A stretch of 64,000 bases of DNA from Fistulifera solaris (GCA_030295235.1 AP026155.1:372001-436000), one strand, 5' to 3'; positions 1-64,000 are shown, counted from the first letter of the stretch. Notes: generated by a model from the letters alone, not told the origin. Translations and numbers: made by a program.

Positions 1-365
1 GGGAGAAAGTAGCACCTCCAGGCCTCCGGGATTTATTGCTCGTTCGTCGTCCGAGATGTTCAGCTTCCACGTAGAGATTCTTGCTGCATGGCTGCTGTCG
101 ACAGAAGACAGGCTAACTTTGACCTTATCGGAGAATGTAAAATGATGAGAATGCGCATCGAAGTTCAAGTGGAAGTTCTTTTCCTCCGTTTGTGGCGTCA
201 AACGTGATGTTGATGATTGATGATTGATCGCATCGAAGTCGAAGGTGGACTGTGACAATCCTATCGATAGGAAGAGCATCGCTGAACAGAGAAGTGAAGA
301 TATTTCTCGATAGAGAGCTGGCAATCGCATAGAATAATTACTTGTCTGAAACCATAGAACTTAGA

Positions 366-1435
366 ATGATGGATGCTTCCGACACGAAGCAGTCGGATGC
401 AACTCCTGGATTGTGGCGACTTGCCTTTTGTGCTACAGGAATTTGTGCTTGTTATCTGTATTATGGACTCTTATTCGAAAATCTCTTTCAACCGGGCGAA
501 CACGCACTTGGTGCTACTTTTGTATTGATGACGCAAAGTATTACAAACTCGATGGTAGCTTATGGTTGGAAAAAGTTCCAAGACAGCTCCTCGGTCGCCT
601 CTTCAGCGACCAGAGAGGCCTTGCCGCATCGCTTTCTATTCGCAGCGACCGCCTGCTACGTTACCGCTATGGCGTGCAGTAATGAAGCTGTGCGATACGT
701 TTCGTATCCCGTCGCCGTATTGGCCAAATCTTGTAAACTGATTCCTACCATGGTCGTCGGACAGTTTGTGGAAGGTCGGCTATACAGTCGAACCGAATGG
801 ATGGCGGCATTATCGATATCGGCCGGAATCGTTGTGTTTCATATGACGCGCATGGAAGAAGCAATCCATCATGATGATCAACCCAAACCAACCGCGACGT
901 ACGGTATGCTGTTGTTGTTAGTGAGTTTAACGGTACGTGCCAGCTGCATAGTAGTACATCGTGCTTATCGTAAAACCGACTCACGTTGTAGCTCCTACAG
1001 ATGGATGGGTTTTTGGCTTCGTGCCAGAACTTTCTCAAGAAGAAGAGACCCAATTTACGACCTCCCGATGCCATCGAGACAATGCTATGGATGAATCTAT
1101 ACGCGATTATTTATTTGGTACCACTCACGGTAATGTCCGGACAATTGGATATGGAAGCGCTTTTGTCTATGTGGTATAAGATTGCGGCATTGAACATGAC
1201 TGTAGCGGCGGGGCAAGTCTTTATTTTTCTTACCATCACATGGTATTCACCTGTCATGACAACCACCTTCACAACGACGCGAAAATTCTTTACCATCTTG
1301 TTGAGTGTCTGGACATACGGGCATCATTTCTCAACCTGGCAGTGGTTAGCAGTAGCGTTGGTGTTTACGGGATTGTATCTGTCCATTTTAATGATACAAA
1401 AGCCGCATGGCGCCGTCGAAAAGAAGAAAGACTAG
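366..1435 (+). CDS. UDP-galactose/nucleotide-sugar transporter (SLC35B1/UAA family), 2 exons
   Basis: Motifs SNEAVRYVSYP..LAKSCKLIP and GQVFIFLTI..TTTRKFFTILLSV. GT-AG intron 933-1000 joins ORF 342..1094 to ORF 1001..1435. C-terminal KKKD dilysine ER-retrieval signal. Confidence 0.9.
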
Positions 1436-2101
1436 ATAGCGAAGATACAAGAGCACCTGTACATAATACAAGAAGTTATTGAAACGTACCTAAATGATTG
1501 CAATCTAATCATCGAATGACAGCTCAATCCTGGGTTTGAGCTAGTCTCGAAGTTGCTGTTAGTGGAACACATTTTTGAAAAAGGTATCAAGTAGCAATTG
1601 AATTTATTAACTTTTGTGTTCTGCTTAGACCAGACTATCCAACCTAGCTCGCTCGGGAAAATCTTTGTGTGCCGCGCGCTGCGCGCTTGTCGGTACTTTA
1701 TAATGCAGTATTCATTCTTGACGACGACTCTTGACTGTAGTTTGTCTTCCCTTCTCCGCCAATCAAAACCACTTTGTATGCTATAGTGCACGTCATTTGC
1801 AACTCGCAGCGGTTTTACATGTTGGTTGTCGCGCGATGGTGTGGAGCGAAAGGGACTAACGGGTAACGGGTGTACTTGTACAGGTACCGGTACCCTGTTA
1901 CTGGTACGGTGGCATCAAGTATTTTGCCTACAGCAACAACGAACTTTTCCTGTAGAAATGCTACCAGATTCTACGGTGCTAAAAGTTCGGATGCAAATTT
2001 TAGTGCAGCTTCGTTCGGTGAACCAAACACAAAAAGGATCTATCTTGTAAGTCATCCCATCTGCGTAACATCTCGCTTTCATTAAAGAATTCGCATCTAC
2101 G

Positions 2102-3688
2102 ATGATTTCCGTAGCGACTACCGCACGACATATCGCCTCTTCAGCGAATTTGATCAATGCAGAATCTCCGCCGGATTCTTGCGCAACGCTGTCGAGCAGC
2201 CAGACGAGCGATGAAGATGGCAATGAATGCAACATTCACCAGCTGGCAGACAACGACGATGAAGATGAAGAAGCGAAGCACCTGAAACGACTGGGTGACC
2301 TGCGACAGGTTGTTGGAAGCCAGTCTATGCTCTCGCAAGAACTCATGAGACCCTCTCAAGTCGACGACTCCGAGGATGAAGACGTTGTTGAAGATGCACG
2401 TTCTTCTTTGCTAGATAATCGCCAAGCTCCGGGCTACTGGCCGAAATCGGCATTCGAGAATCTTTCGCAAGTTTTCACGCAGCCCGAACAAGACAGCCGC
2501 AGTGACAAAGCGACGAGCAAAGACGATATTGCATCCGTGCTGCTCTCGTTGCCGAACACTCAGTTGGAAGACGTACAAGATGATGGAATGATGATGGGTC
2601 TAGATGCGATCAAGCATGCAGCTAATAATCATTTGTCAAAGAATAACCTTATCAAGACAAAGCAAGTTCGTCTGGAAAAGGAAGATGAAGTCCAAGAAAT
2701 TGCTGATGGGACCCACGATGATATCAAGCCTCTGTCTCAAACGAGTTTCGGTTCCTTATTGGATGCCATTCAGATCGTCCACGAACAAGACCATCAAGAG
2801 GAAGTGGGACCGAAACGTCAAACTAGAGACACTTTTCCAACTAGTTATCGCCCGAAGCGCCGACGAGTTGCTCCGAACAAGCATCTGGAGTCAATCACGC
2901 ACGCCACAAAGTCGACAAAAGCCTCGCACAAAAAGTCAAAAGGTAATAATGTTGAGAGGAAAGTAGAGTTACCGATGTCGGCCAAGAAACGCTCCGCTCC
3001 TGCAAAACTTGGTTCGACTACTTCCGCCACTACTTCTACTCCCAAGAGCCGCATCGAAGTTGCAAAGTACGTGTTTCCTCAAGAATCGTCCCAGCAGGTC
3101 AGTCCTGCATTCTCAAAAACGACTTTGACACCCTCGCTCTCGAACTCTTCGACAGTTCATGAGCTCGATGCTGCCGAACTTGCGACGAAGATCATTCACG
3201 ATTCTGAGCTGGCCAAGGAGTTGCTCCTGTCGATGGCACTCTGTAGAACGAATCCGCGAACTCCGCCAAACTCCATTCCCGGACCTGGTCATGTGTTGGA
3301 GGATGGTTTCTTTTGGTCGCGATACCCACCCCTGGAAGCAGTTTTAAAAGACAACATGCCCGAGTACTACCGCTTGTCCATTGAGAAGTGCCAATCGTGC
3401 CAGCAGCAGTCTTTCAACAATCGCCTTGTCGATGAAGTCACTGCCACAGCTACTGAGAAAGGATGGACATTCGATCCTGAGCACTTCAATGATGTGAAGA
3501 TTCTTCGCGACCGAATCAGATGCTATTATAAGACACACATTCAAAACGCGAAGAAACGATTGAAGACAATGCTGCGGAACCCAACGAAAAAGTCGAATGC
3601 TATCCATCTTAGGGAACACTATGATTTGATCCAGCAAGCGGCACAAAAGAAACGAGACGCGGACGAGGATGACGCGTCCTGGGACTGA
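2102..3688 (+). CDS. Hypothetical protein, disordered N-terminus and ordered C-terminal domain (FFWSRYPPLE...RDRIRCYYKTH)
   Basis: 528-aa intact ORF with basic NLS-like patches (RPKRRR). No known family recognised. Confidence 0.75.
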   Translation: MISVATTARHIASSANLINAESPPDSCATLSSSQTSDEDGNECNIHQLADNDDEDEEAKHLKRLGDLRQVVGSQSMLSQELMRPSQVDDSEDEDVVEDARSSLLDNRQAPGYWPKSAFENLSQVFTQPEQDSRSDKATSKDDIASVLLSLPNTQLEDVQDDGMMMGLDAIKHAANNHLSKNNLIKTKQVRLEKEDEVQEIADGTHDDIKPLSQTSFGSLLDAIQIVHEQDHQEEVGPKRQTRDTFPTSYRPKRRRVAPNKHLESITHATKSTKASHKKSKGNNVERKVELPMSAKKRSAPAKLGSTTSATTSTPKSRIEVAKYVFPQESSQQVSPAFSKTTLTPSLSNSSTVHELDAAELATKIIHDSELAKELLLSMALCRTNPRTPPNSIPGPGHVLEDGFFWSRYPPLEAVLKDNMPEYYRLSIEKCQSCQQQSFNNRLVDEVTATATEKGWTFDPEHFNDVKILRDRIRCYYKTHIQNAKKRLKTMLRNPTKKSNAIHLREHYDLIQQAAQKKRDADEDDASWD

Positions 3689-3782
3689 AATTCGCGTTGG
3701 GCACCACCGTCGCGTTTACATGTCACCCTTTTACCTAGTTGTATCTTACAAGTATATCATACATAGAACGTTTTTGCAAGTA

Positions 3783-4966
3783 CTATTCCACAGAGTCGGA
3801 GTTAAAGAAATCAGGGTGCAGCTTGATGTATGACCATTCTGCTGCCTTGCCTTTGCCCCAGAAACTAGGAGATTGGAATCTTAGCTAAGAGCTCACTTTG
3901 TCACAAAGCCACAACCATTTTTATGTGCAAACACATACCTGTTCACTTCCTTTGCGAAGAGCGCAAATCCATTTTGTTTCAAAGCATTGAAATACTGCGA
4001 TGGTATCTCAGGCAGTTCATGGGTTTCAATAAGAATTTGTCGAATGTCGGCGGATACCCAATCTTTGTACGTGTGCCTTTGAAAAGACAAAAGATGCCTC
4101 GTTAGTAAGGTATGTCTTTTGAGTTGAATACTGACAAACGAGAAGCAAGCATGACGAGCTGACACGAACCATTCGCAACCCTCACAATCGATCTTGAAAA
4201 TATCAATAGTTCGATCACCGTGTCCCAATTGTTCTTGTATTTCCTGAAACGAGTAGTATTGGCCTCTTCCCCTGTTAGCCTTTATTTGATAGTCATCAGA
4301 GTAGCTGCTTTTGAGTCCCCAGTTGTGATAATGCATACTCTTCCCCAAATTTTCCGGCCTATCGTAATTGCCTGGATCAAATATGTGAACTTCACAAACA
4401 GTTCCATCGGCACCCAGAAGTTCGTAAAGGCCATCTTCAAATCTATAATTTCCGTTCGATCCGATCGAGTAGATCAAGCAATCGGTCGGATCTTTCTCGA
4501 ATGATCCCTTCCTCTTTCTTCGCTCGGCCACGACGTGGCTCAAATTCTCCGGGTCGCAGGTCCATTTGGGTCCGTCGCCGAGGCCCCCTACTTTATGTAG
4601 ATGTGGACAGTTGAAATAAGGGTCCCAATTGAAGAATATCCACCAAGCTGGGTCTTCTTTTCGGTAGTCGGGGTCCGTCCTGTTGATATAGTGTTGAGCA
4701 GTAACGGCAGGTTGTTGATAGAAATTTATCCATTCGGTGTCGGGAATGTCATCGAAAAATCCATACGAATGCTTCTTTCCTATTTCAAACGATTCTTGCG
4801 ATCTTGATACATGCTTTGTAATTATAATGTCTTCCTTCGGTTGAGTTTCACCGATTTGAAGGCGATAATTCAAAAAGTTGCTCAGCAACAAAATAATCAC
4901 GAAAAGGGGTACCGAGACCGGACGAGAAAGAGCAGAAAGTTCTTGTCCTCCTTTCCTACGGTGCAT
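3783..4966 (-). CDS. Type II membrane SAM-dependent methyltransferase (METTL24/Methyltransf_22-like), 3 exons
   Basis: N-terminal TM. Motifs GDGPKWTCDP, CLIYSIGSNG, CEVHIFDP, IDIFKIDCEGCEW, RQILIETH. Introns 4077-4169 and about 3865-3938. Last exon ends EWSYIKLHPDFF..VE*. Confidence 0.85.
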
Positions 4967-5132
4967 AAGAGCAGCTCGAATGTCCAAAATCGTCACTACT
5001 ATGGTGAAACAAGAATTAGAAGTCCTTTTGAAAGAATTTGAAGAGGTGGTTTGCAAATAATAATGAATACAAAGTAATGACTGCAAAAATGATCGACGAG
5101 CGACTATTATCGTCTGGACGACGTACGTCAAA

Positions 5133-7973
5133 CTATGGATCGACAAGCTTATTTCTAGCTAAACGTCTCCGCCTCGCGGCTTCGTTGGCGTGAACAATAA
5201 AAGGACATGGGCTGCCGTCTTTCTTTTGGCAGACTGTCAACGGCATATCGAATATAATTTCTTCTATTCGGTGCCAAGAGCGATGTTGTGACATGGCCAC
5301 CAATCTACCTTGGCGTGCTATCTCGATCCGTTCGTTGGGGTGCGACAAATAGTACCGAATCTTGGATCGCAAGTCTTCTTGGCTTATAAATTCGATGATG
5401 TTGGTCCCATTCACAAGCCCAGCGGGTAATGATAGCATTCTGTCAGTCAACACTAGTCCACCTGTAACCAGACCCTCAAATAACCGATAATGATCCTCCC
5501 AAGAATCACGCTGCGTTACAACAACTATTTTGGAATTCAGAAGAGTGTCGATGTACTCCGATTTGACTTTCCGCCTTCCGTTACGAGCAGCCTCTCCAGC
5601 AACATCAACGAAGACGTTTATTCCATCGCTTTTCCCCATGTCTACTACAGTTTCACTGACCAGATGTCGAAGCCTGGATTCAACGGTACCTACCAGCGTA
5701 CCATTTAAAGCTGTGTTGAGGAGAGTATAGGAGTGAGAAAAGTAGACCCTAACAGCAAGCAATTCCAAGTTTGTTCTACTTACGCCAAATATGAGAAACG
5801 TCGATTTTTCGATCAATGCGCTCGATCGGTCCATCGAGAGTCATATTGTAATGATTGTGGAGAATGTCTCTGAGAGAATCAATGGTGTCCGTTCTTACGA
5901 TCAGGGGGAGTGTGTAAGTAACTTCTGCCGCCATACAATTGCAACGACATTAAGCGTCCAGACTCGACCCAATTGGTTACGTTTGAAAACATCCGCTCAC
6001 GCACAATAGAACGAGTACTGTAAAAGACAAAGTCTACTCCGATTTCATCTTCGATGTTCCTACACCGCTGGGGAACCGGGCCGTCTGTAAAGTCAACAAT
6101 GAAAATCGGCCACGACAGAGGAAGGCCGAGCTTGAAGCGATGCTTCTTTGCTTCTATCACCCACTTCAAGTATTCACCGCACCAAAAGTTCCATCCGTAT
6201 CCGAACCCGGTATCACCAACCCAGATTACGTTTGGATCATCCAAAGCCATCATATCATCAGCCAAACTCAAATACTTAGATTCATTGACTCCATTCTGTT
6301 CTACGTGTAGGATTTCGGCAGTGCCTATACCCATTTCTAGGTATGGCCAAACAACCACAGGCACAACAGGAAGCTTCGACGCTGTCAGCCTTCGTTGCCT
6401 ATAGCGAAGAATAGGATGATCGCGGGCACGATGATCGGAGCCCTTTGGAATGTCTGTTTCGTCAATCAAATCCTCTGCTTTTGCTACTTTATCAGAGACA
6501 TCGCCTGCTGTCGGACGATTGCCAGGTGTATTTGTGTCCTCAACCTTAATTTCTGGGTCGTTCTTGGGTTCATCTGCCTTTACTGCTGCATCTGAGGCAC
6601 CCTTTGCTACTGGATTATCCTTCTGTTCGTTTTTGGTAACAAATTGAACGTTCTCTCTCACTGCATTCTCCCACTCCAAATCCATTTTGGGAGTTAAAAT
6701 CAGCGGGTAGAAAGAAGGATCCAAACGGGTTTCAAGATCACCGCCTTTGCCCTCGCCACATTCTTTGTTGATGATTGTCAACCCCGGGCCATTTTTCTCG
6801 AAACATCCAAATTCCATAAACAGATTCGCATGCTCCGGCAAAGCAGCGACAGCAGGATTGATAAAAACTTTCATACTTAACGTGACCTGTGGAGAGCAAA
6901 AAGGACGCGTGATGAGAACTAGTTGCTTCACGATGCAATTCGCGTCGGGAACTTACATGACTAGCACCATATGGTTTGTCTCCGGTAGGCGCCATGATCT
7001 TTTTCTGCCTTTCCATTCTAGCAACGTTTCGGATTTCTTCAGTCAGACTACTGCTAAAGCGGAACCCGTACGCCTCAAACTTTTGCACCCACCAGTCATG
7101 GTTATGTACTTCGACTAAAAGGTCATGATTCGCAGCAATGTCAGTGATAAATAGCTATGATCGTTGTTGACGCGACAGACTTACCATGATGCCACCCGCC
7201 CCAAACAGATGATGTAGCAAAAATTAGGGCACATTTTCGGAAAGCTGTTATGAAATTGAATTGATACTGTAACCTGAGATGAATAGATGTTGAATGTGAG
7301 ACAAGCGATTGGCGGGTATCTGGCTACCTACGAGCAAATGAACGTACGAAACGTGCTCCAGAAACTCGACGGCCCAGCAGGCGGAATACGTCTTTTCCGG
7401 CCACCAGGGCCCTCTCGAGAAGTCATGTTCCACCACTTGATTCGCTGGATCGGGAAGCATGGTTCGCTCGACGGCGTCATGGCTACCTTCGGCGCACAAC
7501 ACATCAACGCCGTGAAGGTGGAACCATAGAGAGCTCACGCCACGGCCACAACCAACGTCAAGGACCGATTTCACGCCATATTTTGTCACCATATGTTTCC
7601 AAACGTCAGGTGATATGCCATCTAGATCGACTTCCGTGAAACCGCCCAAATGCTTCTTATCTCCGGCACCTCCGTAAATTTTTCGCTTCTTATCTACATC
7701 GCTGTCTTCGACGCGGATAGAAGGAAGATTCTGCGCTTTTCCTTTCGGTATTCCCAAGGGATTCGTCGGATCCCATCCAGTAGTTATCCCATTTGTTGGC
7801 AATGACGTTTCTTCATGTACAATGTAATCCGTGAAGAGAAACGATGAGGGGATTTCTCTTGTCATTTGGAATAAAAGAATCAACGTAACGGCGAGAATAC
7901 TACCCAAGAGAGTTCTGTTCATTGAGCTTCCAGCAGCCCGCCTTGGAGAGGACAGGCCATTTCCAACTGCCAT
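5133..7973 (-). CDS. Methyltransferase + glycosyltransferase (GT-B, Glyco_trans_1_2-like) fusion, type II membrane protein, 5 exons
   Basis: SAM motif VLDVGCGRG and EFLEHV in exon 1. GT-AG introns 7274-7347, 7115-7184, 6887-6956 and 5711-5783 splice in frame. C-terminal WEDHYRLFEGL...IARQG. One frameshift at the G5 run 5904-5908. Confidence 0.8.
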
Positions 7974-8660
7974 GATTGCCTTAGAGTGTCGTTCAAAGAG
8001 GTCGAGACGCAATGATCATGTTCGTAAGCTCTGCTGTTACGACGACTCACTCGGTAGATGGTGAGATGGGGTGTGGTGTGTGTTGCGTGAAAACGACGCA
8101 CAATGTTCTTTGAAAGAAAACGATGCACAATTATGCACATAGTAACCTTGTCAACGGATCTCCAACGGAAGATGAAACGCGTGACTTAATTGGAATATGA
8201 ATGAAATCGTCGTTGAATATCAAAGTCGCAGCAGATTTTTGCCCTGTAATAACAGAATAGTCATTCGATGATATTAGCTCATTATTCGAGAGTGTAAAAA
8301 ACACCGCAATGCTTCAAGGAGTAGGAACGAGGGACTTTGCAGAAGCAATTCCTGTCACACCAAACGTCGTACCGGTTACATACAACTTATCTGTAAAAGT
8401 CTTTTGAGTTTCCAGTTGTCGGAGCACTTTTGCTTCTTATACAAAGTACTTTGTACTCCAGCAACCAGCAACCAGCAACTTCAGTCTCAGAAAACAGTCT
8501 CAGAAATTTTGAACGTGGCTGTTCTCGGAGGAAATAGCTCGAACGCGGGGCAGCAGCGGCGCATGACCTTTTGGAGCACGAGGGGGGGACAATAAAACTC
8601 CTCCTTGTGCCGCTTGTTGTATTCATTGCACATTTACAGACAACTCTTCATTGTTCAAAC

Positions 8661-9619
8661 ATGGAAGTCGTCAACGAACATGACGAGGCTGATGATGGAC
8701 ACCAAGGAATTGCGATAGTGGAAGACGAGAATAGCCGCGTGCAACAAAAACCTACGCGAGGGTCACCGGAGAGACCGAGGGGACTAAGCCGCAAACCGTC
8801 GGTTCAGCGCAGTGAAAGCGGTAGTTTGAATGCTATGCGAGGAGCTATTAGGCCTGGAACCATTCCGATTCGATCGCAGAGTATGCGAGCTGTCGTAAGA
8901 CCGTTGGCGCCGACGAAGAGCACGGATCACTTGGCCTCGATGCGCGCGAGTAGAGCTCAACGAGGAAACATTTCTCGCGTGGCCCCCGTCCGTTCCCAAA
9001 GTTCCGTCTTGGGTGCGCCCCGCCGAGTACCACCGGACAGGACAAGTAGCGTTGACTCTACCAATTCGTTACGTGCCTTTCGGCGCGATCAGATGGGGGC
9101 GTGGAACCAGGTACAATGGAACTACAGCGCCTTCGCGGAGGTCCGGGAGCTTCGCTCACGCGCAATCCGAGCGACATGTCCAACTTGACAGATATGACCG
9201 GCGGTGACTTGAGCTGCTTTACGATGGACTCCGTGAATTTGCGCAAGGCACAGCTGGTAGCTGATCCTATTTTCGCGGACGATGGTACCTACAACGAGGA
9301 AGATAGTTACGCCGATCATGAATCTGTTTCGCGAGCATCTATGTTCAGCGAGTATACTCCTGGAGCTGCGAGAAATATCCCCGAGCCGAGACTGGGTGTT
9401 AATCGGACCCCAAGTCGCTTGGGAGCCATCCGAGTGGATCGGAGACCGCATCCCGCTCAACCCAGGGAAGATGAAACTAGCTCGAGTGAAGAAGGAAATG
9501 ATGACGATGACGATAGGTCGTTCGGATCAGTGACTTCCGGTTTGACCCAGGACTTTACCGATAACGATTTCTTGGATGATTCGGAAAGCGAAAATCATCA
9601 CGAGGCTTCCGAAGGCTAA
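8661..9619 (+). CDS. Hypothetical low-complexity protein (R/S/P-rich, acidic tail)
   Basis: ORFs 8571..9188 and 9101..9619 join if one base is added to the G5 run 9095-9099. Confidence 0.6.
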
Positions 9620-10102
9620 GACTTTTTCTGGATACCTCGTCGTTGCCAATACCTTATTCCGTACAAAGGATATAAATTCATTATTTACTATAAATCTTTA
9701 TTGCAGATTGATACCTTAGATATCTTCAACTTTTACAAACGCCATGTCGGTGTTTCAAGCCTGTAAGCGGAGTAAAGCCGCCCAAGAAAAAAATTAAAGT
9801 AGTGTGTTTTGTGGATCCGCCTAACGTTAGTTGCATTCGATAACTAATTCAAGAAGATCACCCGTTACCTGGTACCCCGTTCGCGTAAAAATCGTCGTTT
9901 TGCCTGGAGTTTCGTACGATCTTTCAGCGAATTTCTTTGAACCAGTTGAACTGAACGAGGCCACGCCTTGACCGCCTTGTAAACTTTAATGTTAAGGATT
10001 GCCTACAGGCAACTTGTAAACGTTGATATTTTACCATAGAAAAATAACAAGGTCAATAAAAACTAATAAATCTTACAACTAAACAGTTTACAAAACATGC
10101 TT

Positions 10103-11281
10103 CTAAAACGGATCGTCGTCGTGGTAATCTTGCGACTGCTCATCCAAGTCATCGATATATTCCCACCGATGAGTGCTGCAGTCCGAGTCAAAACTGTCAA
10201 TCTCCGCGATATCGGTCAAGGAATGCGTCCCGTCGTCGTCATCTTCTTCACCGTCATCATCCTCAATCTTCCGATCCGTGTGCATTCGAACTTTGACGCA
10301 CTGTCCACTTCTCCAGGAAAGCCAAACCTTTCGCACCCAATGTATCTGCCTCAGCAAACGAACCAAAATGACAGCTTTCATGTTGCGCAAAAACATCAAA
10401 TACTTCGGAACATACTTGATAATCAATTGCAGCAGCCTTGATGCACCACCAAGACCAGCTCGTTTGGTCTGCTTCGCAACATTGCCGAAAAGGCGAAAGT
10501 GCCGACCCCTCAGAACTCTAGTGACTCGTATGACCGCTTTAGTACGAAAGAATGACTTTTGAAAGAAGCCGCGTTGATTCTGTTTATCAATGATCGGTTG
10601 TATGTAAAGAAGTTCACCGGGAAAGAGAGAAACAGCATCAATAACGAACCACGTGGCTAAATACCTAGCCCACACTCGTACTGGTTCCTTGCATATCATT
10701 CCGTCGGAACATTTGTACTCCGTAACAAAGTTGAAGAGTATATCGAGCACGAACCAAACCTCGCAAAACCTCAGGAAAAAGTTATTGCCGAACTGACGAT
10801 CGCGAATTGACGAATGGGTTGCATAAGCATTCCCGATGGAAAGAATGACGGTCATGATGTCCCATAGCAGTTTCAACGGATGTTCCGCGGGTATTAGCCA
10901 TCGCTGCTTTCTCCGCAAACGCCAATAATTCCAGTCATCCCTTCCTCGTTTCGGGCGACCACGCATGCTGCGACGCCGTGACCGCGGCTGTTCCCAAAGT
11001 CTTCGAACAACAGGTTCAAGTATTATCTCTTCTTCTTCTTCGACTCCTTCACGCTCTTCGCTCGAGGAGGATGATCGTAACACTTTGTCACTATGAGAGC
11101 GCACCAGCCGTCTTCGCAATGTTTCTTCACTTCTGTTTTCCTTTTCATCCAAAAGCTTCTCAGAAGAAATGCGGTTCCCAAGTCGTGGGGAGCAATCGTT
11201 TCGCTCCACCAACATCGGAGTCACGTGCGGCACACGACGTGGCTCCTCAAAATCGATGAGCGTGGGATCTAAGGGAGCCAT
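10103..11281 (-). CDS. Voltage-sensor-domain (S1-S4)-only protein related to CNBD/KCNH-type channels
   Basis: LIPAEHPLKLLWD, WFVLDILFNFVTEY, RYLATWFVIDAVSLFP and an Arg-rich S4-like segment. No pore or CNBD seen. Confidence 0.7.
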   Translation of the reverse strand: MAPLDPTLIDFEEPRRVPHVTPMLVERNDCSPRLGNRISSEKLLDEKENRSEETLRRRLVRSHSDKVLRSSSSSEEREGVEEEEEIILEPVVRRLWEQPRSRRRSMRGRPKRGRDDWNYWRLRRKQRWLIPAEHPLKLLWDIMTVILSIGNAYATHSSIRDRQFGNNFFLRFCEVWFVLDILFNFVTEYKCSDGMICKEPVRVWARYLATWFVIDAVSLFPGELLYIQPIIDKQNQRGFFQKSFFRTKAVIRVTRVLRGRHFRLFGNVAKQTKRAGLGGASRLLQLIIKYVPKYLMFLRNMKAVILVRLLRQIHWVRKVWLSWRSGQCVKVRMHTDRKIEDDDGEEDDDDGTHSLTDIAEIDSFDSDCSTHRWEYIDDLDEQSQDYHDDDPF

Positions 11282-11987
11282 AATGACTCCTCTTTGCAAA
11301 AAAAGGATAGATCGAAACCGGCTTGGAATGCTTGTGCTTTTTATGATGCTTTTGCTGCAACCGCCATGTGTGTGTTTAGCCGTGTGGCCAATCCTGCGGC
11401 CTTCCTCGCGAGGAGGCTTCGGAAAACTGGTTGTGAAACGTGACCGATGTCTTAGAGACAGGTTGTATTATCAGCAATTGTGTAGGAAGGGGTGGAGAAC
11501 CTGAATTCAATTCGGCGGGTCACCTCTGACTTCCTACATCATAGTGGATACTGAAATCATTTCCCGACTAATTAACGGTCAACGGCTTCGGTCCGTGAGA
11601 ACTATCTTGAGTCGCAGATGTCCTCGTGATGAAGTAACCGCGCGAGAACAACCCTCAACGGACGTTTCAAGCGCGCACACCGTTTTAATACCGGTAGGAT
11701 GATTGTTCCTTCGCAATTATCGCGTCAACAAGGGATGCGAGAGAGTTGTTGATGATCCTCTTGCAACTTTTAAAATGCAACTTATCAAACATTTTTATCA
11801 TTTGCAATTGAAATAAATTGTACCTAGTACCTGCTTGAATCATTTGAGTTCAACTTAGTTCTCAATTTACAGTCAACTTGGCAGAATAGACAATTTACTG
11901 GAATCACCGATCTCTTTCTTTTCGTGTTGGAGTCATTTCTCGGGTTGTTACTCGTTCGACTGTGTTCTAGACGACCACGTACATGAA

Positions 11988-13409
11988 ATGGACGAGCCGG
12001 GAAGAAAGAGAAACGAGAATCCTGGGGAGAAAGCTCGTGCCCTCGCCGGGCAATGGGTTGCCAGCGCCGGGCAAGCGATGCAATCCTTGACGGTGAGAAA
12101 GTATACTCTACCGGACAAAAACGTGGCTTCGCAGGTTCTCATGTACCGACAATTGCTCCATACGAAATGCCGTCCTGGATTGAAGCTTTCTCGCGAGTAT
12201 CAAGGCACGCCCGCTCAAAAGGCGGTTCTCCATATGCCATGGTGGAGCAAAGGTATCGAAGAATCCGGGACGATGGAAATTGCGTATGACCCGCTGATTC
12301 GTCGTTTGTGGCTGCACGGGGCCATTTTTCCGATTCAAGACTCCCCCAACGACGTCGATACTTTTCTAGACGACGAAGGAAACCCACCAGTACCTCATGA
12401 ATTCTGGGTATCACGTTTAGGGTTTCAACAAACAGATCCGGTAACGGACTTTCGTTCGGGTGGCGTTCTTTCGTTGGCTATGATGGTTTGGATAGTAGAG
12501 TCCTGTCCAGCGGTGTTTGCTCGATTCGTTCGACCTCACGGTGACGCATCCGTTTTACCATTTGGAATTACGAGCATAAATTGTACCGATATGATGGCGA
12601 AGTTTCTAATGCTCGCCAAGGCAGTCGATCGAATGGATGCCCTTCTTTCACAAAAACCATTTTGGCGCATGTTTGCTGACCCCAATGCATTACTACTTTG
12701 TCAAGAACTCGCAATGGATATGTTAGCGGATGTAGTTGTTGAAGTACGGTCTATTCGTCAAGCGGAAGCGGAAGCATTGGAAAAGAAAGATAGCGAGGAA
12801 ACCTCCTCTTCCAATGACAAGGTTGAATATGTCACGGTCTTTGATTTTGCTCATATTCTAGGTGTAACAGAAAAGCGAGTCGAACACGACTTGCTCGGTG
12901 CAGGACCAGGAACAGTGGCTGAACTGCGCAGTATTCACAGCCGTTTGAAGACACGCTACAAGCAGCAGTTGAGTAAAAAGTTGGAAGCAATCCAGAAGAA
13001 AGATGAAGGTACAAACAAGCAGCAACCCTCTATTCGTCCATTAAGCGCGAATGCTGCTAAAGAGCTTCCACAACAAGTATTGCAACAAGCAACTGAACTC
13101 AGTTCAAAGGCCAGTGCGTTTGCGGGGAAAATGTTCACCAAGCTCAAATCTCCTGGGTTTGCTCTTCAAAGTCCGATAAGAGTGACAAGCACCGAAAGCG
13201 AAGCCGTGGTGTTTGAAGATGGGAAAAGGGAGATGCATGTACCTGTAGTTGAAGACACAACCGACGTTAGGAAAGATATCAAAGAAGATGATGTGATGGA
13301 TGAAAAACCCAGCCAGATTGATGATGGTGATTGGGTGGAAGCTGAAATACCGACGACAACAGATATGGTAGGAAACTTCAGTATCGGTGATGATGACGAA
13401 GATCTGTAA
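11988..13409 (+). CDS. ELMO/CED-12 domain protein (ELMOD-like)
   Basis: W..LGFQQTDPVTDFRSGGVLSL and LPFGITSIN motifs of the ELMO domain. Intact 473-aa ORF. Confidence 0.85.
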   Translation: MDEPGRKRNENPGEKARALAGQWVASAGQAMQSLTVRKYTLPDKNVASQVLMYRQLLHTKCRPGLKLSREYQGTPAQKAVLHMPWWSKGIEESGTMEIAYDPLIRRLWLHGAIFPIQDSPNDVDTFLDDEGNPPVPHEFWVSRLGFQQTDPVTDFRSGGVLSLAMMVWIVESCPAVFARFVRPHGDASVLPFGITSINCTDMMAKFLMLAKAVDRMDALLSQKPFWRMFADPNALLLCQELAMDMLADVVVEVRSIRQAEAEALEKKDSEETSSSNDKVEYVTVFDFAHILGVTEKRVEHDLLGAGPGTVAELRSIHSRLKTRYKQQLSKKLEAIQKKDEGTNKQQPSIRPLSANAAKELPQQVLQQATELSSKASAFAGKMFTKLKSPGFALQSPIRVTSTESEAVVFEDGKREMHVPVVEDTTDVRKDIKEDDVMDEKPSQIDDGDWVEAEIPTTTDMVGNFSIGDDDEDL

Positions 13410-13487
13410 CTGGTAATCTATTACGGAGTATTCATTTATTCGAACAAACCAACATGCACTTAGTACGCATCTCTTTCGTTTCATTAA

Positions 13488-14036
13488 TTAATCAAAGCCA
13501 ATAAATCCTCCCACGCGTAGCATTTCTTCGACCTGTCCAGGTAAACTAATTCCGGTCCAGTATTCTGTCAAAAGTCCAGTCACAAGAAAGAACATGGCGG
13601 TTCGTCCGTTGATGAGCTCCGCAGTAGGAACCCAGCCAACATTGATGGATGCTTCATACTCCTCCTTCTCCCGCTGCGCCCTCCACTTTTCCTCTAGTTT
13701 ACCCAAAGCAGCAGCTTGCATGGCTATCTGATCCTGTGAAAGGACCTGTTTCCCCGGAATTTGCGTCGGATCCGAGATCCAGTCATCGTCTTGCGCATAC
13801 TTTTCATCCCAATTGTAATCCCCCGGAATTTGGGGAAGTTCGGGACGGTCCGGGTTTTGTGCCGGTTCTGCCATCATGTTGGGATTTTGTGCTAACTTGT
13901 CCTGCAAAAACTTGTTGTTGGCGACCGAGTCGTCCGACATGTAGAGACGCGTGTTTGTGCTAGAGACCGCCGTTGGAATCACAAAGGCCGACGCGCACGT
14001 GACAGTCATTGATACTAGAGCAATGAATCGGAACAT
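13488..14036 (-). CDS. Plastid-targeted LHC-like one-helix protein (OHP2/HLIP/SEP-like)
   Basis: Signal peptide ending CASA-FV. Chlorophyll-binding motif AELINGRTAM followed by a single TM helix. Confidence 0.85.
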   Translation of the reverse strand: MFRFIALVSMTVTCASAFVIPTAVSSTNTRLYMSDDSVANNKFLQDKLAQNPNMMAEPAQNPDRPELPQIPGDYNWDEKYAQDDDWISDPTQIPGKQVLSQDQIAMQAAALGKLEEKWRAQREKEEYEASINVGWVPTAELINGRTAMFFLVTGLLTEYWTGISLPGQVEEMLRVGGFIGFD

Positions 14037-14398
14037 GATGCTGATTGTTTGATAGTGAAGTTAAACAAGATATGAGAAAAGAGATGTCCGGGTGAGAGGT
14101 GAGATGCATGGAACGTTCAACTTCATTCGAAGGCGAGCATCGAAGGGCAATTCATCCAACATATACAAACTTTGTGCCTTTCGCGGCACTCCAACTCACA
14201 TTTATTCCACTATAGATGATTCTAAAATGAGACTTGCGTTGCTTCAAATTAACTAATGTTTAGAGCCTCGAGCGACTGTTTTGATTTGTTACGATTCTTG
14301 ATAGGATGGTCCCAATAAACGCAGTCCCCATCGTGGTTTTCCTTGTTTTGGATGCTCTCGCACTCCGATAGCGGATAGATAGCATAGAGTCAGTGCAG

Positions 14399-14512
14399 TG
14401 ACGTCCGTGAATCCGTCCGCTTGTCCGTCCGCAATCTGTGGAGCATCTGAATCAAGAATTTTTGGTCCCTTGCATGACATCATTAATGTTTGCAGCTGAA
14501 GCGACCACGTCA
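14399..14512. promoter_or_regulatory. Two opposed TGACGT (bZIP/aureochrome-type) boxes in a bidirectional promoter
   Basis: TGACGT at 14399-14404 and CCACGTCA at 14505-14512, between divergent photosynthesis genes. Confidence 0.45.
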
Positions 14513-14817
14513 TCCACTCCCTTTTGAAAAAGAGTAAGAAAAAAACCGTCTTTAGGCTACCGCTACGAGCTTTCTCAATACATTAAAGCTAATAGCAAAT
14601 CCGCCCACTTGATCACACTGTACAAAGGATGTCGGTTGCAACTTCTGACACTGATTTTTGGGAACACGTTTACGCAAAAATGTCATCCTGCAAAGGAGAA
14701 AAACGAAAAAAAAAGGACCAGCGTCGTCTTTCTTGCATTCATCATCTTTCGGCAACGTGTTCATTTTCATTCCCATTCCTTTGCAAAAGTCTACATTACA
14801 CTTTAATTTATCACAAA

Positions 14818-15223
14818 ATGGCACGACTTTCCCTCGTTGCAATTACAATTGCTCTCGTGCAGGTAGTAAATGGGTTCACAGGTGAGTATTATTATCTTAC
14901 GAGATGATGCGTTTTGACGGGCCCGTACGATTGTGTCTAACAGATGCGCTCTACTCTTACTAGTTCCCAGCATGAACTCTCTGCCACAAACCGCATTATT
15001 CATGGCCGATGACAATCAAGCAGCTCCCGTCAAGGAACGTGGTGTCAGTTTCGATCAGGACGGCAAATCGAACGTATGGGCGATTGAACCCAAGGTCGAA
15101 ATTTCGACCAAAAGTGGAGAAGAGCAAACCAAGACGGCCTTGATTGCTGGAGGAGGTCTAGTGGCGGCAGCAGTGGCAGCGGCGGCGATCCTGACGAATT
15201 TGCCGGATCCCAATCAGTTTTAA
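14818..15223 (+). CDS. psb34: Plastid-targeted Psb34-like small photosystem II protein, 2 exons
   Basis: Signal peptide ..VNG-FTVP. Intron 14882-14963. DQDGKSNVWAIEPKV followed by TM LIAGGGLVAAAV resembles cyanobacterial Psb34 (DEGGRLNNFAIEPKV..LVGGGLL, from memory). Confidence 0.7.
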
Positions 15224-15502
15224 AGCGAAGGAATGATGCGACAGCTACTAGGCAGTCGGGCAACAGTATTGTAGTAAATTAAAGCGTGCCTTGTGTCGCC
15301 GTATTATTTGTCTCTCCTGGTTGATTCGTTGCTATCATTTTGCTGTATCGTTCGTGACGAGCTTAGTGTTCTGATGAGATAGTGGGTACCATTTGTCAAA
15401 AACATAAAGTGCCGGTGTTTTAGATTGCAGCTTGGCTGCCATGTCTGTTACTCATTCTTATGTTTCTTCTTCTAACTTTGTTAATTCGACGCGAGCCTCT
15501 CA

Positions 15503-16780
15503 TCATAGGTCGCGACGGCCTTTATCTCTTCGACTCGTAAAGAGGCACAATTGCGTCGCGACGACGCCAGCCCCAATCAAAATGGCCATTGCGATGTAAT
15601 AGTGCGGGCCCACATCAAATACAACGGAGTCCGTCTCGTCACTATTCGGTACGTAAACGTGATCGAAGGGTTGATCTGGTGTCGCGCGGGGCTTAGTGCG
15701 AGTTTCCTTGCCGGTGGATGCCTTCCAGCTTTCCCCCCGTTTCTTAACAGCTTCTCTGTCTCGTTGAATTTGCTTCGCATGGCTTTCCACGCGTTTGTTA
15801 ATCTTTTCTTGATCGTGTATTCTTGCATCTTTCGCTTCCTTTCGTGCTTTTGTGACTTCTCCTTCTTCTTCTTCTTCTTTGTGATGTTCGATGTCTGTTT
15901 CCGTATCATTTTCGGCTGTCCACTCCAATTCCAGCGCCTTCGTTCTGTACAATGTGGTGGGGTCACTCGCCAGCGCATAAATTCCCGAAATGTAAATTGT
16001 GCGCTCTTCGTCTAAACTTAATTCAGGCCATTCATCACTAGCACTCACCAGTGCCATGTGCGGACACGATGTTGTACCAACCGTAGCACCGGCCGTGGCA
16101 TGAATCACCAGTGTGGAAAAGTCGACATTCCGGAGAGCGACACGGGGCAGTTCGACGGTCCCATCCATGTACAATTCCGCCGTTTCCGAATGGACGACGG
16201 GGCGACTCGCCAACGTGTCGATCGACGTCCAGTCGACGCTCGCACAAGATTGCATCAATGCTTCGTACCATTCCTTCTCCAAGTTGGGTTGCTCTCCGGC
16301 CGGCGGATCAATGATAAATTTTGGAGTGAGACGTACGGCTTCGTGACCCGCTGCCCAACCCGCCCACACGGTCACGGACGCGCGCGCATCTTTCAAGGTG
16401 AGTTCAACAATATCCTTGGCGCGTCCGGCAATCCGACGATCCATGTCACACGATCCACCCACAAAAGCAGCACCCGTTCCGTTCACTTCCATGACATATT
16501 GATAATCTCGATTGGTGGATGGATTTTCGGTGAGAACTTGGAGTGCCACTTTCGTTGGAAACGTCGTACCGGCCGGCAGGGGTCCTCCGACGAGCTGAAT
16601 GTGCATCATGGGATCGTCCGATTCTTCGTGACTGACGACACGGTGGTTCATGATGACTTCGTCGGTACTTAAATCCGTCCAGCAATTACTGCGTGATAAT
16701 AAATACGTGGCAAAGGATCGCGTCGGACGGGGTTGTTGCCCTATGAAAAAGGCCGTGACGAGTAAACGCCAGTATTGCAT
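15503..16780 (-). CDS. Secreted/type I membrane protein, possible reeler-like N-terminal domain
   Basis: Signal-like N-terminus, VWAGWAAGHEAV motif, charged stalk and C-terminal TM with short basic tail. Confidence 0.65.
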   Translation of the reverse strand: MQYWRLLVTAFFIGQQPRPTRSFATYLLSRSNCWTDLSTDEVIMNHRVVSHEESDDPMMHIQLVGGPLPAGTTFPTKVALQVLTENPSTNRDYQYVMEVNGTGAAFVGGSCDMDRRIAGRAKDIVELTLKDARASVTVWAGWAAGHEAVRLTPKFIIDPPAGEQPNLEKEWYEALMQSCASVDWTSIDTLASRPVVHSETAELYMDGTVELPRVALRNVDFSTLVIHATAGATVGTTSCPHMALVSASDEWPELSLDEERTIYISGIYALASDPTTLYRTKALELEWTAENDTETDIEHHKEEEEEGEVTKARKEAKDARIHDQEKINKRVESHAKQIQRDREAVKKRGESWKASTGKETRTKPRATPDQPFDHVYVPNSDETDSVVFDVGPHYYIAMAILIGAGVVATQLCLFTSRRDKGRRDL

Positions 16781-17524
16781 TTTTTTAAAGGCGCTTTTGA
16801 CTGATTGTTGTATCTGCGATTCGATGGGAGTGTTTTCCTCCGTCTCCGATTGACGTAATAGAGATTTAGTCGTCTTTAATGATATAGAGCGGTAATCCGT
16901 TCCTCCTCGTATCAATCGACGCCATGGTCAGTTTTTGGATTTCATGATGATGCCATTTCCGTAGTTGGTGCCCACTCCCCACGAATGAAAAGGACAGCGA
17001 TCACGAATCATAATCAACGGTACGATGAAATGAGTCATGAGTCGACCTAGAAAATCGAACAAAACAAATCTCAAGTAAAAAACGACAAACTAGTTGCCCC
17101 GAACGAAAGAAAAGACTGTGCTTTTACCACCAATTGAGGAAAGATGAGCTCCGTGTGCGCACAAGAGGGAAAAATAGCAAATCGAAAAGCATTGGAAATT
17201 GCATAAATTCCGTAGCAATTGAGGATTTGTCTAATAGTGGCGACATGCGCCTAAATGAACGCTTTTTTACTATAGTATCACTGCCTAGGAAGTTAAAAGC
17301 ACGGCATTCGTTGCTCTGGTATTAATATCTTTTTTTCGAAAGAACTTGCTTGCCGATACACGGACTGTCGTTGTCTATCTTATAACAAAGTCGAATGGGC
17401 ACCAGCACGCACACAAAGATGTCTAGTAACGTGTCTTTTGAGCACATGACCATGCATGCACAATCAATCTGAAATGAGCGGTATAGAATTCTGGTCCTCC
17501 GTTCGGAATTCACAGGCGTTGCTC

Positions 17525-20500
17525 TCAACGCATTCGTGCTTTCTCGTAATTGCGTTCCATCTCCTGCATTCGCTTCTGCTTCATCTCTAAAGACTTCTTA
17601 GTTCTTTCGCCAATAATTTTGGCCCTGTTCACAGCAGAAGGATCTAGGAACGGATGGCTCAAAATCGTTTTGCAGGTTATCGTCGGGTCTGCTTTCATCG
17701 CTAGAACCCAGATTAGAAAATCTTGTGCAAGGGGATCCAATATATTCTCGTATATCGTATATTCAAGTTCCTCATCTTCAAGATGCCGTCTCGTTATCTG
17801 GCCAAAGTTCGATATGCCGGACATCAACGTGAAGACCAGAATTCCTAGCGCCCAGAAATCGAGTCTTCGATTCGAAAGTGCAAGTGCGTACGGAAGCGAC
17901 GGTAAGACAAGCGTGCCCTGTGTCTGGCTTTCGAAGAAGCATCGAGCGACGGTGAATGTTCCCTTCTTGGTATCAAGAACTGGCTGGAGTGCACAAGCTG
18001 CTATTTGAACACCGAAAAGTTTCTCCACTTGGCTCCAGTATTGCTTATAGATTAGATATTCAGATGGCGAAAGTGAGACGAAAAACTCAGGTGGGAGCGA
18101 TTCCAAATTGAAGGGAACAAACCCGTCGGGTTTAATGGATCCGAAGAAAGTACAATCGGTCGTTTTCGTCAAAGAATACAACGATTGCAGACACCAAGTT
18201 TTGGTTTCGCCGTAGCCACATAAACAGATGTTTCTAGTGGTCACCTGACCGTGCACAAAACCTTTGTCGTGGAAAAAGCTCAAGGTCTGCAGTAAGTTTC
18301 GAGCCAAGCTGCGGATCTCATCGATTTCCAGAGGGCCGTATTCCATCAAGTATTCATGCAAGGTCCCCCGTGACGATGCAGGGTACACTAAAGCAAAAGG
18401 ATAGTCTTTCAGGGTCAGTTCATGCCGTCTGACTTGACTTGATTTGCGACTTCCGTATAAGATAAGGCTCTTGAATCTGTCGTCGCCTGTATCATGCTTG
18501 TAAATGCGATCTTGCTTTCTTTCAGAGCTCATAGCAGAATAATAAGACAACAAAGGGGAAACTCCAATATGTGGACAAGGTCTTCCGTCAACAGGGATGT
18601 CTAAATTGGTTCGATGTTCGACTTCAGTCTTGTACTCTTCCAGGTTTTTAGTAAACTTCATCCAAATTGGTCTCTTCCAATAGCTAAACGTCGCACCAAT
18701 ATCTGCAGGAAGTTCTCCGCTTGTCCATATTTGCTCCTCTGATATTCCAGGTCGTCTTGCATCAGTTTCTGTCTCGGTTGTAAAGATCCATTCGAATGCT
18801 CGAACGAGCAGGCTAGACCCGTCATCGCTCCTATAGATTAAAATATCGTCCTCTGTATCAAATTCGTATTTTCCAAGGAAGTAGCAAGTTTTGTATATGA
18901 GTTCTCGGCACTTAGGACTCGCCCTGTCTCGGAACGTCGAACCGAATAGAGATTCGTGTGGAGGGAAATACATCGCTGCAAATGGCGGCAGAGACATTGT
19001 TGTAAGAGTCTGAGCCGTTTCAAAGTCAATCTCGTCCAGTATCTCGCCAACTTGCACCGAATAATTGTCGTTCGGGTTGTGAGGCTCGCAGTAAAGCGAG
19101 AAGAAGGTCCACAAACGAAAAGCGACTTCACTGATAAAACGAGGTTTTTGGTGAGATTTGGGTGACAAAGAGCTCATGTTGGGAGGTCGGCTGCTATCAT
19201 CTACCTCCTTGCCAAAACCGTTCACACATTCAGGTTTCTCCTTATTCGCTCTACTTTTCGCTTCTTCAAATAGCAAGTCGACGTTTTTGGTGTGACCCTC
19301 GTCTGTCGGCACGCCGCGTCGCTTTTTTCTTTTTCTTTGCCAATCTTTTCTGATATGGGAGATCTTCTATTTCATCTTGATAGTCGATTTCTTCTTCGTC
19401 GTCATCATTATCGCTAGATAGGTATTCATCCTGGCTGTTGCTATCTTCTGATCCAGTTGTACTTCCAGATTCGGCATTAGTCGGCAGATCATAGTCAAAT
19501 TTGGTGTTCTCTTCGTCGTATATCGAAGAGGAATTGGGCACAATGCCCAGATCATGTCCGTTGTCAGCCACATGCATAATCTTTTTGTTGCTGTGGCATT
19601 ATGCGACCTCTTGAGCTGTTTTGGAATTACCACTCGACTCTCAGGATCCGAACCGAGAACAAGATTAGAGAGTGAGTGCGATATTTCCAGATCCATTTCG
19701 CATTGTTCTTTGCTGTTCCCTTGATCGAGATGAAAGGTTCCGTTTCCGTTCAATTCATCAACGATCAATCGAACGCACTGGGACAGCAATCCTTGTCGAT
19801 GCCGATGTGAACCTAATGTTGGACCGAAACTGTACAGCAGTTCTCTTATGTGATGCCATTCTTCCTGCGTGTCACGGAAGCGAGATTGACGCATATCATG
19901 AAGATCGAGAGGGCTATACGCGTGGCGGTTGTGGGTCGAGTAATGCAGTGCAGCATCCGGGTTGAGTTGCAGCACTCGTAAAAGGTTGACATACGGAAGA
20001 GCTTCGAACATTACAGTAAGATGGAGAGGAAGCATCCCGAACTGAGAGTCAGCAAGCGTCAGTGTGAGTGGTTTAGCGGTCAGCGGACGCAGTAGTAGCG
20101 TAGCTTTTTCGAAGCAACGTCGTATTCTTCTTGTGAAGCATCGGAGAGAGGATTGTCGTCTGAAGTTTGGGAACCACAGGCAATAGAAATCAAGGGATCG
20201 GTAAGAATATTATGGGCTGGTAAGTCATTCGCAGGACCAACTTGAAGAGCCGCTTGTGGGTACTTTTCCATTATGAGCTCAATTGTCTTCAGACCCGCTT
20301 TATTTTTCACTGCGTAGTGCAAGGGGTACATGCCCGATGCGTCTTCCATTTTCAAACCCAGGCGTCCATCAATGACTGTTCCGTGCGTCCCTGCTTCGTA
20401 TTGTTGAAGTAAAAGTGACACCAAGGCGGCTGTTTGACGGGGCGCGGCAAAAGTTGTGAATGCACTGTGTAAGGGGACTTTCATTTCTTCTGTGGCATGC

Positions 20501-21819
20501 ACAAGTGCATTAGGAAAGTACTGCAGCAGCAACTCAATCGTCGGCAAAGCAACAGCACACTCCACAGCCAAGTGCAGCGGTAAACGGCCCATGGAGTCCT
20601 CTAGCGTAGCAATGTTTATGGCCGCGGAGTCATCCGGGTGCTTGAGAAGCAAGTTCATTAACGATGAGCTCGGTGAGAACGCTGGAGGTCCTCCTTCTAT
20701 CAAGTTGTATTGCGTGCTTTTGGGTTTCTCGGCTCGCTGTAGATAATTCATCGTTCCAAGGAGCACCATGAGCGGAGTTTGCATTGCAGAATCACGGGTC
20801 GCAAGTTGTCCCACGTGACTGGCCAAGACCGATTGCAGCACTTGAATCGGAAGATTATTGGTATCGTGGAAGTAATTATACGCCACAAAGACACACACCC
20901 AATGCAAAGGAGTTCTTCCCAGACAATCTGCAGTCCGCGCCACGCGACTGCTGGTCAGCATCTGAACGAGTTCTTTGCTGATGGAATGACGCCACCAGGG
21001 TTCTCCCGACCATGGCTCGCCCGAAACATCTTTAGCACCGTCTCCCAACGATCCGGCCCCTAAATAGCGATGCAAAGCCGTTCTTCCAAACCGATCGGTG
21101 AAACTTTGCGAAGCGGGATGTGCTTGAAGTAACACATGGATGGTGCGTAAGTTGGCTCCGTTCATCACCGCGTAGTGCAGAGGTAAACAGCCATCGACCG
21201 CGTCGTGGACGACCGCCGCTGATCCAGTGGACGGCAAGGACGGCAACGGAAAGTCACGACGCGTTTCTTCACCCGCGCAATCGCGGTCCGAGCCTGCAAT
21301 CGTCAAGACATGCGAGCAAAGAGAAGCGACCAGCGCCGGTGATCGTTGGGGTGCATGGTGGAGAAACAGATAGTGCAAAGCCGTCTGGCCGGAATGGTCG
21401 CGATGAATCAGAGATTCGGGGCATGCCTTTGCCAGAATGACAATAACTTCATCTAGTTGGGGGCTGACGGGATATCGGCAAGCATATTGGATCGGTACGC
21501 GGTCTCGAGGACAGGTAGCTCGCAAGGCCGAAGGACCCAATTGACACAGCGCGGCACATATTTCGGGTGGAATTTTGTGCAAGACATTGCGCAACAATGA
21601 TTCCCCCGAAGTACGATCGTGCCGTAACTCCGCTTTCAGTTCCGAGCAAGCCACAAAATGAGACGGCAAAGGAGAATCGAAAGGAAGTTCCGGCGCATCG
21701 TCGATTTCGTCGCAATGATCTTCGAGATACTCCAAAACGTGCTTCCATTTGACTCCGCTATTGGGTACAGCCGCTGTGTCGATGAGCTTTTGCAGGGTAC
21801 CAATCTTTCTTCCGAACAT
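17525..21819 (-). CDS. Large ankyrin-like repeat protein with C-terminal kinase-like (pseudokinase) domain
   Basis: Many G-x-[LT]-[PA]-LH repeats. C-terminal GTLHEYL, FFHDKGFVHG..TRNI, LPPE, DFWALGIL, ILSHPFL. Four ORFs join through single-base indels at T-runs 20105, 19582 and 19323. Confidence 0.75.
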
Positions 21820-22273
21820 AATTAAAATTTAACGCATTAAGCTATTCACACAAGAATGATATTTTTACAATAAAATGCGCAATGTTCTTGTCGACTTTTT
21901 TGTCGTCATAGTTGATGTTGTTGATGCCCTTCGCACTCGCACCGCGAGTGAAGACTTTTTCGCCTACGGTCGATGCTTTACAAAGTATTCAGCCCCTCCA
22001 CGCGTACCAGGTATCAATAAATTCGGGGAACTTTACCAAGTCGTCTCGACCTCCGTTTACTAGCTCTAGAGTCTAGCTAACAACTTCAATCGACCAACGA
22101 TGAGCCGTTTTTGTGATTCTATTTAGTTTACTACACCAACTTGGAACATCACATGCATCATTCGTTGCATAAGCTGCATTGTATCTCTACGCCTCGTGAC
22201 TGAAATTCTGCGAGAAGAGAAAAGTTTTGAACCTTTGACAAACGTTGCTAATAATAAAGGAGACGAGTTCCCA

Positions 22274-23321
22274 TTAATCTGTCTTTTTCGATCGCTTGAC
22301 TCCCACTTGGTAGCGTCCAAGGAAGAAAAGAACGAATAAGTACAGATAGCTGCCGTACATGATGAAATTGGGGACGAGGTGATATTGAACCGTCATGAAA
22401 CATCCGGCCGGCTTTTCGATAAACAGCAAGTACGATCCAAACATTGTGACACTCACACCCCCGACCATTTGAGCAATTTGCGCAATGGTGATCCACTTGG
22501 CATTCAGCCACTTGGGTTTTAAATGAACCGCCATCAAAAAATAGTAAAAATACATAATGGCATGCACGGCATAGTTCATGACGGCGAAAATAATGGCTGT
22601 GGGAGGGTTCATGATGTATCCTTGCCAGCAAAAGAGAAGAACCGAGATGTGGTGGTACCAGTGTAAAAAAAATTAATGGCTTCTTGTGCACCACGATAAA
22701 GAAGGTGTCCACCAACTCCCTATGACAACGGTGAGTGCCTCGAGTTCTTTGAAAGCCGAATGAATACGTGCAACAAAACAGTGACTTACGGAATTTTAGA
22801 CAAGACAAAGAATTGCGGAGAAATTCCAGCGGTTCCACTGCCCACGTTGGATTCTGGATCATAGCAGAAATTTTCTCTCCAGCTATAGAACATGTAGTTG
22901 TGAATCAAAACAGGCAAAAGCCGACACAAACCCCAGAAAGAAAACAGTGAGAGTGAAAAGTTCCAGAGTGCCAGTGTCTTTCGCATGTTCCAAGCCGGTC
23001 GATTCGCAAAATAGCGGCGTCCGGCGATGATGGCGACGCCGTAGAATAAGACGACCCAAACGGCCAAGAAAGGGCGTTCTCGCATCCAATCTCGGACAGG
23101 AACGGGATCGTACGTCTTCTCGAAGCTAAGAAAAAGACCCGGTAAGAATACAGTTGTTGATTGCGTCTTAAAGATTGCCGCAAAAAAACTTACGGTGTTA
23201 AGGTTTTCTCGATCCACGGATACAGGCAACTAAACTCTTCATATTGCACTCCGGCCACATTTGTGCGCACGCATTTCCCGGAAGGATCCGATGGGTGCCA
23301 TTGATACATTTGGTCATCCAT
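22274..23321 (-). CDS. Fatty-acid elongase (GNS1/SUR4, ELOVL6/delta0-type) paralog 1, 3 exons
   Basis: LSKIPELVDTFFIV, HWYHH, MNYAVHAIMYFYY, ITIAQIAQM, C-terminal KKTD. Introns 23126-23193 and 22720-22789. Frameshift in the A8 run 22665-22672. Confidence 0.9.
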
Positions 23322-24006
23322 GTCGATTGCTTTGTACCAGTTTTGAATCAATGAAAAGAAAAAGGTTGTCCTTCCCTAGCCTCTAGCAGCGTTTATTGTG
23401 CGAGAGGTGTGGGGTCCATCGAACGTCATTTCCGCCTAACACCAAGAGGAGAGAAAGCGATTCGTCGAAATGTTTAGCTGATACAAGAAAGTCGAAAGTG
23501 GCAGTAACATTTCCTCTATGTCTGATAAGCTGTTGTCTCAATGGCGCGAATTGCCTAAGTATTGATTTATATAGCTGTAAAGTCGTGGGTACCACTGTAA
23601 GAACAAAACGTCCGACTTTCCTGTTATGCCAGAATTACGAGTACCTAAGGAATGGTGCCGTTGAGGAAAAATGACAGGCATAAACAGTGGAGTCATTCCC
23701 AATTACGACAGGGGGGAACAGTAGTTTGTATCGTGAGTTGAAAGTCGGACAGAATAACTAAAATAATCGCTACTTGATAAGTTGAAACGGCATCGCGGTA
23801 TCCGTTGCGGCATGGACCTCTCGTTTTCAGAGATAACAACGCCCGGAAAATTTGGCGTGCGACGCAACGTTCTTGGTATCATCATCAACAACAACAACAA
23901 CGAAGACTCCTCCTTCGTCGTCTCTCCTTACATTGCAGTTCACAAGCTCTCGTGCAGCCTTTTGATTCATATCGTCAAAAGACTTTGCTCCTTGCGCGAT
24001 AGAAAA

Positions 24007-25088
24007 ATGGTGGATAAAATTCAATATCCCGGTTTGACCGATCCTTCGTTGCAGCATTGCGTCCGTCTCAATTCGGGAAACCAAAAGTACTTGGATTTTG
24101 CATGTCTTTTTCCTACCTTTGGAAAAACCTACTTTCCGTAAGTTAATACCAGTACTACATAAGGAACAAGCAACTTTATTGAGATTTGTACTCACAAATT
24201 TGTCACCTTCATTTTCGTCATCCTCGTCTACGTCAGGTTCGAACTGAATTACGACCCTGTGGGCCCCCGTGATTGGATGAAGGACAACTTCTGGATTCCC
24301 GTTGCTTGCGCTATCATTTATGCTATCGCTATTTTCTGGGGACGTTCGTACTTTGAGAAACGATCCGCTTGGAACTGGCGTGCTCCCTTGGCCTTGTGGA
24401 ATTTCGGACTTTCGCTCTTTTCGACGATTGGCTTTATCCGCGTGGCCCCCTTTGTGTTGTTCAACATCTACTCGTACACCTTGAGAGAAAATTGCTGTTT
24501 TGATCCGGAAAGTCACGTGGGAAGTGGAGCTACGGGATTCTGGTCGCAAATGTTTGTCTTGTCGAAAATTCCGTAAGTCGCCCTTGTCAATCTCTCTCGA
24601 CACATCACACAACACTCTTTCTGACATTCGGCAACAGTGAACTCTTTGATACATTCTTTATTGTGATCCATAAGAAGCCTCTCATGTTCCTTCACTGGTA
24701 TCATCACATTTCGGTGCTTCTCTTTACTTGGCATGCCTATGTGAACAACTCGCCAACGGGTGCTTTTTTCATCTCCATGAACTATGGTGTTCACGCAATG
24801 ATGTATTTCTATTACTTCCTCATGGCGGTTCGAATGAAGCCCAAGTGGTTCAATCCGATCTGGATTACGGTGGCTCAGATTTCCCAAATGTTCGTCGGGG
24901 TGTTCTTGACCGTCTATACGACGTACATTCTCCATTTCGAAGAACGCGAAGACTGCTTGATGAGAAAAGACATCAACCAGTCGGCTTTACTCATGTACGG
25001 AAGTTATTTGTTCTTGTTCTGCAAGTTTTTCTTTGAGCGATATTACATTCGGGGAAAACCGAGCAAGACCTCTAAAAAAGTAAATTAA
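24007..25088 (+). CDS. Fatty-acid elongase (ELOVL6/delta0-type) paralog 2, 3 exons
   Basis: FLHWYHH, MNYGVHAMMYFYY, C-terminal KKVN. Introns 24138-24236 and 24573-24637. Confidence 0.93.
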
Positions 25089-25970
25089 TTTGTTCGGGCC
25101 TGCTGGTTGCTAAGTTACGTGCTTTTAAATAAAAATGATGAGTTTGTTATGTGCCATGCAGTGATTTGAAGTAGGACGGATGGCGATCATGTTGCTAGGA
25201 AATGAAGACAGTAGTTCGTCGAGATGGAATTCGATTGATTTGTAGGGACTTCCAAAGATGTTTGAGGTAAATAGTTGTGTGGAATTCAAATTTTGATGTG
25301 GACGTGAACATATTCTTCAGCTAGGTTTTGTTGGTTTCGCAAATCTATGTTGAGCTCTTAGTCGTCCAGAGTTTGATGGAGCAAAACGAAATTCGCTCGG
25401 GAGTCGTGAGTCGTGAGGCTCTCGAAAGGGTTGTAGTTGTGGTTGTGGGTACCGGTTGGGGATAGAACTATCTTCAAGAAGTAAAGGCCATAATTGGTGC
25501 TAGAAGCACAAATATTGCTCACATATATACCGAACGTCATCGTCTTTTGGATTATAGATCCGTTTAAAGCTAAAGTTTTCATCAGTCATACTTTGTAATG
25601 TCATTCCCTTCAAGCGACGTTTTTAGCTTAGCACATGCCAAGTTTGATTGAAGGAATGCGTTCGATGGTTTCTTGTTCAGCATGATGACGGTCGCCGTGA
25701 GGATTGGACTGTCACGTCCGTACTATACGTAGAAAAGTACCCAGGAACGGTCTTCTGTACTATTTCAACTCATACCTATCAATGCTCTTGTACGTTTTGC
25801 CAGTGCCGTACCTGGTATTCTCGAGAACGACGAACAAAAGCATTGGGTCCGTCGATTTTCATCGCCATCGTCACCTCATCACGTCGACATTCATTCATCC
25901 AACCTTACATTCTCCTTCGAAAGACTGTTGTTGACTTGCTGGCTAGCTCAACGCGACGAGCTCCCTTAGT

Positions 25971-27098
25971 ATGGCCGTTGATCCCTGTCTCGCTGTCAAT
26001 GGCGACAACCTTGAGTACCGAGAATTCTCTTGTCTTTACCCTCAAGTAGAGCACTTGTACACAAGGTGCGTTGCTGCTACATCATTATTTTCTCCTGAGA
26101 ACTTTGATTTTCCTTTATTTCCGAGGTCTCGCGACGAACAGGACGTCCATTCTTGTGCAGCGCATGCATATGAATCATCCATTCGATTTTGCGCCTCGTG
26201 ATTTCTCATCTTACGTACTTTTGTGTTTTGCACTCGACAGCTTCGAGAAATTCTATGACCCTATTCCTTTGTTGAACTGGATGAAAGGGCAGCCGGGTAT
26301 TCCGGTTGCGGCGTGTATCATTTATGCAGTATCGATCTATTACGGTCAGGCTTACTTTGCCAAGCGCGATCGTTGGAACTGGCGATATACTCTGGCGGTG
26401 TGGAATCTATTTCTGAGCGTCTTTTCGTTTGTGGGAATGCTACGTACGGCGCCGCACTTGTTCCACAACTTGACGCACCTTTCGTTCCGTGACAACATGT
26501 GTTTGGACCCCCGAACCACTTACGGCAGTGGAAGCACGGGATTGTGGGTGCAGTTGTTCATCTTGTCCAAGTTTCCGTAAGTAGTGCCGCCCGTTTGTAC
26601 TTAGGAGTCTTTCGTGACGGCTCTAACCCGCTCGGTTCTGATCTCTCTTTTCACAGTGAACTGATCGACACCTTCTTCATTGTGATTCACAAGAAGCCCC
26701 TCATTTTCCTGCACTGGTATCACCACATCACGGTGCTCTTATACTGCTGGCATTCGTACGTCACTACATCCCCTACGGGAATTATTTTCACAGCCATGAA
26801 CTATACGGTTCATGCTACCATGTACGGCTATTACTTTCTCATGGCCCTTAGAATGAAACCCAAGTGGTTCAATCCTATGGTAATCACTGCGATGCAGATT
26901 AGTCAGATGGTCGTCGGAGTGGCCACGACCATTGTGAGCTATTACTACTTCTTAACGGATGCCGAATGTGCTTTGGATCGGGGCAACAACATTGCGGCCT
27001 TTCTCATGTACGGAAGCTACTTGTTCCTCTTCTGTCAGTTCTTTTTCTCGCGATACTTTTCGCTCAAGAGCTCGCCTGTCAAAAAGAAGACAGTTTAA
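25971..27098 (+). CDS. Fatty-acid elongase (ELOVL6/delta0-type) paralog 3, 3 exons
   Basis: FLHWYHH, MNYTVHATMYGYY, C-terminal KKTV. Introns 26066-26240 and 26577-26656. Confidence 0.93.
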
Positions 27099-27670
27099 AA
27101 TTGTGTTTCTTCTATCCGCTATTTTTTGTCTGGCTCTTGGATGTTTGAAAATAATTTAAAAAGAAAATCAAAGATTGGACTGCTGTACTTGCTTAGAAAA
27201 ACTATCAACGTATGGTTTGGTAGTTAGTGCAGCTCGTCCTGTTCTGTTTAAGAGCGAGAATAGTGTAGTTGTTTTCCATTCTCCGTGCATAATATCTAGT
27301 GCGTAATGGAAGTAGACTTAAGACAATGCTGATCAATAAAAATTCTTCATCTAGATTTTGCTGTTTCGCTTTTAGCTCTGGCCAATGGGCAAGCTTTGGG
27401 CCCAGAGCCCAGAGATTCAATGGCGATACCGGTAGGACGTATGCAAGTACTTTGTACAGCAAAACTTTTGTAGCTCGTTTTATTGCTTAACTTGCTTCTC
27501 CTGTCGTTCTCATTTTTTGCCATTGATCGTCCTCTTCGATCTTCGATACATATAGTTCGATTAATTACAAGAAAAGTCTTATCGCAATCGAGAGCAGGAC
27601 GAGCTCTCTTCGGTTAAACTGCTTGTTCTTAAAACAAAGTATTGGTCTTATCAAAGTTGCAACGAAACGA

Positions 27671-28774
27671 ATGAGTACACCCAAAGTAGCCGTCATCGGG
27701 GCCGGTTGGTGGTCGCAGGGATGGCATTTGCGCCATTTGGACGCGAATCCGAATTGTGACCTGGTTGCCATCGTAGATTTAGAAGAACAAATGAACCCCG
27801 ACTTGGATTCGCTGACGACACTTTCCGAGAAGTACCATTGCCGGAAATACTATTCCGTCGAAGATCTGTTACAGAACGAAGAGCTGGATGGCGTGATTGT
27901 AGCGACGCCCCATGCGACACACTACGAGATCGGAAAATGTATTGTGAACGCGCAAAAGAATATTCATATATTAATGGAAAAGCCCATGACGACGGTATTA
28001 TCCGATGCACGCGCATTGTTGAAAATGGTGCAACAATACAAGCCGTCCTTTCTGGTCAATCACACGGCCAACTATCGCACGCAAGCCCAACAGGCGCGAA
28101 ACATTCTACAGAAGGGACATATTGGTCGTATTCGACATGTTTCGGCGTTCTTCGTCTCGCCATTAAAGTCGATCTTTCAAGACGAAAGTCGTAAAGATTG
28201 GAATGAGCCATCGGAGGGGATGTTGGGCAATGGCTTTACGTACGGCCAGATGACTCATCTGGTGGCATGGATTTTACACGTGTGCACGGACCTGAATCCT
28301 CAAAGTGTTTCTTGTCATATGACACATTGTCCGAAGACGGGTGCTGATATTGCTGTGGCGGCTACCGTGGCTTGTGACAAAGATGCGGTTATGAGTATTT
28401 CGGGTACATCGTTGTTGCCCGGCGATGCGCATCATGATCCGCCGGTAGGAAAACGTGTGCGTATTGAAATCTATGGTGAAGGAGGTGCCTTGTTTTACAG
28501 TGGCGTCGATACGGATCCCTCCTCCGGAAAGTTGGAAGTAATTGATGTCGATGGGAACTTCATCACCCAAAATGAGCGTTTTGATTTTGAAAACACGGAT
28601 AATACGGGTATTGGTCCCGAGTCCCTGCAGAATTGGATCAAGGCATGTAACGGGGAAATGGATTACTATGTGGGAGCCGATTGTGAGCTAGGAATGAAAG
28701 CAGTGGCAGTGGTGGCGGCCATGTACGAAAGTCACCATACGGACCAGACCGCTGAAATTGATTTGGTCTCCTAA
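27671..28774 (+). CDS. Gfo/Idh/MocA family oxidoreductase
   Basis: VAVIGAGWW Rossmann motif, DGVIVATPHATH, ILMEKPM. Confidence 0.9.
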   Translation: MSTPKVAVIGAGWWSQGWHLRHLDANPNCDLVAIVDLEEQMNPDLDSLTTLSEKYHCRKYYSVEDLLQNEELDGVIVATPHATHYEIGKCIVNAQKNIHILMEKPMTTVLSDARALLKMVQQYKPSFLVNHTANYRTQAQQARNILQKGHIGRIRHVSAFFVSPLKSIFQDESRKDWNEPSEGMLGNGFTYGQMTHLVAWILHVCTDLNPQSVSCHMTHCPKTGADIAVAATVACDKDAVMSISGTSLLPGDAHHDPPVGKRVRIEIYGEGGALFYSGVDTDPSSGKLEVIDVDGNFITQNERFDFENTDNTGIGPESLQNWIKACNGEMDYYVGADCELGMKAVAVVAAMYESHHTDQTAEIDLVS

Positions 28775-29057
28775 ATCATTATGATTGTGAAAAAGGCTGA
28801 TAAAAAATGCAAAATTGTCGATGAAATTGTCCCTTTCAGCCATGTAGACTAAAGTAGAGCTACGTATGTCGGAGAACACTCTTTGTCGTTAAGATATCCG
28901 GGATTCTCCAGTCACGATCGGTATGACTGTCGTTCGCATTCATAGTCAGTTCGTGTCACCGCCTTTTTCTTCCTCACCATAATTTTCTTGGATCGCAAAA
29001 CCTGTTGCTTTTTATAATTCTTCTGTTTGTCTAAGGAAAGAGTCGTCCAAGCGCACC

Positions 29058-32000
29058 ATGGGAGTACCGAAATTCTTCCGATGGCTTTCCGAACGCTATC
29101 CTAGAATCATTCAACGCCATGGGAGTCGCCCCACAGACGCTACTTGTCAGGAGCATTTTGGAAAGCCACCTCCCGACTATTTGCCTCCACCCGATCCGCT
29201 CTCGGAATGCGGTTTAGCACCGGAAATCGATCGTTTGTACATTGACATGAATGGGATCATTCACGGCTGTTCCCATAATAATGCCGATCTTGAGTTGAAT
29301 CCTGACGCGGAAGGAGAAGCGGATATTTCCGAAGAAGAGATCTTTCGAAATGTATCGTACTATTTAGATCGGATCATCAAGGATATCGCGCAACCGAAAG
29401 AACTTGTCTACATGGCGATTGATGGTGTGGCACCCCGTGCTAAATTAAATCAACAACGAGCTAGAAGGTATAGGTCGGGTCAGGAGGGAGAGATTGAACA
29501 GACCGTCTACGACGCTCACATCAAAGCCATGGAACGAGAACAAGCTGAAATGGACAAACTCAAGGAAGCGAAAGAAAGGGATAGTCAGGAATACTCTGCA
29601 GATGGGGTCGAAAAAGTGAAGGAAATTCAACCGGGTCGTTTTACAGGCAAGTTTGAAACGTTCGAAGGCTCCTCGTATTCTGAGAGTGCTGAAGGCGACA
29701 AGAAAAAGTTTCATTCAAATACCATCACTCCTGGCACCGAGTTTTTCCAACGTTGCACCGATTATCTGGAGCAGTTCATCAAAGATAAAGTAGATCATGA
29801 TCCTGCGTGGCAGAATTTGACCATTGTCTTCTCGGGACCTCACGTACCCGGCGAAGGTGAACACAAAATCATGCAATTCATGCGTGAGCAACAAGCAAAA
29901 GATGATTACAATCCCAACCTTCGTCACTGCATCGTGGGTCAGGATGGTGACTTGGTCATGTTGGGTTTGGCCACGCATGAGCCAAATCTGGTTCTACTGA
30001 GAGAGCAAGTCGTATTTTCCAAGCGGGCCTTGCAAGCGGAGCGACTCTCACAAAAGTACGGTCTTGACATGTACATTCACAATCCAAATTTTGAATTCAT
30101 GCACATGAATTTGCTGCGGGACTATTTGGCATTGGAGTTCCGAACTTCGAACGTTATTCCGAACTCGTCCTTTGATCTGGAACACACGGTGGATGACTTT
30201 GTTTTCATGACATTTCTTGTTGGAAACGATTTTCTTCCGCACATGCCGGCGATGGATATTGCCGACGAAGCATTTGATCTTATCTTTTTCACGTATCGTG
30301 AATTGAGAAAAAAGTGGCTTCGGCAAAGCAACAAACGTCCTGGGTTGATTCCTTATCTGACACACGAGGGAAATATAGTGTCAGGGCGTCGTTTGGAGGA
30401 ATTTTTGACTTTGCTAGGTCAACATGAACTTTACTACTATGACTACAAGAAAACAAACGAAAACCTGGAAGAAACAAGACGAGTTGAGGATAAATATGGC
30501 TATGACTTTACCCCGAGTGATGATGTTATTGTCTCAAAAGAAGAATCCGATCGTGCTCGTTTTCGAGAAATGATACGCAAAAACCTTGCAGATGAGGCCA
30601 GTGATGTTGAGCTGCAAACACCGGACCAAGCGGAGTTTTTCGCGCCAGTGCTCTCCGGGCCGTTGCACAGGCGCCGGACTATTGCTGGCGACGAGCCTGG
30701 TGTTGATGGTGAAGGTGCCGGATTGTTCACGCGTATGGGGAGCTTGTTGCAATACTCAATCGCGTCAGATGATTCTGGTAGCACTTCGCTCCAAATCGAT
30801 GACCAAGACGTTAAAGGAAGGTACTACTACGATAAATTTGGATTTTCGCCATTCGATGCAGAGAAACACGTTGCACTTCGAAAAGCGTACATAGAGGGGC
30901 TCGTGTGGAACTTAAAATACTATTACGAAGGCTGTGTTTCGTGGGAGTGGTATTATCCATACCACTACGGTCCTATGTTGAGCGATCTCGTTGGTTTAGA
31001 GAAAATTTTGAAAGATATCTCCTTTGAAGGGAAAATGGGTGAACCTCTGAAGCCTTTCGAGCAACTCATGGCATGTATGCCACCTTCTCATGCAAAGTTA
31101 CTTCCCGAACCCTATCGGCCTCTTATGACAGACGAAAATTCACCCATCGCATCATTCTATCCGCGTACTTTCACAATTGATATGAATGGAAAGCGATGGC
31201 CTTGGGAGGCCGTGGTTCTTTTGCCTTTTATTGATAGCAAGCGTCTTATTGAAGCAGCGAAATCGGTTGACTCCTCGTTGCTCTCACAGGAGGAATTAAA
31301 TCGCAATAGGCAAGGCGAGCCAGTGGTGTTTCAACGACTGGCGGATGGAAGGGATGCCTCTACTGAGAGCAAAATCGAGGTGACACCGTTGTCGTCTAGC
31401 TTTTTACACTATGCTGGTAAGCGGGTACCACTTTTTCGACCGAAGCTAAAAGATGGTATCCAGGTACCGCTCGGTGGCCGTCCAACACTCTGTGACGGTC
31501 TTGTCGAAAGTGTGATGCTTCGATCTGTACATCTTAATGTTCATGGTATGCAGAGTCGGTACAAAACTGCTTGTTTGGAACTCAGAAATGAAGCACTGGA
31601 GGTTCTTCCTGCCGAAACTATTGCCCCGCATATGATTGGGACAGTTATCTACATTGATTATCCCCATTTGACGGAAGCTTTTGTAACAGCCGTCTCTGAT
31701 CAGCAATGCATCGTTCGCGGTAACAAAACAAAGCGTCCGTGGTCGCTGAAAGAAGCTGCTGACCGCAAAATCGAAAAAAGGCGATTGATGAAAAAGTTTT
31801 TCTTTGGAGACCAATTACCAGGGTCTGGAGGTATTTCGTTCGGTAAGCTAGATAGCATGATGGAGATAGAGACAGTACTCCATGTTCGCCCGTTGCGTGG
31901 ACTTGAAACGCTTAGTGATGGTAGAGTGGTGAAGACTTTCGCCAAGTTTGAGGTAGAAGTACCACTATTCGTTACGTCGTTCCTTCCTAGCGAAGATGAC

Positions 32001-32081
32001 AAAAGACTCGCAGGTATACCAGTCAAACTCGAAGAAGACCCTTTTATTCCACCAAGACGCTTGTGGGTAAACGAATGTTAA
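29058..32081 (+). CDS. XRN1: 5'-3' exoribonuclease (XRN1-like), possibly continuing into the beta5 ORF
   Basis: MGVPKFFRWLSERYP, LYIDMNGIIH, AIDGVAPRAKLNQQR, ITPGT, PGEGEHKIM, DGDLVMLGLATHE, VGNDFLPH, YPYHYGP, WEAVVLLPFID. Confidence 0.93.
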   Translation: MGVPKFFRWLSERYPRIIQRHGSRPTDATCQEHFGKPPPDYLPPPDPLSECGLAPEIDRLYIDMNGIIHGCSHNNADLELNPDAEGEADISEEEIFRNVSYYLDRIIKDIAQPKELVYMAIDGVAPRAKLNQQRARRYRSGQEGEIEQTVYDAHIKAMEREQAEMDKLKEAKERDSQEYSADGVEKVKEIQPGRFTGKFETFEGSSYSESAEGDKKKFHSNTITPGTEFFQRCTDYLEQFIKDKVDHDPAWQNLTIVFSGPHVPGEGEHKIMQFMREQQAKDDYNPNLRHCIVGQDGDLVMLGLATHEPNLVLLREQVVFSKRALQAERLSQKYGLDMYIHNPNFEFMHMNLLRDYLALEFRTSNVIPNSSFDLEHTVDDFVFMTFLVGNDFLPHMPAMDIADEAFDLIFFTYRELRKKWLRQSNKRPGLIPYLTHEGNIVSGRRLEEFLTLLGQHELYYYDYKKTNENLEETRRVEDKYGYDFTPSDDVIVSKEESDRARFREMIRKNLADEASDVELQTPDQAEFFAPVLSGPLHRRRTIAGDEPGVDGEGAGLFTRMGSLLQYSIASDDSGSTSLQIDDQDVKGRYYYDKFGFSPFDAEKHVALRKAYIEGLVWNLKYYYEGCVSWEWYYPYHYGPMLSDLVGLEKILKDISFEGKMGEPLKPFEQLMACMPPSHAKLLPEPYRPLMTDENSPIASFYPRTFTIDMNGKRWPWEAVVLLPFIDSKRLIEAAKSVDSSLLSQEELNRNRQGEPVVFQRLADGRDASTESKIEVTPLSSSFLHYAGKRVPLFRPKLKDGIQVPLGGRPTLCDGLVESVMLRSVHLNVHGMQSRYKTACLELRNEALEVLPAETIAPHMIGTVIYIDYPHLTEAFVTAVSDQQCIVRGNKTKRPWSLKEAADRKIEKRRLMKKFFFGDQLPGSGGISFGKLDSMMEIETVLHVRPLRGLETLSDGRVVKTFAKFEVEVPLFVTSFLPSEDDKRLAGIPVKLEEDPFIPPRRLWVNEC

Positions 32082-32493
32082 AAGGAGAAGAGGATGCAGA
32101 TCAAGCATCGAAGCGTCTTATAAACGTACCTGGCGCTTTTTCGTACACAATGAGGCGCCCCATAAAAATAAGATCGCGTGCGTTTCATTCAGGTGCAGGC
32201 GGGGTTTCATTTCAATCCAATTTTTCGACCGTCTCGAATCTTCCTTTTGGAAGCAAGGGTCGTGCTGAGCGCCCTAATGCGAGGATGACACTAAACTCAA
32301 ACTTGTCCCAGAGAGCCGCTTTGCGACCCAACTATCTGGGTGCACGGCACACTTCCTTGGGTTGTAGCAAAGGGTTTTCCCTTTGCCTTGTGATTGGACT
32401 TTCGTTTTTTGCTAATGCCTATGCGTCCATCGTGGGTCCATTAAGCAATGAGTTTTTGCTTCTTCGCCGCCAGTTCGCAGCCAATTTCCCAAG

Positions 32494-33207
32494 ATGACCG
32501 AGGATGCTTCCGACTATGGGTTGGTGACGCGTTCCACACCTCCTCTGGAATTCGAGCATGGCACAACCACAATCTCGTTTCTGTTCCAAGGAGGGATAAT
32601 CGCCGCCGTGGACTCGAGGGCCAGTTTGGGAAGTTTCATTGGTTCCAAGACGGTCCAAAAAGTGCTCCCCATCAACTCGCACATGATTGGGACCATGGCC
32701 GGCGGCGCAGCCGATTGCAGTTACTGGATCCGTCTAATCTCGCAGGAAGCATTGTTTTACGAGCTTTCTCGTTCACGTCGTATTTCGGTGACGCGTGTGG
32801 CAACTCTTTTGAGTAATGCACTATATGAGAATCGGAATCTGGGTTTGTCTGTGGGGACCATGATTATGGGTTACGACGACGACAAAGCTAGTCCTCCAAA
32901 AATCTTCTATGTCGACGATTCCGGTGCCCGTATCTCCGGTGACATGTTTGCCGTCGGTTCGGGGAGTACATTTGCGTTGGGCATTCTCGATACGGAACGG
33001 AAGTACGAAATGACCGTTGAAGAAGCAATTGATCTAGGCATCAAAGCTATCCGCCATGCGACTTTCCGAGATGCGTATTCTGGAGGTTTTATCAATGTCT
33101 TTTTGATTACCCGGAACAAAGGCTGGCGGCGTGTCTACAGTGAAGACTTATCGCGGTTTTTACGAGACCCAAGCAGCGGAAATCGCATCCCTTTGGAGCA
33201 AGAGTGA
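32494..33207 (+). CDS. PSMB5: 20S proteasome subunit beta5 (chymotrypsin-like)
   Basis: HG/TTT autocleavage site (Thr1 at 32563), AVDSRAS, KV, GTMAGGAADC, VGSGS, HATFRDAYSGG. The true start is probably upstream. Confidence 0.93.
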   Translation: MTEDASDYGLVTRSTPPLEFEHGTTTISFLFQGGIIAAVDSRASLGSFIGSKTVQKVLPINSHMIGTMAGGAADCSYWIRLISQEALFYELSRSRRISVTRVATLLSNALYENRNLGLSVGTMIMGYDDDKASPPKIFYVDDSGARISGDMFAVGSGSTFALGILDTERKYEMTVEEAIDLGIKAIRHATFRDAYSGGFINVFLITRNKGWRRVYSEDLSRFLRDPSSGNRIPLEQE

Positions 33208-33565
33208 CAGCAGAAACGAATTAGAGTAAAGATTAAGGACTAGGAATTATAACTAGAGAGTAGATTGTTATATTTGCATAGGTCTAGTTGGAGTAGAACA
33301 TAAAATAATATACTCCGGTACTCCCTAATCAAAAATCAATCGCACAGGTGCAAGTGAATCACGGTCATGAAGAAGTTTCGAACTAATAGAATATATAACA
33401 GTACGATATAAGGTTGTTCGCATTTATAGGAAGTTGTGGCTTTTGTGGCAGAGTGAGAGTAAAGGCCCACGCGAAAGATGAATAGGTCTAATCTCATTTC
33501 CTCTTTTGAATAACATTGTTTTAAAAATCATTTTTACCACCCAAACAAGATTTGATTCATCCAAC

Positions 33566-34234
33566 ATGTCCAGCAACAACAATAGCAAAGATGAGTATCA
33601 ACAAGACGGCCCCGAAGCGCGCGAAATTGCCAAATACCTTCCGTATTTTCCCTTCAAAGGCATCCCTCGTTTCTACGATATCGGGGGTTTCCTGTACGAA
33701 CCCGCCATCTTTCAACAAATTGTCGATATTTTTACGGTACGATACCGTGGACTCGCCGTTGATTGCATTGCCGGATTGGATGCTCGGGGTTTTGTCCTCG
33801 GCCCACCCATTGCCTTGGCCTTGCAAAAACCCTTTGTGATGATGCGCAAGCAGGGCAAAATGCCCAATACTGTCAGCAGTACTCAATACGAAACAGAATA
33901 TGGGAGTCGTTCTGGGTTGACGGTACAACGGGATCGTATTCAACAAGGAATGCGTGTCCTCATTATTGATGATCTTGTGGCAACCGGGGGAACCTTGTCT
34001 TCGGCCATTACGTTAGTCAAAATGTTGGGCGGCATTCCAGTGGAATGCGCCTGTGTCGTGGAACTGAAAATGTTCATCAATCCCCCGAAGGAGAGTGGCT
34101 TGCCCAGTCGGACCGAACTGTTTCGCAAATTGGGACATGATCATGTCCCCATTTGGGGCTTGATTTCAGAAGATGTACTCACATTGGAAGCCCAGCTTCC
34201 GGAGGGATATGTCGATGATGGAGAAGAACATTAA
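33566..34234 (+). CDS. APRT: Adenine phosphoribosyltransferase
   Basis: GLDARGF, MRKQGKMP, EYG and PRPP motif VLIIDDLVATGGT. Confidence 0.93.
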   Translation: MSSNNNSKDEYQQDGPEAREIAKYLPYFPFKGIPRFYDIGGFLYEPAIFQQIVDIFTVRYRGLAVDCIAGLDARGFVLGPPIALALQKPFVMMRKQGKMPNTVSSTQYETEYGSRSGLTVQRDRIQQGMRVLIIDDLVATGGTLSSAITLVKMLGGIPVECACVVELKMFINPPKESGLPSRTELFRKLGHDHVPIWGLISEDVLTLEAQLPEGYVDDGEEH

Positions 34235-34411
34235 TGAAGGATTGAATGAATCATTCATGAGTTAATATTATACGGACTAGTAAATAATATTGTTATTGAC
34301 GCAGGTGTTTGTTTGTCATTAGTCATTATCCTTTGAAAGGTACGCTCGTTTCACATCACACGTCGTCCACTTTCTAGCCCTTCCTCGTCCCAGCTATGCA
34401 CTCCTTCTCCG

Positions 34412-35624
34412 TCATACGGACATTCCGTGACTCGGTGAATCTTCCGACTGTTGCCACAGCATTTGTTCTCGTAACAGCCGTTGCGGTGTACTAAAGCCCA
34501 TGACACGATCGTAATCAGGGAATTGCGGATCCGTCGGCAGCCACCACCAATACCAAGGATCTTGCCCAAAGATGTGCGCGAGGGGAATGCTGTCTTCGAC
34601 GGCCGTATCCATGGTATTTGTGGCCTTCTTTTCAGTCGATCAATCGTCCCAATGCCGGTCAATATGCCATACAAGACATTCATGATCATGCTGCTCGTAA
34701 ACAAAAAGGCGCCAATGGAGAGTAGGGTCATGACACGGACCAATTGCGTCAAGACGACCGTAAAGACACACGCCTCTTCGGCACAAAAGAAATAATTCCA
34801 TCCAAAGGTCAGCAACGAAGTGACGGAACAGATCCAGGTATACACAAGAAACAAGACAAAGTGTTTCAAATTGCCCGCCCCAATACAGTTGTTCATCCAT
34901 GGACAATGATGATCCATTCGACTGATACAACGATTACAGATTCGACAATGGTGCGAATGAGGTGGTTTGAAGGTTTGACATTGACTGCACATGGACAATT
35001 TGAGATCGGCTTGGTGTCGTTGGGCGGCCGTGGGAACGGCGGACGGTGGCACAGCGCCGGGGTCGGTCAGTGATGTTTTGACATGACACGCGAGGGCCAG
35101 GGCTGTCAAGACAGTGTAAAGGAGGGCCAACGAGACGGGAATGCCCCCGGTCGCCGCCAACCACGTCATGGTGAGGGACGAATATCCCATCAAGATCCAT
35201 ACAATGAGGGCCATGATCGTCCCCGCCGGATCGTATCGATTCAGCCAAATACCGTGTTCATCGGAAGTTCCAATCGAACAAGTCCAGGGTAAGTCATTGA
35301 AGGTATCAGTATAATAGTAGGATGTATTATCATTGTTGTTGAGGTGTGGTTGACAACAGGTACTCGCTGCATTCCACAGTCGTTTCGGGAGAGACAATTG
35401 TTTCGACTTTTCGGGTAAGGCATGCAGTGGTCCTAATCCACCGAATGTATAGGATTCTAATCGTGGGGGTGCATTCTTTCATGGATTGTAAGAGAGAGGA
35501 TGGATTGCACCAGAATAGAAAATTCCCCTGTAATAGTACTCACCGGATCATCACGATACGGAAGATCTTGCCGTTGCCGTTGCCGTGTCGAATAATCATT
35601 CGTGGGACTGGAAGGCGTCATCAT
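34412..35624 (-). CDS. DHHC palmitoyltransferase
   Basis: CSQCQTFKP..HHCRICNRCISRMDHHCPWMNNC. Short first exon with GTGAGT donor. Frameshift at the T4 run 34629-34632; adding one base restores RLKKKATNTMD. Confidence 0.88.
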
Positions 35625-35996
35625 GGTGATTTCCGATGAAGACAATCAATTTAGTTGAGTAAATGATTCTTTTCAAGTCGCCTTCGGTGAAAAACCAAAA
35701 AATGCAACACGGCTGCGACGATGTTGAGACGAAAAACAAGTCTTCTCAAATCGTACCGGTAATCTATTGTTTAGTCCTAAAACAAAAATGAAACCGTTGC
35801 GGTACCCACCTTCCCACATTCAAGTTTAGAGTATAATGCGGTGGCGTTGAAAACCGCATCCGCCTTCATCTCGCTCGATGAGACGGCTCGACGAAACAGC
35901 CATTTGACCCGAAGAGAGGTGCAACTCCTACAACGGATCGCTAATTAAGAATCCCTTCTCCGTTCCCCGAATGATATCAACAACAGCGTTCGAAAA

Positions 35997-38900
35997 ATGA
36001 CAGAACCTGTAAATATTACATTACTGCTCGATCGGTTTCTTTCCGCGAGTACCGCCGCCGATGTGCAAAATGCCCTCGAACACGTGTTATCGGCTTTACA
36101 GGATCCATCCGCAACGGAGGCTCTTCTCGCCGAACCAGATGTCCTCAAAGGAATGCTAAAACTACTGGCAACGCAATCTTACAAAAATGTCGGGGTCGAA
36201 GACGGAGACAATCTCTGTGCACGGATTTTGTGGCAAATTCTGCAAACATCCGACACGGCCAAGACGTTGTTGCAACGTCCCGAACTCGCGCTAATTGAAG
36301 TCTTGATGGATGTCGCAGCAACAAACGAAGACGAAAGCATCGAACGGTCTTCCTATACACGCGTCCTGTGTTTACAATCGTTGGAAAAGTTGTGTCACCA
36401 AGCACCGCAACTCGCGCAACAACAATTGTTGCAAGCCCCGAATGGGTTGCATCGGTTGGGGGAATTGTTGCATTGCGCCGACTTGGCGGTAAGGAATCAA
36501 GCCTTACTGGTAGCCCATTGTTGTGCGGCATGGCCTGCCGTCAGTCAAGTCTGGATTTTTCTCAATATTGTGCCCACTCTCTTACAAGTGGCATTGCAAG
36601 AAGGAGGATTGCAAGGTGGGACCGTTGTGGTGCAGGACTGTTTGCGGTTGTTGAGGAATTTGTTGCGACACGATACTTCCATGGCAGAATTAGTCTTCCA
36701 AGAACAGACGTTGGCACCCCAATTGTCGGTCTTGTTGGATTTGCGCCTCGGAACCGAATTTGTGCATCCCGTTGCGAAAAAGAAAATCGAGCCGCTCTTG
36801 TCGCGCAAAAAAGCAGTTGATGACTTGGATGACCTTCTGATGGAACCAAGTAGCAATCAAGAATCTTCCTCTGACGAGGAAATCATATTGCCACGCCTCA
36901 CGCGCGATGAAGAAAAAGTCATCCATGCTGTTTTGGATATTCTGGAATTAGTGTTGGAGAACAACAAAGTGCGTCAAGCGATTTGTACGCAGGATTTAGC
37001 GTCCATGGTGTGGGAATTGGGGTTGGTCAATTTCCCACCTCCGGGGAGTCGCCGCGCCCTGTGCGTATCCCAGTGCAAGCTTGCAACAACGGGCTTTGCA
37101 AATTACCGCACGTTACTTGAATGATCCCATTCTGCTGCAAAATCACAATGCCCTCCACCGTCTACTGCATTTGGTGTGTATGGGAGGGATACCCAAGGAT
37201 CGGGAGGACAAGTTGGGTGTCTCGCAATCGGCTTTGCATCTGCTGCGTCAGACGGTGCCTCCGGCACAGGCGCAGGAAATTTTACTTAACACCTTGGCGC
37301 CTCCTCTCACGGAGGAGACACCGGATCTGACACCTGTGCAACGACTCCTCATAACAGTCGAGAACAATTTGGTAGCGCCACCGGATACGGGCCGCACGGT
37401 ATTACTCGTGGGATCGACGTGTGCCTTGTCACTCTTTTTGGTCGATACCGCCAGTCGTGAAATGATGGTAAGGTTGATGGACTCCGGGTTGTTGCCTTCG
37501 ATATTGGAATTGTTACCGAACGAACCCGATACTCTGGTTACGTTGGTGTTGCTGCGGTTTTTGTGTCAATGGATGGATGGATCTCCGTTGGTGGTGCAAT
37601 CGATTCTGGGTGCACCACAAAGTGCGACGGTTTTGGCGGCCCTGTTGGAATCGAAGGATTCAACCATTGCCGCGTATGCGTCTCTGTTGTTGGGAATGGC
37701 GTTGAATCAAATGACCGACCAGCAAGATGTCACGAAATATGGAGGATGGACCCGTGAGGGTATTTTGGATATTTTTAAACATTCATTGAAGCTGTTCCTG
37801 TTGCGATTGGACGAGCTTGGTCCCAATCTAAACATGTGGTCGTTCTGTCCTTTGGAACACAAAGTGTGGTTGGAGGAGTTTCAGGCCAATGTTTGGACAG
37901 TGCGAAGATGCCTGGTGGCGGAAATGACTGTGCATAGTGAGTCGAGCGATGAGATTTCGTCTATGCAGGCTTTGATTGAAAAACAATCCAGTGAACTGGA
38001 AGAACTTCGTCAGGAATTGAATTTTTCGAAGAAAAGTCTAGTCCAACAAGGTACGTTGTCATCGCATTTTTGATCTCTCTGCTTTGTTGTTTCTTCTAAC
38101 TTGCTCCCCTAGAAAAGGAATTGTTGCTTTGGAAAGTAAGGGCCGAATGCACTCCAACCCAACTAGATGAATTGCTCAATCAATCCACGTCGCGCAATAC
38201 GGCATTAGAGAAAAAGGTGGAAGAGTTGGAAAGCTTGCTTTATCATATTGAAGCGGAGCATGCCGCTGATGTAAGTCGAAATACGGAACTTGTCGAGTCA
38301 TTGCAAGCAGAAGTTCAGAATGCCTTGCAGAATGAAACCCAAACCCGGGAAGACTTGGAGACCATGCAAGGAGAAATGACTGCTTTGAGCCAAGCTTACA
38401 CTAATCTTGAGGCTGAGTATCGTCGTCAAACTGAGCTTCTATCTACGAGTACAGCAGGGGCCGAGGGCAGCGAACAAAGCGCTCATCAAAACCAAGGTGA
38501 GGACTCAGAGAAGGAATTGTCACGTGGAAATTCAACGGAGGTAGCTATTCTTCGTGCTGAAAATACAAGATTAAAGAATGATATGAAAGTGGCCGAGGAT
38601 TGGATGGCTATGGCTCATCAAAAGCTAAGTGAGATACTGACCGAGAATACTGCGTTGAAAGGCGAGGTGTCGTCGCTCAGAGGACAAGTACAATCTCTCG
38701 GTGACCAGAGTGCAGGTCTACAGCAAGAGTTAAACTCGTTGCGCGAATATTATGGCTCGTCGAGCAATGAAGATTTGCGAAGTATTATATCTAAGACTTC
38801 GCAACAAGCGGAATTAGAGACAAATCTGAGAGAAGAAGCCGAGTCAGAACTCATTCATATTCGTGGATTGCTGGAGAAGGTCGAGAAAGACAAAGCAGAT

Positions 38901-41900
38901 CTGGAGCAGCGCATGAGTGAAATGAATCAAATGTTTATTTCCGAAAACGCGGCCACTTTTGGCCACAGCCAACCTAAAACGTTGCCGGCCGAGAATGACA
39001 CAGTGAATCTTCACGAAGAAGTTGAAGCAGTGAGAAAGGAACTTGCATTTGTGCTTAAGAGAGAAGAGGAGGCAATAAGCAATCGCGACGCACGTATAAG
39101 TGAGCTCGAATCTTGTCTCGATGAACGTGGCTTTCCCTCGGAAGAGCTACTGAGACGAGATAAAGAGATAGAGGAGCTTAAGCAACTTACCCAGGTTGCC
39201 CAAGAATGGATGGATAACGCCATCGAGCAGTACCACGCACTGCAGCAAGATAAGGAAGCTCTTTTGTCGGAAAAAGCAACTTTGACTAACCAATTGAGCG
39301 AGCTGGACAATCAGATACAAACCCTGATTCCGTCCATTTCCATGGCGACAGCGCAACCGGATCTACAAGCCCTAACATTGGCTTTGCAAGAAAAGGACTC
39401 TCTTCTCAAAGAATCCATGGCGACTCTCTCAGAAATGCAAGTTAGCCTCACAGAGAAAGAACACAATCTTGACTCTTTGAGATTTGAACTTCAGTCAGCC
39501 AATGAAGAAATTCAACAGAAGTGCTCGGAGTTGGAGTTATTGAGGCAAAATAGTAATAGTGCAGCGAATGAAATCCAACATTTGCGGGCCCAAGCCAAGG
39601 CGCTAACGTCGCGCGAGCAAGAGTTATGCAAAGAAATTGACGACCTTCGAAATGGGCAATCGTCGAATCAAGATTTGGTCGAAGGTCTTCACGTTGAAGA
39701 AAAACTCCAGCCAATCTAATCTCCTTCTTCAAATTGAGGAGTACAAGACAATGATGAGAAATTTGGAAGCACAGTTGTCCGAACAGGAATGCGACTCAAA
39801 TGACATGGTAAAAGAATGGGAGACAACGTACACTGACCTAGAAAAGCGTCACAAGGAGGTCCTTGGCGAGAAGCAGAAACTAGAAGATCTTTGTAGCGCA
39901 AAAGACGCGCGGATATATGAGTTGCAAGACGAAAACAGAAGCAAGAATGACGAGGTGAACGAGCTGACTATTCTGTTGGAGGAAAAGGTCCGAGTGATGT
40001 CGACCACAAATATTGTTGATACTGGTGAGGAGGAGAATCGTGAGGACAAGGACGCGACTATCAAAACTCTTTCAGATGAAGTAGAGACTTTGAAACAGCA
40101 GTTGCAGGCCATGGACGCAGAGTCGGTGGACGCGATTTCTCGCTGGCAGGCTTCCTATGCCGATTTAGAAGCACGTTACTTGGAATTGTGCAACTCCAAG
40201 GAGACGCCTGTCGTTGATGGAAAAGATGCCGTGCAGCTTGGCTTAGAGGACGGTTCCGTCGATCGTGTGTCTGAGTTGACTTCTCAGGTAACAAGGCTTC
40301 AGCAAGCGCTGACGGAGGCCGAAAGTGAATCGGCGGCAGTGGTGGCGAAGTGGCAGGAAGCTTACGCCGAATTGGAAGACAAGGTCCGTGTCGCTTCCGC
40401 TGACGAATCTGGTATGGGTGCTGACGTACAGGCTAGTAATGACGCCTTGAGCGATCGTGTATCTGAGCTGAATGCGCTGGTTACGAGTCTACAAGAGCAG
40501 CTAAGAGAAGCCGATGCTGAGCACGCTACTGTTTTGGAGAAATGGCAGCAAGGATATGCCGAACTGGAAGAGAAGGTCCGAGTGATGTCGACCACAAATA
40601 TTGTTGATACTGGTGAGGAGGAGAATCGTGAGGACAAGGACGCGACTATCAAAACTCTTTCAGATGAAGTAAAGACTTTGAAACAGCAGTTGCAGGCCAT
40701 GGACGCAGAGTCGGTGGACGCGATTTCTCGCTGGCAGGCTTCCTATGCCGATTTAGAAGCACGTTACTTGGAATTGTGCAACTCCAAGGAGACGCCTGTC
40801 GTTGATGGAAAAGATGCCGTGCAGCTTGGCTTAGAGGACGGTTCCGTCGATCGTGTGTCTGAGTTGACTTCTCAGGTAACAAGGCTTCAGCAAGCGCTGA
40901 CGGAGGCCGAAAGTGAATCGGCGGCAGTGGTGGCGAAGTGGCAGGAAGCTTACGCCGAATTGGAAGACAAGGTCCGTGTCGCTTCCGCTGACGAATCTGG
41001 TATGGGTGCTGACGTACAGGCTAGTAATGACGCCTTGAGCGATCGTGTATCTGAGCTGAATGCGCTGGTTACGAGTCTACAAGAGCAGCTAAGAGAAGCC
41101 GATGCTGAGCACGCTACTGTTTTGGAGAAATGGCAGCAAGGATATGCCGAACTGGAAGAGAAGGTCCGAGTGATGTCGACCACAAATATTGTTGATACTG
41201 GTGAGGAGGAGAATCGTGAGGACAAGGACGCGACTATCAAAACTCTTACAGATGAAGTAGAGACTTTGAAACAGCAGTTGCAGGCCATGGACGCAGAGTC
41301 GGTGGACGCGATTTCTCGCTGGCAGGCTTCCTATGCCGATTTAGAAGCACGTTACTTGGAATTGTGCAACTCCAAGGAGACGCCTGTCGTTGATGGAAAA
41401 GATGCCGTGCAGCTTGGCTTAGAGGACGGTTCCGTCGATCGTGTGTCTGAGTTGACTTCTCAGGTAACAAGGCTTCAGCAAGCGCTGACGGAGGCCGAAA
41501 GTGAATCGGCGGCAGTGGTGGCGAAGTGGCAGGAAGCTTACGCCGAATTGGAAGACAAGGTCCGTGTCGCTTCCGCTGACGAATCTGGTATGGGTGCTGA
41601 CGTACAGGCTAGTAATGACGCCTTGAGCGATCGTGTATCTGAGCTGAATGCGCTGGTTACGAGTCTACAAGAGCAGCTAAGAGAAGCCGATGCTGAGCAC
41701 GCTACTGTTTTGGAGAAATGGCAGCAAGGATATGCCGAACTGGAAGAGAAGGTCCGAGTGATGTCGACCACAAATATTGTTGATACTGGTGAGGAGGAGA
41801 ATCGTGAGGACAAGGACGCGACTATCAAAACTCTTTCAGATGAAGTAAAGACTTTGAAACAGCAGTTGCAGGCCATGGACGCAGAGTCGGTGGACGCGAT

Positions 41901-44900
41901 TTCTCGCTGGCAGGCTTCCTATGCCGATTTAGAAGCACGTTACTTGGAATTGTGCAACTCCAAGGAGACGCCTGTCGTTGATGGAAAAGATGCCGTGCAG
42001 CTTGGCTTAGAGGACGGTTCCGTCGATCGTGTGTCTGAGTTGACTTCTCAGGTAACAAGGCTTCAGCAAGCGCTGACAGAGGCCGAAAGTGAATCGGCGG
42101 CAGTGGTGGCGAAGTGGCAGGAAGCTTACGCCGAATTGGAAGGAAAAGTCCGCATTTCGTCCCCCCGACAATAATCTCGTAGCTGATATCTCATGTAGTG
42201 ATAAGGATAAAAACTTAAGGCTCGATGATGTTGTACGACAAACTGAGACGTTCAAGCAACATGGACAAGACAGGGAGAGATATGATGAGGTTTCTCATGA
42301 AATTGCTTTGCTTCGTTCACAATTACTTGAACAGGAGACTGAAGCACAAGATGCAATCAGGCAGTGGGAAATCTCCTACGCAGAGCTTGAAGAGCGATTG
42401 CTTAAAGTTACAAAAGAACATGATTGTGCACTATCATCAGGTTCTCCAGGCATTGTCGACCCTCCTTTTCTTGAATCTGCTGCTGATAAGAAAAGTATGA
42501 GTGACAATGAAGCCGATACTCAGATTGCAATGGGCGATAACAATTTCCTCGATGCTTTCCGTGAACTGGAGCAACGTGTATCCAAATTGACGAGTGAGGT
42601 GTCTTTTCTGCAGCGAGAACTGGTTGATAGCGAAAAAGAAGCTGCTAATGCCATTTCTACATGGGAGCAAGCGTACGCGAACCTAGAAGCAGAGCTACAA
42701 TTAGCCAAGAAGAATAATTGTGAAAGACACGATAGTGAGGATGTGGATGACAGAGATAGCTTGCTGACAAAAATGACAATTCATATCGCGACACTGAACG
42801 AGCAGCTCTTATTATATCAGACGCAATTAAATTCACGAACAGCAATGAATAAAAGTGATCAAGTAAATTCCCAAGTTGGTGACTCAACAGCCAATATCAA
42901 CGATGGCACCGTAACGCAACTCGAGGTTTCGCTCAACACAGACGCCGATGCAGCTTTCGCGGAACAGCGATACAATGAAGGACCTGAAGAAAGTAGTCAA
43001 AGTAGCCTGCAAGCGGAAGTATATAGACTACAGTGCAATATCAAAGTCATGCAGGAGGAAAAACAAACATCAGTGGCTGAATTACAAGAACGTTTAGCCT
43101 CGGCAACATCAGAGATGGTCGAGACTAAACAACAACTTGGCCTATTAAAGACAGAACTCGAACAAAATAGGCTTCAAGCGAATGAAAAGGCAGAGTTTAT
43201 AAAGCAATTAAGTCTAGAACGAGACCTGCTGAGTGAGTCTTTTAGGCGACTTGAGGATCAGTACGAAAAAGATGTACTCGCTTTCAATTTGGAACGCAAA
43301 GTATTGGAGGATGACCTCTTTAGCACACGAGAAGAGCTTAACTCGAAGACAATGCAAGCTAAGAAGCTAACCAACGATCTCAGAGAAAGCCAGGAAGCGC
43401 TAAGTCAAATGGAGTTAAAAATGAGGGGAGCAGACGAGGAAGACAAACTTCGAGTTCTTCTTGACGAGAAAACCGCAGCCTTGGTATTGTTGGAGGAGGA
43501 TCTAAGTCTCAAGACGTTTGAGCTTCAAAGCAAAAGTGCTGAGTGGGAGAAAGCGAAGGAGCGTGAGGCTGGTAAGTCGATGACGGTCAAAAGATTATTT
43601 GTGTTCATTTGCGCTAAGTTTGTCCCGCATAGAATTGGAGAGAGAAATTTCCCGTCTTCAGTCAGAGTTGTCGGACCAAAAGGAGGAAGCGGAAATAGCA
43701 ATAGCGAGCTGGGAGACACGCTGCGAAGAGTTAGAAGAGCTCTGTAAGTTTTCGCAGGATGATAAAGATAAACTCAACGACGCGTTGGAACGGGCTGGCA
43801 CTCTTGAAACAAGACTTCGAGAAACAGAGGAGCTTTTCAATGCACGACTCGAAACTGCCATATCCGAGCACGATCGTGTACAGAAGGCCATAGCTGACAC
43901 CTTGCGTCTTCAAACACAAGCCGAACATGAGAGACTGGAACTGATCGTTAGTACTTTACAAAACGAGAAGGCAGTGCTTATAGCTGAACGAGACAATCTT
44001 ACCACACGAGTTGCGGAATTAGAAGACGAAGTGCTCGAGTCTAGAGATGCAATGCGCTTTTGCATAACGAATGGCATGTCTGATAAGGCATTCGAGATCG
44101 CGACGCAGTCTCTGCTCGAACAGCTCAATCAGATGAGCGAACAAGCTGCTTCAAACGCAGCTAGCTTAGTCATGGAGCGACAAGGTCGCCAAGCCGCCGA
44201 GGAAGAGGTGAGGCGATTGAGATCCGATCTTGCACTCATTCTTGGAATGGAAAATGGCAACGAAAACGTCGCGGAAATTCAAAAGCTTACACTCAAAACG
44301 AAAGGGTACATTCAAAGGAAGGAGGCAGCTGAAATTCAATCGCTCCGGTCATCGCTGGAGCGAGCTCAAGCCGAATTGTCTGGATCCAAAGCGTCGGAGA
44401 TGGAATCGAAAGAACGTTCCGCGAAGGCAAATATACGTGCGACCGCACTGGAGCAAGAGTTAATCTCATCGAGGAACGATTTCCAGTATCTGGTGAAGAC
44501 GATGGAGGAGATGAGAGAAGCAGAATTGTCCCGTCGAGTTTCTTTCGAGTATCGTATCGACTCACTTGAAAATGACAAGGCAATGCTTAAAAAGATCCAA
44601 GCTACCGAGATCGACAATCTTCGAAACGAACTAAATCAGATTTGCATAGAGCGCGATCGTCTGTTTGTATCTTTAAAAGATAGCGAAAAGAGCAAAGAAG
44701 CGGTGATGCTTGCGTCGAACCGTGCCCAGTTATCCAATTTGAACGAGGAATCGGACTTGCATGCTGAACTAGACATTTTAAGAATTGAGAAGGCTCGGCT
44801 CCTCGCTGCTACAGCCGACGAAACATTACAATTTGAGCGTCGTTTGCGTGACGCAGTCGCAGCTGAACGTTCATCGTCCGAAGCGGACCTCATCCTTGAA

Positions 44901-45593
44901 AAAGAATTGCGACTTGCTGCTGAGAGATCTGTCGATGCACTCAAGCACGAACTCGAACAAATGCAAGTTGATTTGGATCGACCTGTCCATCCAGACGACG
45001 CGTTATCGACAACTGAGGCAATTCCAACGTCGCATGAAATGGTAGAGTTAAAGGCGCAAATTGAAAGTTTATTGATGGAAAAAGGAATTTAAAATCTCAA
45101 GTCGATACCATCAAGGCAGAATCACAACGGCGAATTGAGGAGCTGGCCCGCGAGTGCCGGGAGGCAAAATCGGAAGCTCTGCGAGTGGAGAGAGAAAAGT
45201 CTGTTTGAGGCAGAGTTGCAAGCGGAAATGTCGCGTGTTCAAAATAACGGCTCCTTTAGAAGAAACGAAGTTGACACGGAGGAAAGTCAGGGCATTTTTG
45301 AAGAGAAGAAAGATGCAATGCAGCTGGAACATCTACAGCGACTCTATGAAGCAATAAAAGATCAAAAGGAAACCATAGAAGAGGAAAGAAGTGTTTATTT
45401 CGAGCTACTTTCCGAGCAAGATGACCTTCTCGCACTTTTGGCACAGCAAGATCTTATGGAATCATGTCTGAAAGCTGCTCTTTGTCGCTTGGGTGGCGCT
45501 GAAGCCGTGGAAGAAGCTGCACAGGAAGCCAGAGAAAAAGCCGAGGCACAGTACGGGAAATACATCGAAGTGTCGGCTGTTGAGTCGACCTAG
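35997..45593 (+). CDS. USO1: USO1/p115-like Golgi tether with a very long coiled coil
   Basis: Armadillo head (QLLQAPNGLHRL, VRNQALL, EGGLQGGTVVVQDCLRLLRNLL) and C-terminal EQDDLLALLAQQD. Introns 38051-38112 and 43572-43632. Homopolymer frameshifts at 37043, 39700, 42161, 45079 and 45195. Confidence 0.8.
39985..42145 (+). repeat. Coding tandem repeat, 588-bp (196-aa) unit, about 3.7 near-identical copies
   Basis: Unit starts AAGGTCCGAGTGATGTCGACC at 39985, 40573, 41161 and 41749. Confidence 0.97.
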
Positions 45594-46202
45594 TGACTTC
45601 TTCAATTCAATCTCCCATTTTGGATTGCATTCTGCCAATAGAACGGCCTGCTCTCCGCGCGTCACCATTATGATTCAACAATGCAATGAGAAGCGAGACA
45701 GACATTAGCTTCGCACTGACTCACATAATCTAGATTCTAGTGTGGAATATCACTCTCAGTAAAAAAAGCAATAACTTACCCAGATACGGTTTACTTGGAG
45801 AGGAGCTTATAGGCTTTAAGCAGACGATGTGTTGCTGAGAGAACGACGTCATCATTACCGAATGGCAGACAGACTTGGAACAAAGCCGAAGGCTAAAAGC
45901 CGCCATCCACGAAAACTTTCATCACAACAAAATTGTCCCATTAACCATTCCCTACATTCTATTTTAAAAAGCTTGCATTCATCAGCAAGGAAACATACGT
46001 TGTTACCATAAAATCATCGAAACTATCCCCATTTGCAGACTTGAGCTCTCCCTCGGTAGTTTACTGATTGTTTTTCTTCCGTCGAGAACTCGTGATTGCC
46101 GCGCCAAGAATTTCGGAGGTGAAATAGTGATGATTTGCCAATAGACAACCTATCTTGCAGACGAAACAGCGAAGTGTCTGGATCCCAAAACAAGGAATCA
46201 CG

Positions 46203-49200
46203 ATGAATGGACACGGAGGAGAGATGGACCCACAATCTTTGGAAAGATGGATACTTCAATCGAATGATCCTTCTCAACCCACGGCTCAAATTCAAGCAAT
46301 CACAATGTTGAGGGAGTGGTCGTTATCATCACCCCGAGAAGTAGTTATCGCCAGTATGTTTCAGGTCCTAGACCGGTCGTCGGAAGAAACAGCCCAGTTT
46401 TATTCACTCGGAACACTGGGACGTATGGCTCTGGACGAGACAGAAAGAGCATCCTTCCGACAGTATTTGCTCTATCGATTTCCGCCGGCATCTTCCACTT
46501 TTCTTCGCAACAAAGTAGCATGGATTCTTGCTCGATTCCTTTGGGAAGACGTCCCTGTGCGCTGGACGACATTGGAGCATGATCTCATCCATCATTTATC
46601 CGTCTCCCAGCCCGCTCTGTACTGCAAACTTCTAGAAACGGCGATGGAAGAGTTCTCGGCAGCCGTCATTCGTGAAGACCCGAATAACATCGTTTATGAT
46701 GAAGAACAATCGTTTTTGACCAACTCTTCCTTTTATTCAACGAAAAATGACATGCGAAGAGTAAAGGACTATTTTAAAGACTACATCAACGAATACGGAG
46801 AGGCCACGGGTAAGCAGCCAAATGACACAGAGACAAATACACTGGCCCATCGACTGTTCGATCGCATCGTGAAGGTCCTAGAGGATTGTATCTTCATTTT
46901 ACAGAATGGGAACGATGCAAAGGGACAAGCTATGGAGACTGTGGGACTTGCTTTGAAATCGATGAGGCAGTTTCTGATGTGGATCGACCTTTCCCACGCG
47001 GACACACAGGGCGAAGGAGTTGCGCAGCCAAAAGCAATCGAAATCCTACTCTACCTTCTGTCAATCTCCGACTATCCAGCTCATATTCATGTTTTGGTCT
47101 TCCAGGTGTTGAGAGAATGGAATAGCGGTGCACAATCTACCCACGAAACAGCGCTACTATCTGACCACGAGCTTCATGTTTATTCTGCCGTCTTCGAACA
47201 AATTCACAAAGCAAATCTTCTTCCTTACAACGTCGAATCGTCGGCACCGATTGAAGTAGTGATTGAGGTAGCCAAGTTTGTCGATTCTGCAGGACAACAC
47301 CTTTTGACCGTGTTCGTGATTGAAAGCGTCAAAGCAACACCAGAAATACAGGTTAACGCTGACAAGATAAAGAGTGCTTTGTTCCAGGCGCTAGATCTAT
47401 TCTTTCGCGCATTCAGCTATGATGACATTGATGTATCTGCTGCTGTTTTCCCACTAGGCGGCAACCTTATTTCCGAAATGGAGAAACATGCATCATTGCA
47501 AATTCACTTGCCTCAGCTATTGAATGTGCTATACAGCCAACTGAAATACCCAGCCGATTTTTCGTACGACTACGAAGATGAATTAGTCGCAGAAGAGATG
47601 GCGTATCGTGCTGATCTGGCGAAACTGTTTGGAAAAATGGTACGCATTGATTCAAATATTTGGCTTCAATTTGTAGTTGCGACAGCTCAACGAATGGAAG
47701 GAATATCTAAAGCACCGACGCAAGAAGTTGAAGTATTTTTACGCCTCCTTTACCATTTCTGCGAAGGTATACGACCTTCACCTGGCTTAAAAGTCGTCAT
47801 GAAGAATCAAGTTTTCTGTTCACTTTTGACGGCGTTACATCATAGCGATATTGCTGACCATCCCCATCGCGAGGTCTTGTGTCTTTACTACGATACTGCG
47901 GTTCGCTACCATCCTATTTTCATAACCAACTCAGGAAATGCTAAGGTGGCGAATACGCCGTTACTGTCTCGAGTTTTGGAAGCAATGGTGAGTTTTCGTA
48001 GTTAACAATCAAATGTTACTCTATCGCTTTTCCTCACACGGGTGTATTCACAGAGCGGCACCAGAGGCTTACTACATTCCCATGTCAGAGTAAGATCACG
48101 TTGCTGCTATCTGCTTCTCAATTTGGTAAAGCAAACAGCGCCAGTTCTGCGTCCTTTTGTAGAAACAGCAGTTTTTGGTATCCGTGGCCTTCTGTCCAAT
48201 GGAGATTATTGCTCAACGCTTAGACCGGATGATTCTCTCTACCTTTTTGAAACTATGGGCATATTATTGGGAAAGACAGCGCTTGAAGCTGAGAAGCAGA
48301 GGGGATATTTAGTTGAAGTGGTGACTCCGCACATCGAGAGGGTTAGACAAGAAATCGCTTTTGCAGTTTCCACTGTGGACACTGACCACGAAACTGCAGA
48401 TTTACGAGAAGAGATGCTGGCTAGCGCGATCGCCGCAGTCGCGCATCTTAGCAAGGGTTTCTCTAAGCCATCAGACGGAGTTTTAGCTGTATTATCTGAT
48501 TCGGTACATGTGGTGCTATCTTTTCTTCAAATAGCTCCGACAAGCGAACTAGTCAGAAACAAAACGATGGTGTTCTTACAACGCATGATTGTTACTATCG
48601 ACAACCGCGTCCTACCCGAAATGCCTCAATTTCTCTCCCTACTAATTGAACACTGCGATGCCGATGACATTTTTTCGTTTCTCAGTTATTCAATCAGCTT
48701 TGTTTAAAGTTTAAAGAATCTTCTGTCCCTACGATTGACGGACAATTGATTCCACTGCTAAGAAAATGCCAACAACTTGTGCCGACCCAAGGAAATGGTA
48801 AAGGACAGCCTCCTCATATCTGCGCGGAACAGTTGGCTGTGAAGAAGCTAATCTACGTTGTATTGCAACATATTGTCTCGAATAAAGCCACGTCAGTTCT
48901 AGTTTCACCTTCTAACGTCGGAAGCCTTGAAAGTATTCTTGAGACTATTCGCGACGGAGCTACCAGAGTTCAAGATCCGACTATCCAGAAAACATGCTTG
49001 AGGTTCTTCCGCGAGCTCGTCGCGCAATGGCTTCCTATGGAACTCCCGGGGATGAGGTGGATCTTTACGGTCGTGGCTTGCTGGTTTTCACACTGACTCA
49101 TTTGATTCCAGATGTCATCAACTGCTTTTTTCAAATTCAGTTTGAGGAAAAGATGCTCTTTACAGCCGTGTGATACACGAGTTCGCAAACATTCTATTTT

Positions 49201-49421
49201 CGACAAGATCTCATTTACAGGTTGTTGAAGGTGATCGATCTGGGCTGCTTTTCAACTCTTTACTTAGCTCCATAGAGCGAATGGCGGACTCATCGAATGG
49301 TTTAAAAGCGGACGTGGATCGCTTTGCTGATACTCATTCGGTTCCCGAAATTCAAACGTGGCTAGTTGAAAGTATCCTCGGAATGCACAAAAGAACGAGA
49401 TCGAAAAAGGGCCTTCCCTGA
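46203..49421 (+). CDS. XPOT: Exportin-T / Los1-like karyopherin
   Basis: FLRNKVA, YRADL, GLLHSHVRVRSRCCYLL, DSLYLFETMGILLG. Intron 47988-48053. Frameshifts at 48670 and about 49045-49150. Confidence 0.8.
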
Positions 49422-49674
49422 CGAAACATTACGGCCGTCGAAGTCTACGCATATCAGCCAGCCTTCTTTAGTCGCCTTTAATCTCATGACTTCCCTGCAC
49501 TCACTCGACACAAAACACGCGACAATCCACTCGGACCTACTCCAGCCTCGTTGATTGTTCAACCGCAAAGAGCGTTTGTAGACAAAGTTCTGCTATAGAT
49601 CAATAAGATCGTTTAAAGCTCGTAAGCTACCAGTTAATCGGATCAACGTGTAACCTATTTATGAAAAGAAGTAC

Positions 49675-50865
49675 TTAATTACCCGCTTTCTTCTTGCGGT
49701 AGTCATCCATCTCTTCTTGATAACGCTTTCTGTCATCGTCGGACTTCTTCTTGTAGTAATCTACCTCTTCGGGATTTAGCTCTTGCCAACGCTGACTGAT
49801 AAGGCGACCAAGATCCTCAAAACTGATTTTGCCATGAGGGCGACTTCGTCCTTTTCGTTGTCCCTTCTCATCATCCCCCTTTCCGGCTTTATCGCCCTTT
49901 CCGGTGTCTTCGCCTTCCTTGCTGCCCTCATCCTTGTCATCATCGTCCTCATCATCAGCAGCCGCGGCGGCAGCAGCTGCTGCAGCACCAAGGATTCGAG
50001 CACGTTCTTCCTTGAAAAAGAAATTGTAAGCAGAAAGTGGGCGCTTCGGTTTGTCTTTCGGTCTCTTCTTGTACGTTTTCTTTTTGATTGCTTTAGGACC
50101 CTCCGGAGCACTGACACCAGCGTGGCTTGCGCCACGATTCCCGGTGACGTTTGCAGCCGTAAGTCCAGCCGGGTTAGAGCCAACGCTTTCAGCCAGCTGA
50201 ATATTGGCCTGAAGCTGTTGTTGCTGCTGTTGCTGCTGCTGTTGCTGCTGTTGAAGCAACTGTAGAAGCAGTTGATTGTTCGAATCTTGAAGTCCACCTC
50301 CAAAGTGACCTCCACCCGCGCCTTGTAAACCAGCTAGAAGATGCTCATTTCCATGCATGCCTTGATGAATTCCCTGTTGCTGGCGCAGAAGCAATTCTCG
50401 TTCAAGTGCAAGCTGATTCGAGCTCATTACATCGGGGCTTCCAAGCCCACCATAGCCTAACTGAACTCCCCCGAAAGACTGATGAATTTGCTGCTGTTGC
50501 TGTTGTTGCTGCTGCTGGAGAAGCTGCATTAGCATCTCATTGTTACCTCCGACTCCAAGCATACCGCCAGGCATACCGCCGCCGGCGAAGACCTGTTGGT
50601 GGCCCATATCCAGCCCGCCCTGCTGCTGGAGGTTGCGAAGTTGAAGCATCTGCTGGATGGAAAGATTCTGGCCGCCAATATCTCCTTGAAGACTGTCACC
50701 TAGTCCTCCTCCGGCGTTGCGCATCTGCTGGAGCATGGCCAGCTGCTGAGATTGACCACCTTGCTGCTGAAGTGCATTCATCCCGAACAGCTGCTGCTGC
50801 AGGCCGTAATGTTGCTGCTGCTGAAGTTCGTCAACGGGCGTCTGTTGGTGCAAGTGGTTCTGCAT
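49675..50865 (-). CDS. HMG-box transcription factor with Q/G-rich N-terminus
   Basis: KPKRPLSAYNFFFKEERARIL ... PHGKISFEDLGRLISQRWQEL..RY. HMG box split by an acidic insertion. PolyQ tracts. Confidence 0.9.
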   Translation of the reverse strand: MQNHLHQQTPVDELQQQQHYGLQQQLFGMNALQQQGGQSQQLAMLQQMRNAGGGLGDSLQGDIGGQNLSIQQMLQLRNLQQQGGLDMGHQQVFAGGGMPGGMLGVGGNNEMLMQLLQQQQQQQQQQIHQSFGGVQLGYGGLGSPDVMSSNQLALERELLLRQQQGIHQGMHGNEHLLAGLQGAGGGHFGGGLQDSNNQLLLQLLQQQQQQQQQQQQQLQANIQLAESVGSNPAGLTAANVTGNRGASHAGVSAPEGPKAIKKKTYKKRPKDKPKRPLSAYNFFFKEERARILGAAAAAAAAAADDEDDDDKDEGSKEGEDTGKGDKAGKGDDEKGQRKGRSRPHGKISFEDLGRLISQRWQELNPEEVDYYKKKSDDDRKRYQEEMDDYRKKKAGN

Positions 50866-51896
50866 TTGCTTCGAAAGGGTGATGCAATGTGAGGGTTGTG
50901 AGACAAGCGACAATAGTGAAGAATCGGATTGCGCTGTAGATGCAAAGAACCTGTTGTGCTTGCCTGTTGTCCAATTGTTTAGGAGACCTATAACTTCGCT
51001 TTATCGTTAATTACAACCGAATACTGCGTTATCAAAATTCAGCAGATGTTTCTCTCCAACAGCGATCAGGTGACTGTAGACATCTTACCACGATCTACGT
51101 AGAAATTTTTTCCATATCTTTCTTGAAAACTTCTGCACTATGGTCCTTTGCAACAACGATGTCTTCCGTACTCCGTATTTCTGAGTAAGCATTTATGGCG
51201 CCTTGTTTCCCTTATTTAAAAACCAACGTGCGAGCAATCGACATGAGGATCCGATATTTATGAAGGCGACAATAGCCTACTATGTACCTAAATTTCTATG
51301 TCCTCTTGGACCTCTACCATAGAAAAAAGTACGGAACCGTTGTAGTTTGTACTTAGTAAAATACCAAAACACACAGATTCATAGGTTGCGGTTCGCGGTT
51401 ATCCGTACCCATTACAGGCTACTGGCAACGCATGACGTTATATTCTTTACCTGACGCTTCCATTCACAGGGCTACATAGTACATAGTACACTTTTTAAAA
51501 TAGTTTCTAGTGTCCGTTGGTCGTTAATCGTGAATAAGCAATTGGGGATAAAAGGAAACAGTAAAACGTTATTCAGTCTTTACCACAGCAAGTAGTACTG
51601 GCAGCACATGGCAGATGGCAGATGGCAGGAGAACTTATTAGGAGAACGACGAACGAAGAACGAAGTACAAATACAAAAGAAATGAGTGAGTAAACCGTCA
51701 ATGGTCATCAAGGAGAAAGATAAACAACCAATTTGAGTCTGGAGTCCAAGTCCCGGATAAATTTCCTTGAAAAAACTTGAATGCGAGTGTGTGACCATGA
51801 CCAAAAAGTTGAGCCTAACAATTTCCACCACGTGTTGTTTTTACTAAGATCTACTTCATTGACGAGCTGTTCGCTTACTTTGACAGGAGACGAGTT

Positions 51897-52846
51897 ATGA
51901 ACCAGGAGATTCAAAAAGCACGCGTCGCGAAAGGGCAGTGTGCCTCTTGTGGGCAACAGCTGTACCGATTGAAGCCTGAAGAACATTTTGCCTTAATGGG
52001 CATTCTTACTGGGAAAGTGACCTCCGATGCGAATGGAAAAAGACAAGGAAAGTTCCATTGACAATTCCGAATCTGGTGGAAAAAGGGAAATGCCTCAAAT
52101 GTGCTGGCTCTTTGTCAGTGGTTGCCGACGTTCAGATAAAGAACGATGTCAACGTAGAGCCTTTGAGTAAGGCAACAATTGATGTTTCCGCATTTACTAT
52201 GTACGATGGATCTTTCAATTCAAATGGAGAAAGACACGGTTTAGGGAAGATGACCTGGACCAATGGGGACGTCTATGAAGGAAATTTCGAAAACAATTTG
52301 CGAAATGGAAAAGGAACGATGGTTTTTGCAGCGCATCCCGGAGACAAAAGTATAGGAAAATATGACGGATGTTGGAAGAATGACATGATGCATGGCAGAG
52401 GTTTCCGGAGGTATACGAACGGGGACAAATACGATGGGGAATTTTGCTTGGGCAAGAGACACGGTGAAGGGCGTTTCACTTATGCTAACGGCGACATGTT
52501 CTGGGGATGGTTTGAAGACAATGATATACACGGTTTTGGACGTTACTATTACGCATCTGGACAACGATATGAGGGAGAATTCTTCCGCGGAGAACGTTGC
52601 GGTGTGGGCAAGCTTCAAGGCAAAGATGGACGAATAGAAATCTTCCAGTACGTGGGGAATCAACGCGTGGGGAAAGGGATTCGTTGGTCAAGTGATAGAT
52701 CAACGGCATGGCTGATTGCTGCAAATTCAAATGAAAAGATCATCGGTAAAACAGAAGAACAGATTTCTACCTTAGACGCTGCGAAAAGAGTGCACGACAT
52801 TGAGCAAGCCGTCGAACGCGCAAAACTAGAGAAGTCCAATGCATGA
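51897..52846 (+). CDS. MORN-repeat protein with N-terminal Cys4 motif
   Basis: About six Y-x-G-x-[FW]..HG-x-G repeats. An upstream frame MNQEIQKARVAKGQCASCG joins through an indel at the A5 run 52037-52041. Confidence 0.8.
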
Positions 52847-53475
52847 GCTTTCTGAACTTCGCATTACGAAGAAGTGCACAGTAGTAAATAAGTATTAAAA
52901 ATAAACTATTTCAGCTCTGCAATCTAAGCAACGCTCTATTTCGTACTCCCGGGTACTGCCCATCGACGCGTACCCAAACTCACAAACGCTTGAGTGGGCT
53001 TCGATGCCGCCGAAATTGACGAATTACTTCTCTGCTCTTCGCCTTTCAACTGCAAGTTAGATTTGTTAGTTGTTCCTTCAGCAGTAAGGCATGACAGCTA
53101 GTGCGTTCCTTTGGCATCGCTTTAGCTTTTAGCTTTATGGCTCTACCTAGAGAGAAAAGGGTCATTTTAAAGTCATAGTCACAAGGCATCACGTTTTCCC
53201 GTAACAATAAGAACGGCCTACACACTTTTAGAGTGTCTGAGTAAACCGGTACCCACGCAAACAGACACGCTTCACATCTCACAATCCGTCTTCCGAGTGC
53301 GTTGGATGCAAATTTTTGGCAGACGCCCAAAGAGCCTTTTACACCAAGCTTCCAGATGATCGCATCTCGCAACAACATTCGTCGCTTTTGTAATGCACCT
53401 TTCATGAAACAAAAGATGAGACTGTAGAAAGTGAGATCAAAAGTACGATCCCGTGATTTTTATATAGTTGCAACT

Positions 53476-54000
53476 ATGAATTTTTACGATCGTCTTCGGA
53501 GAGGAAATGAACGAGAGGCACATGAGCGCGACAACCTTGAACTGGCGCAGCCAACAGGAGAGCGCACGGCAGCGCCTGATTACGGCGACGAAAATGATGA
53601 GCCCGAAGAATATTCAAATCAAATGCTTCCTTCTAATTATATGATGCCACCAGACGAGAATGTGCCAAGAGAAGAATATCCGACACGGGGAATCGGCGCG
53701 TTCCCTCCGCCCCTCGCCGAAGACCCTACTGTGCAAGGTGGTAATTTGAGTGACGCGCAAAATGGGCAAGATAGAACCAATCACGTTGACCCTTCCTCCG
53801 TGGGTATGTCGCAGGGTGCCTATGATCAGACTTTAACGCGAAGCAGACGATCGGCTGCGAGCACTTACCGACGGAGAGAGTTGCTTCGCCGAGAAGAGGA
53901 ACGCAAATTCAAGAGGACGATATGTCTTGTCATTGCTGCAGTTGTTGCTTGGTGTATATTGGCGGCAGTAGTGGGAGGAATTGTTGGTACACTGCTTTGA
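53476..54000 (+). CDS. Hypothetical tail-anchored membrane protein
   Basis: Disordered N-terminus, basic patch and C-terminal TM helix. Confidence 0.65.
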   Translation: MNFYDRLRRGNEREAHERDNLELAQPTGERTAAPDYGDENDEPEEYSNQMLPSNYMMPPDENVPREEYPTRGIGAFPPPLAEDPTVQGGNLSDAQNGQDRTNHVDPSSVGMSQGAYDQTLTRSRRSAASTYRRRELLRREEERKFKRTICLVIAAVVAWCILAAVVGGIVGTLL

Positions 54001-54276
54001 TACATGATGGACGATAGCTTAACAACCGCTCGAAATTCTTATACTCCACTTTCGCTGACCTTGCCACACCTCCTCTGAACACGATCCGTTAAGTCGTTGA
54101 GTAAAACGAGGAAAGGATTCTCATTTCTCTGCACAATTTTGTAAATGTTTAATTAGTATATCAAGTTGGCATTGCGTGCCAATGATGCATGAAGATGCTA
54201 CAGACCTGTATCCACTTCTCCGCCGTCCACGAAACCCCAAGGAAGTAAAAAATTTAGTGTCGAAACCTTAATGAAG

Positions 54277-57200
54277 TTATGAGCTTGAAACGTTGTTAGG
54301 AGAACTTTGATCGTCCAAGACATTTTGTTCCACGGCAACGTCTCTAGAGAAGTAACCAACAACTGCAGCAGGGGGACTGACAAGACCTGCTGTCGCCTCA
54401 AGGATATCCACGGTAGTATTGGCAGCTTCGTCAACCATTCCAGTTGCAGCACCTGCTAGACCCACCAAACCAATCGCCACACCTTCACCAGTAGTTTTTA
54501 AATGATGGACATCATCACCGAAACGCTCGACCACGCCCTTGGCCTCTTCCTTGTCGTGTATTTTTTTGCAGCGCAAGTGCTTCTATCGATTGACTCATTC
54601 GAACCGCCCTCATAATTCGGTACTTCCTCAACCACGGCATGAGATATTGAACGAAGACTTGACGCCAAACGGTACCAGCATCATTCACAAACTTGCTTTG
54701 GTGTCTAAATTTCATCAGGTACAGTTGGGACAAGCGCTCAATAAATGGATGTCTGTGAGCTTCATGAACTAATAGATCCTTGATGAAGTTTGTCGGGACA
54801 TAGTCGAATGCGTATCCGTATAATGAGACATCTTCACTCAGAAAGGGGACGTCAATCCTGCCCACCCAAAAAACAGCTGCGAAAAGGAACTGAGAGATTC
54901 GTCCAATGAGCACGCCCGAACCAAGCCCAATGAACCATGTCTCCAAAGCGAGTGTGGTGATGTTGGACGTTCTCGGTTTCGTCCTATAGAACGCTCTGTA
55001 GAAGTTTTGTCGACAAGTGTTGGTCAGAAGCATTTTCATCGAAATTGTTATAGTCAGCCCAATTGCAAACGCAAGAACCTTTATCATGAACGCACTAGAA
55101 AAGTCCCAAATAAAGAGGAAGGCAAATAAACCCACTGTGTATTGCCAGTGCAGATGCAGGTGAGAATAGTGGGCCTCGCTGGGAAAGATACAACGTATAG
55201 ATTTTAGACCCACCAATGAGGAAGACCAAAATACCAGCTCCGATGAGACCATAGACGGCGTTCCCGATGTTCATGCAAGCCTGACAGAGACTCTTTATTA
55301 GTATTCAATATAAATATCATAACTCCACTAAGATGCGTACCGTGTCCGCACTTCTACGATATTTCGTGAAATAGCGAGAGCCAAGCGAGGGAATCAAACC
55401 ACAGCGGTACTGCAACAATGTGGCTGTCGAGCTAAAGGGGATTTAGGAAAGCTGAATTTAAGCCAGTCACATGTTAAATCGCATTACCTTGGAATGTACA
55501 AAACAACTAAAAGCACCATAGTAAAAGTGGCTGCGATTGATGCTGGATAAAGAGCAAGCTCGACCCCTTTTCGAGTCGGGACCAGCCTGGCAACAACCGT
55601 TAGCAATTCAAAAACGTCTCATCAATTCGCTGCATCACACAACTTACTGCCGAGCCCAAGTAGGTAAATCTTCCGTCAATGAGTCTTGAGCTTCCCCTGC
55701 TAAAACGGATGCAACTCCAGTTATCGAGAAGAAAATCAGTGACAAAATGATAGTGAAGCCAACTTGCGCCGTCTGGAAAACAATCATACGCGTTGGAAGC
55801 CAAATGCCTTCTTTCTCGAACAGTGCTCCTGTCTGGAAAAGTTCCCAAGTCCACATAAATCCTCCCGCTCTTTCCGATTCATTTCCACGAAAAACGAAGT
55901 TAAGCATTGTTTCATCGGAAGAAGTTCCATTCCTTGCTGAGGAGCGAGAGTCACTGAGACTCTGTTTCTTTGGTTCAGAATCCACGTGCAAGACACAGGC
56001 GTTCATGAGCATCGCATTAATCTTTCGAGTAGCAGCTTTTTTGATCCGGCATTCTCCAACGGTGTTCGAAGGTATAAACAGCGATTGTCCAATACCCTTA
56101 ACGAGATGAGCAAAAGACAAATCAAGTAGTAGGTTGCAAGAACGATGCCAGCTCCAAGGGTAATGTACAGATAAAAAATAAAATAGGCTTGGTTGACACG
56201 TTGTTCAGCATCGTCATACGGCTTTTCAGTGTCTGCACGGTACCGCTGAACACCAAAGTAGGGGGGTCTATACCAAACTAGCTTGAGACAATGAAAGGTA
56301 CGTCAAAACGCAGCATACACGGCCTCACTTACACAGAGTAGAGGAGGGTCACAAAAGAGCGATCGCATATTGTTTTGGCCCTTGCGAGTTTGGATTGTTC
56401 CCGAGACTTAAAGGTACAATCGTAACCACACCAAAGGCACCGAGAAAAATGGCCACCATGAACCTGTGGTTTGCAAGTGAGCTTTTCAACTTGAACGATC
56501 GCGCCGCACTACAACGTTACCTACCAATTCCATAACTGCGCCTTTAAAAGACAAGTAAATTCCTCCTTGCTTTCCGTTTCAAGGCAGGAGGCAGCGACGC
56601 GCGACTGATAAATTGACGCGTACGTGACAGATGTCATGAGGTAGAAGAACCAAATTAAACACACGCAAATGACCGAAGAATGTGTGTCCACCACCAAATC
56701 AACAATTGAATGATCTACAGAGTTCATACTAGTGAACACTCCTTCTTTCGGGATTTCTGTGTCCGCTACAGGGTCATTTCGTTTCTCTTTCCGACACTTT
56801 TCGTTGACAATCGACCGCTCTTCCCCAAACACGTCAAAGAATATAGTCGACAGACGATCTTCACTACCCACTTCCCACGCGTCCAAATCGTAGGTTAGAG
56901 CATTCACAAAAGACTCGATACCAAGTCGACCGGAACTTGACATGGCTACTTCTACCATTTCTCGTTTCAAAGCGTCATCACCGGCCCGTTCGAATTCGCC
57001 GCATTCCATTAAAATCGCTTCCACAAGATCGACATCTAGAAGGGGACCCTCCTCTTGATCCGAAAAGTCAACATCTTTCATCATTATGCGAAAAACGTCT
57101 TGGAGTATCGTGCGCGGCTGGGGAAGAAGTGAGGCTGCCAGTTCCGCTTGCCGTGCCTCTTTCATGACTCGCCTTTTGTGTCGCCATTTTCGATACCAGC

Positions 57201-57732
57201 CCGTTGGTTCCTCGTCTTGTTTTTCTTCGTTGTTTTCTTCTTTCATGATTGAGTTGTAATCATTCTCTTTCGCGATCTTGGCCGCTCTCGCCAGTACCGG
57301 AATCAAAAGAAGTGCCGTGATTTGCACCAAATCCAAGTATTCTTCCGGGGAGCACAACTCTTCATCGATATGCTTCTGACTCTCTTCCAGTCTACTATGA
57401 ACATTATCTGATGGCTTTTTCATTAACGAAGATGTTGTCACTTGACTCATGTGCACGACTTTTTGAATCATTTTCTGCCCCGCGCTGTAGGCTTTTTCTT
57501 GAAGCTGCAATTCTTCTTGCGACAACCCTCCACCCAGAGATCGGACGATTTCAATGCATTCTTTATGGGATAACATGAGTCCGTACCGACTAGTGAGTAA
57601 GGCTTGCACATCTCGGGAACTGATGGAGCCATTCGGTCGATCCGGAAAGCAGGTTTGGTGCAGTGCGGCAATGTATTCGAGTTCCTTCACGTCGGCGCCA
57701 GCACCGATCGAACGCAAGAACTCGACGCCCAT
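54277..57732 (-). CDS. Multi-exon polytopic membrane protein, STRA6/RBPR2-like C-terminal region
   Basis: Same-strand ORFs 56521..57732, 55644..56120, 54515..55252 and 54277..54576 linked by GT-AG introns and an indel at the T7 run 54561. Motif GRIDVPFL..D..HEAHRHP. Exon borders approximate. Confidence 0.6.
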
Positions 57733-58107
57733 TTTGTATTATAGGCAAGCTTTCATTCTCTGCTGGGATAATTACAAGTGTTTGTTCTACTATGAACGCT
57801 GGTCAGGCGAAGAAATCTTTGTTTCAAAGAATAACAACGCGTCGCAGAAAGAACACGGAGAAACGTTTCAACGAGAAGCTCAAAACAAGGTGTGACGAGG
57901 CACTGTCACAATGGTTTAGAAGTATAGCTCTCTCTCGAGACACTTGAGGAGGAGGCTAACCCCGTGAGAATGAGGTCAAAAAAGTTGTGACGGTAAACCA
58001 ACTCTAGATTGTTGATCGATTCTTTCCCTAGACACTATAAAACAGGAGAAAAGATGCACCGACGGGTAATAGCAATAGCTAGAGCCAACGAAATATATTT
58101 GCAGCAA

Positions 58108-59030
58108 TCAAAAAATAAACTGCCGTCTCACTTTGACTTCCGCTGCCAGGCCTCGTATCGACGTGCCCTCCAGCGGCAATCGGATATCGGTGATCCACTT
58201 GCCCCCACCAGTACTCTGATCCGTCCAGTTGATATCGATCGAGTGGGACGGATCGACTTTGGTATGCAACATAGCCCCGTTGTTCCACTTGACGCTCCAC
58301 TGATACAATACTCGGGCGTCTTTGAGGTGAATTTCGGGAGCAATCACGTTACTATCGCTCAGCGCATAGACCATGGAAAGAGTGGGATCTTTCGCACGAA
58401 GATTTAAAATGGTTTTCGTTCGACCCGCGCCTCCCGTAACGGCTTCAATGGTGCAAGTCACTTTGTCTGTGAGCAGCGTCTGCCGGAAGTCCACAGATGG
58501 ACTTAATCGGAGGGTACTCAGACTAGCAAAGGGGAGATAAAAGAGCGCACTGGCGTTGATGGATTCCACCAGTCTCCGACGTTGATTGCTTAGTTTGCTG
58601 AAGATATAAGAAGGGCCTCGAGTAAATTGCAACAAAATATCTTTTTGACCTGATCGAAGATCAAATACCGGTTGAATTTCAAGTTGATTGATTGGACCCA
58701 ACGAAAATTTCCCTTTACATCCACAAGACTCGGTAGTCGCTTTAGATCATTGTAATTGTAGCCGATCCCCGCGTCGATGGATTTGAGTGAAGGCATCAGT
58801 ACTGGGATGGGTGCAACTTTACTGCGAATATTGAAGAAAGCATTGGGCTGCAAAGACGAAATATCGAACCATGATCTGGAGTGTCCGTCGTGGTACAAGG
58901 AATGCGCCGAAAGAACGCCCTCATGCGACGGATCTTTAACGGTGACGGTCACCGCGGAATTGACTTCGAAGCGAGCACCATGAATCGTTTCAAAGAACAG
59001 CAAGCCAGATAACAATATGGTGAAGAGCAT
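58108..59030 (-). CDS. Signal-peptide protein with amphipathic beta-strands, beta-barrel-like
   Basis: ORFs 58590..59054 and 58108..58701 join through an indel at about 58704-58710. Alternating hydrophobic strands, ends VKVRRQFIF. Confidence 0.6.
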
Positions 59031-59843
59031 TACTGAACTCAGAAAGAACACCAAAGACAGTTATTATGAGCGATTCGGCATGAATTGGATCATAAACATC
59101 ATGGCGGTGCAGGTCGAGTTCGTCAACAGCACTTTCTCTTCTCACCAGATTTTTGACATTCGCGACTCATTCAAATGAGAGATAAACTCTATCCTTATTC
59201 ATCTTTAGTTTACGGAATCGAACTGTGACCGCATCACGCACCATACCATACCAAGCAGACCGGCAACGTCTGTTATTGGATCTTGAAGTGACCTTGCGAA
59301 CCATTGAAAAAGGTGTACGTCATTATTTAGGTCGATCGTGTGAGTATTTTCTGTTGCCATCGTCAACTGATATAAAGAGCCCCTATCAAAGATTATCCAT
59401 CGCTAAACTCATAGCGGCGGAAAATTCGAATTTGAAATTACTTAGCAGCAGAGTTCTATCGAGACCTAAGTGGGAACAAGTTTCCGTTGAACGATTCGTA
59501 CTTGAAGCTATCAGAATTGATTTTCCAGAGTCGGTTCGAGTTCGATTATTTAGAAACGCCGAGGAGAAGTAGATTCCGATTAGGAGAACTTTCCGTTCGA
59601 AATCCATTCCGGAAGCCGGTCACTATACTCTCAAGCTGTAGTGGACAAACGTCATCGCTAGATTGTGTAGACGGGATACGGGGATGGCCGGTGCGTTGGC
59701 TGTTTGTTAGCGCGGAGTAGGAATTTGGGAGCCAAACACGCCATTCCCAAGTCTGCTCTGGTTGACCACACAAATTCGAAAAAATTGTCCAATTGCACAT
59801 TTCGCAAACGTCTCTTCTACTTCTCTACCAAACAAGAATAATC

Positions 59844-60056
59844 ATGAACAAGGTCTTCATTCTATCTTTGTTGCTGGCTGTTGTTGCCGCACAAGACGAG
59901 GCATCTGATATGCCAAGCGACATGCCTTCGGACATGGGCAGTGTTGAAGGCCCGGCTGGCACCCCGGTTGGTGAACCAACTGGAGACTCCTCGGCCTTTG
60001 CCGCCCGTGCTATCGTCGGTGCTGCCATTGTCGCTGTTGGATCCATGTTCCTGTAA
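59844..60056 (+). CDS. Small secreted, probably GPI-anchored peptide with SDMP repeats
   Basis: Signal MNKVFILSLLLAVVAA, SDMPSDMPSDM, then a DSSA omega-like site and a hydrophobic C-terminus. Confidence 0.7.
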   Translation: MNKVFILSLLLAVVAAQDEASDMPSDMPSDMGSVEGPAGTPVGEPTGDSSAFAARAIVGAAIVAVGSMFL

Positions 60057-60914
60057 ACGGATGCAATATCCGGACCATTCCCGTCCTTTTGAGTGTCATT
60101 GTGGGAAATCAGAGATTGTCGGCCAAAGCCTTTTTATAAGCTGAAGTCCACGAATAAGTAGATTTGAGTAAAATGCATTTGAACAAATTGACTATCTGTT
60201 AGTATCATTCTTTGCTCGTTTGACATGAAAAGCTTCATAAACTCCACAGACCGCTGCTTCACACCGATGGCCGTCATGGCCACGACCTACTCATTCGTCT
60301 CATCGATTTCCTGGAGATCGTGTGAATTGTCCGTTGGCGATGAGCAGAATTTTTTGAAGTGTAGGCTACCTTACCTGTACACTCTGTGTTACAGACTCAA
60401 AGGTATGAGAGAACGTTTGCGCTTGCGTTTGCGCGCTCTCATCCCACATCGAGAGGGCGTGCGTGCAAAAGTAGGACGGTGCGGGAAATTGTGTACTTTC
60501 GCGTAGGCCCCCGTGGAGAAATGTACCAAGCAGAGGTGCGTTCCCGTGTCTCCCTGATTTTTTTTGAATGCTTGGGCTGATCATTTGACCTGGCGCGATA
60601 CCAGTACCGGTATCTACATCGGTTCTATCTTCAGTCTTCAGTTGGAAAAATGTCCTTCAACTACGTTCTACAACCACACGCCGGCAGGGTAGGACAGTGT
60701 ACTTGAACTCCACACCCTCACGAGCGGGCCGGAAATATTTGAATTCTCCCTCCAACACCCCGACACGAAAACGAAATACCATCCGCAATGCTCACAACTT
60801 TAGTGATGGTTGTGCTCCAGAGAAAAGCAGGGTCCTTCCTTTTCTCATGCATGAAACATAGTATCTTCTTTATTCACTACGATATTGCATCAATTACTGA
60901 ACTCCCTTTGAAAA

Positions 60915-63329
60915 ATGATTCGAATATCGCTATTGCTACGAAACAAACGAGCCATCACTAGAGCGATTGGTGCTCTTCAGTCAAATTACTCTCCTTCTCA
61001 GCAACCAAATTCTGTAACAAAGTCTACCGCTTCTTTCCCTGTACACTCATATACACCTCATTACTTACTCTCTTGTCGTCACAAGAGCGTCTTTGTCTCG
61101 AAACATAATCAGTCTCTAAATGTCACTGCTGAAGACATTATCAATCAAGTCAAATGGAATGTAGAGTCATCTCCGAAGTACCGAACGACAAACCATCATG
61201 TAATTTTCGAAGAGTGCCCATTTTGCACCAAACCAACGAAAGGAAAAGCTGAAAACACATTCAAATTGTACATACAGCTCGGAGGCGGCGCTTATTTCTG
61301 TCATCGATGCGGTCAAGGAGGGTCCTGGTTTGATTTCAAGGCAAAAACTTCGAAGGATCCACAAGTCGTAAAAAGTGCCAGCCAAACCATATATAGTCCC
61401 AAAATGCACGCATCTCAGCCACTTCCCATGCCATCATCACGACTGCAAGCTCTGTACAATAGCCAGCTTCTCGACCAACCGGACAATGCTGTTTTGCAGT
61501 ACCTGACCGAAACGCGGGGATTGACCGTTAAGACTTTACGAAAGTACGGAATCGGCCGAGCGAAGTACTCCTTCAACAACGACGGCGCTTGGGAACCCGT
61601 CGAGTGCGTGACGTTTCCTTGGATCATGAAAGCATCGGATGTATCCTTTCAGGAGGAACTACGCGGCGTCAAACATCCTGTTGAAGATCCCAGTTCGTTT
61701 TTGACGCGTCGCATTAAAGTCAGAGCCTTGGAGAACAAAGCGTGGCAGCGCTTGGATCCTGCGGGCGGCGGATGGGGTTTCTTTGGGTATCACACCCTGG
61801 ATGGAGCGGACAAAAGTCAACCGATTGTTGTGACGGAAGGAGAATACGATGCCATGGCTGTCTGGCAAGCCACCGGGATTCCTTCGGTAAGTTTACCGAA
61901 CGGATGCCGGTCTCTGCCCGTGGAAGTGCTTCCCCTGTTAGAAGATTATGAAAAGATATATCTATGGATGGACAACGATGGACCGGGACAAGAAGGTGCC
62001 CGTGTTTTCTCACAAAAGATCGGCCTCGGAAGGTGTTTCATGGTGCAGCCTACTCTGGAAAACACGGGTTGCCTCGAGTTCGCGGATCTACCAAAGGATG
62101 CGAACGATGCACTCTTGCAAGGCCATGACTTGAAACGCATCATCATGGAAGCGAAACCAGTTCCTCATGAACAGGTTCTATCATTCAGCGATTTGCAAGA
62201 CAGCGTGCTGCATGAAATACTGCATCCAGAAAAGTACGAAGGAACCAAGTTACCCAGCTTGCCGAAATTCTCTGCGGTCGTGAAAGGTCTAAGAAGAGGT
62301 ACGGATTTCTACTGGTGCTTTCAATATCAGGTGCTTCTGTTTGTTGCTTACAAATCGCCTTTTGTTTTCGTCTTGTTACAGGAGAACTCACCGTCGTGAC
62401 AGGACCCACGGGATCCGGGAAAACGACTTTCCTAGGTACGTGTTATCGATTTCTCGCTTTCTTCTCATCGTAAACATTGAGCTTCACTCTCACTATCTGC
62501 ATGACAGGTCAAATGTCGCTAGACTTGGCCGAACAAGGCGTGAACGTTCTTTGGGGTAGTTTTGAAGTGCGCAACACAAGACTCATTCACAAGTTGCTGC
62601 AACAGTTCGCCCGACAGCCCTTACCGAAAGGCGACCCTTCCTCCGCGGATAAGCTGAAAGATATAGCCAAGCGCTTCGGGGAGCTACCGTTGCACTTTCT
62701 CAAGTTCCATGGAGCTTCCGAGCTGGAAGAAGTGCTGGATGCCATGGAATATGCTGTTTACGTCCATGACTGCGAACATATTGGTAAGTTTCAGAGAGTT
62801 TCGGTCTTGCCTCCTCTGTCACTTCCCACTCACACAACACGCACTACTACATATTTGGGTAGTCCTGGACAATCTCCAATTCATGATTTCACGCCAAAAC
62901 CTCGCAACGCGTAGCGGGAACTCCAATTTCGACAAATTTGATGCCCAAGACATTGCTATTGAGAAGTTTCGCAAATTCGCCACTGAACGAAATGTTCACC
63001 TGTCGTTGGTGGTCCACCCTCGCAAGGAAGACGAGTCGTCCCGTCTCGGCATTTCTTCTATCTACGGCAGCGCGAAAGCGACACAGGAGGCCGACAATGT
63101 ACTGATATTACAAAAAGACAATCAAAAAAAGTATCTCGATGTACGAAAGAATCGCTTTTCCGGTGATTTGGGCGCCACCGAAATCTTTTTCGATCGCGCC
63201 ACGAACCGTTACACGGAAGCACCCACAAATCATGTCGTAACACCCCAAATCATTAACAAAGCTCCTAAAGCATCGATCGAAGATCACTGGGGCAAATATT
63301 TCTCGTCACAACTCACAGAAAACAGATGA
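60915..63329 (+). CDS. TWNK: Twinkle mitochondrial primase-helicase, 4 exons
   Basis: Transit-like N-terminus, Zn finger CPFC..CHRC, TOPRIM TEGEYD..DND, Walker A GPTGSGKT in exon 62382-62435, LDNLQFM, VVHPRKE, GSAKATQEADNV, KNRFSG. Introns 62299-62381, 62436-62507 and 62784-62862. Confidence 0.93.
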
Positions 63330-63402
63330 ATCAACAGAACGCAGGCTTGTTCTATTCATAAAATCTTTAGATTCTCTTTTGCAATGTGCCAGCTTACTAT
63401 CA

Positions 63403-64000
63403 CTATTTGTGCTCCGCAATCAGTTCCTGTAATTTTGAAGGATTCGCCCCCATCATTCGATCGACAATCTCCCCGCCTTTGATAAACAGAAATGTGGGCA
63501 TGGCAGATACTAGATAGAGAGAAAGAATAGAGTGAGAATGGCAATCGTTCCAGAAAATCAAGTTTTTCTAAAAGATCGACTTACCGTTGTACTTCGCAGC
63601 CGCTGTATTGATTAACGATTCGATGCAGGCAACAATTCGAAATAATTGAGAAAATACAAAACAAGAGTCTGATGTTTGTCATTAGCACTTACTATCCGGA
63701 TTCTCGTCAACGTCTACTTTCAGAAAAACAACATCATCGAACGATTCCGACAATTCATGAAACTAGTAAAAACGACGTGAGCTGCTTGTCGTAGGAGGAC
63801 GTGCAACAAACGAGAGATACATACCACCGGAGAAATCATTTTGCAAGGTCCACACCTGCCAAATGGGCCGTGAGACGCCGTTTCACAGAACCTTGAAATG
63901 AGAGAATGCGACTGGACGGACTTACCATGTGGCAGTAAAATCAATCACCACAAGCTTCGATTCCGCACCGGCTTTAAGGAGAATGGCTTCAACATCTTCT
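63403..64000 (-). CDS. Thioredoxin (WCGPC), 5' end outside the window, at least 5 exons
   Basis: Exons 64000-63926, 63855-63825, 63762-63693, 63602-63585 and 63509-63403 splice to ..[64 protein letters not shown]..*. Confidence 0.93.

What the first reader, a model, noticed from the sequence alone, without database searches (positions are those of the whole stretch)
29058..33207. Apparent XRN exoribonuclease - proteasome beta5 polyprotein
Seen: the XRN ORF (ends 32081) overlaps a 144-aa linker ORF (32063..32497), which overlaps the beta5 ORF (32494). There is no intergenic or promoter space. Adding one T in the run 32042-32045 and one T in the run 32453-32457 gives a single 1383-aa frame, and this is the same indel class that breaks many other genes here. 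On its own, beta5 would have only a 23-aa propeptide. Known: beta5 is an Ntn hydrolase that self-cleaves at HG/TTT during proteasome assembly, and Thr1, Asp17, Lys33, GSG and RD..SGG look intact. Inference: XRN would act as a giant propeptide released by beta5 autolysis, coupling RNA decay to proteasome biogenesis. The linker has a hydrophobic stretch (FSLCLVIGLSFFANAYASIV) that could be a TM or signal segment.
Basis: partly seen in the sequence, partly recalled or inferred. Interest (0 to 1): 0.85.

Follow-up and report, generated by a model that had tools for sequence, protein, structure and literature searches.

The report
Diatom XRN exonuclease–proteasome β5 fusion
This diatom gene encodes an RNA-degrading enzyme and a core proteasome protease subunit as one long protein; most diatoms share this fusion, no paper found here describes it, and the two apparent stop codons in this window are sequencing errors.

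Summary
The three overlapping frames (XRN 29058-32081, "linker" 32063-32497, β5 32494-33207) are one gene. A public 1383-aa Fistulifera solaris protein (P0121) equals the window's three frame pieces letter for letter if one T is read twice in each T-run. Contigs of public runs carry the extra T at both runs.

The fusion is conserved. Of the 120 best XRN hits, 91 carry XRN_N/XRN_M/XRN1_D1 plus Proteasome domains and 95 show the HG|TTT junction. Every named hit is a diatom, from Corethron to raphid pennates, and several are transcript-derived.

Gly-1, Thr1, Asp17 and Lys33 are intact in 85 of 85 proteins. No internal Met is conserved, so β5 probably has to be cut out of the polyprotein.

Not all diatoms are fused: a Leptocylindrus-type β5 stands alone. 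The hydrophobic linker segment is older than the fusion, because brown-algal β5 has it too.

How a roughly 1170-residue N-terminal extension is compatible with 20S assembly is not known. Seven literature searches found no description. This is a new variant of known kinds, interest about 0.6.

The parts
29058..32045 (+). XRN1-type 5'-3' exoribonuclease part, residues 1-996 of the 1383-aa precursor (frame 0). XRN_N covers aa 1-317, the XRN_M best stretch is aa 572-762, and XRN1_D1 covers aa 807-964. It ends in the conserved K-L-E-E-D-P-F motif.
   Evidence: Pfam E 1e-84 to 4e-16. (K. lactis Xrn1 3pie_A, E 2.8e-122, aligned to about chain residue 920; the active-site blocks DMN, DGVAPRAK, GEGEHK, DGD and GNDF are visible). 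(identical to P0121 residues 1-996).
32042..32045 (+). T4 run where the assembly lacks one T. This creates the false TAA stop at 32079-32081.
   Evidence: table 4: a T is put in behind 32041 in every contig that spans it (X1 1 of 1, X2 1 of 1). P0121 needs base 32045 twice; homeologue P0122 reads the same D-P-F-Y-S-T-K.
32046..32562 (+). Linker or pro-region, residues 997-1169. Frame 2 runs to 32455, then frame 1. It is basic, low in complexity and predicted disordered.
   Evidence: alignment of 27 fused homologues; frame kept, sequence variable; distance from the end of the XRN D1 motif to Thr1 is mostly about 180-310 aa where the motif was found. AF2 pLDDT below 50 over most of the linker (block means below 57); no Pfam family.
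32375..32434 (+). Conserved hydrophobic, signal-peptide-like segment (FSLCLVIGLSFFANAYASIV). Its best 19-aa window (LCLVIGLSFFANAYASIVG) ends 42 aa before Thr1.
   Evidence: all 95 fused proteins have a 19-aa window with mean Kyte-Doolittle hydropathy 1.06-2.48, ending 32-84 aa before Thr1; absent (below about 1.0) from most non-diatom beta5 propeptides; present at the N-terminus of stand-alone Leptocylindrus-type and brown-algal beta5.
32453..32457 (+). T5 run where the assembly lacks one T. This creates the false TGA stop at 32495-32497.
   Evidence: a T is put in behind 32452 in X1 record 5 (936 nt, 0 other differences, spans 32042-32970) and in X3 record 20 (251 nt, 0 other differences). 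P0121 needs base 32455 twice.
32560..32565 (+). Gly-1 / Thr1 codons (GGC ACA), the predicted autolytic cleavage site. These are Gly1169 and Thr1170 of the precursor.
   Evidence: sequence; mature beta5 chains (1iru_L, 1g0u_K, 4r3o_L) align from their residue 1 to query residue 1170. G-1 and T1 in 85 of 85 fused proteins with at least 180 aa after Thr1.
32563..33207 (+). Mature proteasome beta5 domain (214 aa) and stop codon 33205-33207.
   Evidence: PF00227, E 1.7e-45. (PSMB5/PRE2 chains, E 1e-64 to 1e-55). (AF2 pLDDT mostly above 90). (Asp17, Lys33, GSG, RD..SGG).
33255..33255 (+). Probable poly(A) addition site of the homeologous copy's transcript, 48 nt after the stop.
   Evidence: table 7: X3 contig (record 21, 63 differences in 846 nt, so the other subgenome's copy) runs on into 21 A behind 33255.

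Best explanation
The region is one gene for a 1383-aa precursor. From N to C it contains an XRN1-type 5'-3' exoribonuclease (catalytic N-terminal and helical domains plus D1, no D2-D4), a fast-evolving linker of about 170 residues that is predicted to be disordered, and a complete proteasome beta5 subunit.

The two frame breaks in the window are one-base T-run deletions in this assembly. The organism is Fistulifera solaris or a nearly identical strain. Both of its homeologous copies keep the fused frame.

The fusion is old and is kept in most diatoms. The linker carries no conserved start codon, and no separate diatom beta5 was found. The precursor is therefore most likely the cell's source of beta5. 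The chain must be cut between Gly1169 and Thr1170 to expose the catalytic Thr1, as in every active beta subunit (established biochemistry; inferred here).

The long flexible linker would let XRN stay outside the assembling half-proteasome. XRN with a linker stub would be released either by that autolysis or by an earlier cut in the linker. The result would be one XRN per beta5, that is two per 20S particle.

Shown: the fused ORF, its conservation, and intact catalytic residues in both halves. Inferred: translation as one chain, the cleavage site, the fate and activity of the released XRN, and any regulatory coupling.
For: 1. P0121 equals the three window pieces, with one T reused at each junction.

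2; an extra T at both runs in contigs of 4 public runs from 1 study. At 32452 it is in two contigs identical to the window. At 32041 it is in the two contigs that span the site. X1 record 5 runs unbroken from 32042 to 32970, from the start of the linker across it into beta5.

3; 91 of the 120 best XRN hits carry PF03159/PF17846/PF18332 plus PF00227. All named ones are diatoms (Fistulifera, Mayamaea, Cylindrotheca, Nitzschia, Seminavis, Amphora, Pseudo-nitzschia, Skeletonema, Conticribra, Detonula, Thalassiosira, Corethron). Seven are transcript-derived (P0166, P0170, P0205, P0209, P0232, P0236, P0237), and two more appear.

4; 95 of 120 have XRN followed by HG|TTT. The nearest Met before Thr1 lies 6-343 aa upstream (median 46). 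In 19 of 95 it is more than 100 aa upstream, and in P0123, P0139, P0166 and P0168 it is 212-343 aa upstream, at or beyond the XRN end of the linker.

5. G-1, T1, D17 and K33 in 85 of 85. All five XRN acidic motifs in 81 of 95; the misses are mostly N-truncated models.

6; homeologue P0122 (1392 aa, 89% identical in the XRN part) keeps the frame, although its linker is only about 61% identical.

7; no named diatom stand-alone beta5 among the best 120 hits of either a diatom or a brown-algal beta5 query. The only named diatom entry is a partial MAG fragment.

8; among the 150 best representatives, long proteins with beta5 at the C-terminal end occur only at 59% identity or more (diatom type). 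P0403 and P0404 have XRN domains. Longer forms at 47-51% identity (P0434, P0435, P0498) have none.

9; the linker has low confidence and the beta5 domain is confident.
Against: No protein-level data were seen, so neither the precursor, nor the cut, nor a free XRN is shown.

The runs are only guessed to be RNA. They are contigs, which cannot show transcript starts, so an internal promoter is not excluded.

At the first T-run, the two spanning contigs carry 3-7 other differences and probably come from the homeologous copy. For the window's own copy, the evidence is P0121 plus 6 unaligned letters at the end of X1 record 5 (inference).

The window itself has a Met 23 codons before Thr1.

Some diatoms make beta5 alone. 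The Leptocylindrus-type locus L001 has no XRN within 8 kb upstream and has an opposite-strand neighbour. Thalassionema and another lineage have transcript ORFs labelled 'complete' that start just before the hydrophobic segment. XRN is therefore not needed for beta5 maturation.

A folded XRN of about 115 kDa cannot fit inside the proteasome chamber where propeptides are normally removed (recalled structural knowledge). The simple 'giant propeptide' picture therefore needs an extra step.

The absence of a second beta5 rests on truncated hit lists, not on a genome search, because no genome was held.
Confidence: 0.8

Rival explanations
1. The fused ORF is real, but beta5 is mainly made from its own shorter mRNA (internal promoter) or by internal initiation in the linker. 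The full-length fusion protein would be a minor or unprocessed by-product.
For: The window has an ATG 23 codons before Thr1. Several diatom lineages have stand-alone beta5 starting just before the hydrophobic segment, so such a protein is functional. Contigs cannot show transcript starts.
Against: The frame has been kept open through a fast-evolving linker in 95 proteins, in both F. solaris homeologues and across diatoms. That is unexpected if the junction were untranslated.

No Met is conserved. In 19 of 95 proteins the nearest Met is more than 100 aa upstream, and in four it lies 212-343 aa upstream. The homeologue P0122 has no Met in the last 76 residues before Thr1.

Transcript assemblies carry the whole fused ORF.
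Confidence: 0.12
2. The fused beta5 is a specialised paralogue rather than the housekeeping subunit. It would be sent elsewhere, for example to the ER or the plastid periphery, by the signal-peptide-like segment. A canonical beta5 would be encoded elsewhere in the genome.
For: The hydrophobic segment has the n/h/c layout of a signal peptide: a basic flank, about 16-19 hydrophobic residues, then small residues. In stand-alone forms it sits at the very N-terminus. Diatom beta5 lies on a long branch.
Against: No named diatom or brown-algal second beta5 appears among the best 120 hits of two searches.

Diatom and other ochrophyte beta5 fall together on one side of a 100/97 split, away from red and green algae, which fits vertical descent of the ordinary gene.

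The stretch between the segment and Thr1 is acidic, unlike a transit peptide (inference). A lone beta5 outside the cytosol has no partners.

In the fused form, a membrane-spanning reading would put beta5 and XRN on opposite sides of the membrane.
Confidence: 0.06
3. The window is correct as written. XRN and beta5 are either two separate neighbouring genes with a chance open frame between them, or they are joined by programmed ribosomal frameshifting or transcriptional slippage at the T-runs.
For: The window sequence has both stops. The 412-nt spacing would be an ordinary intergenic distance here. The runs may be RNA rather than DNA.
Against: P0121 is recorded from a 325,945-nt contig and equals the +T reading at both junctions, which no intron could produce because a base must be used twice. 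That its CDS is an exact conceptual translation of genomic DNA is assumed, not checked.

The homeologue and about 90 other diatom proteins have plain continuous ORFs. The linker frame is conserved at protein level. T4 and T5 runs are short for slippage (recalled).
Confidence: 0.02

Closest known systems
Proteasome beta5 precursor (PSMB5 / yeast Pre2), an Ntn-hydrolase with an N-terminal propeptide removed by autolysis at Gly-1|Thr1
   Same: Full PF00227 domain. Best solved relatives are beta5 chains, whose residue 1 aligns to Thr1170. Gly-1, Thr1, Asp17, Lys33, GSG and RD..SGG are present. The block P-P-L-E-F-x-H-G directly before Thr1 is conserved.
   Different: The N-terminal extension is about 1170 residues and contains a whole enzyme, against 41-95 residues in the non-diatom beta5 hits. 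The usual N-terminal propeptide pattern of other eukaryotes (L-D-F-L-D type) is missing. In its place is a hydrophobic signal-like segment, and in 45 of 95 proteins an R-G-G motif about 24 aa before Thr1.
XRN1/Pacman-type cytoplasmic 5'-3' exoribonuclease (K. lactis Xrn1, PDB 3PIE)
   Same: XRN_N, XRN_M and XRN1_D1 domains. E 2.8e-122 to 3pie_A, with the acidic active-site blocks aligned.
   Different: The alignment stops at about chain residue 920, the end of D1 (domain limits recalled). No D2-D4 or C-terminal region was detected. Scores to Xrn2/Rat1 chains are almost as high, so the XRN1 versus XRN2 assignment rests mainly on the D1 domain. The C-terminus continues into beta5.
Natural self-processing or co-translated two-protein precursors: Nup98-Nup96 autoproteolytic precursor, ubiquitin-ribosomal protein fusions (recalled, not looked up)
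   Same: One ORF would give two unrelated functional proteins in a fixed 1:1 ratio. Release would depend on a built-in cleavage site.
   Different: Here the cutting element would be the downstream protein's own active-site threonine, which normally fires only inside an assembled proteasome. No processing has been shown.
Lineage-specific metabolic gene fusions of stramenopiles, such as TPI-GAPDH (recalled, not looked up)
   Same: A fusion of two housekeeping genes confined to one algal lineage, and usable as a phylogenetic marker.
   Different: The two partners here belong to different pathways (mRNA decay and protein degradation), and the downstream one must be cut free to work.

Membership tests
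Proteasome beta5 subunit (T1 Ntn-hydrolase) | Proteasome domain (PF00227) above the curated cut-off | tested here: met
   155.4 bits against a cut-off of 22.4, profile positions 2-187 of 189.
Proteasome beta5 subunit (T1 Ntn-hydrolase) | Catalytic Thr1 preceded by Gly-1, with Asp17 and Lys33 | tested here: met
   T24, D40 and K56 of the ORF are invariant; 85 of 85 fused homologues. GGC ACA at 32560-32565.
Proteasome beta5 subunit (T1 Ntn-hydrolase) | Closest to beta5 rather than to other beta subunits | tested here: met
   after the XRN chains, all listed matches are PSMB5, PRE2 or PSMB8 chains, E 3e-64 to 2e-55; source names read '20S proteasome subunit beta 5'.
Proteasome beta5 subunit (T1 Ntn-hydrolase) | Incorporation into the 20S core and autolytic removal of the pro-region | not testable with these tools
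   Needs proteomics or biochemistry.
XRN 5'-3' exoribonuclease, XRN1 type | XRN_N and XRN_M catalytic core | tested here: met
   E 9.9e-85 and 1.4e-86.
XRN 5'-3' exoribonuclease, XRN1 type | Conserved acidic active-site residues | tested here: met
   alignment to 3pie_A shows the DMN, DGVAPRAK, GEGEHK, D-G-D and GNDF blocks; all five motif patterns in 81 of 95 fused proteins. The residue numbering of the known enzyme is recalled.
XRN 5'-3' exoribonuclease, XRN1 type | XRN1-specific D1 domain | tested here: met
   PF18332, E 3.7e-16, aa 807-964.
XRN 5'-3' exoribonuclease, XRN1 type | D2-D4 domains and C-terminal region of fungal and animal Xrn1 | tested here: not met
   One search finds no further family; the alignment to 3pie_A ends at about residue 920 of 1155. 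The part after D1 is the linker.
Cleavable ER signal peptide (for the hydrophobic segment) | Basic n-region, hydrophobic h-region, small residues at the end | tested here: inconclusive
   Searches show this layout by eye and by hydropathy. No signal-peptide predictor was available.
Cleavable ER signal peptide (for the hydrophobic segment) | Position at the N-terminus of the nascent chain | tested here: not met
   In the window and in 95 fused proteins the segment lies more than 800 residues from the N-terminus. It is N-terminal only in stand-alone forms.

The most novel reading that the evidence does not exclude
In most diatoms the only route to the proteasome's chymotrypsin-like subunit is an obligate XRN1-beta5 polyprotein. 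Every 20S particle built would then release two XRN1 molecules, fixing mRNA-decay capacity to proteasome biogenesis.

The ochrophyte-wide signal-like hydrophobic segment, together with the R-G-G motif about 24 residues before Thr1 in many species, would mark a previously unknown pre-assembly tethering or cleavage step. That step would solve the steric problem of a 115-kDa 'propeptide'.
Probability: 0.3. Interest if true: 0.8.

Novelty: new variant of a known kind. Interest (0 to 1): 0.62.

Why it matters
Beta5 propeptides are thought to be short chaperone-like pieces that are destroyed inside the closing proteasome. A conserved beta5 whose pro-region is an entire, apparently active exoribonuclease challenges how half-proteasomes can dimerise and mature. 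It also offers a natural system for asking what the N-terminal side of beta5 can tolerate.

The fusion is a 'Rosetta-stone' hint of a functional link between mRNA decay and protein degradation in one of the ocean's main groups of primary producers.

It could serve as a clean phylogenetic marker, being present from Corethron to the raphid pennates and absent in a Leptocylindrus-type lineage.

The fused gene models are already in public databases under automatic names. What is new is recognising the fusion as a conserved, probably obligatory precursor, and seeing the odd pro-region shared with brown algae.

For this genome scan, it also shows that this assembly has homopolymer errors that create false stops.

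Tried and rejected
- **Whole genome:** none is held, so a second beta5 or XRN copy could not be sought directly.
- **Sequencing runs:** no RNA holder is listed. The four holders are from one study, are 'RNA?' by guess, and are kept as contigs. Depth, transcript ends and strand cannot be read from them.
- **Introns as the cause of the two frame changes:** rejected, because P0121 needs one base used twice at each junction.
- **Programmed frameshift or slippage:** rejected (see rivals).
- **Pfam on the linker:** no family at E up to 0.01, so for example no Ump1-like domain.
- **AF2 of residues 943-1383 with a 42-row alignment:** the linker is unstructured and of low confidence, and no helix is called for the hydrophobic segment. 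The alignment is shallow there, so this is weak evidence.
- **Protein atlas:** only the protein's own fused cluster (73 members, taxa not recorded) and generic XRN clusters.
- **Cluster look-ups:** few names. They did identify Leptocylindrus aporus and Thalassionema nitzschioides.
- **Earlier findings of this scan:** nothing.
- **Literature:** seven full-text searches found no paper describing an XRN-proteasome fusion or a signal-like beta5 propeptide. Only listings and abstract starts were seen, and no paper was read.
- **Beta5 trees:** short alignment (215 columns). They are good enough to place diatoms with other ochrophytes, but not to order the diatom lineages, so the timing of the fusion (gain after Leptocylindrus, or loss there) is open.
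- **UAA-transporter frame change (about 992-1091):** one GT..AG pair I tried (970-1000) does not fit the phases, and a T5 run at 1010 is a candidate indel. Unresolved.

Full report
**What is in the window.**

One search lists three + strand ORFs in three frames:
- 29058..32081 (1007 aa);
- 32063..32497 (144 aa, GTG start);
- 32494..33207 (237 aa).

Pfam finds XRN_N, XRN_M and XRN1_D1 in the first ORF, Proteasome (PF00227) in the third, and nothing in the middle one. Translation of the junction shows frame 2 open from 32000 to 32494. It overlaps the end of the XRN frame by about 27 codons and the start of the beta5 frame by one base.

The neighbours are ordinary compact eukaryotic genes. A GFO/IDH/MocA oxidoreductase ends at 28774, and a phosphoribosyltransferase starts after 33506.

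**The frame breaks are assembly errors.**

The XRN ORF finds a 1383-aa protein named by its source as Fistulifera solaris 5'-3' exoribonuclease 1 (P0121), at 100% identity. One search shows that P0121 equals window 29058-32045, then 32045-32455, then 32455-33204. The pieces are 996, 137 and 250 residues and each is identical. Bases 32045 and 32455 are each used twice. An intron cannot do that, but one extra T in each run does.

Contigs of four public runs from one study were laid on 31500-33300. They show 'T put in behind 32041' in the only spanning contig of X1 and of X2. They show 'T put in behind 32452' in X1 record 5 (936 nt, no other difference, covering 32042-32970) and in X3 record 20 (251 nt, no other difference).

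The two contigs that span the first run carry 3-7 other differences, so they probably come from the second, homeologous copy. The contigs identical to the window end at 32041 or start at 32042. X1 record 5 has 6 unaligned letters at that end, which is what an extra T plus five matching bases would give (my inference).

The second copy also exists as a protein. P0122 is 1392 aa, 89% identical in the XRN part, and reads the same D-P-F-Y-S-T-K junction. One contig of that copy ends in 21 A behind 33255. This suggests the runs are RNA, although the tool only guesses so.

**The fusion is a conserved diatom gene.**

In one search, 91 of the 120 best hits carry XRN domains plus PF00227 in the precomputed Pfam column (my count). 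A motif scan finds XRN followed by H-G-T-T-T in 95 of 120. The four extra are models cut shortly after Thr1.

Every hit that has an organism name is a diatom: Fistulifera, Mayamaea, Cylindrotheca, Nitzschia (two), a Bacillariaceae MAG, Seminavis, Amphora, Pseudo-nitzschia, Skeletonema (two), Conticribra, Detonula, Thalassiosira and Corethron (two). Seven of these come from transcript assemblies, and adds two more.

The remaining 25 of 120 are as follows:
- Most are 558-762-aa N-terminal XRN pieces.
- P0179 and P0207 stop inside the linker.
- P0210 stops inside the XRN body, although its cluster holds a 1588-aa member.
- Two are Thalassiosira-type models: P0222 ends in a SAP domain and P0223 ends in the linker.
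- One is a plant XRN at 31% identity.

A search of 1.84 billion representatives with the beta5 part lists 36 hits at 59% identity or more. Of these, 21 are longer than 600 aa with beta5 at their C-terminal end. I confirmed XRN domains in two of them by Pfam (P0403 and P0404). Eight others carry them.

Below 56% identity nearly all hits are 200-350 aa. The few longer ones I checked (P0434, P0435, P0498, P0429, P0483) have no XRN domain. Within what was listed, then, the fusion is confined to the diatom type.

**Both halves look active.**

The XRN part aligns to K. lactis Xrn1 (3pie_A, E 2.8e-122) up to about chain residue 920, with the acidic active-site blocks in place. All five motif patterns occur in 81 of 95 fused proteins, and the misses are mostly N-truncated models.

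Mature beta5 chains from solved proteasomes align from their residue 1 to residue 1170 of the precursor. Gly-1, Thr1, Asp17 and Lys33 are present in 85 of 85 proteins that have at least 180 residues after Thr1. RD..SGG is present in 85 of 85 and GSGS in 77 of 85.

**The linker.**

Where the conserved end of D1 (F-E-V-E-V-P-L-F type) could be located, the distance from it to Thr1 is mostly about 180-310 residues, and 199 in the window's protein. The sequence is poorly conserved. The two F. solaris copies are only about 61% identical there, yet the frame is always kept.

AF2 on residues 943-1383 gives pLDDT below 50 over most of the linker (10-residue block means below 57) and mostly above 90 for beta5.

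Three features recur.

1. **A hydrophobic 19-residue window.** Its mean hydropathy is 1.06-2.48, and it ends 32-84 residues before Thr1 in all 95 fused proteins. In many rows it is preceded by a basic R-x-R flank and ends in small residues. In the window it is at 32375-32434.

2. **An R-G-G motif.** It occurs in 45 of 95 proteins within 90 residues before Thr1 and is mostly followed by an acidic residue. In 41 of those 45 it lies 18-37 residues before Thr1, and the median over all 45 is 24. The background in the rest of the same proteins is 0.016 per 90 residues. The window's protein lacks it.

3. **A short R-x-(F/Y)-S-T-like motif further upstream.** It appears in most rows. This was seen by eye and not counted.

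No Met is conserved. The nearest one before Thr1 lies 6-343 residues away (median 46). It is more than 100 residues away in 19 of 95 proteins, and 212-343 residues away in four. In those species beta5 cannot start at an AUG of its own.

**The fusion is not universal, and the hydrophobic segment is older than it.**

A 90% cluster that contains a Leptocylindrus aporus entry has members on long contigs. Locus L001 holds one such gene. It has no XRN similarity within 8 kb upstream or 6.9 kb downstream. Its upstream neighbour, 6623-7507, is on the opposite strand. The protein starts with Met, about 18 residues, and then the hydrophobic segment.

Thalassionema nitzschioides transcripts and one other lineage (P0009) likewise give ORFs labelled 'complete' that start just before the segment. 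My reading that 'complete' implies an upstream in-frame stop is recalled, not checked.

Brown-algal beta5 models (Pylaiella P0284, Ectocarpus P0286) also begin with a basic stretch, a hydrophobic segment and small residues. Most other eukaryotic beta5 propeptides have no such segment.

In a beta5 tree, diatoms and the other ochrophytes sit together on one side of a 100/97 split from green algae, red algae, animals, fungi and others. The diatoms form one clade that includes the stand-alone forms. The fused beta5 is therefore the ordinary ochrophyte beta5 lineage, and the signal-like pro-segment predates the XRN fusion.

Whether the fusion arose after Leptocylindrus split off or was lost there cannot be decided from these short trees.

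**Is it the only beta5?**

No genome was available. Indirectly, the best 120 hits of the window's beta5 and of a brown-algal beta5 were both limited to stand-alone lengths. They contain named green, red and brown algae, animals and fungi. The only named diatom entry is one partial MAG fragment of the fused type, although several diatom proteomes are in the collection (they appear). This suggests, but does not prove, that fused diatoms have no separate canonical beta5.

**How it most likely works.**

*Shown:* one ORF, conserved, with both catalytic sets intact and a flexible linker.

*From established knowledge (recalled, not looked up):* active beta subunits are made with N-terminal pro-regions and become active only when the Gly-1|Thr1 bond is cut autocatalytically as two half-proteasomes join. 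The freed pro-region is then trimmed in the chamber.

*Inferred:* the diatom precursor is translated whole. The beta5 domain enters the half-proteasome while XRN stays outside on its long tether. Cutting at Gly1169|Thr1170 activates beta5 and frees XRN with a linker stub.

Because a folded 115-kDa domain cannot be enclosed, one of two things must happen. Either the linker leaves the particle (solved assembly intermediates show chaperone tails passing the alpha-ring pore; recalled), or it is cut before dimerisation. The conserved hydrophobic segment and the R-G-G motif are the obvious candidate sites or handles for such a step, but nothing tests this.

Stand-alone beta5 in some diatoms shows that XRN is not needed for maturation. 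The benefit of the fusion is more likely co-expression or stoichiometry than chaperoning.

**Comparison and novelty.**

As a member, the C-terminal part passes every testable beta5 criterion. The N-terminal part passes the XRN core and D1 criteria but lacks D2-D4.

As a mechanism, it resembles two-protein precursors such as Nup98-Nup96 or ubiquitin-ribosomal protein fusions (recalled). The difference is that the cutter is the downstream protein's own nucleophile.

The fused models are public under automatic names ('5'-3' exonuclease/20S proteasome alpha/beta subunit', 'proteasome endopeptidase complex'). Seven full-text searches (listings only) found no paper that mentions the fusion.

I rate it a new variant of known kinds, with moderate to high interest. 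The fusion itself is certain and broad. Its consequences for proteasome assembly are surprising but untested.

**Limits.**

- All read evidence is contigs from one study.
- There are no protein-level data.
- The taxon range rests on the minority of hits that carry names.

Noticed in passing
window 22251-23229 (-), 24163-25085 (+), 26050-27095 (+): There are three ELO (GNS1/SUR4) fatty-acid elongase paralogues. Each is split into two overlapping frames at the same Pfam position (about 99), with GTAAGT at 24573. This looks like a conserved intron rather than an indel, so not every frame break in this window is an assembly error.
   Followed up: partly
window 46134-49093 (+): The exportin-T gene is in three pieces. 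The last frame change falls on a T6 run at 48670-48675, and the Pfam profile is continuous at position 456 across it, so this is a candidate homopolymer error of the same class. The break at 48003-48005 lies just after a GTGAGT at 47988.
   Followed up: partly
window 333-1432 (+): The UAA/EamA nucleotide-sugar transporter is split between two frames overlapping at 992-1091. A T5 run at 1010 is a candidate indel site. One GT..AG pair that I tried does not fit the phases.
   Followed up: partly
window 35949-45590 (+): A chain of seven long ORFs in alternating frames covers about 9.6 kb. There are regularly spaced ORFs on the opposite strand about every 290 nt between 39850 and 42190, which suggests a very large repetitive gene, possibly also broken by indels or introns.
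   Followed up: no
L001 7995-8969; proteins P0245, P0246, P0255, P0284, P0286: Stand-alone beta5 of a Leptocylindrus-type diatom and of brown algae (Pylaiella, Ectocarpus) starts with a signal-peptide-like segment: basic, then hydrophobic, then small residues. This is odd for a cytosolic proteasome subunit and seems to be an ochrophyte-wide trait.
   Followed up: partly
fused homologues P0142-P0234; not in the window: An R-G-G motif, mostly followed by Asp or Glu and preceded by Ile, Leu or Pro, sits a median 24 residues before Thr1 in 45 of 95 fused proteins (background 0.016 per 90 residues). A Tribonema beta5 (P0288) has a similar F-R-G-G-G. It resembles the C-terminal tail of ubiquitin-like proteins (recalled) and could be a processing site.
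   Followed up: partly
P0124, P0126, P0127, P0226 (fused); P0222, P0223: Some diatom versions also carry a SAP domain (PF02037) in the precomputed Pfam column. In P0222 (Thalassiosira exigua model, no beta5) it lies at the C-terminal end, after the L-E-K-N-P-F motif, which is where the linker would be.
   Followed up: no
window 31500-33300, contigs of runs X1-X4: A second set of contigs differs from the window at about 4-8% of positions. It has a 3-nt insertion behind 32872 and a different 3' end after 33204. It matches protein P0122 and is the homeologous copy, apparently expressed too (poly(A) at 33255).
   Followed up: partly
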